From: Truepera sp.
Lineage (GTDB): Bacteria; Deinococcota; Deinococci; Deinococcales; Trueperaceae
Direction of reading: 5' to 3'
Assembly (NCBI GenBank): GCA_965218435.1
Contig: CBDCKW010000009.1
Span: 2,016,001 to 2,080,000, forward strand
DNA length: 64,000 nt
Of this stretch, positions 1 to 64,000 are shown in pieces (positions within the stretch are counted from its first letter, which is position 1; every line of letters starts with the position of its first letter). Position numbers and translations under genes: made by a program. The notes beneath the pieces are model-generated. The model saw only the letters and a list, made by a program, of their open reading frames with translations, searched no databases and had not been told where the DNA came from.

Positions 1-1
1 C

Positions 2-442
2 CTGAAAGAACAGGAGGGCTTGTCGCTCTTATTTATCACCCACGACCTCGCCGGGGCGCACTACATGAGTGACCGAATCGCGGTGATGTACGCAGGCAGG
101 CTGATGGAGGTTGGACCGTCTACGGCGCTGATCCGCGCACCCAAACATCCGTACACGCAGCTCTTAAAACGGGCTGCGCCGAAACCGGAAACGGGGCTCG
201 AGCCCGACCCGATTGAGGCCAAAGGCGAAGTTCCCGACCTCACCGCGTTGCCGCCGGGCTGCCCCTTTGAACCGCGCTGCCCCTTTGCGCATGACCGCTG
301 CCGCGAACGCCTCCCCGACTTAGTCGAAACCGAGCCCGGTCATCCCACGAGTCCGCTGGCCCGCTGTGTGCTCTACTACCCGGACGCCGCTGCTAGAGAA
401 CCGGAGCGCGTGGCGCAGGTCAAGCAGGCCGCGCAGGTATGA
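2..442 (+). CDS. Oligopeptide/dipeptide ABC transporter ATP-binding protein, C-terminal part (5' truncated by window)
   Basis: LFITHDL H-loop, PKHPYT and GCPFEPRC..C oligo_HPY cysteine motif. Confidence 0.9.
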   Translation: MKEQEGLSLLFITHDLAGAHYMSDRIAVMYAGRLMEVGPSTALIRAPKHPYTQLLKRAAPKPETGLEPDPIEAKGEVPDLTALPPGCPFEPRCPFAHDRCRERLPDLVETEPGHPTSPLARCVLYYPDAAAREPERVAQVKQAAQV

Positions 443-1260
443 GCAGTGTCGGCGTTTCTGCCGGGACGCTCAGTCAGCTTTGGGTCTACCCGGTCAAGTC
501 GGCAGCAGGGATAAAGCTGGAGTCGTCTAAGGTCGAACTTCGGGGGCTCGAGCACGACCGCCGCTGGATGGTGGTAGATGCGAACGGGCGGCTGGTGACG
601 CAGCGCGAACGGCCCGAGTTGGCGCTGCTCACCCCGAGTTTTGCAGGTGAGACCCTGAGGCTGAAGGTGGGCGGAATGCCGGGGCTCGAGCTGCCCCTCG
701 TTCCGGACCCCGGCGAGGCGCTGACGGTGATGATGTGGAAAGAACCGGTGAACGCTCAACTCGTCGGGGCGGCGACAGACTGGTTCAGCACCTTTTTGGG
801 TGGCCCTTACCGGCTCGTCTATATGCCTGAAACAACCGTCCGCCTCTCCCCCGACCACGCGCCGAGCCCGGTCAGTTTTGTTGACGGCAATCCCTTTTTG
901 CTCGTGTCTGAAGCGTCACTGGCCGACCTCAACGGACGGTTGACCGACCCCGTAGACATCCGTCACTTCCGGCCTAACTTGGTCGTCCGAGGGTGTGAAG
1001 CGTTCGCTGAAGACACCTGGGACACTCTACAGATTGGGGCACTCGAGCTGCGCCGTATCGGGCCGTGTATACGCTGTATGCTCGTCAACGTTGACCCGGA
1101 CAAAGGTGAGCGGCGCACGGAACCGCTAAGGACGCTCGCCCGTTACCGCCGGACGGGACAAGCGGTGCAGTTCGGCCAGAATTTCCGGCACGCGGTTAGG
1201 GCTCCCTTGGCAAGCTATCCGGTAATCTCTTGTGGTGACCCGGTTACCGTCAGAGCTTAG
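439..1260 (+). CDS. MOSC domain protein (YcbX/mARC-like)
   Basis: YPVKS, DRRWMVVD, FRPNLVV, CIRC motifs; ATGA overlap with upstream gene. Confidence 0.9.
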   Translation: MSSVGVSAGTLSQLWVYPVKSAAGIKLESSKVELRGLEHDRRWMVVDANGRLVTQRERPELALLTPSFAGETLRLKVGGMPGLELPLVPDPGEALTVMMWKEPVNAQLVGAATDWFSTFLGGPYRLVYMPETTVRLSPDHAPSPVSFVDGNPFLLVSEASLADLNGRLTDPVDIRHFRPNLVVRGCEAFAEDTWDTLQIGALELRRIGPCIRCMLVNVDPDKGERRTEPLRTLARYRRTGQAVQFGQNFRHAVRAPLASYPVISCGDPVTVRA

Positions 1261-1391
1261 CCGACACGTGTCTCTTAAGTGTCGTGTCTTTTTTAGGCCG
1301 CAAGCCTTTCAGCGCGTAACCCACAGCTTTGCCGAACCAAAATACTCGGGCTCAGCTGGCTGCTCTAGCAGAACAGGTGGTAGGCTCAGCT

Positions 1392-1538
1392 ATGGGACCG
1401 AGAACCGTCAGTACACTCATCGGCGTAGTGATCGTCGTTGCCGGTATCTATATCACCTGGAAACTGCTTAAAGCCGTGGGTATCGCACTTATCGTCGTCG
1501 GTATTATTCTGATTGCGGCAAGGGTGTGGCGGCGGTAG
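1392..1538 (+). CDS. Small two-TM membrane protein
   Basis: Two hydrophobic stretches; TAGGCT -10-like box 5 nt before ATG at 1392. Confidence 0.6.
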   Translation: MGPRTVSTLIGVVIVVAGIYITWKLLKAVGIALIVVGIILIAARVWRR

Positions 1539-1637
1539 CATCCTCTAAAACGCGCGGGCGAGTAAAGAGCGTGCGTCATCCCAAGCTAGTAGTCCAGGAC
1601 TATTTTTATAGCTACCGCTCTGTGCCTATAGTGCTGC

Positions 1638-1796
1638 ATGGACATTCTCAAAATTATCCTCGCCGTCGTGTTTCCGCCTCTAGGTGTGTTTTTAGAAGTG
1701 GGGTTTAGTGGGCAGTTCTTTCTCAACATCTTGTTAACGCTGCTGGGTTATATCCCGGGGATTGTCCACGCCGTGTGGATTATTTCCAGGCGGTAG
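1638..1796 (+). CDS. YqaE/Pmp3 family small membrane protein (52 aa, below ORF track cutoff)
   Basis: Manual translation MDILKIILAVVFPPLGVFLEVGFSGQFFLNILLTLLGYIPGIVHAVWIISRR has the Pmp3 PPLGV...LLTLLGYIPGIVHA signature. Confidence 0.92.
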   Translation: MDILKIILAVVFPPLGVFLEVGFSGQFFLNILLTLLGYIPGIVHAVWIISRR

Positions 1797-2012
1797 CAGG
1801 GGGCTGCGTCACAAAGTTCACCCATGTTTGGCTCGGCCCAGTATAGAGATAGCAGGTATGATCCGGTCAGCGACGTCGGTCCACACCTTGCTGACCGGCA
1901 CGCACACTCTAAGACAGTGCTGGTGCCACTCTCTTGCGGAAATGCTGAGGGTAGAAAGCAGTTGGGACGGCCCGAAAATGGGGTAAACCCACGCGCCCCA
2001 AGTCTGTAAAGC

Positions 2013-2687
2013 GTGACTACATTTACACGTCAGCGACTCGTTACCGCCGTTGTGCTGATGGCGGTGGCGGGTTGTGTAGACGCTGTTGGCTATTTGCGCT
2101 TGGGGCAGCTTTTTGTGTCTTTTATGAGCGGGAACACGACCCGGCTGGGCGTGTTTGCCGCCCAAGCCGACGCAACGGGCGTGGTGCGGGCGGCGCTGCT
2201 CGTACTGCTTTTTGTCGCCGGGTCTTTTTGGGGTCACCTTATCACCCGGAGGCCGTCGCAACGCGGTTTTATCCTCGTCCTGGCGCTCGAGACCATCCTA
2301 ATTTTAAGTGTCCCGGTGCTCGAGCGGCTGCTCCCCTTTGGCCTGGAAAAGCCTTCTGAGAAGCCCTTTAGCGTCCTCGTCCTACCGCTCGTGCTGGCGA
2401 TGGGTATGCAAAACGCTTCTTTGCAACACGTCGGTTCACTGTCTGTCGGCACAACTTACGTGACCGGCACGCTCGCCCATCTAGGGGCGCAACTTGCAAA
2501 CCTCTTTACACCCGAGTGGCGAAGAGCCGTAAACCGTTCAGGGCTTTACGCGCTGCTGTGGCTGGGACTCGTCTTCGGCGCAGTGTGCGGCGGTCTACTC
2601 TACGGCCGCTTTGCGCTGGACGCTCTTTTGGCTCCTGGGGGCGTGTTGGCGCTGCTCTGTTTCGTCACCTGGGTTCGGCGCGCGTGA
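2013..2687 (+). CDS. YoaK/DUF1275 family membrane protein
   Basis: AGCVDAVGY, FVSFMSGNTT, AMGMQNA, TTYVTGTL motifs. Confidence 0.9.
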   Translation: MTTFTRQRLVTAVVLMAVAGCVDAVGYLRLGQLFVSFMSGNTTRLGVFAAQADATGVVRAALLVLLFVAGSFWGHLITRRPSQRGFILVLALETILILSVPVLERLLPFGLEKPSEKPFSVLVLPLVLAMGMQNASLQHVGSLSVGTTYVTGTLAHLGAQLANLFTPEWRRAVNRSGLYALLWLGLVFGAVCGGLLYGRFALDALLAPGGVLALLCFVTWVRRA

Positions 2688-2908
2688 CTCCACTGCAGCA
2701 ACGTAACGTCTACAGGAAAACTAGGGTAGCGTGGCAAGCTGTAGGAAATTACGAATTGTAGGCTGGCTCCCTACTCTACAATTTCTTTACCTACGCAAAA
2801 ATGTACTTCTGTTTGCCCTCCAAGCACGTTATACTCGTGCGGGGCTCGCTCCTGAATTTGGGAACAGAACACTGTTTATGCTCGAGCGGGTACACTAGGA
2901 GATGATTC

Positions 2909-3808
2909 GTGACTCAAGAAACCGCGCCACTAAGCGTGTCGGTCGTTATTCCTGTTTACAACGAAATAGGGGCCATTCAAGAAACCGTTGACGACGTTGT
3001 GCGCCATATGGAAGACTCCGGCTTAACTTTCGAAATTATCCTGGTAGATGACGGCTCTTCTGACGGCTCCGGCGAAGTTATTGGAAAGCAAACCTCTGCC
3101 TGCGTTAAAAGCGTTCACCACAAAGTCAACCGGGGTTACGGCGCGGCCTTAAAGACGGGGCTCGAGCACGCCCGCTACGACCTGATTGCGATTACCGACG
3201 CCGACGGCACCTACCCGAACGAGCGGCTGCCCGGACTGATCCGCGCCCTCGGCGACGACGATATGCTCGTCGGGGCCAGGGTCGGCAAAAATGCTAAAAT
3301 CCCGGCAGTCCGTAAACCGGCCAAACAAGCCCTTAACCAGCTCGCCAACTACCTCTCAGAAACCGAGATTCCCGACCTCAATTCAGGCTTCCGGGTGATG
3401 CGTAAACCGATTGTCAAACGTTTTACCCATATCTTGCCCGACAGTTTTTCGTTTACCACGACGATTACGCTAGCGATGATTTCAGACGGGTATCAGGTCA
3501 AATACACCCCGATAGACTATTTTCACCGCGCCGGTAACTCGAAGATCAATCCGATCAAAGACACTTTGCGTTTTACTCAGCTTGTTATTCGCACGGTCAT
3601 GTACTTTAATCCATTGCGAATTTTTTTGCCGCTCAGTTTCGCACTTTTTCTAGCAGCAATCCTCGTTCTTATCTACAGGCTGATCACCGGTCAAGGACTA
3701 TTAATTTTCGGCATCATCTTGTTTGTGTCAGCGATTCAGGTTTTAACGACCGGGATGCTCGCCGACCTGATCGACAAGACCAATAGCAGGCACAGGGAGG
3801 TCAGATGA
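2909..3808 (+). CDS. GT2 polyprenol-phosphate glycosyltransferase (DPM synthase/GtrB-like)
   Basis: VVIPVYNE, VDDGSSD, NRGYGAA, TDADG, DLNSGFR; two C-terminal TM helices; GGAG RBS. Confidence 0.9.
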   Translation: MTQETAPLSVSVVIPVYNEIGAIQETVDDVVRHMEDSGLTFEIILVDDGSSDGSGEVIGKQTSACVKSVHHKVNRGYGAALKTGLEHARYDLIAITDADGTYPNERLPGLIRALGDDDMLVGARVGKNAKIPAVRKPAKQALNQLANYLSETEIPDLNSGFRVMRKPIVKRFTHILPDSFSFTTTITLAMISDGYQVKYTPIDYFHRAGNSKINPIKDTLRFTQLVIRTVMYFNPLRIFLPLSFALFLAAILVLIYRLITGQGLLIFGIILFVSAIQVLTTGMLADLIDKTNSRHREVR

Positions 3809-5550
3809 GCACTCAGACAAGTACGCAGACAAGTGCGCCTACAAGTAAGACCCCACAAAAAGGGTCTCTGCGGGACGTTTACGCGCAAAAAGCCTTGCAG
3901 CAGATTCCCAGGATTTTAAGCAACCAAGACCGCACCCCTTTTTCTCCCACCTACGGCTGCTTTCACCGCGACTACTGGCTCGATAAAACCTCGGACTTTC
4001 CCGACGCCGTGCGGCAGTTTGCCGTGCACGCTCTCGCGCTCGTTTATAAACACGAAATGCCCGGTAACCCCTATTACGGCAACGAAAAGGTGCGCGACTG
4101 GACCGTGGCGGGCCTGAACTTTTGGGCCGATATTCAGCACGCCGACGGGTCGTTTGACGAGTTCTACCCCTATGAGCGGGGGTGGGTCGGCCCTACGGCG
4201 TTTACCAGTTATACGACCATCGAGGCGCTTAACGTACTCGGCGACGAGGTGCCGCCGGATGTTCGCAAAAAGGTCACCGACGCCGTTCGCAAAGCCGCGC
4301 ACTTTATCGCCGCAGGTGAGTCCGAAGAGGACCACTTGGCCAACCACCACGCGATGGCCTGTTTAGCTGTGTGGAAAGCCTACGAACTGCTGGGCGACGA
4401 AGCTCTCAAAACGGGGTTTGAAAAGGTCTGGAACGACTTTTTAAGTTACCAGACCAAAGAAGGTTGGTCGGTCGAGTACGACGGTATTGACCCCGGTTAC
4501 CTCTCGGCGACGCTTTCATTTTTAGCTAAAATCTATCAGACCAACCCCGACCCCAGGCTGTTAGAGGTGATGCGCAGCTCCGCTGAGATGTGCAGCTACT
4601 TCGCCTATCCCAACCGGTTTTACGGGGGCAGCATGGGCAGCCGCAACACCTTGCACTTTTACTGTCACGGTTTTGAGGTCATGGCAGACGAGATTCCCAT
4701 CGCGGGCGCAGTAGCGGAGCATCTGCTCACCGGGCTCGCCGAAAATAAACTGGTGCCCCCCGAAATCATCTCAGATAGGTACCTCGTCTACCGGGTGCCG
4801 GAGTTTTTGCTGGCCTATCTGGACTACGCTGACAAGAAAAACCTGCCTGAGTTACCTTTTGAACGCCAGCCTTTTACCCAGTTTTTCCCTGAAGCCAAGG
4901 TATACGCCAAAAATGAGTCGGTTTATTACGCGCTCGCCAACCTCGCCAAAGGCGGCGTCGTCAAAGTTTTTGACAAAGAGAAGGACGGCACCTTGGTCTT
5001 TAACGACTGCGGGTTGATCGGCCGCTCGTCAGAAGGTAAAACCTTTACGAGTCAGTGGATTGACCCGCGTTTTGAGGTCACACAGTCTGAAAGCAGTGCC
5101 CAGGTCTCGGGTAAAGCGCAGTGGGTACCTTCGAACAGGGTTTTTAACCTCACCAAAAATCTGGCGTTTCGCGGCGTGTTGCTCGTTACCGGTTGGTCTC
5201 CCAGACTGTCTCACCTGCTCAAAGGGCGCATCCGGAAAACGCTGATGTTGGGGCAGCGCCCCGCGCCCATGTCGTTCGAGCGGCGGATCACGTTTGGCGA
5301 GAGTGAAGTAAAGCTCGAGGACACCCTGCGCCTAGAGGAAAACTTCGAGGTCGCGTCACTCTCGTACGGCGACGAGTTTTTTGTCCGTTACGTGCCGCAG
5401 TCGCGCTACTTTCAGAGCCAAGAACTCGGCGTCTCGGGCGTGGCCCTTACCCCGGAACAGCTCGCCGAACTCAACAAAACCCGGCAGTTTGTCCTCAGCC
5501 GAACCGTTCCTGTCGGAGCAGCTAACCCGAAAATGCGTGCCCCGGCATGA
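3805..5550 (+). CDS. Uncharacterised soluble protein in glycosylation operon (possible alpha/alpha-toroid carbohydrate-active enzyme)
   Basis: 581-aa ORF coupled to the GT2 gene (ATGA); QHADGSFDE and EGWSVEYDGIDPGY repeats resemble toroid helical repeats. Confidence 0.6.
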   Translation: MSTQTSTQTSAPTSKTPQKGSLRDVYAQKALQQIPRILSNQDRTPFSPTYGCFHRDYWLDKTSDFPDAVRQFAVHALALVYKHEMPGNPYYGNEKVRDWTVAGLNFWADIQHADGSFDEFYPYERGWVGPTAFTSYTTIEALNVLGDEVPPDVRKKVTDAVRKAAHFIAAGESEEDHLANHHAMACLAVWKAYELLGDEALKTGFEKVWNDFLSYQTKEGWSVEYDGIDPGYLSATLSFLAKIYQTNPDPRLLEVMRSSAEMCSYFAYPNRFYGGSMGSRNTLHFYCHGFEVMADEIPIAGAVAEHLLTGLAENKLVPPEIISDRYLVYRVPEFLLAYLDYADKKNLPELPFERQPFTQFFPEAKVYAKNESVYYALANLAKGGVVKVFDKEKDGTLVFNDCGLIGRSSEGKTFTSQWIDPRFEVTQSESSAQVSGKAQWVPSNRVFNLTKNLAFRGVLLVTGWSPRLSHLLKGRIRKTLMLGQRPAPMSFERRITFGESEVKLEDTLRLEENFEVASLSYGDEFFVRYVPQSRYFQSQELGVSGVALTPEQLAELNKTRQFVLSRTVPVGAANPKMRAPA

Positions 5551-5721
5551 GCTGTCTAAGTTACAACACAAGTTATAACGTAAACTACAGCGGCAAGGTC
5601 AAACTGAGTTCTTTAGTACGGCGTTTTATAGTTTTGCTCGGGCACTTTGGCGCGCAGGCGCATCAGAAAAGAGTATGAATGATGTTTTTTGTGACAAGCT
5701 TGTTAAGTCTAGGTTGCTGCT

Positions 5722-6693
5722 GTGAAGCGTAGAGGGACGCGCGCGCTGTTAGGCGCTGTCAGCGTGCTGGTTTCGGGTGGCCTGATCGTCTGGCTGCTCA
5801 GCCGTATCAATCTAGCGCAAACCGCTCAGCTGCTCCTCCAGGCAGATTGGCGCTGGCTACTTTTAGCCTTACTGCTTACCTGCGCGCTCCCCTTTACCAG
5901 TGTGTACCGCTGGCTCGGGGTGCTGCGGGCACAGGCCACCCAGCTCCCCTTTCCGGTCGCCCTGCGCGCGGTCATGATGGCCAACGTGCTCAACAGCTTT
6001 TTGCCTTCAAAGTCGGGCGACGTCGCTAAGGCCGTCTATTTGCGCGAGTACGGCGGGCTCAGTAAGGGAACCGGGACGGTCATTTTAGAGCGTCTCGTAG
6101 ACTTAGGGGTGCTGGGCGCACTTGGACTTTTAGGGCTTTTGGTCAACGGTACGCTTTGGGGTCTGGTCGCCGGGGCCGGACTCTTAGGCGGCGTGCTGGT
6201 CGTCTTTTTGGTCATCACCTTGCTACCCGTAGAGAGGCTGCCGCTCCCCACCAAAGTCACGCACGTCTTAACCGACCTTCGCACCGTCTTTCGCAGTTGG
6301 GTGGGGCACCCCGCCGCCATTATGCAGACGCTCGTCGGCTCTATTTTAACCTGGTCACTTGGAGGGTTGACGGTTTACGCGTTGGCACAAGCGTTCGGCA
6401 CGGGTTTGGGCTTGGGGTTTGCCTACGCAATTTTCCCGCTGGCAATTTTAGCGGGGCTCGTCCCGGTAACCGTCAGCGGTATCGGCACACGCGACGCTGC
6501 GTTTGTGGCGCTCTTAAGTACGCAGATGACCAGCGAACAGGCCACACTCGTCGGCATCGGTTATACGCTTTTTGCCTACTGGTTTTTATCGCTGATCAGT
6601 TTCCCGGTCGTCGCCTGGCAGGTGCTCGCCTTTTTACGCGGTGAGCGTCCGGGTGAGGTTTCACCTAAGGCCGACGTGGTAGAGCCTTTATAA
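5722..6693 (+). CDS. Lysylphosphatidylglycerol synthase TM-region / UPF0104 flippase-like protein
   Basis: RW..L, NSFLPSKSGD..K, ILERLVD, PVTVSGIGTRD motifs; multi-TM. Confidence 0.85.
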   Translation: MKRRGTRALLGAVSVLVSGGLIVWLLSRINLAQTAQLLLQADWRWLLLALLLTCALPFTSVYRWLGVLRAQATQLPFPVALRAVMMANVLNSFLPSKSGDVAKAVYLREYGGLSKGTGTVILERLVDLGVLGALGLLGLLVNGTLWGLVAGAGLLGGVLVVFLVITLLPVERLPLPTKVTHVLTDLRTVFRSWVGHPAAIMQTLVGSILTWSLGGLTVYALAQAFGTGLGLGFAYAIFPLAILAGLVPVTVSGIGTRDAAFVALLSTQMTSEQATLVGIGYTLFAYWFLSLISFPVVAWQVLAFLRGERPGEVSPKADVVEPL

Positions 6694-6696
6694 GGT

Positions 6697-8121
6697 CTAC
6701 CCGCCTGCTGAACCCACCTGTTTCGGCTTGCGGAGATAAAGGTCATCGTACTTGGGTGACTGGCTATAGTGTTTAGCGATACGCGGGTCGTTCATATGGT
6801 CAATGCCGAAGGTCGAAATAACCTTCGGTTGATACAGTGCGATGTCGCGGTAGACGTTGTAGTCATAATCTTTTAAGACGGCGAGTGTCTCGGCAGCTTT
6901 GTACGGTTCACCCGCCATATACCAGATAAAGTCAACGTCTTGGCGGAAGAGGTTAAACTCGATATTGCCGTCGTACACGTAATCGTTCAGGTCGGTCAGC
7001 TCGAGCACGTACTGAATTTTCCTTAGCTGCGGAGTGTTGGTAAATACAAAGATGCTCCTAACCTGAGTGACAAACGGCATAAACGCGATAAATAAAAGGG
7101 TCAGAGCGGCAAAGCGACTACGGCCCCTAAGCGCCTGAGCGAACCCACTAGCAGCTAAAACGGCGACGAAAGGGAAAACCAGCAAATAGTACTGCAGATT
7201 TTGCCGACCGGTCAGAAGCGAAAAACCAAACACACCGGCGGCGAGAAAGAGCAGCTCCCACTCGAGCCGCTTTTTACGCCGTAAAAAGACCGTGACCGCA
7301 AAAAAGAGTAATACTACACTGTTGGCGCTGAAAAGTCTGTCAATGTTGGTCGCAAGTTTGCTCGCCTCCCAGCCGCGCAGCTGATAGTAAAGCGCGTTAT
7401 AGGTAAAGTTCCAAAAGATAAAGGTTGACAGCTTGCCGCTAACGAGCAGATAAAAAAAGTAAGGGAGCACGCCTAAGATCACCGAGCCTGCAAAGATGAG
7501 CCCTTCGCCGAATTTGATATCGCGGCCGAACAGCCAGCGACCTAACAAGACCAACCCGACCAAACCGGCAAACACAATCCCCTTTTGCAAATAGAGGATC
7601 GAAACGCCGAAAACCAAGCCGCTGGCGACTAAAAGCCAGCGCGCCCGCGTCCGAAAAAAGCGGATGATCAGGTAGACACCCAAAAGCCCGAAGAGGCACT
7701 GCGGCACATCGGGGCGTATCTCGATGGCTTTAGCAGTAAAAAGGGTCGTAAACGACAAAAAAAGCGTACCTAAAACAGCACTCAGGCGGTCTTGGTAAAC
7801 CTCCCAAGTGATGAAGTAGATCAGCGTCAACATCGCTACAAGCAAGGCGAAAATGACCATGCGGGCGGCGATCAAAACGTCTGTCGTCCCGCCGAAAAGG
7901 GTGTAGAGCGGGAGCAGCGTGTAGTGGGTAAAGGGGTGGTGGTGCTGGAGAAAGTCGGTATAGATAGCTTGACCTTGGGACAGCTTCCAGGTCGTATGCA
8001 TCACCTCGAACTCGTCGTGGTCAAAAAAGCGGTTCAGTGATGAGAAAAAAAGCAGCCCGACCGAGAGCCCGAGTAGAGCCCAGGCGAGTACGCTCACGGG
8101 GCGCTGGGTGCGCGGCGTCAC
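6697..8121 (-). CDS. ArnT/PMT-like GT-C membrane glycosyltransferase
   Basis: DHDEFE after first TM, YTDFLQHHHP, EIRPD motifs; many TM helices. Confidence 0.75.
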   Translation of the reverse strand: MTPRTQRPVSVLAWALLGLSVGLLFFSSLNRFFDHDEFEVMHTTWKLSQGQAIYTDFLQHHHPFTHYTLLPLYTLFGGTTDVLIAARMVIFALLVAMLTLIYFITWEVYQDRLSAVLGTLFLSFTTLFTAKAIEIRPDVPQCLFGLLGVYLIIRFFRTRARWLLVASGLVFGVSILYLQKGIVFAGLVGLVLLGRWLFGRDIKFGEGLIFAGSVILGVLPYFFYLLVSGKLSTFIFWNFTYNALYYQLRGWEASKLATNIDRLFSANSVVLLFFAVTVFLRRKKRLEWELLFLAAGVFGFSLLTGRQNLQYYLLVFPFVAVLAASGFAQALRGRSRFAALTLLFIAFMPFVTQVRSIFVFTNTPQLRKIQYVLELTDLNDYVYDGNIEFNLFRQDVDFIWYMAGEPYKAAETLAVLKDYDYNVYRDIALYQPKVISTFGIDHMNDPRIAKHYSQSPKYDDLYLRKPKQVGSAGG

Positions 8122-8458
8122 GCGGTCGCTCTGGAATGTGCCCGAGCTTGCTCATTATCTTTTAACATCAGGTTGCCTTTCTGACAGCTGGTACGCGCGC
8201 CACCACAGTAACGCAGCGAGAAGTGACAGGTATACCCTGAGTGGCGGACATCGTTTAGTAGAAATGTTCCGTAGGCTTGCGCAGCGAGATGAAGTTCGGA
8301 GAAGCAACGCTCTCAATATAGATTCATTGACCAGCACACACATCCTAAGATGATAATGGCGTCCATCTCTTTTAGAAATGCTAAAAGTAACAGAGGATAG
8401 GGAGAAGCAGGAGCTTATCAAGTGCGCTGCATAACTCTACTGAACGTCTTAAACAGTG

Positions 8459-10222
8459 TCACGGCGTCGGCTTAGCCTTTCCTTCGCGTGCGTAGAGGTG
8501 GAGCAGACCCTGCGGCTTCGAGGTAAAGATAAGCCGGTAGCCGGAACCGTTAAGCTGCCGTAAAATAGCCTGAACGTTAGCACGCTCGAGCTCGCCGTTC
8601 AGATCACCCCAAAAGAGCACGTAGTCTACTGCGGCACCCGTCTCCCTTTGATAAGCCGCGACGTCAAAGGCGAAGGGGGGATTCTCGAGCGACTTTATCC
8701 CTCTGTCACCCAGATACTGAACGGGACTTCTAGCTCCGGTGTACTTTATTGGAAAGTAATCTTTGGCCGCCTGATAGTCCACCAGGTCAACGATCTCTTT
8801 GCTCGGCGCGACGTACCCGAGCGCGTGCCGCGCCTCGTCATAACGCAAGTTGGGATAGAGGTTCCGCAAACCCAGAGGCGTAGCTGAGCTGGGCAGATAA
8901 AGGGGTAGTACGGTGCTGTTATTGTCAATTACTTTGGCGGCTGAGACGTATTCACCAATCGAACGGCTTAAGGCAGCGTGAACCGGTAGCCGGTAGAGCA
9001 TCAGCGCACCCCAAACGCTCAACCCGGTAACGGCGGCAACGCGCCAGTTACGCGCCGACGTCTGAAACGCCGAAAGCCACAACACGAGTAGGGCGTAGCC
9101 GTAGGGCAAAAAGCGGTTGGGCAACCAACCTACTTCGCCGAGACGGTTAGGGGACCAGAAGACGATCAAAAAGAACACGAGAAACGCGACCAGCAGCTCA
9201 GGCGCAGGAATATAGCGGGCTTTTATCCCGGCGACCAGTACAAAAATCACCAACCCTAACATCAGCATGACGAGCGAAAGCGTAAACACCAGGTCGAGCC
9301 AGGTGTGAATCACCAGCAAGCTGTAGATGGTATAGGCCGGATGGGGTAGGTGAACGAAAAATCCGTGTAAAAGTTGGGAAAAACTTAAAAAATTGGTGGT
9401 ATCAGCTTGCGCCGTCTTAGGTTTTTGAACGAAGAAAAAGAGGACGAACGCGAGCGTAGGGAGCACCGCCAAAATGCTGAGTCCGAAGGTGCGCCTGTCG
9501 CCCCGGACGAGGAGCCTCAGCAGCGCCAAGATACCGAGCGCCAAAAGCGTATTCGCCGCGGCGATCACATGAACAAAATAGCTGAGCAGTACGGTAAAGG
9601 CTAAAAGTACCACCAACCCAAAAGTTTGCGTAAACGACTGCGTGGGGGCGTTGACCAGCCTGAAGTAAAGCCCGAGCGCAAGCAAAAAGAGCGGCAGACC
9701 AAAACAGAGGTTATAAAACCCTAGATAAAAGATGTAAGAGTAAACGGCCGGTAAGATGAGAAAAGCCGCTAAAGGTGCCCCTTTAAGGCCGCGTACGGCG
9801 AAGAGCGCCGTTAGCGGGACGAGCAGCGCGTAGGCACTTAACAGTAGCTTTTCGGCTGTTAAAAGAGGTAAAAACGACCCTAACCCGACGAGCAGTGCGT
9901 GGTAGAGCTGATTCGTGGCCAAATGCCAATTGGCACTATAAAAACCCTGTAAAAAGGTGCTGTTTTTTAGCTCGAGCAGGTGCGCCGCTGTCTCCAGGTG
10001 AGCGGGACCGTCTTGAGTCGGAATATAGGGGAAGAGCCAGAGAGGGAGCAAAAGTAGCAGAGACGCGACCAGCCACATCGCAGTCCAGCTAGACCTGTCT
10101 ATCTTTTGGGGTTGGGTATCTGTTTGAGTAACTAGGGGACGCTGCACCATAACGGGCTTCACCTTACCACCTGTCAAAAGCCCAGCGTGGCTCAAAGGTA
10201 CCGTATGATAGGGCTTACGCAT
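8459..10222 (-). CDS. Multi-TM membrane protein, probable GT-C-fold glycosyltransferase (start uncertain, possibly 10150)
   Basis: PTQDGPAH loop after first TM, GFYN, many TM helices, soluble C-terminal domain. Confidence 0.6.
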   Translation of the reverse strand: MRKPYHTVPLSHAGLLTGGKVKPVMVQRPLVTQTDTQPQKIDRSSWTAMWLVASLLLLLPLWLFPYIPTQDGPAHLETAAHLLELKNSTFLQGFYSANWHLATNQLYHALLVGLGSFLPLLTAEKLLLSAYALLVPLTALFAVRGLKGAPLAAFLILPAVYSYIFYLGFYNLCFGLPLFLLALGLYFRLVNAPTQSFTQTFGLVVLLAFTVLLSYFVHVIAAANTLLALGILALLRLLVRGDRRTFGLSILAVLPTLAFVLFFFVQKPKTAQADTTNFLSFSQLLHGFFVHLPHPAYTIYSLLVIHTWLDLVFTLSLVMLMLGLVIFVLVAGIKARYIPAPELLVAFLVFFLIVFWSPNRLGEVGWLPNRFLPYGYALLVLWLSAFQTSARNWRVAAVTGLSVWGALMLYRLPVHAALSRSIGEYVSAAKVIDNNSTVLPLYLPSSATPLGLRNLYPNLRYDEARHALGYVAPSKEIVDLVDYQAAKDYFPIKYTGARSPVQYLGDRGIKSLENPPFAFDVAAYQRETGAAVDYVLFWGDLNGELERANVQAILRQLNGSGYRLIFTSKPQGLLHLYAREGKAKPTP

Positions 10223-10611
10223 ATGGCTTGCAGCGAGGTTTTCGTGTCTCTATCACCGTTGTACCGAAGGTCAACGATCTTATGGGGTTCTTTCTACGCG
10301 CGTCTCCGACGCTGAACATGCAAGAGCTATACCGGAGTTGGCAAGGCCACCGAAAGCAGTACACTACCTTTGCTTGCGAAACTGTGTCATATGCATAAGC
10401 CCTGACCGTACTAAAAGGTGTTTCTCTCGAGCTGCTTGGTCACGCGGTTCACACCTTTAACGAAATCAAGAAGCCTTGTAAAGATAGCAGAAGCGCACCG
10501 CCAGGTTGTCTCTGCGCTCTAAGTACACGGCTTTAAGAGAAGAAGCTCTCCGTAGCAGCATGGAGTTTGCGAGAACGTCGTCTAAAGAAAAGCTAGATAA
10601 AGCATACAAAG

Positions 10612-10800
10612 TTGATAACAGCGTTGAAAGAGGCTGGACTAAAGCTGCATAAGTCGCGGCTTATGTTTTTGAGTCTCATGATGCTTGCCGTGGTGCAGCC
10701 AAAGACCGTCAACTTAGCATCGTTGGTAAGAATGCCGAAGGACAAAACGCAAGCGGACTCATGTTATAGACGCGCACAACGTTTTCTTCAAGCTCTCCGT
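10612..10800 (+). pseudogene. IS4-like transposase N-terminal remnant
   Basis: HKSRL..L...TVNLASL....SCYRRAQRFL resembles the N-terminus of IS4-family transposases; no DDE domain follows. Confidence 0.6.
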
Positions 10801-10886
10801 GTAGTGCTAACAAGCTACAGCAATTTCGGTGTTTTTGGCGTTCGCCCTGTACTCAGAGAAAAGGTGTATAACGGGCAAGGGTGAGC

Positions 10887-11072
10887 ATGACACGTGTTTA
10901 CGACCAACCTTATTTGGAAACAGGAACCGGCTTGCTGCTGGGGACAGCGTTTGGACTCGCGCTCGGCCACCTGGCCGCCGGTGCGTTTCTGGGTGTCGCC
11001 GCCGGGTTCGTCTATGAGCTGCTGGTCGCCGCAAAAGTTACCGAAAAAGTCACCATAAAACGGCGAAGCTGA
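10887..11072 (+). CDS. Small glycine-zipper-like membrane protein
   Basis: GxxxG-rich hydrophobic ORF ending 5 nt before the ABC ATPase. Confidence 0.5.
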   Translation: MTRVYDQPYLETGTGLLLGTAFGLALGHLAAGAFLGVAAGFVYELLVAAKVTEKVTIKRRS

Positions 11073-11077
11073 ACTAA

Positions 11078-11974
11078 ATGCACCCTATTGTTGAAGTAAA
11101 CGGGTTTTCAAAGCGGTTTGGTTCGGCACAGGTCGTTTCTGAGCTCTCTTTTGAAGTCGGACGTGGCGAGATTTTTGCCTTTTTGGGTGCGAACGGTTCG
11201 GGTAAAACTACCACCATTCGCACACTTTTAGGGATTTATCAACCGGACGCGGGCGAGCTGCTCGTTGATGGTCAACGTTACACGCCGGAGCTAGCTCCAC
11301 TGCTCGGGTACCTACCTGAAGAACGCGGGCTTTACGCGACCTCGAGAGTTTTAGAAACCCTCGTCTATTTCGGCGAACTTAAAGGCTTGGGCCGCGCCGA
11401 AGCAAAGACGCGGGCGGCGCGTTACTTAGAGCGTGTCGGTTTAGCCGACAAAGCCAACACCCCGCTTAAAAAGCTCTCGGGCGGTCAGCAGCAAAAAGTG
11501 CAGCTCGGCGCGACGATCATCAATACGCCGGAACTGCTCGTGTTAGACGAGCCGACCAAGGCGCTCGACCCGGTGAACCGGGCGCTCCTGATGGAACTGC
11601 TGCTTGAACTGAACCGGGCAGGCTCGAGCATCGTCTTTATCACACACCAGATGGACGAAGTTGAGCGGGTCGCCGAGCGCCTGGTGATGATTAAGGGCGG
11701 TAAGCGGGCACTTTACGGAGATTTAAGCGAGATCAAAAAACAGTTTCGTGACAACACGCTGCAGGTCGGTTTTGAAGGTCACTTTCCGGCGCATCCTGAG
11801 CTTTACGACGCGGCGGTAGGTGCTCAGTCTGCAACTGTAACGCCGCACGCGGGCGTTGACGCCCAGCGTATCTTAAGGGCGCTCTTAGATGACGGCCTCG
11901 TCATCACCGAGTTTGCGCTACGCACCCCGTCCCTTGACGATATCTTTTTACGGGTGTCGGAAGGGAACGCGTAG
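11078..11974 (+). CDS. ABC exporter ATP-binding protein (NatA/YhaQ-like)
   Basis: GANGSGKTT, GYLPEERGLY, LSGGQQQ, LDEP, PSLDDIF. Confidence 0.92.
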   Translation: MHPIVEVNGFSKRFGSAQVVSELSFEVGRGEIFAFLGANGSGKTTTIRTLLGIYQPDAGELLVDGQRYTPELAPLLGYLPEERGLYATSRVLETLVYFGELKGLGRAEAKTRAARYLERVGLADKANTPLKKLSGGQQQKVQLGATIINTPELLVLDEPTKALDPVNRALLMELLLELNRAGSSIVFITHQMDEVERVAERLVMIKGGKRALYGDLSEIKKQFRDNTLQVGFEGHFPAHPELYDAAVGAQSATVTPHAGVDAQRILRALLDDGLVITEFALRTPSLDDIFLRVSEGNA

Positions 11975-12011
11975 AGGCCCCAATGACAAGAACCCTGTTG
12001 AGAGGAGCCGT

Positions 12012-13268
12012 ATGAACCGTCAAGTTTGGCTGATCTGTCGTCGTGAATACAGCAAAATTATCCGTAGCCGCACCTTTTGGCTGACCACCTTTTTACTCCC
12101 GGTGATCGTCGCGGTGTTCGGCTTTATCTCGGGTTTATCATCTGAAAACGCTGAAAACAGCGCCGCCGCGCAGGTTCAAAATGCCAAAGAGATCGCCGTT
12201 TTAGACGAAGGGGACGTCATTGCCCCCGCTCTTTACAAGTCTCCTTACGTTAAGGTGACTGACCTTAACGCGGCGTTGCAACAGGTCAAAGCCGGACAGA
12301 TAGATGCACTTTTCGTCTATCCCAAAAATCTGGCTCGGTCGGGTATGGTGGACGTCTACGCACAGGCGACAACGGTGTTCTCGAGCGGGTCGTACAACGA
12401 CGCGGCGAGAGACCTCTACCGGCAGAGCGTTCTGGCGCGGCTTAACGACCCACGCGCCGTCGCCCTCTTAAACGGTTCGTTAGACGTTCACACGACGAGT
12501 TACCGGGGCGGCGCACCCGCACCCGCGCTGGCGAGCTACCTGTTACCCGGCGCTTTGGTCGCGCTCTACTTTTTGCTGCTCTACGTCTCGCTGGGGTATA
12601 TGATCACCGGCGTTTCCGAAGAGAAGGAAAACCGCGTGATCGAGATTATGTTAACTACGGTGCGACCCTACCGGCTGGTGTGGGGCAAACTGCTCGGACT
12701 CATGGGCGTGGTTTTTACCCAGCTCGTCTTGCTACTCGGGTTGGCGCTCGTCAGCACGACTCTGCTAGGCCGCCAGCTACCCTTTGAGCTGAACCTTGCG
12801 GCGCTGCCCGTCAACGTGCCGCAACTCTTGTTCGGCGTCTTTTACCTCTTGGCCGGGTTGTTTTTGTCGGCGGCGCTGCAGCTCGGGCTCGGCGCGATGA
12901 TGCCGAGTGCGCGTGAGGCGGGGCGTTTCTCCGGGCTCTTTTTGTTCGCCTCGATCAGCCCGGTCTATTTCGTCTCGACGCTCTTACAAAACCCTAACGG
13001 GGTCGTAGCCCAGGTGACCAGCTATTTTCCGCTTACCGCGCCGCTCATCTTGCTGCTCAGAAACGCGCTCGGGGCGCTGCCACTTTGGGAAGCGGTGCTC
13101 GGCGCGCTCGTTCTGGGATTATACGTGGCGCTCGCGCTCGAGCTGGCGTTTGTGCTCTTCCATTTGGGATCGCTCGAGTACACTCAGCGCGTCCCCTTCA
13201 AACAGCTTTTTGCGGGCAGGCAACGCGCCGCTGCCTTGCCAGAGCAGCCGCGGCAGCCGGTAAAGTAG
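12012..13268 (+). CDS. ABC-2 permease (NatB/YhaP-like)
   Basis: EEKENRVIEIML, GKLLG motifs; GAGGAG RBS before ATG at 12012. Confidence 0.9.
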   Translation: MNRQVWLICRREYSKIIRSRTFWLTTFLLPVIVAVFGFISGLSSENAENSAAAQVQNAKEIAVLDEGDVIAPALYKSPYVKVTDLNAALQQVKAGQIDALFVYPKNLARSGMVDVYAQATTVFSSGSYNDAARDLYRQSVLARLNDPRAVALLNGSLDVHTTSYRGGAPAPALASYLLPGALVALYFLLLYVSLGYMITGVSEEKENRVIEIMLTTVRPYRLVWGKLLGLMGVVFTQLVLLLGLALVSTTLLGRQLPFELNLAALPVNVPQLLFGVFYLLAGLFLSAALQLGLGAMMPSAREAGRFSGLFLFASISPVYFVSTLLQNPNGVVAQVTSYFPLTAPLILLLRNALGALPLWEAVLGALVLGLYVALALELAFVLFHLGSLEYTQRVPFKQLFAGRQRAAALPEQPRQPVK

Positions 13269-13298
13269 CGGGCGCAGTTCAGTAGCGCCGTTTACCCG

Positions 13299-13770
13299 CT
13301 AGTTTCCCCGTTCACTTTCCGGTCTGAGAGACTCGCTTACAGCCTTTTCGCTAGCACGACGGCCGAGAATATACCGGACGGCTCTCTCCAAGACCTCGTC
13401 ACACCCCTCGCGGACACCTTTGAGCGTTGGTACTGTCACCATGTCCGGAACGATACCCACCCGCTGCGTCGTGCGCTTGTCCGGATAAAACACCCCGATT
13501 CTGCTGATCAGCATCTCGACGCCACCCGGCAAGCTGAAACGTTCCGCCGGGGCGGTCGTGAGGGGGTGGCGTCTCATCTATGTTGGCTATACGGCTGACA
13601 ACCATCTTTTGAGATTTGCCTTTACGAGAAACGACGACACTGCTCGCCCCGCAGCTGCCGCGCGGCAGATTTTGGACGATGTCGCCTAGTCGTCTCGCCT
13701 CATTTGAGGCGCTGTAAAGAGGGCTCCACGCTTTGATAAGGTCGGTAAGTCTCCTTGATTGCGCAAGCAC
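13299..13770 (-). pseudogene. Fragmented S41 family peptidase remnant
   Basis: C-terminal motif FSLPGG...GVFYPD...TQRVGIVPD....T..GVREG.DEVLERA; upstream part in another frame, catalytic core missing. Confidence 0.65.
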
Positions 13771-13787
13771 CTACCCACAAGATGAGG

Positions 13788-14729
13788 TCAGCGCGTTTCT
13801 GAAAGCCAGCTGATAAGTACCCGGTTGACCTCTCTAGGTTTCTCCTGGTGTACAAAATGACCGGCGTCTAGCATCACAGTTCTCGGTTCTGTCTCGGTCC
13901 ACAAGCCATTTCGGAGGTGCCCTGAAACAAGCAAAAAGCGGTCATTGCGGCCGTGAATCACGAGCGTCAGTGACTGCACTTTAGATAGCGTTTCATCAAC
14001 TAGGTAAGGTTGTCTTGGGTAGTTTAGTCGGTAAAACGCCGTGACCGCACGGTGGTCTGTACGAGCGTCGGCCACTAAGTAAAGGGGCCAGCCGGGTGGG
14101 TCACGTAGGACGCCGATAGGTCCGACCCGGAAGGCAGCGTGGGCATCCTCTTGTTGCATTCTTCGGGCATATGCGCTCGCCCCGTGTTGCGCTGGATTGC
14201 TTGCAAGTTCTTGGGCGAAAGCATTAGGGTGGGGCACGCTCAAGATAGTGAGTTTGTCGGTCATCTCTGGGTGCAACGTGGCAAAAAGCCAGGCGACGAG
14301 AGCACCGGAGTCATGACCGACGATGTGCGCCCTATCGTAACCCTCGTGGCGAACGACGGCAGCGACATCTTCAACGACTTGGCGGGTAAGGTAAGCATCT
14401 CTCTTTGTGGGCTTACCTGAGCGGTTAAAGCCCCGCTGATCAACCGCAACGACCCGGAAGCCAGCCTCGGCTAAGGGCACAAGCTGCTGCCGCCACGAAT
14501 ACCAGAACTCGGGAATGCCGTGGATCAGCACCACCAGTGGACCCTTGCCCAAACTAACGTAGTGCGTCTTTACGCCCTCGCTCTCAGCAAAGTGGTGTTT
14601 GACGCGGCCCGCGACACCGCCAAATAGACGTAACGCGCCGCTCGCTACAGCAGTCGCAGCGAGCGCCAGCCCAAGGTAGCCGAAACTACGACGCCACCGG
14701 AAGGATCGTTTTGAAAGACCTGAACTCAC
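13788..14729 (-). CDS. Alpha/beta hydrolase (epoxide hydrolase-like)
   Basis: HGIPEFWYSWRQQ, DQRGFN, GHDSGA nucleophile, AGHFVHQE. Confidence 0.9.
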   Translation of the reverse strand: MSSGLSKRSFRWRRSFGYLGLALAATAVASGALRLFGGVAGRVKHHFAESEGVKTHYVSLGKGPLVVLIHGIPEFWYSWRQQLVPLAEAGFRVVAVDQRGFNRSGKPTKRDAYLTRQVVEDVAAVVRHEGYDRAHIVGHDSGALVAWLFATLHPEMTDKLTILSVPHPNAFAQELASNPAQHGASAYARRMQQEDAHAAFRVGPIGVLRDPPGWPLYLVADARTDHRAVTAFYRLNYPRQPYLVDETLSKVQSLTLVIHGRNDRFLLVSGHLRNGLWTETEPRTVMLDAGHFVHQEKPREVNRVLISWLSETR

Positions 14730-14916
14730 ATGCTCTCCTCAACCCTCCAATGAGAATAACGTAGCGGACTAGGAGGTCTCGAGTATCTTAATCTTTTGCC
14801 GGAAATATGAGAACAGAGCGTTATCAAAAAACCAAGAGACACCACAGCAACTTGTTTCCCGGTAAAGATGGGGAGTAGACGCTACGTCTGATATACGCGT
14901 CGCGTCAGAGCACTCC

Positions 14917-15297
14917 TTACCAGTAACGTTGCTTGGTGGCTGGCGGCTGGGTTGAGCTGGGACAAGATGATTTCAACCGCTCACTGATTCGTGTCCTCGA
15001 TATAGGCACGACGACGCTTACCGCGCCGAGCGACAGAGCGCGGTAGTAACTTGCGATCCCGACCGCCAAAAATACGCCCCCGAGGTAGGCGTTCCAGGCA
15101 GATGGGTGCCCCAGCTCACGCCAGTGCAGCTCGTTTGTAAGAAGAGCAACGACAAACGAACCGGCGACGAGCATCACCGAGGTGATGAGGAGCACCAAAA
15201 ATTCCGGCATTCCGCCGCCGATGGCGCGGCTGACAAAAGGCGCGACGAACGAATAGGCGAACATGGCGATAAACGCCCAGAGTACAGCCGACATCAT
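14917..15297 (-). pseudogene. EamA/DMT family transporter, apparently C-terminally truncated
   Basis: YYRALSLGAVSVVVPI motif is followed by an unrelated hydrophilic tail instead of the last TM helices. Confidence 0.6.
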
Positions 15298-15544
15298 GGC
15301 CTCCAAGAAAGTTTAAGGGCGTATCAATTGCCCCAAAACCTAACGGAGCATAGCAGGCCGTAAATGTCCCAACCTATATGTCTGACGCTATATTTCGGGG
15401 GCTCGAGGTTATCTTTTAAGTGGTTATAAGCAGATTATAGGTTCAAACTTGTTACAGTTTGGCGAAAAACAAGCCAAGCTCGACACTATATTTTCGCGTA
15501 CTGAGCTTGGCTTGCCGACCTTATTAAGCTTTTAACTACTGAAG

Positions 15545-15988
15545 CTATGCTCCTTCAATAAACGAGACCTGAAGACAGATTTCTTCTCCTCGCTGTTCGG
15601 TAGGCACGTTGCAATCTACTGGGAGCGGCTCGCCTTGCAAGGGTGGATTTATTGAAACACCCAACAAAGGTCTATAGCGGTAAGACCCCGCAACCTTTGT
15701 GTACCCAACTTCTTCGCCGTTCACCCCATAGCACCACGCTTCAACGGTTATAGACGTACCCGCCGATTCAGGAGTTAAAAAATCAACGTTATCTATAGTA
15801 CCAGGTAAAACTTTTCCTGTTTCAATAATTGTGCCAGGATAGCTACCCTTTGCCTTCAGACCACCTAAACAAAGCGTCTTTTCTTGAAGATTTGTGACAT
15901 TCATTCCTACATTGGCGCGAGGCTGTCCACAACCGATTAGAAAAAGTAGCAACATCACTACACCCAAGCCAAGTTTAGTTGATCGCAT
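15545..15988 (-). CDS. Hypothetical lipoprotein
   Basis: Signal peptide with LIGC lipobox; overlaps end of upstream gene. Confidence 0.7.
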   Translation of the reverse strand: MRSTKLGLGVVMLLLFLIGCGQPRANVGMNVTNLQEKTLCLGGLKAKGSYPGTIIETGKVLPGTIDNVDFLTPESAGTSITVEAWCYGVNGEEVGYTKVAGSYRYRPLLGVSINPPLQGEPLPVDCNVPTEQRGEEICLQVSFIEGA

Positions 15989-17516
15989 AAACGCCTACCT
16001 CGTAGTTCGTCGTATCGGTGATGCCTAACCAAAGGTCTGGATAGTTTTGGGTTCTGACTTCCAGAACTTGATACTGACCTAACTTACCCCGATTCAACAC
16101 TTTGTAGCGCCATTCAAGGACAGCGGAGAAGTGAGCTCTTCCAAGACTTGTAAAAGATTGAGCAAGTACAGGAACGTCGCTGTTCCTAGACTTCGGCCAG
16201 CCAGACGAAGCACTATTTCTAAACATCGCCCACTTCAGTAGCTCAACTTTTGCTGGTGCATTTCTTTGATTATTAATACTGTTTGAAGCCTGATTCCTTT
16301 CATGCAAAGTGGGTGCATACTCTCCCAAAAATCGCGCGATGCCCTCATGGAATTGTTTGGCTCTAGTCAAATAACCATCACCAAACCAGCAAGTACCCAT
16401 GTAGGTACTAATGAGCGGTAACTTATCATTGCCAACCGGCTTCGTTAGGTTGTACCGCAACCCTTTTCGAGAATCATCAGGACGCTTAGGATCAAAGTTT
16501 AGATTAAGAATGCGGTGTCCTCGGTACTGAAATTGGAAATCGAGAAGACCGACTAGGGCAGCTGGGGCGCAACCGAGAGCGGTAGCAGGAAAAGACCTTC
16601 TGTCTATAGCTGGTGGACAGATGAAATAACGCCAATCACCATAATTGTGACTGAAATCAGATGGAAACTGGTCAAAACCACTTGGAGATAACTTAAATTC
16701 TTTACCATTAAGTTTGAGCATCGTACTTCTAAGCGTCCACCCGTTTTGACTAGGGTTTTGATATTGCGGCGACAGAGTATGGGTAAACGCCTGAACATTA
16801 AGGTTGCCATCGGCTAACGTAGCTTTTTGCACGCGCTGAATGTTATCTCTCTCCAACAGCGGTGCCCAAGCACTTTTAAGCGTATCTTGAACACTGCTAT
16901 CTGCGTTTGCAGCGGCCATCTCGTCGTACTGTTGACGCGCTGCTTGCAACATAGTTGGGTCTGCTACAGCGTGAGTCTGCGTATCCCAAAGTTTTCCCGA
17001 AGTATCTTCAAGAAGAAACGTCACTGTAGAAGCGCCGACAAGCTGTTTGAACTTGCTAGGCCCACCTAAAGCTTTCAGCGTTTCGTAAAAGTCGAGGAGC
17101 GAACCTAGACCGCGTTCTTCCATCGAAACAAGGGGGCGTGCATCCGTTGCGCCTGTGACAGTCACCGTCCAGGGTGTTTCATCACCTTGACCTGCCCACT
17201 CGTCTCCAGTAAGACTCGAGGCAAACTGCCAGAGGTCATCAATAGGGCGGGGTGCCGTAAGGGTTACGTGCGCCAAAGGTTGCCCGTAAAAGTCAACAGA
17301 AGTGAGTGTATAAGTACTTATCGCAGCTTGGGCAAATAGTCGTAGACCTTGAGATAATTTGTCCTGAACGACAAAAGCTTGGGCAACTGTTATAGGTATA
17401 GCAGTTGCTTGAGTCAGATAGTTAAGTTTCGTCTCAGAAGTTGCATCTTTTACAGAAGATTGACACCCGGAAATGACCCCCACCAATAAGCACAGACCAA
17501 TAGCCAGCTTTCTCAC
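15975..17516 (-). CDS. Lipoprotein with possible papain-like (C10/C39-type) cysteine peptidase C-terminal domain
   Basis: ISGC lipobox; LGCAPAA catalytic-Cys-like helix start and later AHFSAV His motif; AT-richer than flanks. Confidence 0.55.
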   Translation of the reverse strand: MRKLAIGLCLLVGVISGCQSSVKDATSETKLNYLTQATAIPITVAQAFVVQDKLSQGLRLFAQAAISTYTLTSVDFYGQPLAHVTLTAPRPIDDLWQFASSLTGDEWAGQGDETPWTVTVTGATDARPLVSMEERGLGSLLDFYETLKALGGPSKFKQLVGASTVTFLLEDTSGKLWDTQTHAVADPTMLQAARQQYDEMAAANADSSVQDTLKSAWAPLLERDNIQRVQKATLADGNLNVQAFTHTLSPQYQNPSQNGWTLRSTMLKLNGKEFKLSPSGFDQFPSDFSHNYGDWRYFICPPAIDRRSFPATALGCAPAALVGLLDFQFQYRGHRILNLNFDPKRPDDSRKGLRYNLTKPVGNDKLPLISTYMGTCWFGDGYLTRAKQFHEGIARFLGEYAPTLHERNQASNSINNQRNAPAKVELLKWAMFRNSASSGWPKSRNSDVPVLAQSFTSLGRAHFSAVLEWRYKVLNRGKLGQYQVLEVRTQNYPDLWLGITDTTNYEVGVYAIN

Positions 17517-17734
17517 CGGTTCTCCCTACGTTCTAGCTAAATTTTACTGTTTGGGTAAAACTAAGCAGAGCATAAATACTTTGAGTAAGAATGTCAAGCC
17601 CTGTTTCTTCACATAAACGGTAACATCTTTTTAATTCCGCTCTGAGATGGCTACTTACACTAAGACGTCCCTATTGGCGGAAAAATATTACTTTTCAAAG
17701 TCGCGAGCCAACCTTTCATGGTAGCCTGCCGCTC

Positions 17735-18934
17735 ATGTCACCACGCACGTTTTTAGCTTTACTCGCCTTTTTAGCCTTTACCAGTTTGGGTTTGCCTGAC
17801 GGCCTCTTAGGGGTCGCGTGGCCGTCTATCCGCAGTAGTTTCGGGTTGCCACTCGACTCGCTCGGGCTGCTGTTGGCGTTTAGTACAGCAGGGTATTTGA
17901 CCTCGAGCTTTCTGAGTGGCCGTATCCTCCGAGTCTTGCCTATCGGCACGGTGCTGGCCCTGTCAACTGCAGCCGCAGCGACGGCACTTTTAGGTTACGC
18001 CCTGACCCCTTTGTGGCCGCTGATGTTGATCCTTGGTTTTGTAGGCGGGCTCGGCGGCGGCGCGGTAGATGCGGGGCTCAACGCTTACGGTGCGTCACAT
18101 TTTAGTGCCCGCATCCTCAACTGGTTGCACGCCTTTTTCGGGCTCGGGACGACGGTCGGCCCTTTGATTGTGACCGGCGTGTTGAGCGCCGGGGCCTCGT
18201 GGCGTTACGCCTACGTGGTCGTCGGCAGCGCACAGGTGGCTTTGGCTGTCACCTTTTTTCTAACAAGGGGCCGTTGGCTGCGGGTTGCCGAAACCGCTAC
18301 GGAAGACGCGCTGCCTGTCCCTCCGGCGCGTACTAGGGACACGCTGGGGCGTCCGCTCGTCTGGCTGGGGATGCTCGTGTTTTTTGTCTATACCGGGGTT
18401 GAACTCATTGCCGGACAGTGGAGCTATTCACTCCTGACCTTGGGGCGCGGCGTCACGGCGGGCGCGGCAGGTATCTGGGTCAGCCTCTACTGGGGCGGGT
18501 TGCTGGTCGGGCGGGTGCTTTTCGGCGTCATCGCCGACCGGGTGCCGTTGACGCAAACTTTGCGCCTTTGTATGCTGGCGACCGCAGCCGGGGCGCTGCT
18601 GTTCTGGCTCGAGCCTACCCGCTTTTTGTCTCTGGTTGGTTTAATCATGATCGGTTTCTTTTTAGCGCCCATTTTTGCCTCACTGATCAGCCTGACGCCG
18701 AACCGGGTCGGGCGCACGCACGCGGACAGCGCTATCGGTTTTCAGATTGCGGCGGCGGGGCTTGGCGGGGCGACGCTTACCGGTCTCGTGGGTATCGTCG
18801 CGCACACGTTCGGGCTCTGGGTCGTCGGCGCGGCGCTGCTCTTTTTTGCGCTCTTGCTGCTAGGGCTTTACGAGGTGCTTTTGCAGGTTAAACCGGGCGG
18901 AGCTGCGAGCACCGCAAGTACTAAAGCGTGGTAG
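17735..18934 (+). CDS. MFS transporter
   Basis: LGLPDGLLGVAWP, GAVDAGLN, LHAFFGLG; about 12 TM. Confidence 0.9.
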   Translation: MSPRTFLALLAFLAFTSLGLPDGLLGVAWPSIRSSFGLPLDSLGLLLAFSTAGYLTSSFLSGRILRVLPIGTVLALSTAAAATALLGYALTPLWPLMLILGFVGGLGGGAVDAGLNAYGASHFSARILNWLHAFFGLGTTVGPLIVTGVLSAGASWRYAYVVVGSAQVALAVTFFLTRGRWLRVAETATEDALPVPPARTRDTLGRPLVWLGMLVFFVYTGVELIAGQWSYSLLTLGRGVTAGAAGIWVSLYWGGLLVGRVLFGVIADRVPLTQTLRLCMLATAAGALLFWLEPTRFLSLVGLIMIGFFLAPIFASLISLTPNRVGRTHADSAIGFQIAAAGLGGATLTGLVGIVAHTFGLWVVGAALLFFALLLLGLYEVLLQVKPGGAASTASTKAW

Positions 18935-19226
18935 AAACGCTTCGCAGCTGAATACTGAATAGCCCAGGTTACAAGCACGTAAGCTGGTATCAAACAGCAA
19001 AGCAGGTATCCGGTGATACCCGGTACTAAAGTACCGAACTGCTAAGGATAGAACGTTCTACCCCTTTTGCCAAAGATTAGCTTATAGTACCGGTAAGGAT
19101 TTCCGTCGGGGAAAGAGCGAGGTCTACGGGCCTCGCTTTTGATGCTTTGGCTGCGTTGTGCTGCCGTTTTCGTTTTACGCTGCAGCGGGATTATAAGTCC
19201 AGCAATAGTAAGGAAGTTCGGGGCGT

Positions 19227-19273
19227 AGCTGACAGTTACTCGAGATTCCTAAAAACGCAGGTGACTGTCAGTT
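19227..19273. repeat. Palindromic dispersed repeat, copy 1
   Basis: AGCTGACAGTTACTCGAG...GTGACTGTCAGTT; first 18 bp identical to copy at 21698. Confidence 0.6.
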
Positions 19274-19436
19274 TGTGGTGTCGGGGGTGGACTCGAGCGG
19301 GCTCACCACCTCAACCCCAAATGCCGTAAAGCACTCGGGCGTCTCCCAACTGTCCTAGCTCCCGCACTACCAAAGGGCAACAACCTAAAACGTCACAACT
19401 TGAAACATCACAACCTAGAGCACCCCAAAACGCGTG

Positions 19437-20132
19437 CTACCAGGGCATCGTTCCCCAGCGATTTGTAAAGGTACCCGTGGGTCCGTCCTTGCCAATCGTC
19501 GCCATTTTTACGATGGCGTCCGTGCCCTCTGCGACCGTTTGAGGTCCGGCGTAGCCGTTAAGGTCGGTCGCGGTCGGGCCGGGATCAACGACGTTGACGC
19601 GTATGTCGGGTAGCGCCTTGGCGTACTGTACTGTGAGCATAGTCAGAGCTGACTTCGATGACGTGTAGGGCAAAGCATTGACCTTTGATTCCATCGTTTC
19701 GGGGTTTGTCACCAGCGCAAACGAACCCAAGCCGCTGCTCACGTTGACGATCACGGGGGCTTCTGACTTGTGTAACAAAGGGAGAAAGGCTTGGGTCACC
19801 CGAACGACCCCAAAGACGTTCGTTTCAAAAGTCTGACGCATGGTGTCGGCTGTGACCTCTTCAGGTTTCAAGCGCCCGCCGGTGATACCCGCGTTGTTGA
19901 CGAGAACATCGAGCCGTCCCTCGAGCTGGGTGAGCTCAGCAGCAGCAGCCTGAACCGCGGCGTCATCGGTCACATCGAGCAGCAGAAAGTGGGCACCGAG
20001 TTCGTCGGCAGCTCTTTGACCGCGCTCGGCGTCACGTGCGCCGAGATAGACCTGGTGACCACGTTCGAGCAAACGGCGTGCAGCTTCATAGCCGAGGCCC
20101 TTGTTGCCGCCGGTAATAAGTGTGATGGTCAT
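19437..20132 (-). CDS. SDR family oxidoreductase
   Basis: TGGNKGLG, NNAG, YTSSK catalytic motif. Confidence 0.93.
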   Translation of the reverse strand: MTITLITGGNKGLGYEAARRLLERGHQVYLGARDAERGQRAADELGAHFLLLDVTDDAAVQAAAAELTQLEGRLDVLVNNAGITGGRLKPEEVTADTMRQTFETNVFGVVRVTQAFLPLLHKSEAPVIVNVSSGLGSFALVTNPETMESKVNALPYTSSKSALTMLTVQYAKALPDIRVNVVDPGPTATDLNGYAGPQTVAEGTDAIVKMATIGKDGPTGTFTNRWGTMPW

Positions 20133-20282
20133 GCTTTGTTGTCTCCTCTACTTGCCCCACTGAGAACGTCGCTACTGGGTCGGGTGTCCGCCGTGTCGTC
20201 CCAGCTGATGATACCTAAGGCACCAGCTGTGATCAGCGCCTGGCGACACCGCTGCACCATACTTAGAGGCGCACCCTGGCAG

Positions 20283-20711
20283 TTAAAGGTTGACGCTCAT
20301 GGCCTTGGCGATGACCTCGAAATCCGCCTGAGCTATCTCGAACAAACCTCGTCTAAACGGAAAGCCCCACTTTTCTTTGTCCTTGATAAACTCGAGGTCA
20401 TCAACAATAGGACGAACCGGTATTTCATTTCCTTTTTTGAAGTCCACCTTCCGCCGCCACGGGTGAAAGTCGGCTGCCATCTCGACTTGGTAGGGCTCAG
20501 TATCGGTAATCTCCCCGAGCGCCGTAAACGCTTGCAGCGGCTCGCCGTCCCTAAACTTGGTTCTGGGCGAATAGAAAACGAGCAAGTCGCCGCTATTTAG
20601 GCGTTTGAGACGCGTGTCTTTCCCGTGATCGGCTTGAGTAAAGCCACCCTCTACGGCTGCCCGAACATGCTCCCTCGACACCGTATTGACCCAGTAGCGC
20701 CTAGTGGTCAT
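20283..20711 (-). CDS. EVE domain-containing protein
   Basis: YWVNTVSREHV..AVEGGFTQADHGK, GDLLVFYSP, FRRGLFEI. Confidence 0.85.
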   Translation of the reverse strand: MTTRRYWVNTVSREHVRAAVEGGFTQADHGKDTRLKRLNSGDLLVFYSPRTKFRDGEPLQAFTALGEITDTEPYQVEMAADFHPWRRKVDFKKGNEIPVRPIVDDLEFIKDKEKWGFPFRRGLFEIAQADFEVIAKAMSVNL

Positions 20712-21070
20712 GTTTTGTCATGAACCGTCACAAGGTAGCCTTCAGGGTCCCTAAAGGTAAAGGTCTTACCGAAAGGACTATCCCCTAAGCCCTTAACAAT
20801 TTCTACGCCTTTGGCCTCGAGCTGCTTTAGGAGTTCTTCGCTGTCGTCCGTGAGCAGCCAGAGCACCACCCCGTGACCGCGATACTCGGTTAGGTCCAAA
20901 TCTACTAAAGGCACACGTACCGCAAAAGCGATGGGTTTTGTGTCGAAGACAAACGCATCGGGCGGACTGAAGGGAGCGAGCTTTAACCCCAGCATCTCTT
21001 GGTAAAACCGTTTACCGGCCTCTATATCGTGCCACTGCAACGCTATGAAATCGGGTCCTTGTACAGTCAT
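20708..21070 (-). CDS. VOC/glyoxalase family protein
   Basis: FYQEMLG, PFGKTFTFRDPEGY; GAGGAGG RBS before ATG at 21070. Confidence 0.88.
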   Translation of the reverse strand: MTVQGPDFIALQWHDIEAGKRFYQEMLGLKLAPFSPPDAFVFDTKPIAFAVRVPLVDLDLTEYRGHGVVLWLLTDDSEELLKQLEAKGVEIVKGLGDSPFGKTFTFRDPEGYLVTVHDKT

Positions 21071-21090
21071 GGTCAAGCCTCCTCTAAGGG

Positions 21091-21154
21091 TATCAGTGTC
21101 CTGATAGCCTCTATAAGGATAAGCCACACCACAAGTTGTATCAGTATCCTGATA
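21091..21154. promoter_or_regulatory. Two palindromic operators TATCAG-N4-CTGATA in the divergent VOC/MarR intergenic region
   Basis: TATCAGTGTCCTGATA at 21091-21106 and TATCAGTATCCTGATA at 21139-21154. Confidence 0.75.
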
Positions 21155-21166
21155 TACCATGAGGGC

Positions 21167-21598
21167 ATGTTTAACGCTTTGACTTCACTTAGTTACAACC
21201 TCAAACGAACCCAGCAGGCACTTCGTCACGCGATGGACAAGTCGCTCATAGAGCTTGACCTGACGACGCCACAATATTCAGCCCTAACCCAGCTAGCCAG
21301 CGAAACGGGATTGTCGAACGCTGAGTTAGCCCGGCGCTGCTTTGTGACGCCGCAGACGATGCATCAGCTTACGGGTGGGCTCGAGACTCGCGGCCTCGTT
21401 GAGCGGTCACAGCATCCCGAGCATGGCCGGATCGTCCAGATAAGCATGACGAAAACAGGAAAAGAACTTTTAGCAGAGTCCCATAAACTAGTTCACGCTG
21501 TCGAGAACAAGATGACGCAAGCTATCTCAAACATAGAAAAACAGCAGGTCAGCAGGATTCTCGAGAAGTGCCGGGTAGCTTTAGAAACGACGACCTAA
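21167..21598 (+). CDS. MarR family transcriptional regulator (probably leaderless)
   Basis: LTTPQY, LSNAELARRCFVTPQTM, GLVER..HP.HGR; TACCAT 6 nt before ATG. Confidence 0.9.
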   Translation: MFNALTSLSYNLKRTQQALRHAMDKSLIELDLTTPQYSALTQLASETGLSNAELARRCFVTPQTMHQLTGGLETRGLVERSQHPEHGRIVQISMTKTGKELLAESHKLVHAVENKMTQAISNIEKQQVSRILEKCRVALETTT

Positions 21599-21697
21599 GT
21601 TCAACCACGCAGCCGTGCCGGTACTGACGCTGAGGTGCCGCTGCGCGGGGCAGAGACGAACGCCAACCCTGTGTTCAGGACACGCTTAATGAGGCTC

Positions 21698-21747
21698 AGC
21701 TGACAGTTACTCGAGGTTTGGGTACGGGACGTGGGTAACTATCAGTT
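21698..21747. repeat. Palindromic dispersed repeat, copy 2
   Basis: AGCTGACAGTTACTCGAG...GTAACTATCAGTT. Confidence 0.6.
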
Positions 21748-21971
21748 AAGTATCTACGCAAATATTTAGACACTCTTCATATATGTCTGAAACGCAGTGC
21801 GGCACGTGGGTTCGCTTGGATGCTCGAGACCAACGTGATAGGTCGGGGCACGTCCTTTTCGTTCGTCATACAGAGTCATGCACAGCACAGACGTGTAACA
21901 GCAAACTGCCGACGGGCGTTGGGCACTACGCTCCAGACGTTTTCTTAGGCGTGGACATTCTGGTCAGCTGC

Positions 21972-22700
21972 TTAAACATAAACTGGGGGGGCAACACGGC
22001 TCATAGTCTTAAGCACATTGCTCAGACCCGGACGAATTTCTAACTTGCCCGCTTCGATACCTTTAATGGTTTGCCGGGCGAGTGCTGCTGGGTCCATGCC
22101 TTTCTGCCCCCTTGTCTCCGCCTCAAATTCGCCCCGCATAAGTGGCGTCTCGACCGGCGGCGGGGCCAGTTCGACGACGGTGACGTTCGTAGTGGCCAGC
22201 TGCACGCGTAGCGCCTCAGTGTAGGCGTGAAGGGCCGCCTTCGCCCCGGAATAAACCGGCGAGATCGTGTAGGGAACGAACGCTAAACCGGACGAAACGT
22301 TGACGATCAGAGCGTCCGGGCGGGTTTTAAGCTGCGGCAAGAACTGCTGAATCATCCGCACCGGCCCGCTTAAGTTGATGTCAATCTCGCGCGTGACATC
22401 TTCCAGCTCGCGGTTCTGCTCGAGGTTTAGGTTGCGCATAATCCCAGCGTTATTGATCAGCGTGTCGAGCGCCGGAAACTGTGCCGAGACGTCCTCGTAA
22501 AGCGTTCTTATCGCCGCCGGGTCACCCACGTCGCTGCGAAAGGTGTGGATAGCGGGTAACGCCCGCTTCGTCGCCTCGAGCTTTCCCTGGTCTCGGCCGG
22601 TGACGATCACCGTATTGTCACGCGCCAGCAGTTTGGCCAGCTCGAGGCCGATCCCGCTCGTTCCCCCGGTAATCAAAATCGTTTTTTGACTCAGTTTCAT
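21972..22700 (-). CDS. SDR family oxidoreductase (DltE-like)
   Basis: TGGTSGIG, NNAG, YSGAK; AAGGAG RBS before ATG at 22700. Confidence 0.9.
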   Translation of the reverse strand: MKLSQKTILITGGTSGIGLELAKLLARDNTVIVTGRDQGKLEATKRALPAIHTFRSDVGDPAAIRTLYEDVSAQFPALDTLINNAGIMRNLNLEQNRELEDVTREIDINLSGPVRMIQQFLPQLKTRPDALIVNVSSGLAFVPYTISPVYSGAKAALHAYTEALRVQLATTNVTVVELAPPPVETPLMRGEFEAETRGQKGMDPAALARQTIKGIEAGKLEIRPGLSNVLKTMSRVAPPVYV

Positions 22701-22822
22701 GAACAGCTCCTTCTGAGGGGTAGTGTAGGATAAGTACAACCCAATGGGAAGTAGGCACGCAAAAGTGCCATACGCACCGAAAAGAAAGTTAGGCTGTGGG
22801 GAGCACCTTCAAACCCGAAAAG

Positions 22823-23242
22823 ATGTCTAAGCAGTATTTAGAGCAGTATGATGCGTGTCCGGTTCCGCCGGCAGAGACGGACACGGAGCTGGACGCACTC
22901 GTCCGTGAGATTATTGGCCGCGTAGCAGACAAATGGACGATGCTCGCGTTAGAGGTTTTAGCTGAGCACGGTACCTTACGCTTTACCCGACTCGGTGACC
23001 TTATCGGCGGTGTAAGCCAGAAGATGCTGACGAAAACGCTGAGGCAGATGGAAGCGGACGGTCTGGTGGTGCGAACGGTTTACGCGGTCGTCCCGCCTAA
23101 AGTCGAGTACACCTTGACGGACCGGGGTCTGGGCCTCGGCGCGGCCTTTTGCGGCGTCTGGCTTTGGGCTGAAGAGCACCATGAGGCCATCAAGAGGTCA
23201 CGGCAAGCGTTTCACGAGCGGGCACGCGGGCCGAAGCCTTAA
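22823..23242 (+). CDS. HxlR family winged-helix regulator
   Basis: ADKWT, GVSQKMLTKTLRQME.DGLV.R, VPPKVEYTLT; divergent from SDR. Confidence 0.92.
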   Translation: MSKQYLEQYDACPVPPAETDTELDALVREIIGRVADKWTMLALEVLAEHGTLRFTRLGDLIGGVSQKMLTKTLRQMEADGLVVRTVYAVVPPKVEYTLTDRGLGLGAAFCGVWLWAEEHHEAIKRSRQAFHERARGPKP

Positions 23243-23429
23243 ACCGTTATGCCCTTTGCGCTGCAGCTTGTCAATTCGCAGCTGGCGGGCTTTTTGGCGA
23301 AACCGGGTACCTATATATATGACGATCATATTCGGCAGTGCTGAGAAGCCGTAGTTGCTCGAGGCGTTCTAGTCGAAGCGTACTCGTTCAAACAACGGGC
23401 TGATGCTCGCTGGTAACTGTGGCATTTAA

Positions 23430-24293
23430 TCAGGGTTGGTCAGGAAGCGGCCCCAGCACCAGCCCATAGACAGGCCCTTCGTAAAGCTGTTTGCCATCGT
23501 TGTCCGGTGTTGGGGTCAAAACAACGGTGCGCCCGTCTATTGTAAATTCGACGATCAGACCTTCGCGCTGCCCGACCGTAAAGAGCTTGAAACGTCCGTC
23601 GGCGCTCTCCCCCGCTGTTTCGCTGCCCCTAACGATTTCAAAGGTTTCAGTCACGCCGCGCGAGGTGTAGCGCCAGCGTCCGGCGAAGGCGACGCCACTG
23701 TTTTGGGTGATTTTTGGAATGATTTCGGCGCTCGAGGTCGTTTTACCGCCGAAGGTGAACTTGACGCTGACCGTATCAGGGCCGTTATGAACACAGTTGA
23801 ACGTCCCGGCGACGACCTGCCGGTACACCCTGGTTTTGTTGCAGCGGGCCGCGAGGCCGGGCGGTGACTCACTAAGGTCAGCGCCAGCTGTGACGGTATA
23901 ACGTACCGCCCACGGCGCAGGACCGCCGGGGGTCTGCGTGAGTTTTAGGTCACCGATATTCGGCCTGGTACCGGGTACGTCAGGCGCTGTTACAGTGACT
24001 GTCTCGCTGGCCGACGCGCCGTTAGCCGCCACACTGACAACATAAAGTCCTGAACGCTCGAACGTCGTTTGAAAGGTGCCGGACGTCTCGGTTTGCTGCT
24101 GCCCGCCGACAGCCCAACTAAAAACGCCCACAGCAGGGCTCGCTTCGGCGCGAAAGGTCACGGTCAGGGGGCTGTCGCCCTCCGTTTGAGACGCGCTCAG
24201 CGTGACGTTTGAAGGCGTAGGTTGCGGTGCCGAACCGCCGAACAAATCACAAGCGGTCAGAACGAGTGGGAGCGCCAACAAAAGGTATCTCAT
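23430..24293 (-). CDS. PKD-domain lipoprotein
   Basis: LTAC lipobox; G.SPLTVTF.A, FSW, G.Y.V PKD-like pattern. Confidence 0.7.
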   Translation of the reverse strand: MRYLLLALPLVLTACDLFGGSAPQPTPSNVTLSASQTEGDSPLTVTFRAEASPAVGVFSWAVGGQQQTETSGTFQTTFERSGLYVVSVAANGASASETVTVTAPDVPGTRPNIGDLKLTQTPGGPAPWAVRYTVTAGADLSESPPGLAARCNKTRVYRQVVAGTFNCVHNGPDTVSVKFTFGGKTTSSAEIIPKITQNSGVAFAGRWRYTSRGVTETFEIVRGSETAGESADGRFKLFTVGQREGLIVEFTIDGRTVVLTPTPDNDGKQLYEGPVYGLVLGPLPDQP

Positions 24294-24372
24294 AAGCTAC
24301 GGCAAACGTACCATGCTCAAGGGAAGGCCCCACTAAAACTTGTGCAGTGGGGCCTGATACGTCTTGAACGCT

Positions 24373-25476
24373 TTAGAGGTTGTTCGGAAAGTTCGGGTCG
24401 AGGAGCGCCGTAAATTGGTCGGCGAGGGGTGCCGGGATGCTGATGCCCTGCGGGAAGAAGCTCGCGTCGGACACGGCCGTGTCCGGGCTGAGGTAAACGA
24501 CGTTGGCGACCTGACGCGGCGTGCGGCTAAAGGCGATAGCGTTCTTGTCGGTCGGAACGATGTTGGTGCCTAAGTTGGCGGGGTCGGCGTGCGACTTGAC
24601 GGTATCAATGTTCGGATCGGCAACGATTCCCTTATCGTCATCGGTCGAGCCGTCGAGCGAATCACGGGCGTCTGAGATGGCGCGGGCAATCGTCCAGAAA
24701 TCAACACCACCGTAGATATATTCTACGCGCATGTCGGCAGTGTAGAGGAAGCTGCGTACGGTGCCCGCGTGATACGCTTCAACCGCCAAGATACCGGCAG
24801 CGGCCTCGAGGTAATCGGGGTTGGTAATGAACTTCGCAGCACCTTTGTAGGCTGTGACGCCGACATCTTCAAAGATATAGGCCCCGAAGAGGAAGAACGT
24901 ATCGTTGGCAAAGGGATTAAACGCCGTCGGATCAAAGCCTAAGCCGTTTGTGGTCAAGCTCGCCGCAGCAGTCGCCGCCGTCTGGAACGATGTAGTCAGG
25001 TTAAGAACGGGCAACTCGGCAACCGGCGCACCGACGCTCTGGAGGGCTGTGCGCAAGAACACCACGTGGGAAAGCTCGTCCTCGGCGATTTCGTTGGCAA
25101 ACTTGCCGACGAGTGGGGTGACTTTGGTGACTGTTTGAGCACTCAGGCTGCTACTGTTCATCATCGCAGCGTAGAGCGAGGTGCTCGGGTCTGTCCCAGT
25201 GTAGCCGTCGGGCAACTGAATCTTAGCGGGGTCATAACCGGGCAGTTCGCTCAGGCGGCCCACGGCGGCGAGGTAGTAGGCGGCTTCCAGGTACTCGAGG
25301 TTTAGGGCGAAGTTCAAAATGGCGGCGTCGTAATCATCGCCGGTTTGCTGCGCACCGACTTGTCCGACGACCGAGCCGCCGCACGCGGTCATCACCGCAC
25401 CTGCACCGAGCAGGCCCAAGTTGCCGAGCAGTCTCCGGCGGTCTACTTTTCCGTTTAGCACCTTGTTGACGTCCAT
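24373..25476 (-). CDS. Ferritin-like domain protein, desiccation-related (PCC13-62-like), Tat-type lipoprotein signal
   Basis: DRRRLL twin-Arg and MTAC; ILNFALNLEYLEA, DELSHV, FEDVGVTAYKGAA, AAGILAVEAYHAG. Confidence 0.88.
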   Translation of the reverse strand: MDVNKVLNGKVDRRRLLGNLGLLGAGAVMTACGGSVVGQVGAQQTGDDYDAAILNFALNLEYLEAAYYLAAVGRLSELPGYDPAKIQLPDGYTGTDPSTSLYAAMMNSSSLSAQTVTKVTPLVGKFANEIAEDELSHVVFLRTALQSVGAPVAELPVLNLTTSFQTAATAAASLTTNGLGFDPTAFNPFANDTFFLFGAYIFEDVGVTAYKGAAKFITNPDYLEAAAGILAVEAYHAGTVRSFLYTADMRVEYIYGGVDFWTIARAISDARDSLDGSTDDDKGIVADPNIDTVKSHADPANLGTNIVPTDKNAIAFSRTPRQVANVVYLSPDTAVSDASFFPQGISIPAPLADQFTALLDPNFPNNL

Positions 25477-25800
25477 AAGTTGTGTACCTTTCAGCCCCCG
25501 AGCAAATGGCCCACCCCGAGAGCAGTAAAATTTTATGAGCCATCTAGTCAGGTATACACGTCCCAAGCTCATCTGGATTTGATTTTTTTAACCTTTGTCA
25601 AGAGCAGATGCACTTTTGTGCAGTAACGGCCCGGAATGTGAGATTTTTCATAGGTAGAGTGTGAGAGGAAGACAAAGAGAGTAGCGAGCACGCCCGTCAA
25701 GCAGGTGACACAATTTTCAGAACGAACTCTCAGCAGCGAGTCAAAAGCTGTTAGAACTCCGGTACAACACTAGCTTTGTGCTCGTTGCCTACTGAAAACG

Positions 25801-27195
25801 TTACGACTGAGCTTCTTCAATAAGTTCCTCGACCTTTTCGACATAGGCGTCCGGGTCGGCTTTACGCTCCAACCCCCCCGCCGACATGTAGCGCACCTTG
25901 CCGAACACCGCCCGCTCCGTCCAACCCCGGTCGTGCTGTCCGAAGACCCAGGCGACATTGGCAAACGAATTGGCGTCACGGCCGTCTAAAAAGTATTTAT
26001 TATTGAGGTAAAGCGTCGTTTCAAAGGCATATTTAGGGCTGGAAGACCACTCGAGTATCTTTTTGCCCCAGTACATCCGCATATAGTTGTGCATATACCC
26101 GGTATGCTTCATCTCATTCATGGCGGCGTTCCAGTAGGGGTCGTCCGTTCGGGCGGCCTCGAGTTCTTGGCGGGTGTATTCAGGGTTGCGTTTGTCGTCT
26201 TGGTGTTCGGCCAGCGTTTTCTGCGCCCAGTCGGGCAGGGCGCTGTACTTATCATAGTCAGGTTCGTAAAACACAAAGTTCATCGGCAGCTCGCGGCGGA
26301 TGATAAGCTCCTCCAAGTAACTATCTTTGTTTTTTTGCGACGCTTTGGCTTTTTGCACCTCTAAGGCGATATAAACCGGCGAAATCTGCCCGTAGTGCAG
26401 GTATTTGCTCATGTGTGACACGTGGCTCGTTTGCGGCTGATTGCGGGTGTCCGTATAGTCGGCAAAGTCGTTTTCGAGAAAATCGTGCAAAACTTTTTTC
26501 GCAGCTTCGGTGCCGCCTTTGAATAACTTGACGGGCGAGGGCTCGGGCTCGAGCTTAAGCTTTTTCAGCAACTTATCCAGGTCGGAGAGGTCTTCGCCGT
26601 CAACCTCCAACGAGAGCGCAGCTGTTTTCAGCTTCACTTCGTCCAGTGAAACCAAAAACTTATCTAAGTGCTTACTCAACCGGGGCCGCAAGGTGCGGGC
26701 AGCGTGTTCTTTTTTGCTGCTAGCCAGCTCGACCGGCACGACGACATTTGTCTCAACCTGGACAACTTTGCACGGCGCTTCTGCCGCCAGGCGCTCCCGC
26801 CACTCTCGCTGTAGCCGCAGATAATCACGGTCACAAACGACCAAAGCAGCGTCTTTAGCAAGCTTTAGGGCTATCTCGTCGGGTGCGCCGCGTTGCAAGA
26901 CGAACTTGATCTTGCGTTTTTTTAACGCCTTGTCAACATCCTGCAGGCCCTCTACCATAAAGTGATAGTGCCGCAACCTCGCTTCGGGATAGTCGTCCAT
27001 CAGGCCGAAGGCGACCAGGAGCGGTTTCTCAAGCTCATTGGCTTTGAGGGCGGCGTACTCGAGGGCGTGGTTGTATTCGCTGCGCTGCGAACTCTGCAGC
27101 CAGTAGAGGACGTATTCGCCTTCCTGAACGTCTTTGTCATTGAGGTCTTGGACGCGTTCACTTTGTATCTGTTCACGGCTGTGCTTGTCGGACAT
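25801..27195 (-). CDS. phr: Deoxyribodipyrimidine (CPD) photolyase, class II
   Basis: YVLYWLQ..QR..YNHAL, SKYLHYGQIS, EELIIRREL, GYMHNYMRMYWGKKILEW, LDGRDANS. Confidence 0.92.
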   Translation of the reverse strand: MSDKHSREQIQSERVQDLNDKDVQEGEYVLYWLQSSQRSEYNHALEYAALKANELEKPLLVAFGLMDDYPEARLRHYHFMVEGLQDVDKALKKRKIKFVLQRGAPDEIALKLAKDAALVVCDRDYLRLQREWRERLAAEAPCKVVQVETNVVVPVELASSKKEHAARTLRPRLSKHLDKFLVSLDEVKLKTAALSLEVDGEDLSDLDKLLKKLKLEPEPSPVKLFKGGTEAAKKVLHDFLENDFADYTDTRNQPQTSHVSHMSKYLHYGQISPVYIALEVQKAKASQKNKDSYLEELIIRRELPMNFVFYEPDYDKYSALPDWAQKTLAEHQDDKRNPEYTRQELEAARTDDPYWNAAMNEMKHTGYMHNYMRMYWGKKILEWSSSPKYAFETTLYLNNKYFLDGRDANSFANVAWVFGQHDRGWTERAVFGKVRYMSAGGLERKADPDAYVEKVEELIEEAQS

Positions 27196-27274
27196 GTCTT
27201 ACGCTAACGGGGCTGTGGCAACCTTGCCGCAGCCCCTCTCACGGTTAAGCGTGGCGAAATGGGTCACGAGAACA

Positions 27275-27849
27275 TCATTTAATCTGCGCCTGAAAACAGA
27301 CGTCGCCTGCGCCACCCGCCGGAACTGCGCCGACCCTGAGCGTCAATACTGCGTCCAGCTCACCTTCGTCATCATTTGGTGCTGCGGTAAGGTTCTTGCG
27401 GCTGGCGTCGGCAAGGTAATCTGCCAGCGAATTGCCCGCTTGCTGTAGTCGCTGACTGAAGTGAGCGGCGTGGTGGTCAGCGGGATGGTGCCGCTCACAA
27501 CCGTACTCGTCACGGGGCTCTGACCGGAGTTCGTGTAGGTGACGCAGCACTCGGGCACATCCTCCGGTTCTCCACTTCCGGCACTGCTCAACGCTGAGCT
27601 TTTCGTAACGTTACGGACACGCTTAACGAGCGTGAGGTTGCCCGCGTCTACTGTCGGGGTCGGGTCAGTTGACGTGTTGTTAGCCGTGGTACCGCCCACC
27701 GCACCCGTTTGGGTCTGACCGGCTCCGGTGCCGTTACCTGTAACATAAGCTGTACCGTCAGGCATAATCGCAAAGCGGTAGAGTCGGCAACACTGGCGTC
27801 GTTGCCATGTTAGCAACAGCTGCAGGACGGGTCGGATTAGAACCGTCAA
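27275..27849 (-). pseudogene. DUF11-type surface protein C-terminal remnant (frameshifted)
   Basis: LTLVKRVRNVT...YTNSG..P DUF11-like motif; VPAGGAGDVCFQAQIK end lies in another frame. Confidence 0.55.
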
Positions 27850-28302
27850 ATACTTAACCTGCTGCGTTCGTGCAGGTCACGGTCGCCTTGGTCATCTCTA
27901 CGCCCGGACGCGCCGTGCTGTGCTCGTTAGACAAGCTCTCACCATGATGCAAATAACGTCCTTTCCCTGGCCGCTGGTGCCCTTAAGCCGTTACGCAACC
28001 CGGCCATAGTTCAAACATACGGGCGCTTTTATCATGACAATAGGGAGGCCCGTTTACCCGTGAATTCTGCTACGCGTGAACGCAACACAATTTTTAACAG
28101 CAATTGCTGAAACTGCGTCTATCACATCGCAGACGGCATTTGTCGTTTTCTAAACCAGGATAGATGAACTGCTTAAGTGAGATTTTTGACGTTGCTCAGC
28201 AGGCGGGGAAGGCTCGAGGCTTCGCCGAAAAAGCAGCAGGATTTTGCCACGCAGCACACAGCCTAAAGTACGGTCTGACACGCGGCTACCGCGTAAACTT
28301 AT

Positions 28303-28797
28303 ATGATGAAACGCGAATCTGTCAGTAAAGCGAAGGGCGAAGAATCGGTGTGGGATTACCCGCGCCCACCGAAAGTTGAACCAAGTCCTAAACACATAGA
28401 GATTTATTTTGCCGGTGAACGGGTGGCGGACTCGAGCCGCGCCGTACGCGTCTTAGAAACGTCGCACCCGCCGGTTTTTTATATTCCGCAGGAAGACATC
28501 CGAATGGAATCAGTAACGCAGACGCAGCACCGGAGCTTTTGCGAGTTTAAGGGCGGCGCAGTGTACTGGACACTCAAACTAAACGGCCAAGAGGCGCAAG
28601 TTGCCTGGAGCTACCCCAACCCAACTAGAGGGTTTGAAGAAATTAGAGACCACCTGGCCTTTTATCCGAGCCGGGTCGAGGCGTGTTTTGTAGACGGTGA
28701 ACGCGTGGAGGCCCAAGCCGGGGACTTTTACGGCGGCTGGATTACCGCAGAGATTAAAGGGCCGTTTAAGGGTGGAGCCGGAACGTGGGGGTGGTAG
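28303..28797 (+). CDS. DUF427 family protein
   Basis: ESVWDYPRPP, VLETSHPPVFYIP, SFCEFKG, AWSYP, FYGGWIT. Confidence 0.9.
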   Translation: MMKRESVSKAKGEESVWDYPRPPKVEPSPKHIEIYFAGERVADSSRAVRVLETSHPPVFYIPQEDIRMESVTQTQHRSFCEFKGGAVYWTLKLNGQEAQVAWSYPNPTRGFEEIRDHLAFYPSRVEACFVDGERVEAQAGDFYGGWITAEIKGPFKGGAGTWGW

Positions 28798-28946
28798 AGG
28801 TAGGAGGTAGAGAGGTTCTGTTTATTTGCCGGAGACAGTTAGGGGTAGTTGCAGCGTGCTACGGAAAAGTAGTCAGAATCCCGTAGTCAGTAGTCAGAAC
28901 TTGCTGGCTGGAGCATAACGTTTTCACATAAATATGACGACACAAA

Positions 28947-31268
<2,322 letters not shown>

Positions 31269-31336
31269 GCCAATCGGACCTATATTGACTGCCAATTAAC
31301 CTAAGTCAACGCCAGGCCCGGCGGTACACTCAGCTT

Positions 31337-32413
31337 ATGCGCCGTACTGTGCCGTGGTTCTTGTTCTGCGTTCTCTTAATCTCTTGGTGGATTTTTTTGC
31401 CCCCACCGGCAGCGTGGCTCGACCGCGTGTACGGTAACGGCGTCTATCCCATTATCGCCAGGGTGCTCGTTCCGCTGACCGGCAGTATCCCGCTTCCAGT
31501 AACCCCGATGTTGCTCGCCGTACTCCTGGTGTGGCTCGCGCTCAGCGTCGCGCTAAATAAAAACCGTCGGCGCGGAGCCTCGGCCGTTTGGCGTTGGCTC
31601 TGGCGCGGCGTCGTCACTGCCGCGACGCTCTACGCACTTTTTATCGTGCTCTGGGGGGCCAATTACGGTAAAACGCCGATTGAAACGCGCTTGGGACTCT
31701 CAGTAACGCCGCCGACTCCGGCAGAAGCGTTGGCGCTCGCCAACAACTTGAGCATCTTGCTCCGTCAGGACGCTAACGCCCCGGAGGTTTGGACGACTGA
31801 CCTGAGCGCCGGTTTACAGTCTTTGCGAAAACTGGTCGAGGGGACGGAACACCACCCCGTCACGTTGCCGCGCTATGTCAAACACGCGCCGCCGGGATTT
31901 CTCATCACCACCGGTCGGGCCACCGGGATCACGGTTCCGTGGACGCTCGAGGCGTACATTGACCGCGCCCTCCCCTATCCGGTCGCCTTGGGGACGGCGC
32001 TGCACGAAACTGCCCACGTCGTCGGCTACGCCGGGGAAGCCGAAGCCGACTTCATAGCGGCGCTCGCCGGTCTCACCTCAAGCAACCGGTCGGTACGTTA
32101 CGGTGCGGCGCTGCTCGTCTTTTTACGGGCCGGTCAGGTTTTGCCGCCTGAACGTTACGCGGCCCTCTTTAAGACGCTCCCCGCCAAGGCCCAAGCCGAC
32201 ATCACCGCCTACAGCCTCGCTTACCAGCGTTACAGCGCCCCTAACCTCGTGACTATGCTGCAGGCGCGTTTTTACGATACTTACCTCCGCACGCAGCGTG
32301 TCGGGGCCGGCATCGCCGACTACGACCGCGCCCTCACGCTGCTGCTCGCAGCCAAACGAGACGGACGGTTGACCTTTGAGCAGGGAGAAGTTCGCTTTAA
32401 CTTCCTCCAATAG
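31337..32413 (+). CDS. DUF3810 family putative zinc metallopeptidase membrane protein
   Basis: LWGANY, PWTLEA, HETAH zincin motif, EAEADF. Confidence 0.8.
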   Translation: MRRTVPWFLFCVLLISWWIFLPPPAAWLDRVYGNGVYPIIARVLVPLTGSIPLPVTPMLLAVLLVWLALSVALNKNRRRGASAVWRWLWRGVVTAATLYALFIVLWGANYGKTPIETRLGLSVTPPTPAEALALANNLSILLRQDANAPEVWTTDLSAGLQSLRKLVEGTEHHPVTLPRYVKHAPPGFLITTGRATGITVPWTLEAYIDRALPYPVALGTALHETAHVVGYAGEAEADFIAALAGLTSSNRSVRYGAALLVFLRAGQVLPPERYAALFKTLPAKAQADITAYSLAYQRYSAPNLVTMLQARFYDTYLRTQRVGAGIADYDRALTLLLAAKRDGRLTFEQGEVRFNFLQ

Positions 32414-32482
32414 CCTCGCAAGCAGCTGCCATCTCACGCACCGTAGCAAGAAGCACTACCGCTTCCGAGCCCCATAACGCTC

Positions 32483-32890
32483 ATGTCCGAAGATGCTACG
32501 TTTGGCGTGAACGACCGCATAACGTTTAGAAAAGAGGGTACAGTGCGACAAGCTCACCTCAGCGGTTACCTACTCCTTATTACCGGCTCACTCCACACTC
32601 TGCTTGGCGTTGTAAGGGGCTATTCGCAGCTCCTCGAGATGACGCGAGCAGGCCTTGTCGGTACCGGCAACGTCTCAACCGAGCGGGCGCTTACTCTTTG
32701 GTTTCTCATTGCAGGGGTCGGCATTATTTTGATGGGTTTACTGGCACTAGGCTACCAAGAACCGCTGCCCGCTGGTTTTGGTTGGGGACTGCTGGCGCTG
32801 TCTCTATTAGGTGTATTGCCTTTTCCAACTTCCGGATTTTGGCTACTGATCCCTCAAGCATTATTTGTCCTCGTTGTTGCATACCGCTAA
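32483..32890 (+). CDS. Small membrane protein (DUF6463-like; start may be GTG 32543)
   Basis: G.LH...G, LWFLIAG, PTSGFWL.IP pattern. Confidence 0.55.
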   Translation: MSEDATFGVNDRITFRKEGTVRQAHLSGYLLLITGSLHTLLGVVRGYSQLLEMTRAGLVGTGNVSTERALTLWFLIAGVGIILMGLLALGYQEPLPAGFGWGLLALSLLGVLPFPTSGFWLLIPQALFVLVVAYR

Positions 32891-33042
32891 ACGTTGCTAG
32901 ATTGGGCTACGACAAACGGGCCGGGTTAAAGTGGCTATGTGCCACCTTCCAGCCCTGCATCTCCTAGCTTTAGACCTGAATATTATGTTTTGACGTCAAT
33001 ATTTCGTTATCTGGTCAAATGCCTATCCGAGGCTTGTTCCCT

Positions 33043-34152
33043 ATGACCCGGTTGACGGGAAAGCTGGTTACGCCACAGGGAATCAGAGAGGGGAGGCTCG
33101 AGTTCAGCACTGCCATCACCTCAGTTACCTATACCGGAGGCAGAGAAGACAGCCCCTACATCCTCCCCGGGTTTATTGACACGCACGTTCACGGCGGCGG
33201 CGGCGGCGACACGATGGACGGAGCCGAGGGCGTCCGTGCGCTCGCCCGGTTTCACGTGCAGTACGGCACTACGACGCTCTACCCGACGACGATTACCAAT
33301 CCTTGGGACAAGATTATCGGGGCGCTAGGCGGCGTTAAAGAAGTCCAAGCTGAGGCTGACCCGACGCTTCCCGACATTCCCGGTGTCCATTTAGAAGGCC
33401 CGTTTATCAGTCCCGAACGGCTCGGCGCACAACCGCCGTTGACGCTCCTCCCCACCCCCGCGCACTTGGGCGAGCTGTTGGCGCTGGATATAATTCGCCT
33501 CGTAACCCTCGCTCCCGAAATCGCGGGCGTCACCGAGGCCGCCGAACGTTTTGCTCAGGCGGGCGTCCGGGTCAGCGTCGGGCACTCTGTTGCAGATTAC
33601 GAAACGGTTAGGGCGTTCGCCGAAACAGTTAGAAAGGCAGGCGGCACCGTTGGCTTTACCCATCTTTACAACGCGATGGGCGGCCTTCGGGGGCGCGAAC
33701 CCGGTATCGTCGGCGCAGCCCTCGCCGACCGTGATGCCTACAGCGAACTGATTTTAGATTTGCGGCACGTCCATTCAGGCAGTTTTTTGGCGGCGCTTCA
33801 GGCCAAACCCGAGCGGCTTCACCTGATGACCGACTGTATCCGTGCAGGCGGCTTGGGCGACGGTGAAACCGAACTCGGCGGGCAGCGGGTCAGCGTGCAA
33901 AACGGCGCGGCGACCCTCCCGGACGGAACCATCGCGGGCAGCACCATGACGCTCGAGCGGGCGCTACGCAACGCCGTTGCTTTGGGGGTAGGGTTGGAGC
34001 AGACCAGCCGGATGCTTTCAGAGATTCCCGCACGTTATCTGGGTTTGACCGACCGGGGCAGCTTGGCGGAAGGTCAACGCGCCGACGTGGTGGTTTTAGA
34101 CCGTGACTTACAGGTACAGGCGGTGTATGTTGCAGGCCGACAGGTTGGGTAA
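33043..34152 (+). CDS. nagA: N-acetylglucosamine-6-phosphate deacetylase
   Basis: PGFIDTHVHG, HLEGPFI, TLAPE, GHS, THLYNAM, TD, IAGS. Confidence 0.93.
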   Translation: MTRLTGKLVTPQGIREGRLEFSTAITSVTYTGGREDSPYILPGFIDTHVHGGGGGDTMDGAEGVRALARFHVQYGTTTLYPTTITNPWDKIIGALGGVKEVQAEADPTLPDIPGVHLEGPFISPERLGAQPPLTLLPTPAHLGELLALDIIRLVTLAPEIAGVTEAAERFAQAGVRVSVGHSVADYETVRAFAETVRKAGGTVGFTHLYNAMGGLRGREPGIVGAALADRDAYSELILDLRHVHSGSFLAALQAKPERLHLMTDCIRAGGLGDGETELGGQRVSVQNGAATLPDGTIAGSTMTLERALRNAVALGVGLEQTSRMLSEIPARYLGLTDRGSLAEGQRADVVVLDRDLQVQAVYVAGRQVG

Positions 34153-34375
34153 CCTGATGTACGACTTAAGCGTACAGCTAAACCTCTTTGCGAAACATCT
34201 GGTTGGTAGCCGGTTCGTAGCCCGTAGCGCCGTAAAACTCGTGTGCGTCCAGCCAGTGTAAGCCTGAGCGCAGGCGCAGCTCGAGGTAACCGTGCGCCGC
34301 CGTCTATTTCTTTACCACCAACAAGGCGCAGGTCAACCGTCCTGCGCCCCGTAACAGCGTGACTGACGGCGAATT

Positions 34376-35395
34376 CTAAAAGGCGAACTGCACCTTCATC
34401 CGCTTGGGGTCACGTTCAGCGAGTTCTAAGCCTCGTTCAAATTCACGGATAGGCAGCGTGTGCGAAACGATGGGGGCTAACGTAAGCGCACCCCCGCGCA
34501 CCAGCGAGATCGCCTCGTGAAACGTTTTGTTGAGCGCAAACGACCCGATAATCTTGAGGTCTTTGCGAAAAACCTCGTAGGGTGAAAACGGAACCCTGGC
34601 CTCAGCCGACGCCACGCCGAACACCCAAACTTTACCCCCCGGTTTGACGTATTCGAAGGTTCCTTCAATGACTTTAGGAACGCCCGTCGCGTCTGCAACA
34701 ACGTCAAACCCATAAGGCGCAATGTCTTTAACAGCGTCTTTAAGCGTCTGCGGCGTAAGCTCGTCTGCTGACAACGTAGTTGCGCCGAGCCCTGCGGCAA
34801 TCTTAAGCCGCCACGGTTCTTTGTCTACCACGACCACGGACGCTGCGCCGGAACGCAGCACCGCTTGCAGCATCAAGATACCCATCGGCCCAGCCCCGAA
34901 GATCAGCATGGTGTTACCGGCCTGCAGTTGCACCTGTTTAAGGCCCCAGACGACACACGCGAGCGGTTCCAACAAGGCCGCTTCTGCAAACGGTATGTCG
35001 CCGACGCTGTAAACGGCGCTTTCGGGGACGGAGACGTAGCGAGAGAACGCGCCGCTCCGCGTGACCCCGACGACCTCCAAGTTCAAACACTGATTAAACT
35101 GCCGCTGCTGACAAAAGACGCAGTGGTAACAGGGCAAATTCGGGTCGGCGGTGACGCGGTCGCCTACAGAGAAGGTTTGTACTCGCTCGCCGATAGCGGC
35201 AACGACGCCGCTAAACTCGTGTCCCGGTACGACCGGATACAGGGCGAGCGCGTAAGAGCCGTGCCAGATATGTAGGTCAGTCCCGCAAATCCCAGCGTTT
35301 TTAACCTCGATCAGAACTTCAAAAGGACCGACGTTCGGTTCAGCGGTTTCTAAGACAGCGGTCTCGAGCGGTGAGCGAATTTGCGCAGCGATCAC
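34376..35395 (-). CDS. Zinc-dependent polyol (sorbitol/iditol-type) dehydrogenase
   Basis: GICGTDLH, GHEFSG, structural Zn CxxCxxC...C, GAGPMG; in polyol ABC operon. Confidence 0.85.
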   Translation of the reverse strand: MIAAQIRSPLETAVLETAEPNVGPFEVLIEVKNAGICGTDLHIWHGSYALALYPVVPGHEFSGVVAAIGERVQTFSVGDRVTADPNLPCYHCVFCQQRQFNQCLNLEVVGVTRSGAFSRYVSVPESAVYSVGDIPFAEAALLEPLACVVWGLKQVQLQAGNTMLIFGAGPMGILMLQAVLRSGAASVVVVDKEPWRLKIAAGLGATTLSADELTPQTLKDAVKDIAPYGFDVVADATGVPKVIEGTFEYVKPGGKVWVFGVASAEARVPFSPYEVFRKDLKIIGSFALNKTFHEAISLVRGGALTLAPIVSHTLPIREFERGLELAERDPKRMKVQFAF

Positions 35396-35408
35396 CTAAA
35401 AACTCCCA

Positions 35409-36239
35409 CTATTTAATAGCGCCCATCGTCAGACCGGTGACGAGCTGACGCTGCGCAATCCAACCGGCGAGCAGCACCGGAATCACGGCCGCCGTTGCCG
35501 CCGCCGACATCTTGGCGATAAAAAGGTTGCCCTGCGCCGCCTTAAAGGTTGAGACGTAGACTGAGAGCGGCGAGGCGTTACGTGAGGTCAGGTTGACGGC
35601 TAAAAAGAACTCGTTCCAGGTAAAAATCATCGCTAGCAGGGCGGTCGCGGCGAGACCGGGGATCAGGAGCGGCATAATCACGCGCATAAACTCTTGCCAC
35701 AAATTTGCGCCGTCTAAGCGCGCCGCCTCGACGACCTCGTAAGGAACCTCTAACATAAACGAGCGCATCATCCACACCACCAAGGGGAAGTTCATCCCGG
35801 CGTAGAGGATAATTAAGCCCAAGTGCGTATCAAGTAAACCCAGTTTCAAAAACAAGACGTATAAGGGCACAATCACTCCAGCGGGCGGTAGCATTCTAGT
35901 TGACATCATCCACAGCAGCGACGAATCAGTTCGCTTGGTCTGATAAAACGCCATCGCGTACGCGGTCGGTACCCCTAAGAGGAGAGAGAGCAAAATGGCG
36001 AAAAAGGTGATGATGACGGTGTTCCATAAGTACTCTAAAAAGGGCGAATTAAAGAGCGCGATCCGCCAGTTCTCGAGCGTCGGCTGAAAAAAGAACTGCG
36101 GCGGAAAGGTGATCGCCATCTGCTCGGTCTTAAACGAGGTCAAGACCATCCAGAGAATAGGGAAAAACATAGCGAGTGCAAGCAGCAGCGTAAAGATCGA
36201 CAAGAGCGTCCCGCCGAGTTTTGAGCTTCCGGGTCTCAT
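35409..36239 (-). CDS. Carbohydrate ABC transporter permease (SmoG/MtlG-like)
   Basis: EAARLDGA motif, WNEF, LVTGLTMGAIK end. Confidence 0.9.
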   Translation of the reverse strand: MRPGSSKLGGTLLSIFTLLLALAMFFPILWMVLTSFKTEQMAITFPPQFFFQPTLENWRIALFNSPFLEYLWNTVIITFFAILLSLLLGVPTAYAMAFYQTKRTDSSLLWMMSTRMLPPAGVIVPLYVLFLKLGLLDTHLGLIILYAGMNFPLVVWMMRSFMLEVPYEVVEAARLDGANLWQEFMRVIMPLLIPGLAATALLAMIFTWNEFFLAVNLTSRNASPLSVYVSTFKAAQGNLFIAKMSAAATAAVIPVLLAGWIAQRQLVTGLTMGAIK

Positions 36240-37171
36240 AAGTTCACCTCACCTGAAGTAGAGTTGCGCCGCAGCACACGTAAAAAGAGAACGATCACGA
36301 TGTTGGCTAAGATGACGGCGAAGATACCGTAGGCGCTCGCCCGGCCGACGTTTTGCCTCGAGAAGGCTTCTAAAAAAATCTGGTATGGCAAGTTGGTCGT
36401 CTGGATGCCCGGTCCACCGGCGGTAGTGACAAAGATGGTCCCGAACTCACTCAAGATAAAGATGGTTTCTAACAGCAGCGCGATCTCAACAAACTGCCTG
36501 AGGTGCGGCAAGATAATGTGGCGAAACATCGCAAAGCCGCTTGCGCCGTCGATCCGGGCGGCCTCGGTCGTCGAATCGGGCAGTGACTGCAGGCCAGCGA
36601 GCAAAATGAGCATCACAAAAGGAATCCACTGCCACGACACGATAGCGATCACCGTCGGCAGCGGAAACGCCTGCAACGCGTAAAAGTCACGAATACCAAA
36701 AAAGCGCAAGTAGTACGAGAAAAAGCCGAACGAAGGGTCTAACAAGACGTTTTTCCATAAAACGGCGGCGGCGACCGGCATCATCAAAAAGGGCGAGATA
36801 AGGAGCGTTCGGGCGATAGCACGCCCCGGAAAAGGCCGGTTAAGTAGAAGCGCGAACGCCAGACCCCCGAGAAAGGTAATGACAACTACTGAAACCGTCA
36901 AGATGACGGTATTGAGGATAACGATAAAGAAGTCTTGGTTGGTTAGAATACGCGAATAGTTACGCCATAACCGGTCCCAACCGATAAAGCCGCTCGAGCT
37001 CGGGCGCAGCAAGTTCCAGTTGGTAAACGAAAACCAGATGGCAAAGACGAACGGAACTTGGGTGACAATAATAAGAAATAACAGCCCGGGAGCTGAGAGG
37101 AACTTACGGTTTTCTCCGCTCGTTGCCTTTGACTCCGTAGACTCTTGCGGGGTTATAGCCTGACTCGCCAT
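36236..37171 (-). CDS. Carbohydrate ABC transporter permease (SmoF/MtlF-like)
   Basis: WQWIPF, LAGLQSLP, EAARIDGA, GGPG. Confidence 0.9.
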   Translation of the reverse strand: MASQAITPQESTESKATSGENRKFLSAPGLLFLIIVTQVPFVFAIWFSFTNWNLLRPSSSGFIGWDRLWRNYSRILTNQDFFIVILNTVILTVSVVVITFLGGLAFALLLNRPFPGRAIARTLLISPFLMMPVAAAVLWKNVLLDPSFGFFSYYLRFFGIRDFYALQAFPLPTVIAIVSWQWIPFVMLILLAGLQSLPDSTTEAARIDGASGFAMFRHIILPHLRQFVEIALLLETIFILSEFGTIFVTTAGGPGIQTTNLPYQIFLEAFSRQNVGRASAYGIFAVILANIVIVLFLRVLRRNSTSGEVNL

Positions 37172-37414
37172 AACTGCCTCCTACAGGCGTAGCTACCACA
37201 AAAGGTAGCTCTAAGCTTGGTTAATCTAATACCTAATCCAAAAAGTGTGGGATAAACCCCCCGCTCTCGGCGCGGTTTAGATTACAAGTACTGGTCGTAG
37301 CAGCTTAGCAGCAGCTGCTGTCAACCGCCGCTGTCAACCGGACAGCCAAAAAACAGCTAAAAAGGGTGGAGTTCAAAACCCCACCCTCGTTACTGCTAGA
37401 CGTGGGCGACCGGC

Positions 37415-38728
37415 TTAGTAGTAACCGGCGTCAATCATCGCGTTGTCCGCGACGTCTTGGGCGCGGGCGAGACCGGCGTCAACGCTGGTACCGCCGGAGA
37501 GAATTTCTGAAACGATCTGCGCGACGTCGTTACCGATCCCCTGGAATTCAGGAATCTGGACGAACTGAACGCCGGGAGCAACTTGCGGCTGCTCGGTCGA
37601 ATCGTTGGGGTTGGCGTCTTCGATGGACTTAAGGACGAGCGGCGCAAAAGGTGCGGCTTTGGTGTAGTTGGAGTTTTTATAGGTCGAGGTGCGGGTACCG
37701 GGAGGCACAGCGGCCCAGCCTTTATTTTTGGCGACCAACTCGATGTAGTCTTTCGAGGTTGCCCAGGCGACGAACTTGGCGGCGGCTTCTTGCTTCTGGC
37801 TCGAGCTCGGAATCCCTAAGTTCCATGACCAGAGCCACGCGTTACCTTTCTTAACGGGGCCGACCGGGGCGAGCGCGTAGGCCATGTTGGGACCTTCGTC
37901 GGTACCGGCTAAAAAGCCTGCGGCAACCGTTGCGTCAACCCACATCGCGGCCTGACCCGTTGACATCAGCTGCAGCGCCTCGGGGAAGCTGATACCGGTG
38001 ACTCCGGGAGGGCCACACTTGTTGACCAGGTTGCTATAAAAGCTAATTGCATCTTTCCAGGCTTGGGTGTCAAGCTGCGGGTGCCCTTCGGCGTCGAACC
38101 ACTGACCACCGTAGGTGTTGACGACGGTGGTAATCGGAGCCATATTGTCGCCCCAACCGGGTTTGCCGCGGAGCACGATTCCGGCGACACCGTTTTTGGG
38201 ATCGTTGAGTTTACAAGCAAACTCTTGAATCTGTTCCCAGGTCGGCTGCTCGGGCATGGTTAAACCGGCGGCGTCAAAGAGCTTTTTGTTGTACATCGTA
38301 AAGCTCGACTCGCCGTAAAAGGGCAGCGCGTAGAGTTCACCGTCGTAAGAGTTAATCGCGGTAATAGCCGGAAGCAGGTCGGCCTGATCATAGTTGGCGA
38401 AGGTGTCGGGGTACTGCTGCGCCAATGAGTCAACTGAGACGATCCAGCCGTTGGCGGCCCAGAGTGGGGTCTCGTAGGCACCGACGGTCACCACGTCAAA
38501 CGAGCCGCTACCGGTGGCAACGTCGGTCGTAAGGCGGCTGCGGAGCGTCCCTTCGTCTAAAAAGAGCCACTCGAGCTTGATGTCGGGGTTTTGCTTTTCA
38601 AAGTTGGTTGACAGTTCTTGCATCGTCACCATGTCGGGGTTGTTGACCGACGCGATGGTCAGCGTGGTCTGGGCTGAAGCGCCGGCTGCTAACAGCAGCG
38701 CAACGGTTCCTATAAGCAGTTTTTTCAT
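37415..38728 (-). CDS. Polyol (sorbitol/mannitol) ABC transporter substrate-binding protein (SmoE/MtlE-like)
   Basis: Signal peptide; TIASVNNPDM, PFYGESS, LRGKPGWG.N, MWVDATVAA, WLWSW, PPGTR.STY. Confidence 0.88.
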   Translation of the reverse strand: MKKLLIGTVALLLAAGASAQTTLTIASVNNPDMVTMQELSTNFEKQNPDIKLEWLFLDEGTLRSRLTTDVATGSGSFDVVTVGAYETPLWAANGWIVSVDSLAQQYPDTFANYDQADLLPAITAINSYDGELYALPFYGESSFTMYNKKLFDAAGLTMPEQPTWEQIQEFACKLNDPKNGVAGIVLRGKPGWGDNMAPITTVVNTYGGQWFDAEGHPQLDTQAWKDAISFYSNLVNKCGPPGVTGISFPEALQLMSTGQAAMWVDATVAAGFLAGTDEGPNMAYALAPVGPVKKGNAWLWSWNLGIPSSSQKQEAAAKFVAWATSKDYIELVAKNKGWAAVPPGTRTSTYKNSNYTKAAPFAPLVLKSIEDANPNDSTEQPQVAPGVQFVQIPEFQGIGNDVAQIVSEILSGGTSVDAGLARAQDVADNAMIDAGYY

Positions 38729-39023
38729 TTAGTCTCCTAAACCTGTCTTCTTCAACCGGGGGGCATAAAGCAGTTCGGGCGTACGCGTAACTCGGCCTTT
38801 AGGCCAGCCTCCTTTCGATGTGCAAACGTTAGACATAAACAGCTTACGCCTATGACGCTTGCTTTTCCGCAATGGTCTCGTGGCCATTACGATAGTACAG
38901 CCTTTGGGGATTTGTCAAGTAGGCACCCTATATACGCTCTGGCTCATTACGGGGACAAAAGCTCGGGTCAGAGACCAAGGCTCAGGCAGGGTTAATCTCG
39001 GCAGGGGTAAAACCGGCGACGCT

Positions 39024-39473
39024 CACTGTAAGAGGACATGGGCACAGGTCGAAAGTAACTACAAGTTCCAAGCGCCTAAGACCAAAAGGAGCCGCCGTAA
39101 CCTCGAGCTACCCGAACTTGTAAAGCTTTCGCTCGAGCATAAAGCATTGCAACCTGTGGAGAGTGAGCTGATCTTCTCGACTGTAGACGGCACACCCTTA
39201 AGCGAGCGTAACGTCATCGTCCGGCACTTCAAACCGCTCTTAAAGGCCGCTGAGTTGCCTGACGCCTTTATAACTTGCGCCATACTCACGCGACGCTCTT
39301 AACTTATCGTCGGGACAAAGCCCAAAATCGCCAGCGAACGCTTGGGACACTCGAGCATCACCCTGACTTTGGACACCTACAGCCACGTACTACCGGGTAT
39401 GCAGCGCAAATCAGCGAGCAAACTTAACACCATGCTCTTTAATGATGCGGCAGAGGTTAGACCGTACAACTAA
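39024..39473 (+). pseudogene. Tyrosine integrase C-terminal remnant (frameshifted) of an older element
   Basis: APKTKRSRR, LIFSTVDGTPL, then YNLRHTHATLL and KIASERLGHSSITLTLDTYSHVLP in shifted frames. Confidence 0.85.
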
Positions 39474-39563
39474 CCTAAAAAATAGACCGGCACATATGTG
39501 GCACACGCACACGAAAAAAGCACAGCCCGAATCCTCAGGCTGCGCCTCTCTTTTACGTCCCTC

Positions 39564-39620
39564 ACGGCTTTTCTTTGGTAGCGATGAAGAGACTTGAACT
39601 CTTGACCTCACGATTATGAG
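39564..39620. repeat. att site direct repeat (duplicated 3' half of tRNA)
   Basis: 57 bp identical to 53208-53264; 45 bp of it equals the tRNA from anticodon loop to CCA. Confidence 0.95.
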
Positions 39621-39744
39621 AAGTATATGAGCCCTAATGTATCGCACCATGCTCTGATGGGCTGTGATAGAAAGCCCGTTATAGGCGCATTTCTACCCTT
39701 TGCTCTGCCTCTCGTTCAATGTCTCATCACGCTAGGTAACGCGG

Positions 39745-39777
39745 CTGTAGGTGTAAATAATGTGTAACTCAGGTGCA
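39745..39777 (+). promoter_or_regulatory. Putative integrase arm-type binding sites (left end)
   Basis: CTGTAGGTGTAAATAATGTGTAACTCAGGTGCA: GTGTAA-like units at 11-bp period; nearly identical to 53129-53151. Confidence 0.6.
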
Positions 39778-39853
39778 GGCTTTGGGGGGCGTTTACCCCG
39801 TTATGGACGCCGAGGCCATCACAAAACGTAGCGAAACATGGTAAAATTAGAGC

Positions 39854-40354
39854 ATGACGGCGGCGATACCTTACGACGAACTTACGCTTGACGAACTGCT
39901 CGAGCGTGTTGAGCGTATCGTCAGCCGCGCTGAACGGACGCTTACGAAGGGTAAGCCCCGCCGTCTATCCGCCGCCGAACTTGAGCGGGAAAACCGGATG
40001 CGTTCCGTGGTTTTTTGTGCCCCCAAGAATCTTTACTCAAAACGCTGGCAGTCTACTAGCAACTGGCAGGCTTCACTGCCTTCAGCCCTCGGCAGTTTGG
40101 GGACGATAAGGAACATGCGTAAGCTGAACCGCGCGGTTTTTGAGCTTACGCGCATGTTCGCTTGTTCAATACCAAAGGCGCTGTTACAAAAAGTTTTCGC
40201 GCTCATCTTATCGCTCGTTTTTGGTATTGGACTTGAGGACGATACCCCGGAACTGCCTGACGAGCACCGTGATATTGACGTTACACCGCGCCCCGAACCG
40301 CCGTTAAGCAGAATTCCTAAAGCTTTACCTAACGCTCCAAACGCACTGATTTAA
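39854..40354 (+). CDS. Hypothetical protein with Pro-rich C-terminal tail
   Basis: 166-aa ORF; TAAAAT 6 nt before ATG. Confidence 0.5.
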   Translation: MTAAIPYDELTLDELLERVERIVSRAERTLTKGKPRRLSAAELERENRMRSVVFCAPKNLYSKRWQSTSNWQASLPSALGSLGTIRNMRKLNRAVFELTRMFACSIPKALLQKVFALILSLVFGIGLEDDTPELPDEHRDIDVTPRPEPPLSRIPKALPNAPNALI

Positions 40355-40391
40355 GTTTGCGCAGGTCACACCTGCTGGCTTAAATCTCTAC

Positions 40392-40409
40392 CGTGATTTA
40401 TAAATCACG
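40392..40409. promoter_or_regulatory. Perfect 18-bp palindrome, candidate operator
   Basis: CGTGATTTATAAATCACG just upstream of the Xis-like gene RBS. Confidence 0.6.
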
Positions 40410-40426
40410 TGCGTTTGGAGTTTTTT

Positions 40427-40630
40427 ATGACAATGGAACCGAAGGGCTCGAGCCCTTTTTACAGTTATCCCGAGCTTTGGGAAGCGAACGAGAAAAAAAT
40501 CGGCATCAACACGCTGAGGGCTTGGGGACGTTCAAAGAAGCTGAAGACCGTAAGGGTCGGCAGAAAAATCCTAGTGCCCAAAAGCGAACTTGACCGCCTT
40601 GTGGAAATCGCCGGAGGCGACGACTTATGA
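40427..40630 (+). CDS. Excisionase-like HTH (HTH_17/MerR-like) DNA-binding protein
   Basis: IGINTLRAW...KLKTVRVGRKILVPKSELDRL pattern; GGAG RBS. Confidence 0.75.
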   Translation: MTMEPKGSSPFYSYPELWEANEKKIGINTLRAWGRSKKLKTVRVGRKILVPKSELDRLVEIAGGDDL

Positions 40631-40824
40631 AAAATCCCCATCTCGGGCAAGATGGGGACGCGGCGATTCGTAAGGAAAGTTTATCACAAGTCGTTATCTG
40701 CCCCTTTGCTCCCGAATGCTTAAAAAAATGGATTCACCTTGTCGGTACAGAAACGGCAGACTGCCAAAACTTCAGCCGTGCAGACATGGCGAGGATTTTG
40801 GCGGGGGTCGCTGGTGGACGCTAA
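40627..40824 (+). CDS. Small hypothetical protein
   Basis: ATGA-coupled to the Xis-like gene, GGAGG RBS, overlaps primase start. Confidence 0.5.
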   Translation: MKNPHLGQDGDAAIRKESLSQVVICPFAPECLKKWIHLVGTETADCQNFSRADMARILAGVAGGR

Positions 40825-43207
40825 CCTTACCGACCACCACCGCAAGATGCTCGAGACCGAAAGCGGTATCAGCCCTAAAGTCATAGAATCACGTGGCTAC
40901 CGCACTGTTACCGTCAAAGCCGACCTCGCTAAACTCGGCTTTGCCCTTAGTCAGCAAAGCGTTACGGCCCTGCTCATCCCGATTCACGACCCGACCGGGC
41001 ACGTTGGAACCTACCAACTGAGGCCCGACAAACCGCGCACGATTAAAGGTCAGGGCAAAGAACGGATAGTTAAATACGAGACCGTCAAAGGCTCGAGCCT
41101 CACCCTTGACGTAAACCCGTTGTCACTCAACAAACTAGGCGACCCGGCCACGCCTTTGTGTATCACCGAGGGCTCAAAAAAGGTTGACGCACTCGCGTCT
41201 CGCGGCCTCTGTGCGCTTGGGCTTATGGGCGTGTGGGGCTGGAGGGGGACGAATCCGAACGGCGGCAAAACTGCGCTGCCTGCCTGGGAAAACGTAGCTT
41301 TGAACGGGCGCACCGTTTACCTTTGCTTTGATTCGGATGTCACGACGAAGCGTGAAGTTTACGCTGCGCTCGAGCGGCTTAAAGCGTTCTTAGAGTCTCG
41401 TGGTGCATCCGTCCGCATCATCTATCTACCCGACGATGGCGACGCGAAAACTGGCGTTGACGACTACCTCGTTCAGGGTCACGACGTTGGCGACCTCTTG
41501 AAACTCGCTTCAGATGAGCTTAAGCCACCACCCCACGATAACGTAAGCTCAGATGAAATCGTCATCAACCGTCAGGTCAAAGAGGTTGTGACCGACATCT
41601 CGACTCGGCTTAAAGGCTTAGAGCTTAACGGGCAACCGCTCATTTATTCACGTGGCGACGGGCTCTTGGTGGAGATGCGCGAAGGTTTCGAGCTGAGAGA
41701 AATCACTAAGCCCGACAGTCTTAAGGCATTACTACATGACCACCTCGAGCCCGTCTTGGAAAAGACGCTGCAAAGCGGTGAGGTCATCACGACCCCTTCA
41801 GTTTTCAGCGCGAATCACACGGCGCTGCTGACGCGCAAGACTGCAGAGTTTCCGCCGATTAAAGCAGTGAGCGACATCCCTTTGATGCTCCCAAATGGGG
41901 CGATTTTAAGCGAGCCTGGATACCACCGAGAGCACGAGCATTTTCTCAACACTGCCGGGATAACAGTTGAACTTATGCCCTGGCAAGAGGCTCGAGCCCT
42001 ATTCCTGGAAACGTTTAACGAGTTTTCTTACCAAGCGCCGAAAGCTGGGTTCACAGCTACTTTGGCGTTCGTTTTGCAGGCCTTTTTGATGCTGGTCATA
42101 GACGACCACACACCCTTATACGCGATACTCGGCTCCAGACGCGCCGGGAGCGGAACGGGTAAGGGTTACCTACTCGACTGCATTTACCGGATTCAGCGGG
42201 GCCGTCCTTATACTCACGACGGCGCGATGCCCGCAACAGATGAAGAGATGGGTAAAGTCCTCTTCTCAGCTTTAAGTGAAGGTGCCTCGCACATCATCTT
42301 TGATGATATTGACCACCTGAAACACCGTCAGCTTATGGCAGCCATCACGAGCCGGACGTACAAGGGCCGCATCCTGGGGGTAAGTCAACGCCATGAGGTG
42401 AGCACGGCTGTCACCTGGGCCGTATCGGGCAACGCGCCCGATATTCACCGGGACTTTTATAGGCGCGTCATCCCGATTTATCTCGGTGTCGGTAAAGCCC
42501 GCGCATGGGAGCGTTCCTATACCCGGCCTGACCTCAACCGCTACATCCTAGAAAACCGGAACCTTTACATCTCGGCTGCACTCAGCATCTTGGAACACTG
42601 GCGTTCTCTTGGAATGCCTCTCTCTACGGGGGTCATACGGGGGTTTGACCGGTGGTCTGCGGTGATGGGCGGGGTACTCGAGTCCATCGGGCTAACGCAC
42701 CTTTTAGAAGCCCGTGTTGGTCTCGACACGCTTATAGAGGTGGACAACTCAGACTTAGACCTATTGATAGACGCTTGGCAAGGGTGCAGCTTAGCGGACA
42801 AAAAACTGAAGGGCAAAGACCTCTTGAACCTTGCCGCAGGGCATGAGCTATTCACTGAACTTTATGAAGGGCGAACAGAGGCAGCCGGTGCCGGTGAGTT
42901 GGGCAAGTTCTTGAAACCCTACGCGAACGATGTTTTTAAGGGTCACTATCTGCGCCGTGAGTTTGATTCGGACTCTAAGACCTGGCGCTACTTTTTAGAG
43001 CCGGTGCCCGATGCACCGAAACTACTTTCCGAGGTGTTTAATTTCTCAGCTCTTGAAACTTCGGCTGAACACCCCCGTGAGACCCCCGTAAACCTAGAAG
43101 GCGGTGAGGTTACGGGGGTGCTACGGGGGTCTGGCGGCGAAGTTTCAAGAGACAAAGATAATGACGAACTCTCCTACCTTGTCGGTAGTACGGAGGGTGA
43201 GCTGTGA
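40814..43207 (+). CDS. DUF3854/TOPRIM-type primase fused to SF3-like helicase (start GTG 40814 inferred)
   Basis: QLRPDKPR, KYE, ITEGSKK, GVWGW, CFDSD, KTGVDDY; C-terminal GSGTGKG Walker A, IIFDD Walker B, VSGN motif C. Confidence 0.85.
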   Translation: MDANLTDHHRKMLETESGISPKVIESRGYRTVTVKADLAKLGFALSQQSVTALLIPIHDPTGHVGTYQLRPDKPRTIKGQGKERIVKYETVKGSSLTLDVNPLSLNKLGDPATPLCITEGSKKVDALASRGLCALGLMGVWGWRGTNPNGGKTALPAWENVALNGRTVYLCFDSDVTTKREVYAALERLKAFLESRGASVRIIYLPDDGDAKTGVDDYLVQGHDVGDLLKLASDELKPPPHDNVSSDEIVINRQVKEVVTDISTRLKGLELNGQPLIYSRGDGLLVEMREGFELREITKPDSLKALLHDHLEPVLEKTLQSGEVITTPSVFSANHTALLTRKTAEFPPIKAVSDIPLMLPNGAILSEPGYHREHEHFLNTAGITVELMPWQEARALFLETFNEFSYQAPKAGFTATLAFVLQAFLMLVIDDHTPLYAILGSRRAGSGTGKGYLLDCIYRIQRGRPYTHDGAMPATDEEMGKVLFSALSEGASHIIFDDIDHLKHRQLMAAITSRTYKGRILGVSQRHEVSTAVTWAVSGNAPDIHRDFYRRVIPIYLGVGKARAWERSYTRPDLNRYILENRNLYISAALSILEHWRSLGMPLSTGVIRGFDRWSAVMGGVLESIGLTHLLEARVGLDTLIEVDNSDLDLLIDAWQGCSLADKKLKGKDLLNLAAGHELFTELYEGRTEAAGAGELGKFLKPYANDVFKGHYLRREFDSDSKTWRYFLEPVPDAPKLLSEVFNFSALETSAEHPRETPVNLEGGEVTGVLRGSGGEVSRDKDNDELSYLVGSTEGEL
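43050..43151. repeat. ~100-bp imperfect palindrome with ACCCCCGT iterons; candidate replication origin
   Basis: CTCTTGAAACTTCG..ACCCCCGT..ACCCCCGTAA / TTACGGGGGT..ACGGGGGT..CGAAGTTTCAAGAG. Confidence 0.7.
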
Positions 43208-43572
43208 CCTTAAGAGAAAAGCTCGAGCATCAAGGGGTGACCCTTGCCCCTAAGCTCACCTACCAAAGTGCCGCGCCCCTAGACGCTGAAACACTCGCAC
43301 TACTCAAAACCCATAAAGACGACCTGCTGAGAGACCTTATCGTCTCGACCGGATACAGCACCCCGGAACGTCTGCCCTGGCAGTTGGAACGCCTCATCAG
43401 CGCCGCGTGTGCCGACGCGCTGCCCCAAGGCACGGTCACACTACCCTCTGGACTCGTGCCCGACCTTAATCGTTATGTTTTAGGTTGGGGTTGCAGCTAT
43501 CTTGTCAGCGACCGTATAGAAGCCGAAAAGCGTCTCTGGGAAGCCTACCGAGCGTGGCAGGGGGTCAACTGA
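43204..43572 (+). CDS. Hypothetical protein (TubC-N-like N-terminus)
   Basis: GTGA-coupled to primase; L...GVTL...L.Y....L....L.LLK.HK.DLL pattern. Confidence 0.6.
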   Translation: MTLREKLEHQGVTLAPKLTYQSAAPLDAETLALLKTHKDDLLRDLIVSTGYSTPERLPWQLERLISAACADALPQGTVTLPSGLVPDLNRYVLGWGCSYLVSDRIEAEKRLWEAYRAWQGVN

Positions 43573-43573
43573 G

Positions 43574-43804
43574 ATGCCCCGCAAAACACTTCCGGCACAA
43601 CCGCCGCTCTTCCCTAAACGGACGATTACGCCGATTAAAGAAGGTGACGCCCTAGATTTCGCCGACCTTGCACCCTACCTTTACCGCTGTCGGTGCGGAC
43701 ACCGTGCCGAAACCCGTAAGCCTTTACCGGCTGTGACCTGCTCAAAATGCGGCGCTGCAATGCCGCTCGACTCTGAAGCCTCAGCCCACTTACGAAAGGA
43801 TTGA
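43574..43804 (+). CDS. Small zinc-ribbon protein
   Basis: CRCGH and CSKCG motifs; 1 nt after upstream stop. Confidence 0.65.
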   Translation: MPRKTLPAQPPLFPKRTITPIKEGDALDFADLAPYLYRCRCGHRAETRKPLPAVTCSKCGAAMPLDSEASAHLRKD

Positions 43805-44244
43805 CCATGACCGACATTCATAATCTCCATTATAAACTCTCCGAAGCGACCGCCGAATTGACGCAGATTCGGGAACGCCGCACTACTCTCGAGGCTGAAC
43901 TTGCCACCCTCACGCCGCTGGAAACCGAGCTGAGCAATCGGGCTACATCCTTAACGGCTGAACTCCAGCGCCTCGAGCCACCCGCCCCGCGTCCTCAAGA
44001 CGTTGAACGCCTTGCGAGGCTGACCGAAGCCTTGCGTTCTAAGCTCTCTGAAGCCGACCGCCGTTCACCGACCGTTCAACGGGTCAGGGCTAGTCTCGAG
44101 CGTCTCACCGACGAAAGCGTGACCGTCTCCGACCGCTTAAGCCTCGCCTTATCCCTGCTTGACGACCTTAAGAATCACTATCAGCTCGACCGTCGACTTT
44201 GGGATAAAGCTGAAGGTCACAACGCTGCTCAAAGGGGTCGCTAA
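43801..44244 (+). CDS. Coiled-coil hypothetical protein
   Basis: Heptad-rich sequence; AAGGA RBS, TTGA overlap. Confidence 0.6.
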   Translation: MTMTDIHNLHYKLSEATAELTQIRERRTTLEAELATLTPLETELSNRATSLTAELQRLEPPAPRPQDVERLARLTEALRSKLSEADRRSPTVQRVRASLERLTDESVTVSDRLSLALSLLDDLKNHYQLDRRLWDKAEGHNAAQRGR

Positions 44245-44246
44245 TC

Positions 44247-44729
44247 ATGCCCCGTGTTTGCACTATCTGTAGCCACGCTGAACGCGATTCTGTTGACCTC
44301 CTCTTGCTCGAGGGGGCGTCAATACGCGCCATAGCGCGACAGTTTTCACTGAGCAAAGATGCGCTTTCACGCCATAAAGAGAGTCATCTGCCCGGACAAC
44401 TTGCACGGGCTCATGAGGCGAGCGAAGCCGTCAGCGCCGGTACGCTTTTAGACCGGTTGAGGCAGATAACCAGCGAGACTCACGCCGTCTTAAAAGCATC
44501 GAAGCAGGGTAAAAATCCCGAGCTTTCCTTGAAAGCAATCGCTCGACTTGAACGTCAGCTCGAGCTTGAAGCCCGGATGTTGGGAGAGCTTCAGGACAGC
44601 GCCACCACGACGATAAATGTTTACAGCACCCCGGAATGGCTCGTTTTGAGGTCTACCATCCTGAGCGCCTTGACACCTTTTCCAGACGCGGCGAAGGCTG
44701 TAGGAGCGGCCTTGAATGAACATAGTTGA
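44247..44729 (+). CDS. Terminase small-subunit-like HTH protein
   Basis: CTIC.H, SIRAIARQFSLSKDALSRH HTH, helical middle; immediately upstream of TerL ATPase. Confidence 0.6.
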   Translation: MPRVCTICSHAERDSVDLLLLEGASIRAIARQFSLSKDALSRHKESHLPGQLARAHEASEAVSAGTLLDRLRQITSETHAVLKASKQGKNPELSLKAIARLERQLELEARMLGELQDSATTTINVYSTPEWLVLRSTILSALTPFPDAAKAVGAALNEHS

Positions 44730-45477
44730 CGATTTGAGATTTGCCTTAGACCCGGCTGTTTTTGCACTCGAGGCGCTAGGTTTAAGGCTAGACCCGTGGC
44801 AACGCGAGGCAGTCAGCTCAGCTTCAAAACGCGACCTTTTTAACTGCGCACGTCAATCTGGAAAATCAACCGGGGCGGCGGTAATCGCTCTGCATGAGGC
44901 TTTGTACAAACCGGGTTCACTTACCCTGCTTATCTCACCTTCACAGCGGCAATCATCGGAATTATTCCGCAAGGTCACAGAACTTCGGGAACTGCTACCG
45001 ACCGCACCGGAATTGACAGAGGACAACAAGCTCAGCTTGACGATTCAAGGCGGCGGTAGAGTCCTCTCCCTACCCGGTTCCGAGCAAACGATTCGGGGCT
45101 TCTCAGGTGCAACCTTAGCGGTACTGGACGAAGCAAGCCGCATACCTGACGAGTTGTACTTCAGCGTCCGGCCCATGCTTGCAACCCGTCAGGGGCGCAT
45201 GATTCTGATGAGCACACCTTTTGGGAAAAGAGGCTTTTTTTGGGCTGAATGGTCTGGAATCTCCCCCTGGAACCGGGTAGAAATCCCGGCTTCAGCCGTG
45301 CCGAGAATTACCCCGGAGTTTCTAGCGGAGGAAAAGGCGAGCCTGGGCGATTGGTGGTTTCGCCAAGAATACGGCTGTCAATTTTTGGAATCTACCGATT
45401 CGGTATTCTCCCATGACTCGGTGATGAACGCGCTCGACGATAGCGTCAAACCCTTGTTTGGAGACTCCCATGCTTGA
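44716..45477 (+). CDS. Terminase large subunit, stand-alone ATPase domain
   Basis: LDPWQ Q-motif, ARQSGKS Walker A, AVLDEA Walker B, MSTP motif III, FRQEYGCQF. Confidence 0.88.
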   Translation: MNIVDDLRFALDPAVFALEALGLRLDPWQREAVSSASKRDLFNCARQSGKSTGAAVIALHEALYKPGSLTLLISPSQRQSSELFRKVTELRELLPTAPELTEDNKLSLTIQGGGRVLSLPGSEQTIRGFSGATLAVLDEASRIPDELYFSVRPMLATRQGRMILMSTPFGKRGFFWAEWSGISPWNRVEIPASAVPRITPEFLAEEKASLGDWWFRQEYGCQFLESTDSVFSHDSVMNALDDSVKPLFGDSHA

Positions 45478-46180
45478 ACCGACTGCTAAGACAGCCTCTA
45501 CCCCTGTAACCTTACAGACCCGCGCCCCTGTCTACCTTTTAGGCTGCGACTTAGGTCAGGCTCAAGACTTTACGGCGCTCACGGTGCTCGAGCAAAGCTT
45601 CATAGATACCGGGAAAACCGAAAGCTACGGCCTACCGTCCCCTACGATTAGAGGGCGTCCGCTGCGGCCCATGCCGACCCGCCCGGTCTACCAACGCCTT
45701 TACGCCGCCCGTCACCTCGAGCGTCTACCCAAAAACACGAGCTACCCCAAACAGGTTGAGCGAGTCGCTGAGCTTTACGAATCCCTTACCGCGATGAACG
45801 GCGTAAGACCTCACCTGATTGTGGACGCGACCGGCGTAGGTGCTGCTGTCGTTGATTTACTGCGGCTTGCCAGACTGAACCCTATCGCGGTCACGATTAC
45901 CGCAGGTGACGCGACCTCTTCAGATGGTGACAGCTTCAGAGTCCCCAAGAAAGACCTCGTGGCGACGATAGCGGTGCTCTTACAGTCCGAACGGTTAAAG
46001 GTTGCCAAAGCCTTACCCGACGCCCAAACCCTTATAGATGAACTGCTGGCGTTCAAAGCTCATATCAATCAGCGGGGTCATGCAAGCTTTGGAAACGATG
46101 TTGGGAGCTGGAGAGAAGCGCCGCATGATGACCTTGTGCTGAGCGTGGCACTGGCGTGCTGGTATGGCGAGAGTAGGTGA
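45470..46180 (+). CDS. Terminase large subunit, stand-alone RNase H-like nuclease domain
   Basis: LGCDLGQAQDFTA, IVDATGVG, HDDLVLS acidic motifs; own GGAG RBS and ATG overlapping upstream stop. Confidence 0.82.
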   Translation: MLEPTAKTASTPVTLQTRAPVYLLGCDLGQAQDFTALTVLEQSFIDTGKTESYGLPSPTIRGRPLRPMPTRPVYQRLYAARHLERLPKNTSYPKQVERVAELYESLTAMNGVRPHLIVDATGVGAAVVDLLRLARLNPIAVTITAGDATSSDGDSFRVPKKDLVATIAVLLQSERLKVAKALPDAQTLIDELLAFKAHINQRGHASFGNDVGSWREAPHDDLVLSVALACWYGESR

Positions 46181-46363
46181 CGCAAAACTTACGCGAGAGC
46201 TCGAGGCACGACTCATCCGCAGCACTCAGCACACGACAGGCGAGCTGCCAACGGTTCACAATGACACCTCTCAGGCCTCGAGCAGTCCTAACCCGACCCG
46301 AAGGGGAGATAGCACCACTCCCCTTCGGGTCACACCTTTACATTCGATTAGTGGACTAGCGTG

Positions 46364-46798
46364 CTAGGTCGCTTCAAAGTATTCGTCTAGAACAATGGTT
46401 TTCAAAGCTATCAAGGTATCCGCGATTATTAGGTGGTGGCGTTGTTGAGATGCCGACCCAAATTGCTTTTTTAAGAAGTCGGTGCACAAATCCGATTTCG
46501 TTCTAAAAGCCTTCGCGCTACTGGCTTCGATAGCCAAGCTTAAAATTCTTTGAGTCTCTCGACCAAACTGAATACTGAAGCCCAACTTATCCTGATAGAC
46601 GTGCCCTGCACGTTCTTGTGTGTCGTACACGTAATCAACCTTTAGGATGTCGCTATCTATCCTCGCCTCCGCATTCTCAGGCAGATAGATATGTGACAGC
46701 GTCCGAATCTCATACTGTCGTTTTCCTAAAAGCGGGTTTGCGTCCGATGTTGCGTGCCTTCCACCGAACGATAGCGGCAGCTTTTGCGTCTCGGTCAC
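46364..46798 (-). CDS. Hypothetical cargo protein
   Basis: 144-aa ORF, GGAG RBS, 9 nt downstream of partner gene. Confidence 0.6.
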   Translation of the reverse strand: MTETQKLPLSFGGRHATSDANPLLGKRQYEIRTLSHIYLPENAEARIDSDILKVDYVYDTQERAGHVYQDKLGFSIQFGRETQRILSLAIEASSAKAFRTKSDLCTDFLKKQFGSASQQRHHLIIADTLIALKTIVLDEYFEAT

Positions 46799-46807
46799 GG
46801 GCGGCTC

Positions 46808-47662
46808 CTAAAGGGTTCGATTTAACATTGTAGCGTAGTCGTCAATCCTTCTTTGTACGCTTGGCTTATCAAAAGGACAACGTTCCTGAACGCTGTCGAT
46901 AACGAGTACCCCAACGCGGGCGCTCGTTTTTGGGTTGACTAACGGTACAGCATGAAAGTGCCGAGCGATGACATGAAGCCGTTTCACAGTAGCTGGCGTT
47001 GAATAGGTTTCAAGTAAATAGGTATGGACTTGAGCAGGCATCGGCCCGTCGAGATGCAGAGCAGAAAGGTCGAGGGCGCGGATGTCAGGCAAGTCGCGTT
47101 TTGTGACTACATCGCCTGTTTGCATGACATGAGAAGCGACGCTCTCGCAATCCTCTCTTGTTGCAGGGTTGTAATGGAAAAATGTACCCGAGTTATTGTA
47201 CTCGGTTCCTATTCTCTGAGTGATGTGGACAAACCGATACTGAAAAATCTTACGCGGCTTCATCCGCGTGCTTTTCTTGCGCCCTCTAGCTCGCCGATTA
47301 CACGTCATAATGAAGACCTGAACCCATATATATCGGGCCATCCACCAATTTGCTTTTCTAAAAATCGTTATGCGAAGTTCAGTTTTTTCATTGTCGAATA
47401 GCTCGGAGCGCATATCCTCTAAAATAGCCTCTCGAATTCTCCGCAGTTTTCCACGGGGTTCAGCGAAAAAGCCGCCCCAACTATTGATTATTACGGACAC
47501 AGTTATTAGAGCCGCAATTATCCACCATTTATGCGTAAAGGCGAAATCATTAAGCGCCTGCTGTATCGGGTCAGGGTACTTAGCAGGTTTGACCTGCGCA
47601 AAAAATGCTGTGGCGATAGTTACAAGAGTAAGTATGACGACAAGCCAAAGGGGACGACGCAT
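46808..47662 (-). CDS. Two-TM protein with possible GAF-like C-terminal domain (start ATG 47662 inferred)
   Basis: Two hydrophobic helices; C-terminal FHAVPLVN....VGVLVIDS is GAF-like. Confidence 0.6.
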   Translation of the reverse strand: MRRPLWLVVILTLVTIATAFFAQVKPAKYPDPIQQALNDFAFTHKWWIIAALITVSVIINSWGGFFAEPRGKLRRIREAILEDMRSELFDNEKTELRITIFRKANWWMARYIWVQVFIMTCNRRARGRKKSTRMKPRKIFQYRFVHITQRIGTEYNNSGTFFHYNPATREDCESVASHVMQTGDVVTKRDLPDIRALDLSALHLDGPMPAQVHTYLLETYSTPATVKRLHVIARHFHAVPLVNPKTSARVGVLVIDSVQERCPFDKPSVQRRIDDYATMLNRTL

Positions 47663-47739
47663 ATAAAGTTCGTTACCACTATACCTTAACTCTTCTAACA
47701 TGACGTAAACAGACCTTAGTTCCATTAAAAGAGTGCTTA

Positions 47740-47782
47740 TACACCGTTTTGGTGTTAATTCCTTGTACAACAACATGGTGTA
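47740..47782. promoter_or_regulatory. Two TACACC-N5-GGTGTA-like operators over the divergent promoter of the XRE gene
   Basis: TACACCGTTTTGGTGTT (47740-47756) and TACAACAACATGGTGTA (47766-47782). Confidence 0.55.
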
Positions 47783-47790
47783 ATAACGTT

Positions 47791-48027
47791 ATGAATAGAC
47801 AAGTACGTAGTGCTGCCCGCCAAGCCGTTTCGGGGCAGGGGCTTACCCAAGATAAGCTCGCCAAGCGTGCGGGGCTGTCGCAGCAAGCGGTAAGCCGCAT
47901 CCTCAACAACGACCGTACGGGCAACCCAGATTCTTGGGATAGAATCCTCGACGCCCTCGACCTAAAACTCGCCGCGATACCAAAGAACGCAGACATCGAA
48001 CAACTCTTCGACAGGAAAGGGGAATAA
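47791..48027 (+). CDS. XRE/Cro-like HTH repressor
   Basis: GLTQDKLAKRAGLSQQAVSRILN HTH; ends 2 nt before the integrase pseudogene ATG. Confidence 0.85.
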   Translation: MNRQVRSAARQAVSGQGLTQDKLAKRAGLSQQAVSRILNNDRTGNPDSWDRILDALDLKLAAIPKNADIEQLFDRKGE

Positions 48028-48029
48028 AT

Positions 48030-48773
48030 ATGGCACGACGGCGCACAAGCAAACGGGCAAAAAATGAGGGCTCAGTCTTCGAGCTACCAAATGGCACATG
48101 GCGGGGCAAGGTCACGACCGGTTATGACGACGAAGGTAAGTAAAAGTTCCGTTGGGTCTCAGGTAAAACGCAGGGTGAGGCGCTGGCTAAAGTAGCGGAG
48201 ATAAAGCAGCGGCTTGTGAGCGGCACCTATACCGATACTAAGCTCACGGTAGCGGAATATCTTGAACGGTGGCTAGAGGAGAAGAAGCGCACGCTAAAAG
48301 CCTCTACGCTGGAACAGTACGAAAGTTGCATCAACTGTTCAATCGTGCCGCTAATCGGTAAGGTCAAACTCGACAAGCTCACACCTTTACAGGTGCAAAA
48401 CCTTGTGAACGGGATACACGACGTTTCAGGAGCCGCTCGAGCTGCAAAGTGTCGCACTGTCCTCTTCAGCGCCTATAAACAGGCGATTCGCTGGCAACTC
48501 GTGACCCGGAACCCGGTAGAGGCAACCGACCCGGTAAAGGAACCGCATCGGGAGATGACCTTATGGGAGCCGGAACAAGCGGCGCGGTTTCTCGACACCG
48601 CCCGGTCACACCGGCTGTTCGCGTTCTTTTACCTGAGCATGGCGACCGGCCTACGCCGTGGGGAGCTGCTAGGTCTGCGTTGGGTTGATATAGAGGGGAA
48701 CCTGCTACACGTCAAGCAAACACTCGTTAAGGTTGGGAGTAAGCTTATCCTCTCAACACCGAAAACGCGCTAA
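48030..48773 (+). pseudogene. Tyrosine integrase pseudogene (internal stop, C-terminal half missing)
   Basis: ATG 48030 MARRRTSKRAKNEGSVFE; in-frame TAA at 48141; homologous to 51932 integrase; ends after TPKTR without HxLRH/Tyr. Confidence 0.9.
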
Positions 48774-48836
48774 GGCTCGAGCCAGTAGCCTTACTTAAAG
48801 GAAAACACTTGAGCAAACATATAGAGAGAGGATTAG

Positions 48837-49709
48837 ATGACGATTTCAGAAGCGTTTGAAACGTTTTTAAGGAATCTCGAGGTTAAAAATCAAGACGACA
48901 TCCGCTTGCGTTACCGAAACATCACTAAAAGTGTAAACCGGGAATTCAGAGGTTCTGACTCGGAAACTGAGAACAGTTTATATCTTGGCTCTTACGCTAG
49001 AAACACTGCCATTAACGGCTTCAGCGACCTAGACATGGCTGTTATTTTGCCAGAGGCTGAGAAGGAGCGAGTCGAGAGCATCTACACCTATCCTCAGAGC
49101 GCGCTCCTAAGAAGTGTAAAGACGGCTTTGGAAAAAACCTACCCGCGAACTGAGATGCGGGCGGACGGACAAGTAGTAGTAGTGCTGTTTAGCGACGGGA
49201 TGCAGATTGAGGTTGTCCCGTTCATAGAACGGTCAAGCTCGCGTGGCTTCTACTTCCCGGACACGCACGACGACGGCTCCTGGAAAGAAACCGACCCAAA
49301 AGGCGAGCAAGAAACGTTTTTCGACCTAAGCCGGATTGCGAATGGAAACGCTGTAAAAATAGGCCGCATTATGAGGGCTTGGCGCAGGAAGCACAATGTA
49401 CCTATTAGCGGTATCCTATTAGATACCTTTATAACCCGGTTTTTGATTGAAAACCATTATGGGTTTGGTTCGTTTTATATGTGTGATTGGATTTGCCGAG
49501 ATTTTTTTCGTTACTTGTCGGAATTGCCGAAGCGGGGAGCATGGTCATCGCCGCGACACACTTACATGATAAAAGAGAAAGGAGATTTCCGACCCTCGGC
49601 TCGTGAGGCTTACAACATCACCCAAGAGGTTAAGAGTTCAATCGAATTTGACTTTGATGATTGCTGGGAATGGAGACGTATTTTCGGTGACGATTTCCCA
49701 CTCACCTAA
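48837..49709 (+). CDS. SMODS/cGAS-DncV-like nucleotidyltransferase (CD-NTase)
   Basis: GSYARNTAINGFSDLDM (GS...DxD), DGQVVVV.F, IEVVP, FPDT..DGSW..TDP, RIMRAW, ISGILLD. Confidence 0.88.
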   Translation: MTISEAFETFLRNLEVKNQDDIRLRYRNITKSVNREFRGSDSETENSLYLGSYARNTAINGFSDLDMAVILPEAEKERVESIYTYPQSALLRSVKTALEKTYPRTEMRADGQVVVVLFSDGMQIEVVPFIERSSSRGFYFPDTHDDGSWKETDPKGEQETFFDLSRIANGNAVKIGRIMRAWRRKHNVPISGILLDTFITRFLIENHYGFGSFYMCDWICRDFFRYLSELPKRGAWSSPRHTYMIKEKGDFRPSAREAYNITQEVKSSIEFDFDDCWEWRRIFGDDFPLT

Positions 49710-50301
49710 CGACCACAACATGCTAGAAGCTCAGCTTCGTGAGGTCTACGGGCGCATCGTTTACACGCACAAGACCCACGAAAAGATGGCTGACCTCCTC
49801 ACGTCTAGATACAACGTGACTCAGTGGATTCAAACGATTTTGTCTGGCCTGACGACCACTAGCTTGCTAGTCGTCATATTTGGCAATTCGGAGATGGGCG
49901 CTGTTATCGCAGCCTTTCTTTCGGCCTTTCTATTCATGGTCAACCTTTATCTACAGAACAATAATCTAGGCCAAAGAGTCGAGCGGCATACGGAAGTCGC
50001 GGCGGTCTTATGGGGCATCCGGGAAAGCTATCTAACGCTCATCACCGACTTACTAACCCCTGTCCCAAACATTGATTACATCAAGGCGGAACGGGATAGG
50101 TTACAAGACATAAGTGAAAGGGTATTTCGCAACGCGCCGCGTACCAATGCAAAGGCATATAGGTTGGCTCAAAATGCCTTGAAAAATAATGAGGAACTTA
50201 CCTTCAGTGAAGACGAGCTCGACCTATTGTTGCCGGAAGAGTTGAGGAAAGGTAAGCGCAGAAAGAGGATGAGTAACAGCGACACTGAACAGCCCAGCTG
50301 A
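49687..50301 (+). CDS. SLATT-domain 2TM effector (start GTG 49687 or ATG 49720)
   Basis: LREVYGRIVYTHKTHEK.AD, two TM helices, LWGIRESYLTL, APRT...AY..AQ.ALK.NEELTFS; abuts the NTase. Confidence 0.85.
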   Translation: MTISHSPNDHNMLEAQLREVYGRIVYTHKTHEKMADLLTSRYNVTQWIQTILSGLTTTSLLVVIFGNSEMGAVIAAFLSAFLFMVNLYLQNNNLGQRVERHTEVAAVLWGIRESYLTLITDLLTPVPNIDYIKAERDRLQDISERVFRNAPRTNAKAYRLAQNALKNNEELTFSEDELDLLLPEELRKGKRRKRMSNSDTEQPS

Positions 50302-50387
50302 TGAGTCATCACACTTAACGGCAAGTCTAGTAGTGGCGCTTGCAACCATACCTACTATGTTGAACAAACAAGCTAACGGAAGGTGTT

Positions 50388-50420
50388 AAAACCCCGGCGA
50401 ATACCGGGGCTACTTCGTTT
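50388..50420. terminator. Probable bidirectional intrinsic terminator
   Basis: AAAA-CCCCGG-cgaata-CCGGGG followed by T-rich tract between convergent genes. Confidence 0.55.
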
Positions 50421-50430
50421 TGCAAGCAGT

Positions 50431-50763
50431 TCAGGCCGCTTCTCTAAAGGGCTCGAGTGCCCTCATCTGATACCGGGCTAAATCCCACTCTAGCCGTGCT
50501 CCCTCATACGCGCATAGGGCCTCTGTCAGCGCGTCTTCAGCTTCAGCGAGCGCGGTGTACTCAGCACTCAGCTCGAGCCGTAGCTTAGCCGTCCGCTCCC
50601 GTTCATTCTTACCGTCTACCCCGGCGCACAGTTTCAGGGCTTCAGCGTGCTCGAGCGTCCGCTTGGCTTCAGCGTGAGCAGTGACCGAGCCGCACAGGTT
50701 GATTTGAGCATCCTCTAAACCGTTCTTAGCGCAGCGCAGTTGGGAGAGAAGAGTGGCGCTCAC
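50431..50763 (-). CDS. Phage-type coiled-coil hypothetical protein
   Basis: GTGA coupling with GAGG RBS; GKNERER motif in helical protein. Confidence 0.6.
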   Translation of the reverse strand: MSATLLSQLRCAKNGLEDAQINLCGSVTAHAEAKRTLEHAEALKLCAGVDGKNERERTAKLRLELSAEYTALAEAEDALTEALCAYEGARLEWDLARYQMRALEPFREAA

Positions 50764-50951
50764 GCCGCCTCTCCCCAAAAATCATAGTCAGGTACTTCGT
50801 CTTGGATGATTGGAGGCAGTTCATCACCTGTGCCACCCGAAGGGTCGGTATCTGCCCCGTCGTCTTCAGCTGCCAACTCTGCGTAAAGCGCCTGTAAATC
50901 CTCTTCACGGTCGCTGTACATCTCGACATCTACAAAGTAGAAGGGGCTCAT
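50760..50951 (-). CDS. Small acidic hypothetical protein
   Basis: TAATG coupling upstream, GTGA coupling downstream; D/E-rich. Confidence 0.5.
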   Translation of the reverse strand: MSPFYFVDVEMYSDREEDLQALYAELAAEDDGADTDPSGGTGDELPPIIQDEVPDYDFWGEAA

Positions 50952-51157
50952 TACAGAGCCCGTCCCGCAACGCGTACCGCTGCTTTGATGGTGCTGTGCT
51001 TGGACACAAGGTTAAAAGCTGAGTCAAAAACCTCCCAGACCGTGCCCCAAGTTTGGAGGCAACCGACGACTTCAGCGCCGCGCATGAGGTCATACGCCTT
51101 AACGGGGGTGCGGTAGCTTGCGCCGTCTTGCTTGTGGAGGGTGATGGTATTGTTCAC
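50951..51157 (-). CDS. Small hypothetical protein
   Basis: GGAG RBS before GTG; first gene of leftward operon. Confidence 0.5.
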   Translation of the reverse strand: MNNTITLHKQDGASYRTPVKAYDLMRGAEVVGCLQTWGTVWEVFDSAFNLVSKHSTIKAAVRVAGRAL

Positions 51158-51285
51158 TTTAGAACTCCGTTTCTAGTTAGAGGCTGTACTTTTCGAGGGT
51201 CTGCCTCTAACTGCCTTTAGTTTATCAGGTATCGGCTAAACTGTCAAGCATGTACAGCTTAAGCTAAATGTGCTAAGCTACTAAT

Positions 51286-51624
51286 ATGAAATGGAAACTG
51301 AAAGACTACTTAGAGCAACACGACATCACCGCACATCAATTGGCCCTCGAGTCAAAGCTCAGTCTGAACAGTGTTTACCCGGCAGTCCGGGGGCAAGCCG
51401 AGCGTGTCAGTTTGGCAACGCTTGACCGGATGCTTACGGCGCTCGACAAGCTGACGGGTGAGCGGGCAGAGCTGGGGGATGTACTTGAGCGAGAAGATGA
51501 CGCTTATGAGTTTCCGGGTGAGGTTCCAGCGGACATCCGCGAACGAATAGAACGATTTGAACGGGGTGAAGTGAAGCTTATCCCAGCTGCGGATATTGCC
51601 GCCAAATACGGCGTCAAACGTTGA
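51286..51624 (+). CDS. Cro/C1-type HTH regulator with antitoxin-like C-terminus
   Basis: MKWKLKDYL....ITAHQLA..S.LS HTH; acidic tail ERIERFERGEVKLIPAADI; overlaps RelE gene. Confidence 0.75.
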   Translation: MKWKLKDYLEQHDITAHQLALESKLSLNSVYPAVRGQAERVSLATLDRMLTALDKLTGERAELGDVLEREDDAYEFPGEVPADIRERIERFERGEVKLIPAADIAAKYGVKR

Positions 51625-51929
51625 CTTATGAGGTCATCTTCACCGATGAGGTAGATAGAGACTTAGAGGCGATTACCGATGTACGAACCCGTAACGCAGT
51701 CATTCGTAAAGCTCTTGACCTCGACACCGAACCCGACAAGCAAGGAAAAACGCTAGGCGGCAATCTAGCAGCTTACCGGGTCGTCAGAGCCGCAGGGCAA
51801 CGCTACCGGGTGGTCTATCAGATAGCGAGTCTCGAGGGTGTGGTCACTGTGGTGGTGGTAGGTATCCGCAAAGAAGGCGACAAGAGAGACGTGTACCGAG
51901 TAGCGAGCAAACGGTTAGGAAAGGGGTAA
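51621..51929 (+). CDS. RelE/ParE family toxin
   Basis: YEVIFT.E...DL, GKTL.G.LA.YR, YRVVY, VVVVGIRK. Confidence 0.88.
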   Translation: MTYEVIFTDEVDRDLEAITDVRTRNAVIRKALDLDTEPDKQGKTLGGNLAAYRVVRAAGQRYRVVYQIASLEGVVTVVVVGIRKEGDKRDVYRVASKRLGKG

Positions 51930-51931
51930 CG

Positions 51932-53125
51932 ATGCCAAGACGTAAGAGCACGAGACGCGGTAAGGGTGAGGGTTCTGTCTTTGAGTTTGAACGGAATTAC
52001 AAAAAGCAAGACGGCTCTATCGTCGTCCGTTCCGGCTGGGAGGGTAAGGTTACGGTCGGTTATGACGAAAACGGTAAGCAACGTTTCAAGAGCGTGTATG
52101 GCAAAACGCAGAATGAAGCTCTAGCTAAAATTGCTGAGATTAAACAGCGTCTTATGAACGGCACCTATTCAGATACCAAGTTGACGGTCGCCGAATACCT
52201 TGAGCAGTGGTTAAGAGAGAAAGAGCGCAGCGTCAAGGAACGAACAGCGATGCTCTACCGGGAACAAGCCGAGCGGTACGTTATCCGCAAGATAGGCAGT
52301 GTCAAGCTCGAGAAGCTCACGCCCTTACACCTTCAGCGGATGATTAGCGAACTCGCTGACGAAATCGGCGTCCCGACCGCGAACAAAGCCCGCACCCTGA
52401 TGTTCGCCGCGTTAAAGCAAGCGGTGCGGTGGCAGCTCATTCACCGGAACCCATGTGAAGCTGTCGCTAAGCTTAAAGAGACCCGTAAAGAGATGACGCT
52501 ATGGACGCCCGCCGAAACCTTGAAGTTCTTAGGAGCGGCCCGACCCCACCGTTTATACGCCGCGTTCTATCTGGCTGTGTTTGCCGGACTCCGTAGAGGT
52601 GAGCTGTTAGGGCTACGTTGGAAAGACCTCACCGGCCCCGTGCTGAGCGTCAAGCAATCCCTGACCGTCTTAGGCGGTACACCGCACTTCACAACACCCA
52701 AGACCCGTAAAGGTGAGCGGCACATCACCGTCTCCCCTGACGTGCTCGAGGTACTCGCACAGCACCGGCTGATTCAAGAGGCAGAGGCTAAAGCTTTAGG
52801 CGACGCCTGGACAGATTCCGGGCTCATCTTTGCAACTGAAGTTGGAACGCTCATTCACCCCCGGAACTTTGAACGCACATTCAAAGACCTGCTTAAGACT
52901 GCCGACGTAACGAAGGCCCGGTTGCACGACCTGAGACACTTGCACGTCTCGCTACTCGTTTCTAAAGGGTTTGACCCGCGTTCAATCGCCGACCGGGTAG
53001 GCCATACGAACCCGAGCTTCACAATGGACGTGTACAGCCATATGTTTGCAACGCAGAGAGCGCAGGCCGCTGTCGGCATGGCTGACCTACTCGGAACCGA
53101 CGCGAGACAGGAAAAACTGAATTAA
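51932..53125 (+). CDS. int: Tyrosine recombinase/phage integrase (intact)
   Basis: GEGSV arm domain; catalytic GLRRGE, TPKT, LHDLRH, VGH, DVYSH; adjacent to att/tRNA. Confidence 0.95.
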   Translation: MPRRKSTRRGKGEGSVFEFERNYKKQDGSIVVRSGWEGKVTVGYDENGKQRFKSVYGKTQNEALAKIAEIKQRLMNGTYSDTKLTVAEYLEQWLREKERSVKERTAMLYREQAERYVIRKIGSVKLEKLTPLHLQRMISELADEIGVPTANKARTLMFAALKQAVRWQLIHRNPCEAVAKLKETRKEMTLWTPAETLKFLGAARPHRLYAAFYLAVFAGLRRGELLGLRWKDLTGPVLSVKQSLTVLGGTPHFTTPKTRKGERHITVSPDVLEVLAQHRLIQEAEAKALGDAWTDSGLIFATEVGTLIHPRNFERTFKDLLKTADVTKARLHDLRHLHVSLLVSKGFDPRSIADRVGHTNPSFTMDVYSHMFATQRAQAAVGMADLLGTDARQEKLN

Positions 53126-53128
53126 ACC

Positions 53129-53151
53129 CTGTAGGTGTAATTAAGGTGTAA
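53129..53151 (+). promoter_or_regulatory. Putative integrase arm-type binding sites (right end)
   Basis: CTGTAGGTGTAATTAAGGTGTAA matches 39745-39767 at 21 of 23 positions. Confidence 0.6.
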
Positions 53152-53164
53152 ACCGGCACACAAG

Positions 53165-53198
53165 AGAAGCGCCCCACACTTAGCGGGGCGCTCTTTTT
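53165..53198. terminator. Intrinsic terminator between integrase and tRNA 3' end
   Basis: AGCGCCCC-acacttagc-GGGGCGCT followed by CTTTTT. Confidence 0.7.
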
Positions 53199-53219
53199 GC
53201 GTCTCTGACGGCTTTTCTT

Positions 53220-53296
53220 TGGTAGCGATGAAGAGACTTGAACTCTTGACCTCACGATTATGAGTCGTGCGCTCTAACCAGCTGAGCTACATCGCC
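53220..53296 (-). tRNA. tRNA with CAT anticodon, most likely elongator tRNA-Met
   Basis: GGCGATGTAGCTCAGCTGGTTAGAGCGCACGACTCATAATCGTGAGGTCAAGAGTTCAAGTCTCTTCATCGCTACCA folds as a cloverleaf with encoded CCA; tRNA-Ile2 not fully excluded. Confidence 0.93.
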
Positions 53297-53677
53297 ACAC
53301 AGCAGTAGCAGCTTCAAACCTCTCGAGACACCTTAATCTCTGACGGTTTGACCACAGAAGATGCTATCACTCAGGTTCGGAGCCTTGCAAGTCACTTAAA
53401 GCTCGAGAAACCCAAAAAACGTCTCACTTGTCTGAGCGGGACGCGCACCAACTCCCTGGCGGGCGCAATATCTAAGCACAAACAATCTTTGATGGGCGCG
53501 TTTACGAGCAACCTCGAGTCGGCAAAACGCTCCGCCGCACCGATAGCACTAAAAACTTTTCACCACATTTCTTGAATACTTTATTAGGAGCAAAGCGTGT
53601 ATGTCGCTTTCACTTGCATTACCTAATCATTTAAGGTACCATGACATATAAAAATTCTACCGCTCCCGGAGGTTATA

Positions 53678-54724
53678 ATGGACAGCCAGAGACAGAAGAG
53701 CCTAGAGACGACCCTCACACAGATCGAGAAACAGTTCGGCAAAGGGGCGATCATGCGCCTCGGCGACGACCGCACCATGTTAAGCCAAGGCGTCATCTCG
53801 ACCGGCTCGATGTCGGTTGACTTAGCCTTAGGCGTCGGGGGCGTCCCCCGTGGCCGCATCATCGAAGTCTATGGTCCCGAGTCCGGCGGCAAGACCACCT
53901 TAAGCTTACATATTATCGCCGAAGCGCAAAAAGCCGGGGGCGTGGCCGCGTTTGTCGACGCGGAACACGCCTTAGACCCCGGCTACGCCAAAGCCTTAGG
54001 CGTCGATACCGACGAGCTGTTAGTTTCCCAACCCGACACCGGCGAGCAAGCCTTAGAGATTACCGAACTGCTGGTAAGAAGTGGGGCGGTAGACGTTATC
54101 GTGGTTGACTCCGTAGCGGCGCTTGTCCCCAGGGCGGAGATCGAAGGCGAAATGGGCGACACCCACGTCGGCTTACAAGCCCGCTTGATGAGTCAAGCGT
54201 TGCGGAAGCTGACCGGGGTGTTATCCAAAAGTCACACCACGGCGATCTTTATCAACCAGATTCGGGAAAAGATCGGGGTGATGTACGGCAACCCCGAAAC
54301 GACCCCCGGAGGACGCGCGTTAAAGTTCTATTCGTCCGTGCGGATGGAAGTGCGGCGTAAAGGGGACGTCAAGTCGGGGACTGACAAAGTGGGCAACCAA
54401 ACGCGGATCAAAGTCACCAAGAACAAAGTCGCCCCGCCGTTTAAGGAAGCGGAAGTCGAGATTATGTTTGGCCGGGGGATTGACAAAGTGGGCGACCTGA
54501 TCAACATTGCTTCGGACCTAGACATCATCCAGAAGTCGGGTTCGTTTTACAAGTATGACGGCGTGACCATCGGCCAGGGTAAAGAAAAAGCTTCGGCTTA
54601 CCTCTTAGACCAACCCGGACTTATTGAGCAGATTAGGGAGAGGGTCGTAGGGGTCGTCAGTGGTAAGGGGGCCGAAGAAGATGAACCCGGCGTGCAGCAG
54701 AGCCCTATGGGTGAACTAGGCTAA
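53678..54724 (+). CDS. recA: Recombinase A
   Basis: [54 protein letters not shown]. Confidence 0.99.
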
Positions 54725-54725
54725 C

Positions 54726-54947
54726 GTGACCCGCAGCGACCTCAGAGAGGTGCTCAGCTACGCCCTCGGCGGCGAGGCTCCAGAGCGGTTTGTCGAGCGT
54801 TTGGTGTCGCGCCGCGAATGGGACAGTGAGTTTGAGGCGAGGCTCGAGGCCCTCGCCTACGAACTCCGCCCCGACCTAGCCGTGTGGGAAGTTGAGGTAG
54901 ACGAGCAAGGTCACTTTCAAGAACGCCGGGTGCCGCTGCTCGAGTAG
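54726..54947 (+). CDS. Small hypothetical protein
   Basis: GTG 1 nt after recA stop; host-like codon use. Confidence 0.5.
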   Translation: MTRSDLREVLSYALGGEAPERFVERLVSRREWDSEFEARLEALAYELRPDLAVWEVEVDEQGHFQERRVPLLE

Positions 54948-54970
54948 CACTTTAGTCTAAGGAGCAAACG

Positions 54971-55489
54971 ATGACTCAGAGCTCCGAACTCGGATTACTA
55001 CTCGAGTCTTTTAGCCGTAACGGACGAGTTAATGACGTTATCCTCAGCGCCCTTACCGAAGCAGACCTAAACTTAGCAGATGGGCAAGGCGGCTGGAATA
55101 TAGGTCAGCATTTAGGCCATCTGGCAGAGTTTCGTTATGGTTGGTTGAACTTTATCTCACCGCAGCACGCAGAGAACATCCCTTCAGTAGCCGAGGGCGA
55201 CCAGCAAAACTTTCGGCTGACGACGCAAAATCCGGCCGATCTCAAACAGGCATTTGCAGCGGGAGACGCGGCTGCGCTCGAGGCAGTTACAAGTGCGCTG
55301 AGGGAAAACCGTTCTTTTGAAGGAGCTTACAAAAGCCACCCCGCGCACTTTTTACAACACATCATCGTGCACGATTCACATCACCGGGGCCAGGTGATAA
55401 GCCTCCTCCGCCGGGGTAGTTGGACACGCGAGCAGCTCGGTACCCTCGATGACGCTACCTGGACGATTTGGAACGAGGCGCAAGATTAA
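54971..55489 (+). CDS. DinB family protein
   Basis: IGQHLGHL and HDSHHRGQ His motifs; AAGGAG RBS. Confidence 0.88.
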   Translation: MTQSSELGLLLESFSRNGRVNDVILSALTEADLNLADGQGGWNIGQHLGHLAEFRYGWLNFISPQHAENIPSVAEGDQQNFRLTTQNPADLKQAFAAGDAAALEAVTSALRENRSFEGAYKSHPAHFLQHIIVHDSHHRGQVISLLRRGSWTREQLGTLDDATWTIWNEAQD

Positions 55490-55515
55490 CTTTAAGCACA
55501 CATAAAGGAACTGAA

Positions 55516-56079
55516 ATGGCTGTTATTCTCCTTTTCCACCACGCCCAAGGCTTAACCGAAGGTATCAATGCGTTTGCCGAAGAGCTGCGCTCAGCTGGTC
55601 ACCATGTAACCGTCCCCGACCTCTATGACGGCCTCACTTTCCCTACCGTAGAAACCGGCGTAGAACACGCTAAAAACCTCGGCTTTGAGGCACTTCTCGC
55701 CGCCGGGGTAGCTGCTGCTGACGGCCTTCCAAACGGCGTAGTGTACGGCGGGTTTTCTTTGGGCCTAATGCCCGCTCAGAAACTTGCCCAACAACGCCCT
55801 GGCGCACGCAGCGCGCTGCTCTATCACGGCGGCATACCCGTTACCGAATTTGGTGAGGTTTGGCCGGACGGAGTACCGCTCCAAGCGCATGTAATGCGGG
55901 ACGACCCATGGGGCGACGTCGAGGACGTCAAGGAACTTGTAGCCCAGGCTGACGGAGAGTTGTTTCTTTACGAGGGTGACGCTCATTTGTTTACGGACAG
56001 TTCACTAGACGCTTATGACCCGGACGCAGCCAAGCTCGTGATGAAACGAACACTAGCGTTCCTCAACTCCCTCTCGTGA
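55516..56079 (+). CDS. Dienelactone hydrolase family protein
   Basis: LFHHAQGLT, PDLYDG, GFSLG, Y.GDAHLF.D. Confidence 0.88.
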   Translation: MAVILLFHHAQGLTEGINAFAEELRSAGHHVTVPDLYDGLTFPTVETGVEHAKNLGFEALLAAGVAAADGLPNGVVYGGFSLGLMPAQKLAQQRPGARSALLYHGGIPVTEFGEVWPDGVPLQAHVMRDDPWGDVEDVKELVAQADGELFLYEGDAHLFTDSSLDAYDPDAAKLVMKRTLAFLNSLS

Positions 56080-56223
56080 CAGGTCGTTCCCTGAGCGCGA
56101 GTTAGTTTGGAAAGTGCAAAAGGAGTTCAGCGTTTCTCTAGTCCCTACAAACTCTTGACAGCAAGAACGCTTTTACTTTTATAACGCGTTATCGGTCTTG
56201 ACTTACATCATCTGCGATAAGGT

Positions 56224-56763
56224 TTAATTCTTAGCGAGGGCACGCTCGAGTTCCCCCTTGTTCATCTTGCTCCGCCCCTTGATATCCCGTTTTTTCGCCT
56301 CGTCCATCAGTTCAGCTTTGGTCTTCTCCCCTGTTTGCGCTTTTTTACGGGCGAGCTTGGCTTCTACCGTATTTTCGACGTACTGTTTACCCTTTTTGTC
56401 TCCCTGCTTTTTCTTTTTCTCAGCCTCTTTTTTCTCTTTGTCAGTTAATGCGTCCCACGCTTTTTCCGGCAAGTAGCGTTTGGTGCTGCCGTCACTTTGG
56501 CGAGCATCGGCGCTGCCGTCTTCGGTCTGCCAGTTTTCATTCGTCCACGACTCTAAAGATTTGGCTGCGTCACTTTTGTCGCCCTTGTAACCGCCACCGT
56601 GCTTTTCGTATTCGTGAACCAAAAGCTGACTTTTACGGGCCGACCACTGCCCTTTTTTGCCCCCTTTAGATGATGCCTGGATGTCGTCTTTAAGCTTCCG
56701 GCGCAACTCAGGATCGGTATATTTTTCGTCGTAGTCATCTTGATGCTGTTCTTTACGGGCCAT
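56224..56763 (-). CDS. Hydrophilic stress-type protein with Rho-N-like C-terminal domain
   Basis: YTDPELR, GQWSARKSQL, RYLP..AW, TKAEL..EAKKRDIKGRSKMNK.EL. Confidence 0.75.
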   Translation of the reverse strand: MARKEQHQDDYDEKYTDPELRRKLKDDIQASSKGGKKGQWSARKSQLLVHEYEKHGGGYKGDKSDAAKSLESWTNENWQTEDGSADARQSDGSTKRYLPEKAWDALTDKEKKEAEKKKKQGDKKGKQYVENTVEAKLARKKAQTGEKTKAELMDEAKKRDIKGRSKMNKGELERALAKN

Positions 56764-56871
56764 GCTAAAAGTTTAGAAGTCGGTACGGGTAAAAATCTGC
56801 GCGGTGCAGAACGGTTGCGCAACTAAATCTGTGAGACGATAGGCGCTATAGTAGCTCTGAGGAGGCACACC

Positions 56872-58002
56872 ATGAATCCACTCGAGAAACTCGCTACCTT
56901 CGGACAGTCCCCGTGGTTAGACGACCTGCGCCGCAGCTTGGTAACCGGCGGCGGATTGCAAGACCTGATTGACGACGGTTTAAGGGGACTAACGTCAAAC
57001 CCGGCTATCTTTGAGGCTGCCATCGCCAAAAGCAGCGACTACGACGACGCTATCCGGCAACTTGCTCAAGACGGCAAAAGTATCGAGGAAATCTACCGCA
57101 CCTTAACCGTTGAAGACGTACAGGGAGCCTGCGACCTCTTTCGCCCGCTTTACGATGAGACCGGTGGCGCGGACGGCTTTGTCTCTTACGAGGTTTCGCC
57201 GAAACTCGCCAACGACACAGGCGGCACCATCCAAGAAGCGCGCGAGTTGTGGCGAGTGATTGACCGTCCGAATGTGATGATCAAGGTTCCCGCGACGCAA
57301 GAGGGTCTACCGGCAATCCGGCAGCTGATCAGCGAGGGTATCAACGTCAACGTGACGCTGATCTTCGGCCTGCCACGGTACAAGCTCGTCGCGCAGGCGT
57401 ATATGGACGGGCTGCAAGACCGTTTGGCGCAGGACGGCAGCTTAGAGCACGTGGCGTCGGTGGCGAGCTTCTTTTTAAGCCGCGTGGATTCGCTGTTAGA
57501 CCCCAAACTCGAGGCCATTCAGCAAGAGGGCGGCGAGCGGGGCGAGCACGCCCAGAGCATTCTCGGTAAGGTCGCGGTTGCGAGCGCGAAGATGGCGTAT
57601 GTGGCGTACAAAGAGATTTTCGGGGGCGACGATTTTGCTAAACTCGCAGCGGAGGGCGCAAAACCGCAACGCCTGCTGTGGGCCAGCACCAGCACCAAAA
57701 ACCCCGAATATTCTGAAGACAAGTACGTCGAGCCTTTGATCGGTGACCCGACCGTTAATACAATGGCGCAAAAGACGCTGGACTATTACCGTGAGTCGGG
57801 TGAGCCTGCGGCGACGCTCGAGCAGGGCGCAGACGAAGCGGATAAGACCCTGAGTACGCTCGAGTCGTTAGGCATCAGTATTGACGAAGCGACGCAGCAG
57901 CTCGAGGACGAAGGTGTGGAGAAATTTGTCACCCCCTTTGGCAGTCTGATGGACACGCTCGCCAAAGCGCGCGACGAGGCGCTCGAAAAGCCGACCGCTT
58001 AA
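56872..58002 (+). CDS. tal: Transaldolase (long type)
   Basis: GQSPWLD, GLTSNPAIF, MIKVPAT, NVTLIF, SFFLSRVD, RLLWASTS.K. Confidence 0.95.
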   Translation: MNPLEKLATFGQSPWLDDLRRSLVTGGGLQDLIDDGLRGLTSNPAIFEAAIAKSSDYDDAIRQLAQDGKSIEEIYRTLTVEDVQGACDLFRPLYDETGGADGFVSYEVSPKLANDTGGTIQEARELWRVIDRPNVMIKVPATQEGLPAIRQLISEGINVNVTLIFGLPRYKLVAQAYMDGLQDRLAQDGSLEHVASVASFFLSRVDSLLDPKLEAIQQEGGERGEHAQSILGKVAVASAKMAYVAYKEIFGGDDFAKLAAEGAKPQRLLWASTSTKNPEYSEDKYVEPLIGDPTVNTMAQKTLDYYRESGEPAATLEQGADEADKTLSTLESLGISIDEATQQLEDEGVEKFVTPFGSLMDTLAKARDEALEKPTA

Positions 58003-58075
58003 CGCATTAGCCGCTCTCACAAACGCTCACAGACAAGCGCGCCTCCTGCTTCTATCCTAAAAGCAGGAGGTTTTT

Positions 58076-58447
58076 TTGAAGCACTTGACTTACCAGGATA
58101 TTCGGCGGGCTTTCGTGTTGCTCGGCCTGCTTGTCCTCGCCGCTTGCGCCCCACAAACCAGCGTCGAGACCAATGTGCAACCCACGCTCTTTTCAGCTAC
58201 TGCGCCGGGTGAAGTTGGCGGCGAGTTAGTTTTGCAAGGGCGTTACTTCGGTGATGGTCAAGCCGGAAATAATTCGTATGTGGTTCTAGGTGCAGATATT
58301 AACGGTGACGGCGGTGGACGGATTAAAACAACGTCGTGGACGCCTTCACGTATCACGCTGGACGTTCCCAAAAATGTCGGTTACGGCTTCGTCTTTGTTT
58401 TTGTAGATGGCGTCAAAAGCAACGGTCTACCGGCTAATTTGCCCTAA
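58076..58447 (+). CDS. IPT/TIG-like lipoprotein
   Basis: LAAC lipobox; LQGRYFG, SWT...I...VP, VDGVKSN; AGGAGG RBS. Confidence 0.7.
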   Translation: MKHLTYQDIRRAFVLLGLLVLAACAPQTSVETNVQPTLFSATAPGEVGGELVLQGRYFGDGQAGNNSYVVLGADINGDGGGRIKTTSWTPSRITLDVPKNVGYGFVFVFVDGVKSNGLPANLP

Positions 58448-58697
58448 CGATTTGCCGTTAGAGCTGACAGTGAGCAGTGATGTGACGTCATTGCTCGTTT
58501 TTTTGGCTGGCTTGACACGTTTAGAGACAGACGGACTCGGGCCAGTCTCAAACACGACGCATGTTCTTAAATGTGTGACAGCAGCACACGGCTTAAAGAA
58601 GTGGTTGTGCAGCTTTGACTTTGAACAAAACCATACCTCCTAAAGAACCTTTCCGAGGGACGCTTTTTAGCCCTGGCCGGGTGCTAGACTCGAGGTT

Positions 58698-59981
58698 ATG
58701 AAGTTTCAGGCCGTTAAAGGCACCTACGACATCCTTCCCGCCGACCGACCCCGTTGGGCACACGTGTACGACGCGGCCGCCCGCGTTTTAGGGCATGCCG
58801 GGGCGGGGGAACTGACGCCACCCGTGTTTGAACACAGCGACGTATTCGTCAAAGCGGCGGGCGAATCATCCGACCTGATCGTGCAAAAAGAGATGTACAC
58901 CTTTAAGGACGCGGGCGAGCGCGACCTGACGCTCCGGCCCGAGTTTACGCCGGGAGTGCTGCGGGCGTATCTCGAGCACGGCATGTATACCCGCCCCGCA
59001 CCGGTGAAACTCTGGAGTTTCGGCCCGATCTTTCGCGCCGAAAAACCGCAACGCGGCAGATTTCGGCAGTTTCATCAGCTCAACTGTGAAGTGTTGGGGC
59101 TCGCCTCGCCACTCGTTGACGCCGAAACGGTCGCCCTCCTCTACCGCGTGTTGGGGGCGTGCGGGCTCAAAAACTTGACGGTCAAGCTCGGCTCGGTGGG
59201 TGACCCGGAAGACAAGGCGGCGTATAACGGTTATTTGCGTGACGAACTCGGCAAACGCGCGGGCGAGTTGTCCGAGACGAGCCAAGAGCGGCTGCGCCTC
59301 AACCCGATGCGGGTGCTCGACAGCAAAGATGCAGGTGACCAAAAAATTGTGGCGACGCTCAAACGTCCGTTGGATTTTCTAAGCGACGACGCCCGCAACC
59401 ACTTCGACACGGTGCAGCAGTTTCTGACCGACTGGGGCGTCCCCTTCGAGGTTGACGCCAGCATCGTCCGGGGGTTGGACTACTACCGCCGCACCGCCTT
59501 TGAGGTGCATCATCCAGGGATCGGCGCACAGTCGGCGCTCGGCGGCGGGGGCCGCTACGACGGGCTCGTCGAACACTTGGGTGGTCCGGCAACGCCCGGT
59601 ATCGGCTGGGCGTTCGGCGTTGAGCGCGTGCTCGACGCGATGGTACAAGACGGGGTAGGCCATGATGCTGAAGCCAAGCCGCTCCTCTTTCTCGTGCCGA
59701 TGGACGAAGCGGCGGTCCCTGAGGTGGCGCTGACGGCGTTCAATTTGCGCAGCCTCTTTGCTGTGCAGCACGCCTATAAAGAGCGGAATCCGGGTAAAGG
59801 TCTGCGGGACGCGCAGCGCAGCGGCGCACAGTTTGCCGGTCTGCGCGGCGAGCGCGAACGCGAGCGTGGGGTGTATACGCTTAAAAATTTGATATCCGGT
59901 GAGCAGCTCGAGGTCACTGAAACGGATTTGGGGTCGTTTTTAGCCGCTCGAGCCGAAACAGCGCAGGCGGTCAGCGTATGA
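58698..59981 (+). CDS. hisS: Histidine--tRNA ligase
   Basis: KEMYTF, LRPEFT, RAEKPQRGRFRQFHQ, VRGLDYY, GGGRYD, FGVER. Confidence 0.98.
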   Translation: MKFQAVKGTYDILPADRPRWAHVYDAAARVLGHAGAGELTPPVFEHSDVFVKAAGESSDLIVQKEMYTFKDAGERDLTLRPEFTPGVLRAYLEHGMYTRPAPVKLWSFGPIFRAEKPQRGRFRQFHQLNCEVLGLASPLVDAETVALLYRVLGACGLKNLTVKLGSVGDPEDKAAYNGYLRDELGKRAGELSETSQERLRLNPMRVLDSKDAGDQKIVATLKRPLDFLSDDARNHFDTVQQFLTDWGVPFEVDASIVRGLDYYRRTAFEVHHPGIGAQSALGGGGRYDGLVEHLGGPATPGIGWAFGVERVLDAMVQDGVGHDAEAKPLLFLVPMDEAAVPEVALTAFNLRSLFAVQHAYKERNPGKGLRDAQRSGAQFAGLRGERERERGVYTLKNLISGEQLEVTETDLGSFLAARAETAQAVSV

Positions 59982-61861
59982 CTGCTGATACTAAACGCAC
60001 GCATATGTGCGGCGACCTCAGAGCAGGCGACGAAGGTCAAAGCGTCACCTTACAAGGCTGGGTCAACCGCCGCCGCGACCTGGGCGGACTGATCTTCCTA
60101 GATTTGCGTGACCGTACCGGTTTGGTTCAAGTCGTCACCGAACCCGACGCCGCAGCGTTTGCTGTGGGCGAACAGCTCAGACCCGAGTTTATCGTCACGG
60201 TAAGTGGCAATGTGCGGCTCCGGCCCGACGTGCAGCGCACCTCGAGGCTCCCAACCGGCGACGTCGAAGTGCTGGCCGAGAGCATCACCATCATTTCTGA
60301 AGCCAAAACTCCTCCCTTTGTACTGAATAGTCCCGAAGAAGCCGCTGAGGTCAGCGAAGATTTACGCCTCAAGTACCGTTACCTAGACCTCCGCCGCCCC
60401 GAAGCTGCTGCGCCGCTCTACCTCCGGCACCGGGTCAGCAAAGCCATCTGGGACTTTTTGGACGCTGAGGGCTTCGTGCAGGTTGAGACGCCGCTGTTAA
60501 CGCTCTCGACACCTGAGGGGGCTCGAGATTACGTGGTGCCCTCACGGACGCAACCCGGTAACTTTTACGCGCTGCCGCAGTCGCCGCAGCTCTTTAAGCA
60601 GCTCTTGATGATGGGCGGCCTGGAACGTTACTTTCAGCTCGCGCACTGTTTTCGAGACGAAGACCTCCGCGCCGACCGCCAACCCGACTTTACGCAGCTC
60701 GATATTGAAATGTCATTTGTAGATCAAGACGACGTGTTAGACCTCAACGAGCGGTTGCTGCAGCATGTGATTAAAGCCGCACTAGACCGGGACATCCCCG
60801 CGCCGTTCCCACGTTTGAGCTACGCGGACGCCATGAACCGCTACGGCTCGGACAAACCGGATGTGCGCTTTGCGTTAGAACTCACCGACCTCTCCCCTGT
60901 TTTTAGCGAGACGACCTTTCGCGGCTTTGCCTCGGTGTTGGCGTCCGGCGGCAGCGTGCGGGCCTTGCCGGTTCCCGCTGAGCGCGCAGGTGAGCTGAGC
61001 CGCAAACGGTTAGGGGAGCTCGAGACCCACGGCAAAACTTACGGTGCCCAGGGACTCGCGTGGCTCCGGCGCGACGGTGAAGGTTTCAGCGGCCCCATCG
61101 CCAAGTTTTTAGCTGATACCGAGGTGCAGGCGCTGACGCAGCACGCACCCGCTGACGGTGACCTGCTCCTCATCGTCGCGGCCAAAACGCGCGTCGCGTG
61201 CGAGGCGCTCGGCGCAGTGCGGCTTAAACTGGCTCACGATTTTGGCCTCATCCCCGAAGGTGAGCTGGCTTTTTCGTGGGTGATTGACTTTCCGCTGCTC
61301 GAGTACGACGATGAGACCGGCGGCCACACCTACATGCACCACCCCTTCACTCGGCCCCAGGACGAAGACCTGCCGCTGTTAAGGACCGACCCCGGCAAAG
61401 TGCGGGCGTGGGCGTATGACCTGGTGCTCAACGGTTTTGAAATCGGCGGGGGGTCGCTGCGTATCTATCAGCTCGAGACCCAACGCGCCATGTTCCGCGC
61501 CCTCGGCTTTTCCGACGAGGAAGCGCAGGCCCGCTTCGGCTTCTTTTTAGACGCGCTCGCTTACGGCGCGCCGCCACACGGGGGCGTCGCCTGGGGACTG
61601 GACCGCTTGATCATGCTCTTAGCCGGGGCCAAAAGTCTCCGCGACGTGATCGCCTTCCCCAAAAATCAGCGCGGGGCCGACCCGCTCACCGGCGCACCGG
61701 GACCGCTCACACAGGCGCAGCTTGACGAACTGTCGTTACGCCTCGGCCATACGCCTGTCGAGGCTGCGGCAGAAGCCAATCCTGCAGCTACTGAGACAGA
61801 AATAAAAGCAGCCGTAACTACAAGCGCCACTGAAGGAGAAAGCTCACAGGAAACGCCGTGA
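59978..61861 (+). CDS. aspS: Aspartate--tRNA ligase
   Basis: RRDLGGLIF.DLRD, RLKYRYLDLRR, ALPQSPQLFKQ, FRDEDLRADRQP, GAPPHGG, VIAFPK. Confidence 0.98.
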   Translation: MTADTKRTHMCGDLRAGDEGQSVTLQGWVNRRRDLGGLIFLDLRDRTGLVQVVTEPDAAAFAVGEQLRPEFIVTVSGNVRLRPDVQRTSRLPTGDVEVLAESITIISEAKTPPFVLNSPEEAAEVSEDLRLKYRYLDLRRPEAAAPLYLRHRVSKAIWDFLDAEGFVQVETPLLTLSTPEGARDYVVPSRTQPGNFYALPQSPQLFKQLLMMGGLERYFQLAHCFRDEDLRADRQPDFTQLDIEMSFVDQDDVLDLNERLLQHVIKAALDRDIPAPFPRLSYADAMNRYGSDKPDVRFALELTDLSPVFSETTFRGFASVLASGGSVRALPVPAERAGELSRKRLGELETHGKTYGAQGLAWLRRDGEGFSGPIAKFLADTEVQALTQHAPADGDLLLIVAAKTRVACEALGAVRLKLAHDFGLIPEGELAFSWVIDFPLLEYDDETGGHTYMHHPFTRPQDEDLPLLRTDPGKVRAWAYDLVLNGFEIGGGSLRIYQLETQRAMFRALGFSDEEAQARFGFFLDALAYGAPPHGGVAWGLDRLIMLLAGAKSLRDVIAFPKNQRGADPLTGAPGPLTQAQLDELSLRLGHTPVEAAAEANPAATETEIKAAVTTSATEGESSQETP

Positions 61862-62664
61862 TTCCTTTTGTGCTCCTCGACCTAGACGGCACAGTGATCG
61901 GCTCGAGCGGTCAGGTCTTGTCGTGCGTGTGGGAGGCAGTCGCAGAGGTGCAGCAAGCGGGCATGAAACTCGCCGTTTGCACCGGACGCCCGCGCGTCGG
62001 GGTCGCTAAACGCGTAGCCGAGCGCCTCGGTAAAAGCGTTCCGCACATCTTTCAAAACGGCGCGATGATCGCCTACGCCGATGGCGACGTGGTTGAACTG
62101 CACGCGCTTAAAGAGGCGAATACCCGCGCGTTAATTACCCATGCGCGGGCGCACAACTTAGCTCTGGAGGTCTACACTTCAAATGCGCTCTACGTCGAGC
62201 GTCGCACCCCGCTGAGCGAAGCGCACGCAAAACTGATCGGTGCGACGGCGATTGTCCGCAATTTAGAAGACGTAGCTGAGAACGAACCCGTGGTGCGGGC
62301 GCAGTGGGTGATTCCGTTGGGGAAAGAAGCCGAAGCCAGGGAGCTCACCCTACCCGGCGTGCAGACCTCGAGCGCAGTCTCCCCGGCCCTTAAAGACACC
62401 CTGTTTATCAGCGTCACAGCCAAAGACGTATCCAAAGGTTCGGCGGTGCGGACGCTGATCAAGCGAGAACGCTTTAAGACAGAAAACGTGATGGCCGTTG
62501 GGGACAGCGCGGGCGATTTGCCGATGTTAGAAGCGGTCGGTCACCCCGTCGTGATGGCCGAAGCGCCTGCTGAACTGCGTGAGCGGTTTTTTACCGTCGG
62601 CGGCGTAGATGAATGCGGCGTCGTCGAGGCGTTGGAACGCGCCTTAACGCTCAAGGTCGTCTGA
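61858..62664 (+). CDS. Cof-type HAD hydrolase
   Basis: DLDGT, CTGR, SKG, GDSAGD motifs. Confidence 0.9.
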   Translation: MIPFVLLDLDGTVIGSSGQVLSCVWEAVAEVQQAGMKLAVCTGRPRVGVAKRVAERLGKSVPHIFQNGAMIAYADGDVVELHALKEANTRALITHARAHNLALEVYTSNALYVERRTPLSEAHAKLIGATAIVRNLEDVAENEPVVRAQWVIPLGKEAEARELTLPGVQTSSAVSPALKDTLFISVTAKDVSKGSAVRTLIKRERFKTENVMAVGDSAGDLPMLEAVGHPVVMAEAPAELRERFFTVGGVDECGVVEALERALTLKVV

Positions 62665-62909
62665 GTCAAAAGCTTTGCGTAGGTCAAGCGTCCCCAAGCT
62701 AGGCTGTGTTACTTCTGCTTTGTTGTCTTCTGAAGTCGTAAGAAACGTTATTTCTTTTGTCAACCTGGCAACTATTGACTGCTGTATTCTGAATTCGCTC
62801 TTCCTCACGTAGACTACACAGCCGTCATCTCGAGCCGATTCCAGAACTCGCCAAACGATGCGTCGCTGCTCATCAGGCTTTGCCAACTTTAGCTTGATAA
62901 ACTCGGAGC

Positions 62910-64000
62910 ATGGTTGTCCCCATTCAAAACCTCAAAGAACACTTAGGCGAGAGCGTCACCATCCAGGGCTGGCTGGCAGGTTCACGCTCGAGCGGCAAGA
63001 TCGCCTTTTTACAACTCCGCGACGGCTCCGGCTTCGTGCAGGGCGTATTGGCGAAAAACGACGTAGACGAATCTACTTTTAAGCTGGCGCGGTCACTCAC
63101 CCAAGAGTCGAGCATCATCGTGACCGGCGAAGTTCGGGCTGATGAACGCTCACCCTCCGGCGTCGAGCTGGGCGTGACCGGGCTCGAGCTAGTTGAACGC
63201 ACCGAAAACTACCCCATCACGCCTAAAGAGCACGGCGTCGACTTTTTGATGGAGCATCGGCACCTCTACATGCGGAACAAAAAGCCGTGGGCAATTATGC
63301 GGATTCGAGATGAATTGGAGCGGGCCGTTCACGATTTTTTTGCCGAGCGCGGCTTTGTCCGCTTTGACACGCCCTTTTTTACCCCGAACGCCGCAGAGGG
63401 CACCACCAACCTTTTTGAAATTGATCTCTTTGGTGAAGACAAGGCGTACCTGTCGCAGTCCGGGCAGCTCTACGCCGAGGCCGGGGCGCTCGCTTTGGGC
63501 CGGGTGTACACCTTCGGGCCGACCTTTCGGGCAGAAAAGTCGAAGACGCGCAAACACCTCTTAGAGTTTTGGATGATCGAGCCCGAGGTCGCATATCTGG
63601 AACACGAAGGCAACATGAAGTTGCAAGAAGAGTTTGTCTCGTACCTTGTAGGACGCGCGTTAGAAAACCGCCAAGCCGAGCTGACGATGTTGGAGCGGGA
63701 TACGAGGATGCTTACTGCCACCGCTCAGGGAGGGTTTCCGCGCCTCTCTTACGACGAAGCTTTGGCTAAACTCGCCGAGCACGGCGAACACCTCAGCTGG
63801 GGTGACGATTTGGGTGCGCCGCACGAGACGATTTTAGGAGGGCTTTACGACCGCCCCGTCTTCGTTGACGCGTGGCCAACCGAGACCAAAGCGTTTTATA
63901 TGCAACCGTTTGACGACGACCCGACGCGCGTCAAGTGCGACGACCTCATCGCCCCGGAAGGGTACGGCGAACTTATCGGGGGTTCGGAGCGCATCCATGA
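62910..64000 (+). CDS. asnS: Asparagine--tRNA ligase (runs off window end)
   Basis: Manual translation [21 protein letters not shown]...[75 protein letters not shown]. Confidence 0.96.

Follow-up and report, generated by a model that had tools for sequence, protein, structure and literature searches.

Does an integrative element in a Truepera sp. genome, with a complete packaging enzyme and no recognisable capsid gene, package its DNA into the heads of another phage, and is the division of its large terminase (TerL) between two genes a genuine state of that enzyme? The locus lies in what we call the window, i.e. the whole stretch of 64,000 nucleotides that was analysed (contig CBDCKW010000009.1 of assembly GCA_965218435.1, positions 2,016,001 to 2,080,000).

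The element at tRNA-Met and its terminase trio

A direct repeat of 70 nt (39551-39620 and 53195-53264, 96% identical) marks the att sites, and the region between its copies (39621-53194, 13.6 kb) is a composite integrative element at tRNA-Met, with a CBASS cassette. The features, in window coordinates, are:

39551-39620, no strand: distal att repeat, a copy of the tRNA-Met 3' half plus 25 nt (repeat search, sequence read)
39854-40354, + strand: 166-aa ORF that opens the + strand gene block (no match to Pfam, PHROG or PADLOC)
40409-40630, + strand: HTH_17 (AlpA/excisionase-type) small DNA-binding protein (Pfam HTH_17, E 6.4e-6, 26.8 bits against a cut-off of 27)
40739-43207, + strand: replication protein, 822 aa (DUF3854, E 1.6e-22; phrog_10537, E 1.5e-44; phrog_16213 'DNA primase', E 1.8e-12)
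43204-44244, + strand: three overlapping small ORFs of 122, 76 and 147 aa, the last coiled-coil-like (sub-threshold matches only)
44247-44729, + strand: TerS-like protein gene, 160 aa, zinc/HTH (ORF list)
44716-45477, + strand: TerL ATPase subunit gene, 253 aa (Terminase_6N, E 7.9e-11; phrog_7579, E 1.6e-61)
45470-46180, + strand: TerL nuclease subunit gene (RNase H-like), 236 aa (phrog_27743, E 1.6e-37)
46364-47776, - strand: two ORFs of 144 and 322 aa, probably accessory genes (no Pfam, PHROG or PADLOC match)
47749-48027, + strand: Cro/C1-type HTH regulator (Pfam HTH_3, E 2.7e-9)
48216-48773, + strand: truncated tyrosine integrase, N-terminal 185 aa only (Phage_int_SAM_3, E 1.2e-17; phrog_1, E 6.6e-37)
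48837-50301, + strand: CBASS-type defence pair, SMODS oligonucleotide cyclase and SLATT_4 two-transmembrane effector (Pfam, PADLOC)
51286-51929, + strand: HTH_26 antitoxin-like and ParE/RelE-type toxin genes (HTH_26, E 1.5e-5; ParE_toxin, E 1.2e-6; phrog_1213)
51932-53125, + strand: intact tyrosine integrase, 397 aa, beside the tRNA (Phage_integrase, E 6.4e-18; phrog_1, E 2e-69)
53195-53296, - strand: tRNA-Met (53220-53296) and the overlapping proximal att repeat (53195-53264) (ARAGORN; repeat search)

The integrase-primase setting that the initial annotation gave to the divided terminase is borne out by the integrase at 51932-53125 and the replication protein at 40739-43207. The latter has a DUF3854 (Toprim-like) N-terminus and a C-terminal region common to phage primase/helicase-type families; HTH_17 genes recur in related elements. 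Integrase fragments lie at 38859-39427 and 48216-48773; the second is probably the element's original integrase, and 48099-48291 is 74% identical to 52037-52229 in the intact integrase gene. The CBASS pair was found by both Pfam (SMODS, E 1.5e-40; SLATT_4, E 4.3e-60) and PADLOC (Cyclase, E 5.2e-90; 2TM Effector, E 4.2e-71). G+C is lower around the 144-aa and 322-aa ORFs (0.475 at 47001-48000), and the nearest Atlas clusters of the 322-aa ORF are labelled 'GAF domain-containing', a lead only.

Among the 20 ORFs between the att repeats, the ATPase alone had a PHROG match in the 'head and packaging' category, and Pfam scans of the same interval found no capsid, portal or tail family, which agrees with the earlier claim that such genes are absent between the att sites. 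Nine ORFs of the element had no match at all, so an unrecognised structural gene is formally possible. Contigs built from four sequencing runs held no excision or circle joint between the att sites, and a promoter and terminator scan of 39500-48300 gave counts no better than chance.

The trio has the order first described, i.e. TerS-like, 253-aa ATPase and 236-aa nuclease, with coordinates and lengths as in the ORF list, and all three genes are intact. The end of the TerS-like gene overlaps the ATPase gene start by 14 nt. The ATPase/nuclease junction reads ATGCTTGA, where the ribosome-binding site and the start/stop overlap ascribed to the nuclease gene are plain to see: GGAG (45460-45463) sits 6 nt 5' of the nuclease ATG (45470), and the ATPase gene ends in TGA at 45475-45477. 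The nuclease open frame spans 45458-46180, its 236 aa being counted from the ATG at 45470, and is in the +1 frame relative to the ATPase gene, which it overlaps by 8 nt. By this layout, the nuclease gene is translationally coupled to the ATPase gene.

Each half matches one TerL domain, and the split falls at the ATPase-nuclease linker, where the initial annotation had placed it. In the HMM searches that it had proposed, the ATPase matched Pfam Terminase_6N (E 7.9e-11) with 42.4 bits, above the cut-off of 22; the protein also matches phrog_7579 (E 1.6e-61), a profile merely 239 positions long. The GKST, DE and STP columns of its alignment, which we take to be Walker A, Walker B and the coupling motif, are conserved, as is the protein's tail, which ends in PLF, and the best 120 ATPase homologues are all short (232-284 aa).

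The nuclease matches phrog_27743 (E 1.6e-37) and scores 21.5 bits against Terminase_6C, slightly below the Pfam cut-off of 22.6, which several homologues exceed. The proposed structure searches were clearer: its family profile retrieved the G20c TerL nuclease from the PDB (5m1q, E 1.2e-9), and Foldseek with the predicted structure (pLDDT 89.7) gave the G20c and P74-26 TerL nucleases as top matches (5m1f, E 1.8e-8). The acidic residues D27, D119, D220 and D221 are conserved, and together with the ATPase columns they uphold the view that the catalytic motifs are intact. A tblastn search of isolated phage genomes with the nuclease gave no match at 1e-5, and the only match to an isolated phage came from blastp against Riverbug TerL (E 4e-6). 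Stand-alone relatives abound: the best 120 homologues are all short (138-260 aa), a profile search gave 3118 cluster representatives at E<=1e-30 (the best 150 all of 194-311 aa), and the stand-alone nuclease makes up more than 3000 clusters at 50% identity. PHROGs label this half 'unknown function', which is why two-gene terminases get read as truncated. Set beside a T4-like large terminase, the 253-aa protein supplies the ASCE ATPase with Walker A/B and coupling motif and the 236-aa protein the RNase H-like nuclease with its acidic residues; the two domains are not on one polypeptide, being encoded by two genes in different frames.

The 160-aa protein is TerS-like by position and architecture. 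Its HTH is framed by a CxxC...HxxxH zinc motif, and it also has a long helical hairpin and paired helices at the C-terminus (model pLDDT 82.8); C5, C8, H43 and H47 are conserved in its homologues, one of which lies immediately upstream of TerL in the split loci and also in phages Riverbug and MMP17 (37% identity). Its HTH_38 match is below the cut-off, and Pfam and PHROG scans of the protein found no TerS family. Foldseek of the model gave nothing at E<=0.001 (best E 0.23; Sf6 TerS at E 0.7-0.9), hhalign against G20c TerS gave a probability of 0.4%, a VIA wide structure search with the model gave generic helical hairpins only (Z<=8.5), and the profile matched only designed helical proteins among PDB sequences. 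The earlier label 'TerS-like HTH' is therefore partly verified: position and architecture agree with it, while family and fold matches do not add to it.

Related elements and the satellite reading

Members of the window's clade are elements of 7-15 kb, either integrated or circular, that combine a replication module with the terminase trio, and no capsid, portal or tail genes were found in them. Four circular contigs (7.1-13.4 kb) hold only the trio, a primase-helicase and regulators; in the 7.1-kb circle L048, which encodes a 781-aa primase and the trio, all other ORFs are of <=258 aa. Integrated copies L010, L011, L007 and L012, the last in Thermovorax subterraneus DSM 21563, are bounded by host genes, and a second copy in the Truepera genome itself (~7.5 kb) has primase, helicase, trio, integrase and tRNA-Thr. 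Of 39 loci that span >=9 kb, just 2 have capsid or portal genes. Relatives with portal or capsid genes, which the initial annotation said would mean a decayed prophage, were thus not what we found: the related complete elements are without capsid genes. ATPase identity to the window's is 55-91% in the capsid-less set and 42-58% in viral contigs with split TerL. Across related elements the trio is paired with many different replication modules, and the compact gene set occurs across many phyla of bacteria as well as in bins of methanogens and haloarchaea. The element is present in 3 of 41 related genomes, a patchy distribution as a mobile element would predict. In the host genome, which marker genes put at 100% completeness, Phage_capsid, Phage_portal and Phage_Mu_F all went unmatched, and Terminase_6N matched the two split copies only; any helper would thus have to arrive from elsewhere.

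Since the packaging enzyme is complete and capsid genes are absent, the element probably loads its own DNA into another phage's capsids. We give a probability of roughly 0.6 to the reading that the window element belongs to a family, so far undescribed, of phage-satellite-like elements which carry an entire terminase and rely on borrowed procapsids; capsid-less satellites with TerL do not appear in the literature searched (main texts, mainly of non-subscription journals). Once excised and replicated, the element would have its packaging site recognised by its own TerS-like protein and its DNA cut by the nuclease subunit; docked on the portal of a helper-phage procapsid, the ATPase would pump that DNA in, with head, tail and lysis supplied by the helper. 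An element with a whole terminase of its own would no longer depend on the packaging specificity of the helper and could compete for procapsids with that helper. Docking of TerL on portals across unrelated phages is an assumption of this satellite reading. A wider proposal is tentative and in our view rather doubtful, namely a cross-domain family of minimal 'packaging-competent replicons', each joining a swappable replication module to an autonomous three-protein terminase that would load the procapsids of unrelated helpers; with the TerL motor naturally separate from the nuclease, each activity might be dosed or deployed on its own, e.g. the nuclease in trans on helper DNA.

The trio might instead have been repurposed away from packaging into helper capsids, e.g. 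for resolving replication concatemers, cutting infecting phage DNA, or occupying procapsids without transfer. The host's want of capsid and portal genes, the defence cargo (CBASS) on the island and the many replication modules found with the trio would all suit such a role. We consider it unlikely, because all packaging-motor motifs are kept under purifying selection, the closest relatives, where the context is known, are terminases of phages with portal genes alongside, the TerS-like partner is always retained, and the literature searched offers no precedent.

That these elements could be autonomous viruses of very small size, with capsid genes that have diverged beyond recognition, seems to us quite improbable; the many ORFs without family match, the circular 7-13 kb contigs and three more contigs with terminal repeats in a viral-contig collection would fit this reading. 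Terminase-driven packaging in tailed phages requires a portal and a major capsid protein, and L048 has only its small ORFs to offer beyond primase and trio; in the window, the largest unassigned ORF (322 aa) is nearest to bacterial, not viral, Atlas clusters, a lead only.

A decayed prophage of which the packaging genes alone are left is very improbable. The integrase fragments at 38859-39427 and 48216-48773 do speak for past rearrangement at the tRNA, and the nearest isolated phages are complete at 33-34 kb; the same compact gene set, however, occurs as complete circles and bounded insertions in many phyla, its genes are under purifying selection, and a truly decayed third copy in the genome looks unlike it, being broken by stop codons.

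The two-gene large terminase in relatives

The same split was sought in other genomes, as had been proposed, and proved widespread. A fused TerL gene was absent from all 104 related public loci: in 89 the ATPase is followed by a separate nuclease ORF, with all three relative frames represented, in 5 the nuclease comes first, and in 10, of which 9 lie at contig ends, only the ATPase is seen. In four methanogen-type loci the TerS-like gene stands between a leading nuclease gene and the ATPase gene. The fear that close homologues would turn out fused was not realised, the best 120 of each half being short as well. Junctions in relatives occur in all three frames; in-frame stops, spacers as long as 620 nt and a permuted gene order are all found among them. 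Of 139 split loci, 106 have a Shine-Dalgarno-like motif ahead of the nuclease start; at control positions the count was 44 of 139. In the second terminase copy of the same genome (61% identity for the ATPase, 59% for the nuclease) the junction is an ATGA overlap instead; a third copy is decayed, with interrupting stop codons. Fused relatives are rare, with 4 proteins (472-537 aa) that share 34-45% identity with the nuclease. Relative G010 has a 460-aa open frame over its nuclease, which we rejected as an out-of-frame overlap and no fusion.

With dN/dS of 0.06-0.21 in both TerL halves, ATPase and nuclease are, by this measure, under purifying selection. At the level of sequence comparison, a very large family has the two-gene TerL as its conserved state, maintained by selection. 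In a quick tree bearing on one fission versus several, 46 of 101 inner branches were open.

Contigs of two of the four runs span the junction and show no difference at 45440-45500, the interval for which a read check had been advised; these two runs are from one sample, possibly the assembly's source, so their agreement is not independent support. We give next to no credence to the split being an artefact (sequencing error or recent frameshift) or being bridged by programmed frameshifting into one polypeptide: the 8-nt overlap of the two frames and the few fused relatives would fit, but the relatives' junctions vary in frame, stops, spacing and order, the GGAG and ATG start is conserved in kind, and the contigs of the two runs, though perhaps from the source sample, cross the junction unchanged.

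Viral contigs provide further relatives, 61 of 78 with split TerL, and at least 21 of these 61 have an adjoining portal or adaptor gene; in L003 and L004 the split TerL lies beside portal genes. The idea that the satellite itself devised the split is accordingly not borne out: phages share the two-gene layout, which is not special to satellites, and because bona fide phages have it next to portal genes, we conclude that the element inherited its two-gene TerL. Outside intron or insertion cases, no two-gene TerL appears in the literature covered (mainly non-subscription journals, main texts). A natural two-subunit TerL is a ready system for studying the nuclease domain's role in translocation, portal docking and termination when untethered from the ATPase.

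Comparison with known systems

With PICIs/SaPIs the element shares tRNA/att integration with a tyrosine integrase, an AlpA/excisionase-type HTH, its own primase-type replication protein, a small-terminase-like gene, the lack of capsid genes, a size of ~10-15 kb and defence cargo. PICIs by definition use the helper's large terminase, whereas the window element encodes both catalytic TerL halves itself; no capsid-size redirection genes were recognised in it. SatelliteFinder's PICI type is reportedly marked by integrase, AlpA-type regulator, primase/replicase, small size and no capsid or tail genes, and these gene-content features are all present in the window element, over 13.6 kb between att repeats. 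P4-like satellites carry the capsid-size genes psu, delta and sid and an alpha-type primase, none of which was matched in general PHROG and Pfam scans of the window element.

Among isolated phages, Riverbug and MMP17 TerLs are 46-48% identical to the window ATPase, and a homologous 160-aa gene precedes TerL as it does in the window; the closest fold to the window nuclease is that of the G20c and P74-26 TerL nuclease domains. These Thermus/Meiothermus phage TerLs (Riverbug, MMP17, MMP7; G20c and P74-26 are more distant) are, in contrast, single polypeptides of 415-417 aa (G20c, 485 aa), followed by portal and head genes. A terL split by insertion (helper-embedded satellites, introns) is likewise annotated as two TerL fragments, but nothing is inserted in the window, where the genes overlap by 8 nt and each half is a conserved stand-alone gene.

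The cf-PICIs are satellites with their own TerS and TerL; besides these they have genes for the capsid, the portal and further head proteins, and tails are all that they steal (10.1101/2022.09.08.507074). The window element has no head gene. It differs further in that its TerL is two genes, and no capsid, portal, protease or head-tail connector was matched in its 20 ORFs or in complete relatives. Marine virion-encapsidated elements (VEIMEs/PICMIs) are small integrase/primase elements without capsid genes, some with TerS homologues and 'motor-like ATPases', and the helper's large terminase is their presumed complement, in the part of the source available (PMC9618062). Neither a TerL nuclease nor a two-gene TerL appears in the passages covered (PMC9618062), and the window element differs in having both.

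Uncultivated tailed phages (viral contigs L003, L004, L120 and others) have the same ATPase and nuclease families (PHROG 7579 and 27743) in the same coupled two-gene layout and, unlike the window element, carry portal, protease, scaffold, capsid and tail genes. Among described satellites, PICIs and P4 borrow the helper's large terminase and cf-PICIs bring the whole head; if our satellite reading is true, an element that brings only the complete terminase represents a third satellite strategy, of a type that appears common in environmental bacteria and archaea.

The composite element at tRNA-Met

A 70-nt direct repeat (39551-39620 and 53195-53264, 96% identical) adjoins tRNA-Met and encloses 13.6 kb, in which the following gene order was observed from left to right:

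ORF without assigned function, leftmost
HTH_17 gene
Replication protein, 822 aa, DUF3854/primase-type
Three small ORFs
44247-44729, terminase trio: TerS-like protein, 160 aa (ORF)
44716-45477, terminase trio: TerL ATPase, 253 aa (ORF; Terminase_6N, phrog_7579)
45458-46180, terminase trio: TerL nuclease ORF, 236 aa from what is most plausibly its start, the ATG at 45470
Two opposite-strand ORFs without assigned function, in a lower-G+C stretch
Cro/C1-type regulator
48216-48773, integrase fragment, N-terminal 185 aa
48837-50301, two-gene CBASS-type cassette: SMODS oligonucleotide cyclase and SLATT_4 two-transmembrane effector
Small ORFs
HTH/ParE-type pair
Intact integrase, rightmost

No ORF of the element matches a capsid, portal, protease, connector or tail protein, in agreement with the initial annotation, which had seen no portal, capsid or tail gene between the att sites. 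The element is composite, with its outer repeats and right-hand integrase intact. The CBASS cassette, located between the integrase fragment and the intact integrase, probably came as cargo with a second islet that fused to the terminase element. Just beyond the left att repeat there is another tyrosine integrase fragment (38859-39427), C-terminal and with its frame broken, indicating that the tRNA-Met site gathered elements in tandem; taken together, the fragments at 38859-39427 and 48216-48773 are a sign that tandem insertion and deletion occurred there more than once. The window copy is nonetheless an intact, though composite, member of its element family. In the two runs containing the window, contig depth over 50391-51424 is 4-5x that elsewhere in the island, and several variant contigs terminate there, so this segment is repeated in the genome or the sample.

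A large terminase in two genes

Profile searches identify the middle protein of the trio as a TerL ATPase, with a Pfam match to Terminase_6N above the cut-off (E 7.9e-11) and a PHROGs match to phrog_7579 (E 1.6e-61), a profile itself just 239 positions long. The last protein is the TerL nuclease. Its Pfam Terminase_6C score is slightly below the cut-off (21.5 vs 22.6 bits), and it matches phrog_27743, annotated 'unknown function' in PHROGs, across its length (E 1.6e-37); a profile of its relatives matches, at E 1.2e-9, the nuclease domain crystallised for Thermus phage G20c. Foldseek with its AlphaFold model (pLDDT 89.7) ranked the G20c and P74-26 TerL nucleases best, then those of D6E, T4, Sf6 and the herpesvirus terminase. 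In the ATPase the Walker A, Walker B and STP motifs, and in the nuclease the acidic residues of all three motifs, are invariant or almost invariant among relatives, bearing out the intact catalytic motifs proposed from the sequence. Because CxxC...HxxxH residues are conserved around the N-terminal HTH in the TerS-like family (44247-44729 and relatives, alignment A3), this DNA-binding domain is suggested to be zinc-stabilised; we know of no characterised small terminase with this residue set.

At the junction, GGAG (45460-45463) is followed by six bases, the nuclease ATG (45470) and the ATPase stop TGA (45475-45477), with the nuclease in the +1 frame and ATGCTTGA as the start/stop overlap; this ribosome-binding site and overlap, and the three ORF calls themselves, are as first described. 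In the conserved ATPase tail (PLFGG and similar) the codons spell GGAGG, and a Shine-Dalgarno-like motif lies before a nuclease start close to the ATPase stop codon in 106/139 split loci vs 44/139 control positions.

The split is real, old and under selection. The alternative raised by the initial annotation, that close homologues would prove to be fused, found no support: none of 104 related loci taken from genome, metagenome and viral contigs has a fused TerL gene, and the best homologues are all short. The best 120 ATPase homologues (62-91% identical) are every one 232-284 aa and the best 120 nuclease homologues 138-260 aa; among 1.84 billion cluster representatives the nuclease profile hit 3118 at E<=1e-30, the best 150 of which are all 194-311 aa. 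ATPase and then nuclease occur as separate ORFs in 89 of the 104 loci, in all three relative frames, with junctions ranging from overlaps of 1-50 nt through some in-frame stop-then-start cases to gaps of up to 620 nt. Ten loci have the ATPase alone; nine of these end at a contig end, and the tenth (L109) has no match in its 1.4 kb of downstream sequence. The nuclease comes first in five, namely the circular contig L048, which wraps, and four ordered nuclease, TerS-like, ATPase (L007, L008, L060, L071). The latter are methanogen-type contigs with the permuted trio downstream of a replication-size protein (~1000 aa) and an ATPase still ~60% identical to bacterial ones. In unsaturated pairs, the ATPase has a pairwise dN/dS of 0.06-0.19 and the nuclease one of 0.12-0.21. 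Contigs of two runs, possibly from the assembled sample itself, span the window junction without difference.

Fused forms are more distant: four proteins of 472-537 aa have 34-45% identity to the nuclease, and the phages Riverbug, MMP17 and MMP7 have fused TerLs of 415-417 aa, with the ATPase 46-48% identical. In P0241, one of the fused forms, a stretch of ~ten residues separates the 'PL' tail from the first nuclease strand, placing the break exactly at the interdomain linker, as had been proposed.

Phages and capsid-less elements sharing the two-gene TerL

The split TerL was not invented by satellites. The initial annotation had taken it as part of a satellite strategy of its own; that the split itself arose as such an innovation is not supported, since the same two-gene TerL adjoins portal genes in phage contigs. 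Scanning viral contigs a second time added 78 loci: 61 split, 14 with long ORFs (13 bearing both Terminase_6N and Terminase_6C) and three ATPase-only. In at least 21 of the 61, the large gene that comes next encodes a portal or a portal-like adaptor, with several different families represented. Besides the split TerL, phage contig L003 encodes portal, protease, scaffold, major head and tail genes, and L004 Mu-F-like, cement and capsid genes. In a quick tree, whose weak backbone allows no direction of change, fused and split TerLs are intermixed, and one supported group of 19 rows unites Riverbug and MMP17 with the split L003 and L004. In L003 (37 kb; 6150-6935) the conserved N-terminus of the ATPase frame is interrupted by an in-frame stop after ~ten codons, and a canonical start follows only much further on; an error, a recoded stop or an unusual start may explain this.

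The host genome holds a second trio (ATPase 61%, nuclease 59% identical; joined by an ATGA overlap) in a compact element of ~7.5 kb at tRNA-Thr (L033 8026-15370; G000:C9, ~2.628-2.635 Mb), together with its own integrase, a DnaG-type primase and an AAA_25 helicase, a replication module different from that of the window element. A third copy is a decayed nuclease/ATPase remnant near G000:C9:1.392 Mb. In the tree, a 13.4-kb circular contig carries the sister of the window ATPase, which belongs to a fully supported 23-row clade along with the second copy and two other circular contigs. Terminal direct repeats mark four whole contigs, three with 127-nt repeats (7,096, 9,908 and 10,890 bp) and one with a 70-nt repeat (13,383 bp). 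They carry the trio together with a primase-helicase of D5/RepB or Toprim type and HTH regulators; a ParE toxin is present in some, and neither an integrase nor a structural protein in any. The viral collection has another three contigs (11.7-15.2 kb) with repeats at their ends. Integrated copies flanked by host genes were found in four records, Thermovorax subterraneus DSM 21563 and Acetivibrionales, Magnetococcales and methanogen bins.

Related elements might have carried portal or capsid genes, as expected of a decayed prophage; among 39 loci of at least 9 kb, scanned for ORFs of at least 170 aa only, by one representative per cluster in 34 loci and with several loci one-sided, head genes were found in just two, L003 and L004. 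Isolated tail-like matches occur in L017 and L116, and a lysin domain in L098. L116, an 11-kb contig in other respects like the capsid-less elements, encodes a 1700-aa protein with tape-measure-like PHROG matches after its nuclease gene (2957-8059). By record title, contig-to-bin misassignment being possible, relatives span Bacillota, Pseudomonadota, Acidobacteriota, Gemmatimonadota, Acetothermia, NPL-UPA2, and methanogen and haloarchaeal bins; the nuclease profile was found in 3/41 related genomes and 0/5 of the same genus.

DNA packaging and known satellites

The terminase is the constant part of the capsid-less elements, while replication and integration modules vary, and the same two-gene terminase lies beside portal genes in phages; the most economical reading is that the trio would still package DNA, with elements lacking head genes taking the procapsids of another phage. 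We infer the steps from excision to docking. Counted against this reading, neither a capsid, portal or Mu-F gene nor any Terminase_6N gene beyond the split TerL copies could be detected in the host genome; a weak point is the 160-aa protein, which is a putative TerS.

In the literature covered, which included PMC9618062, PMC12822802, 10.1101/2025.02.15.638363 and 10.64898/2026.08.12.739948, split terminases appear only as intron or insertion cases, and no satellite with TerL yet without capsid appears. We regard the window element as a probable phage satellite whose way of packaging would be new, and its two-subunit TerL as under-recognised. PICIs supply TerS only and cf-PICIs the whole head; if the packaging reading holds, the strategy of satellites of the window type lies between the two.
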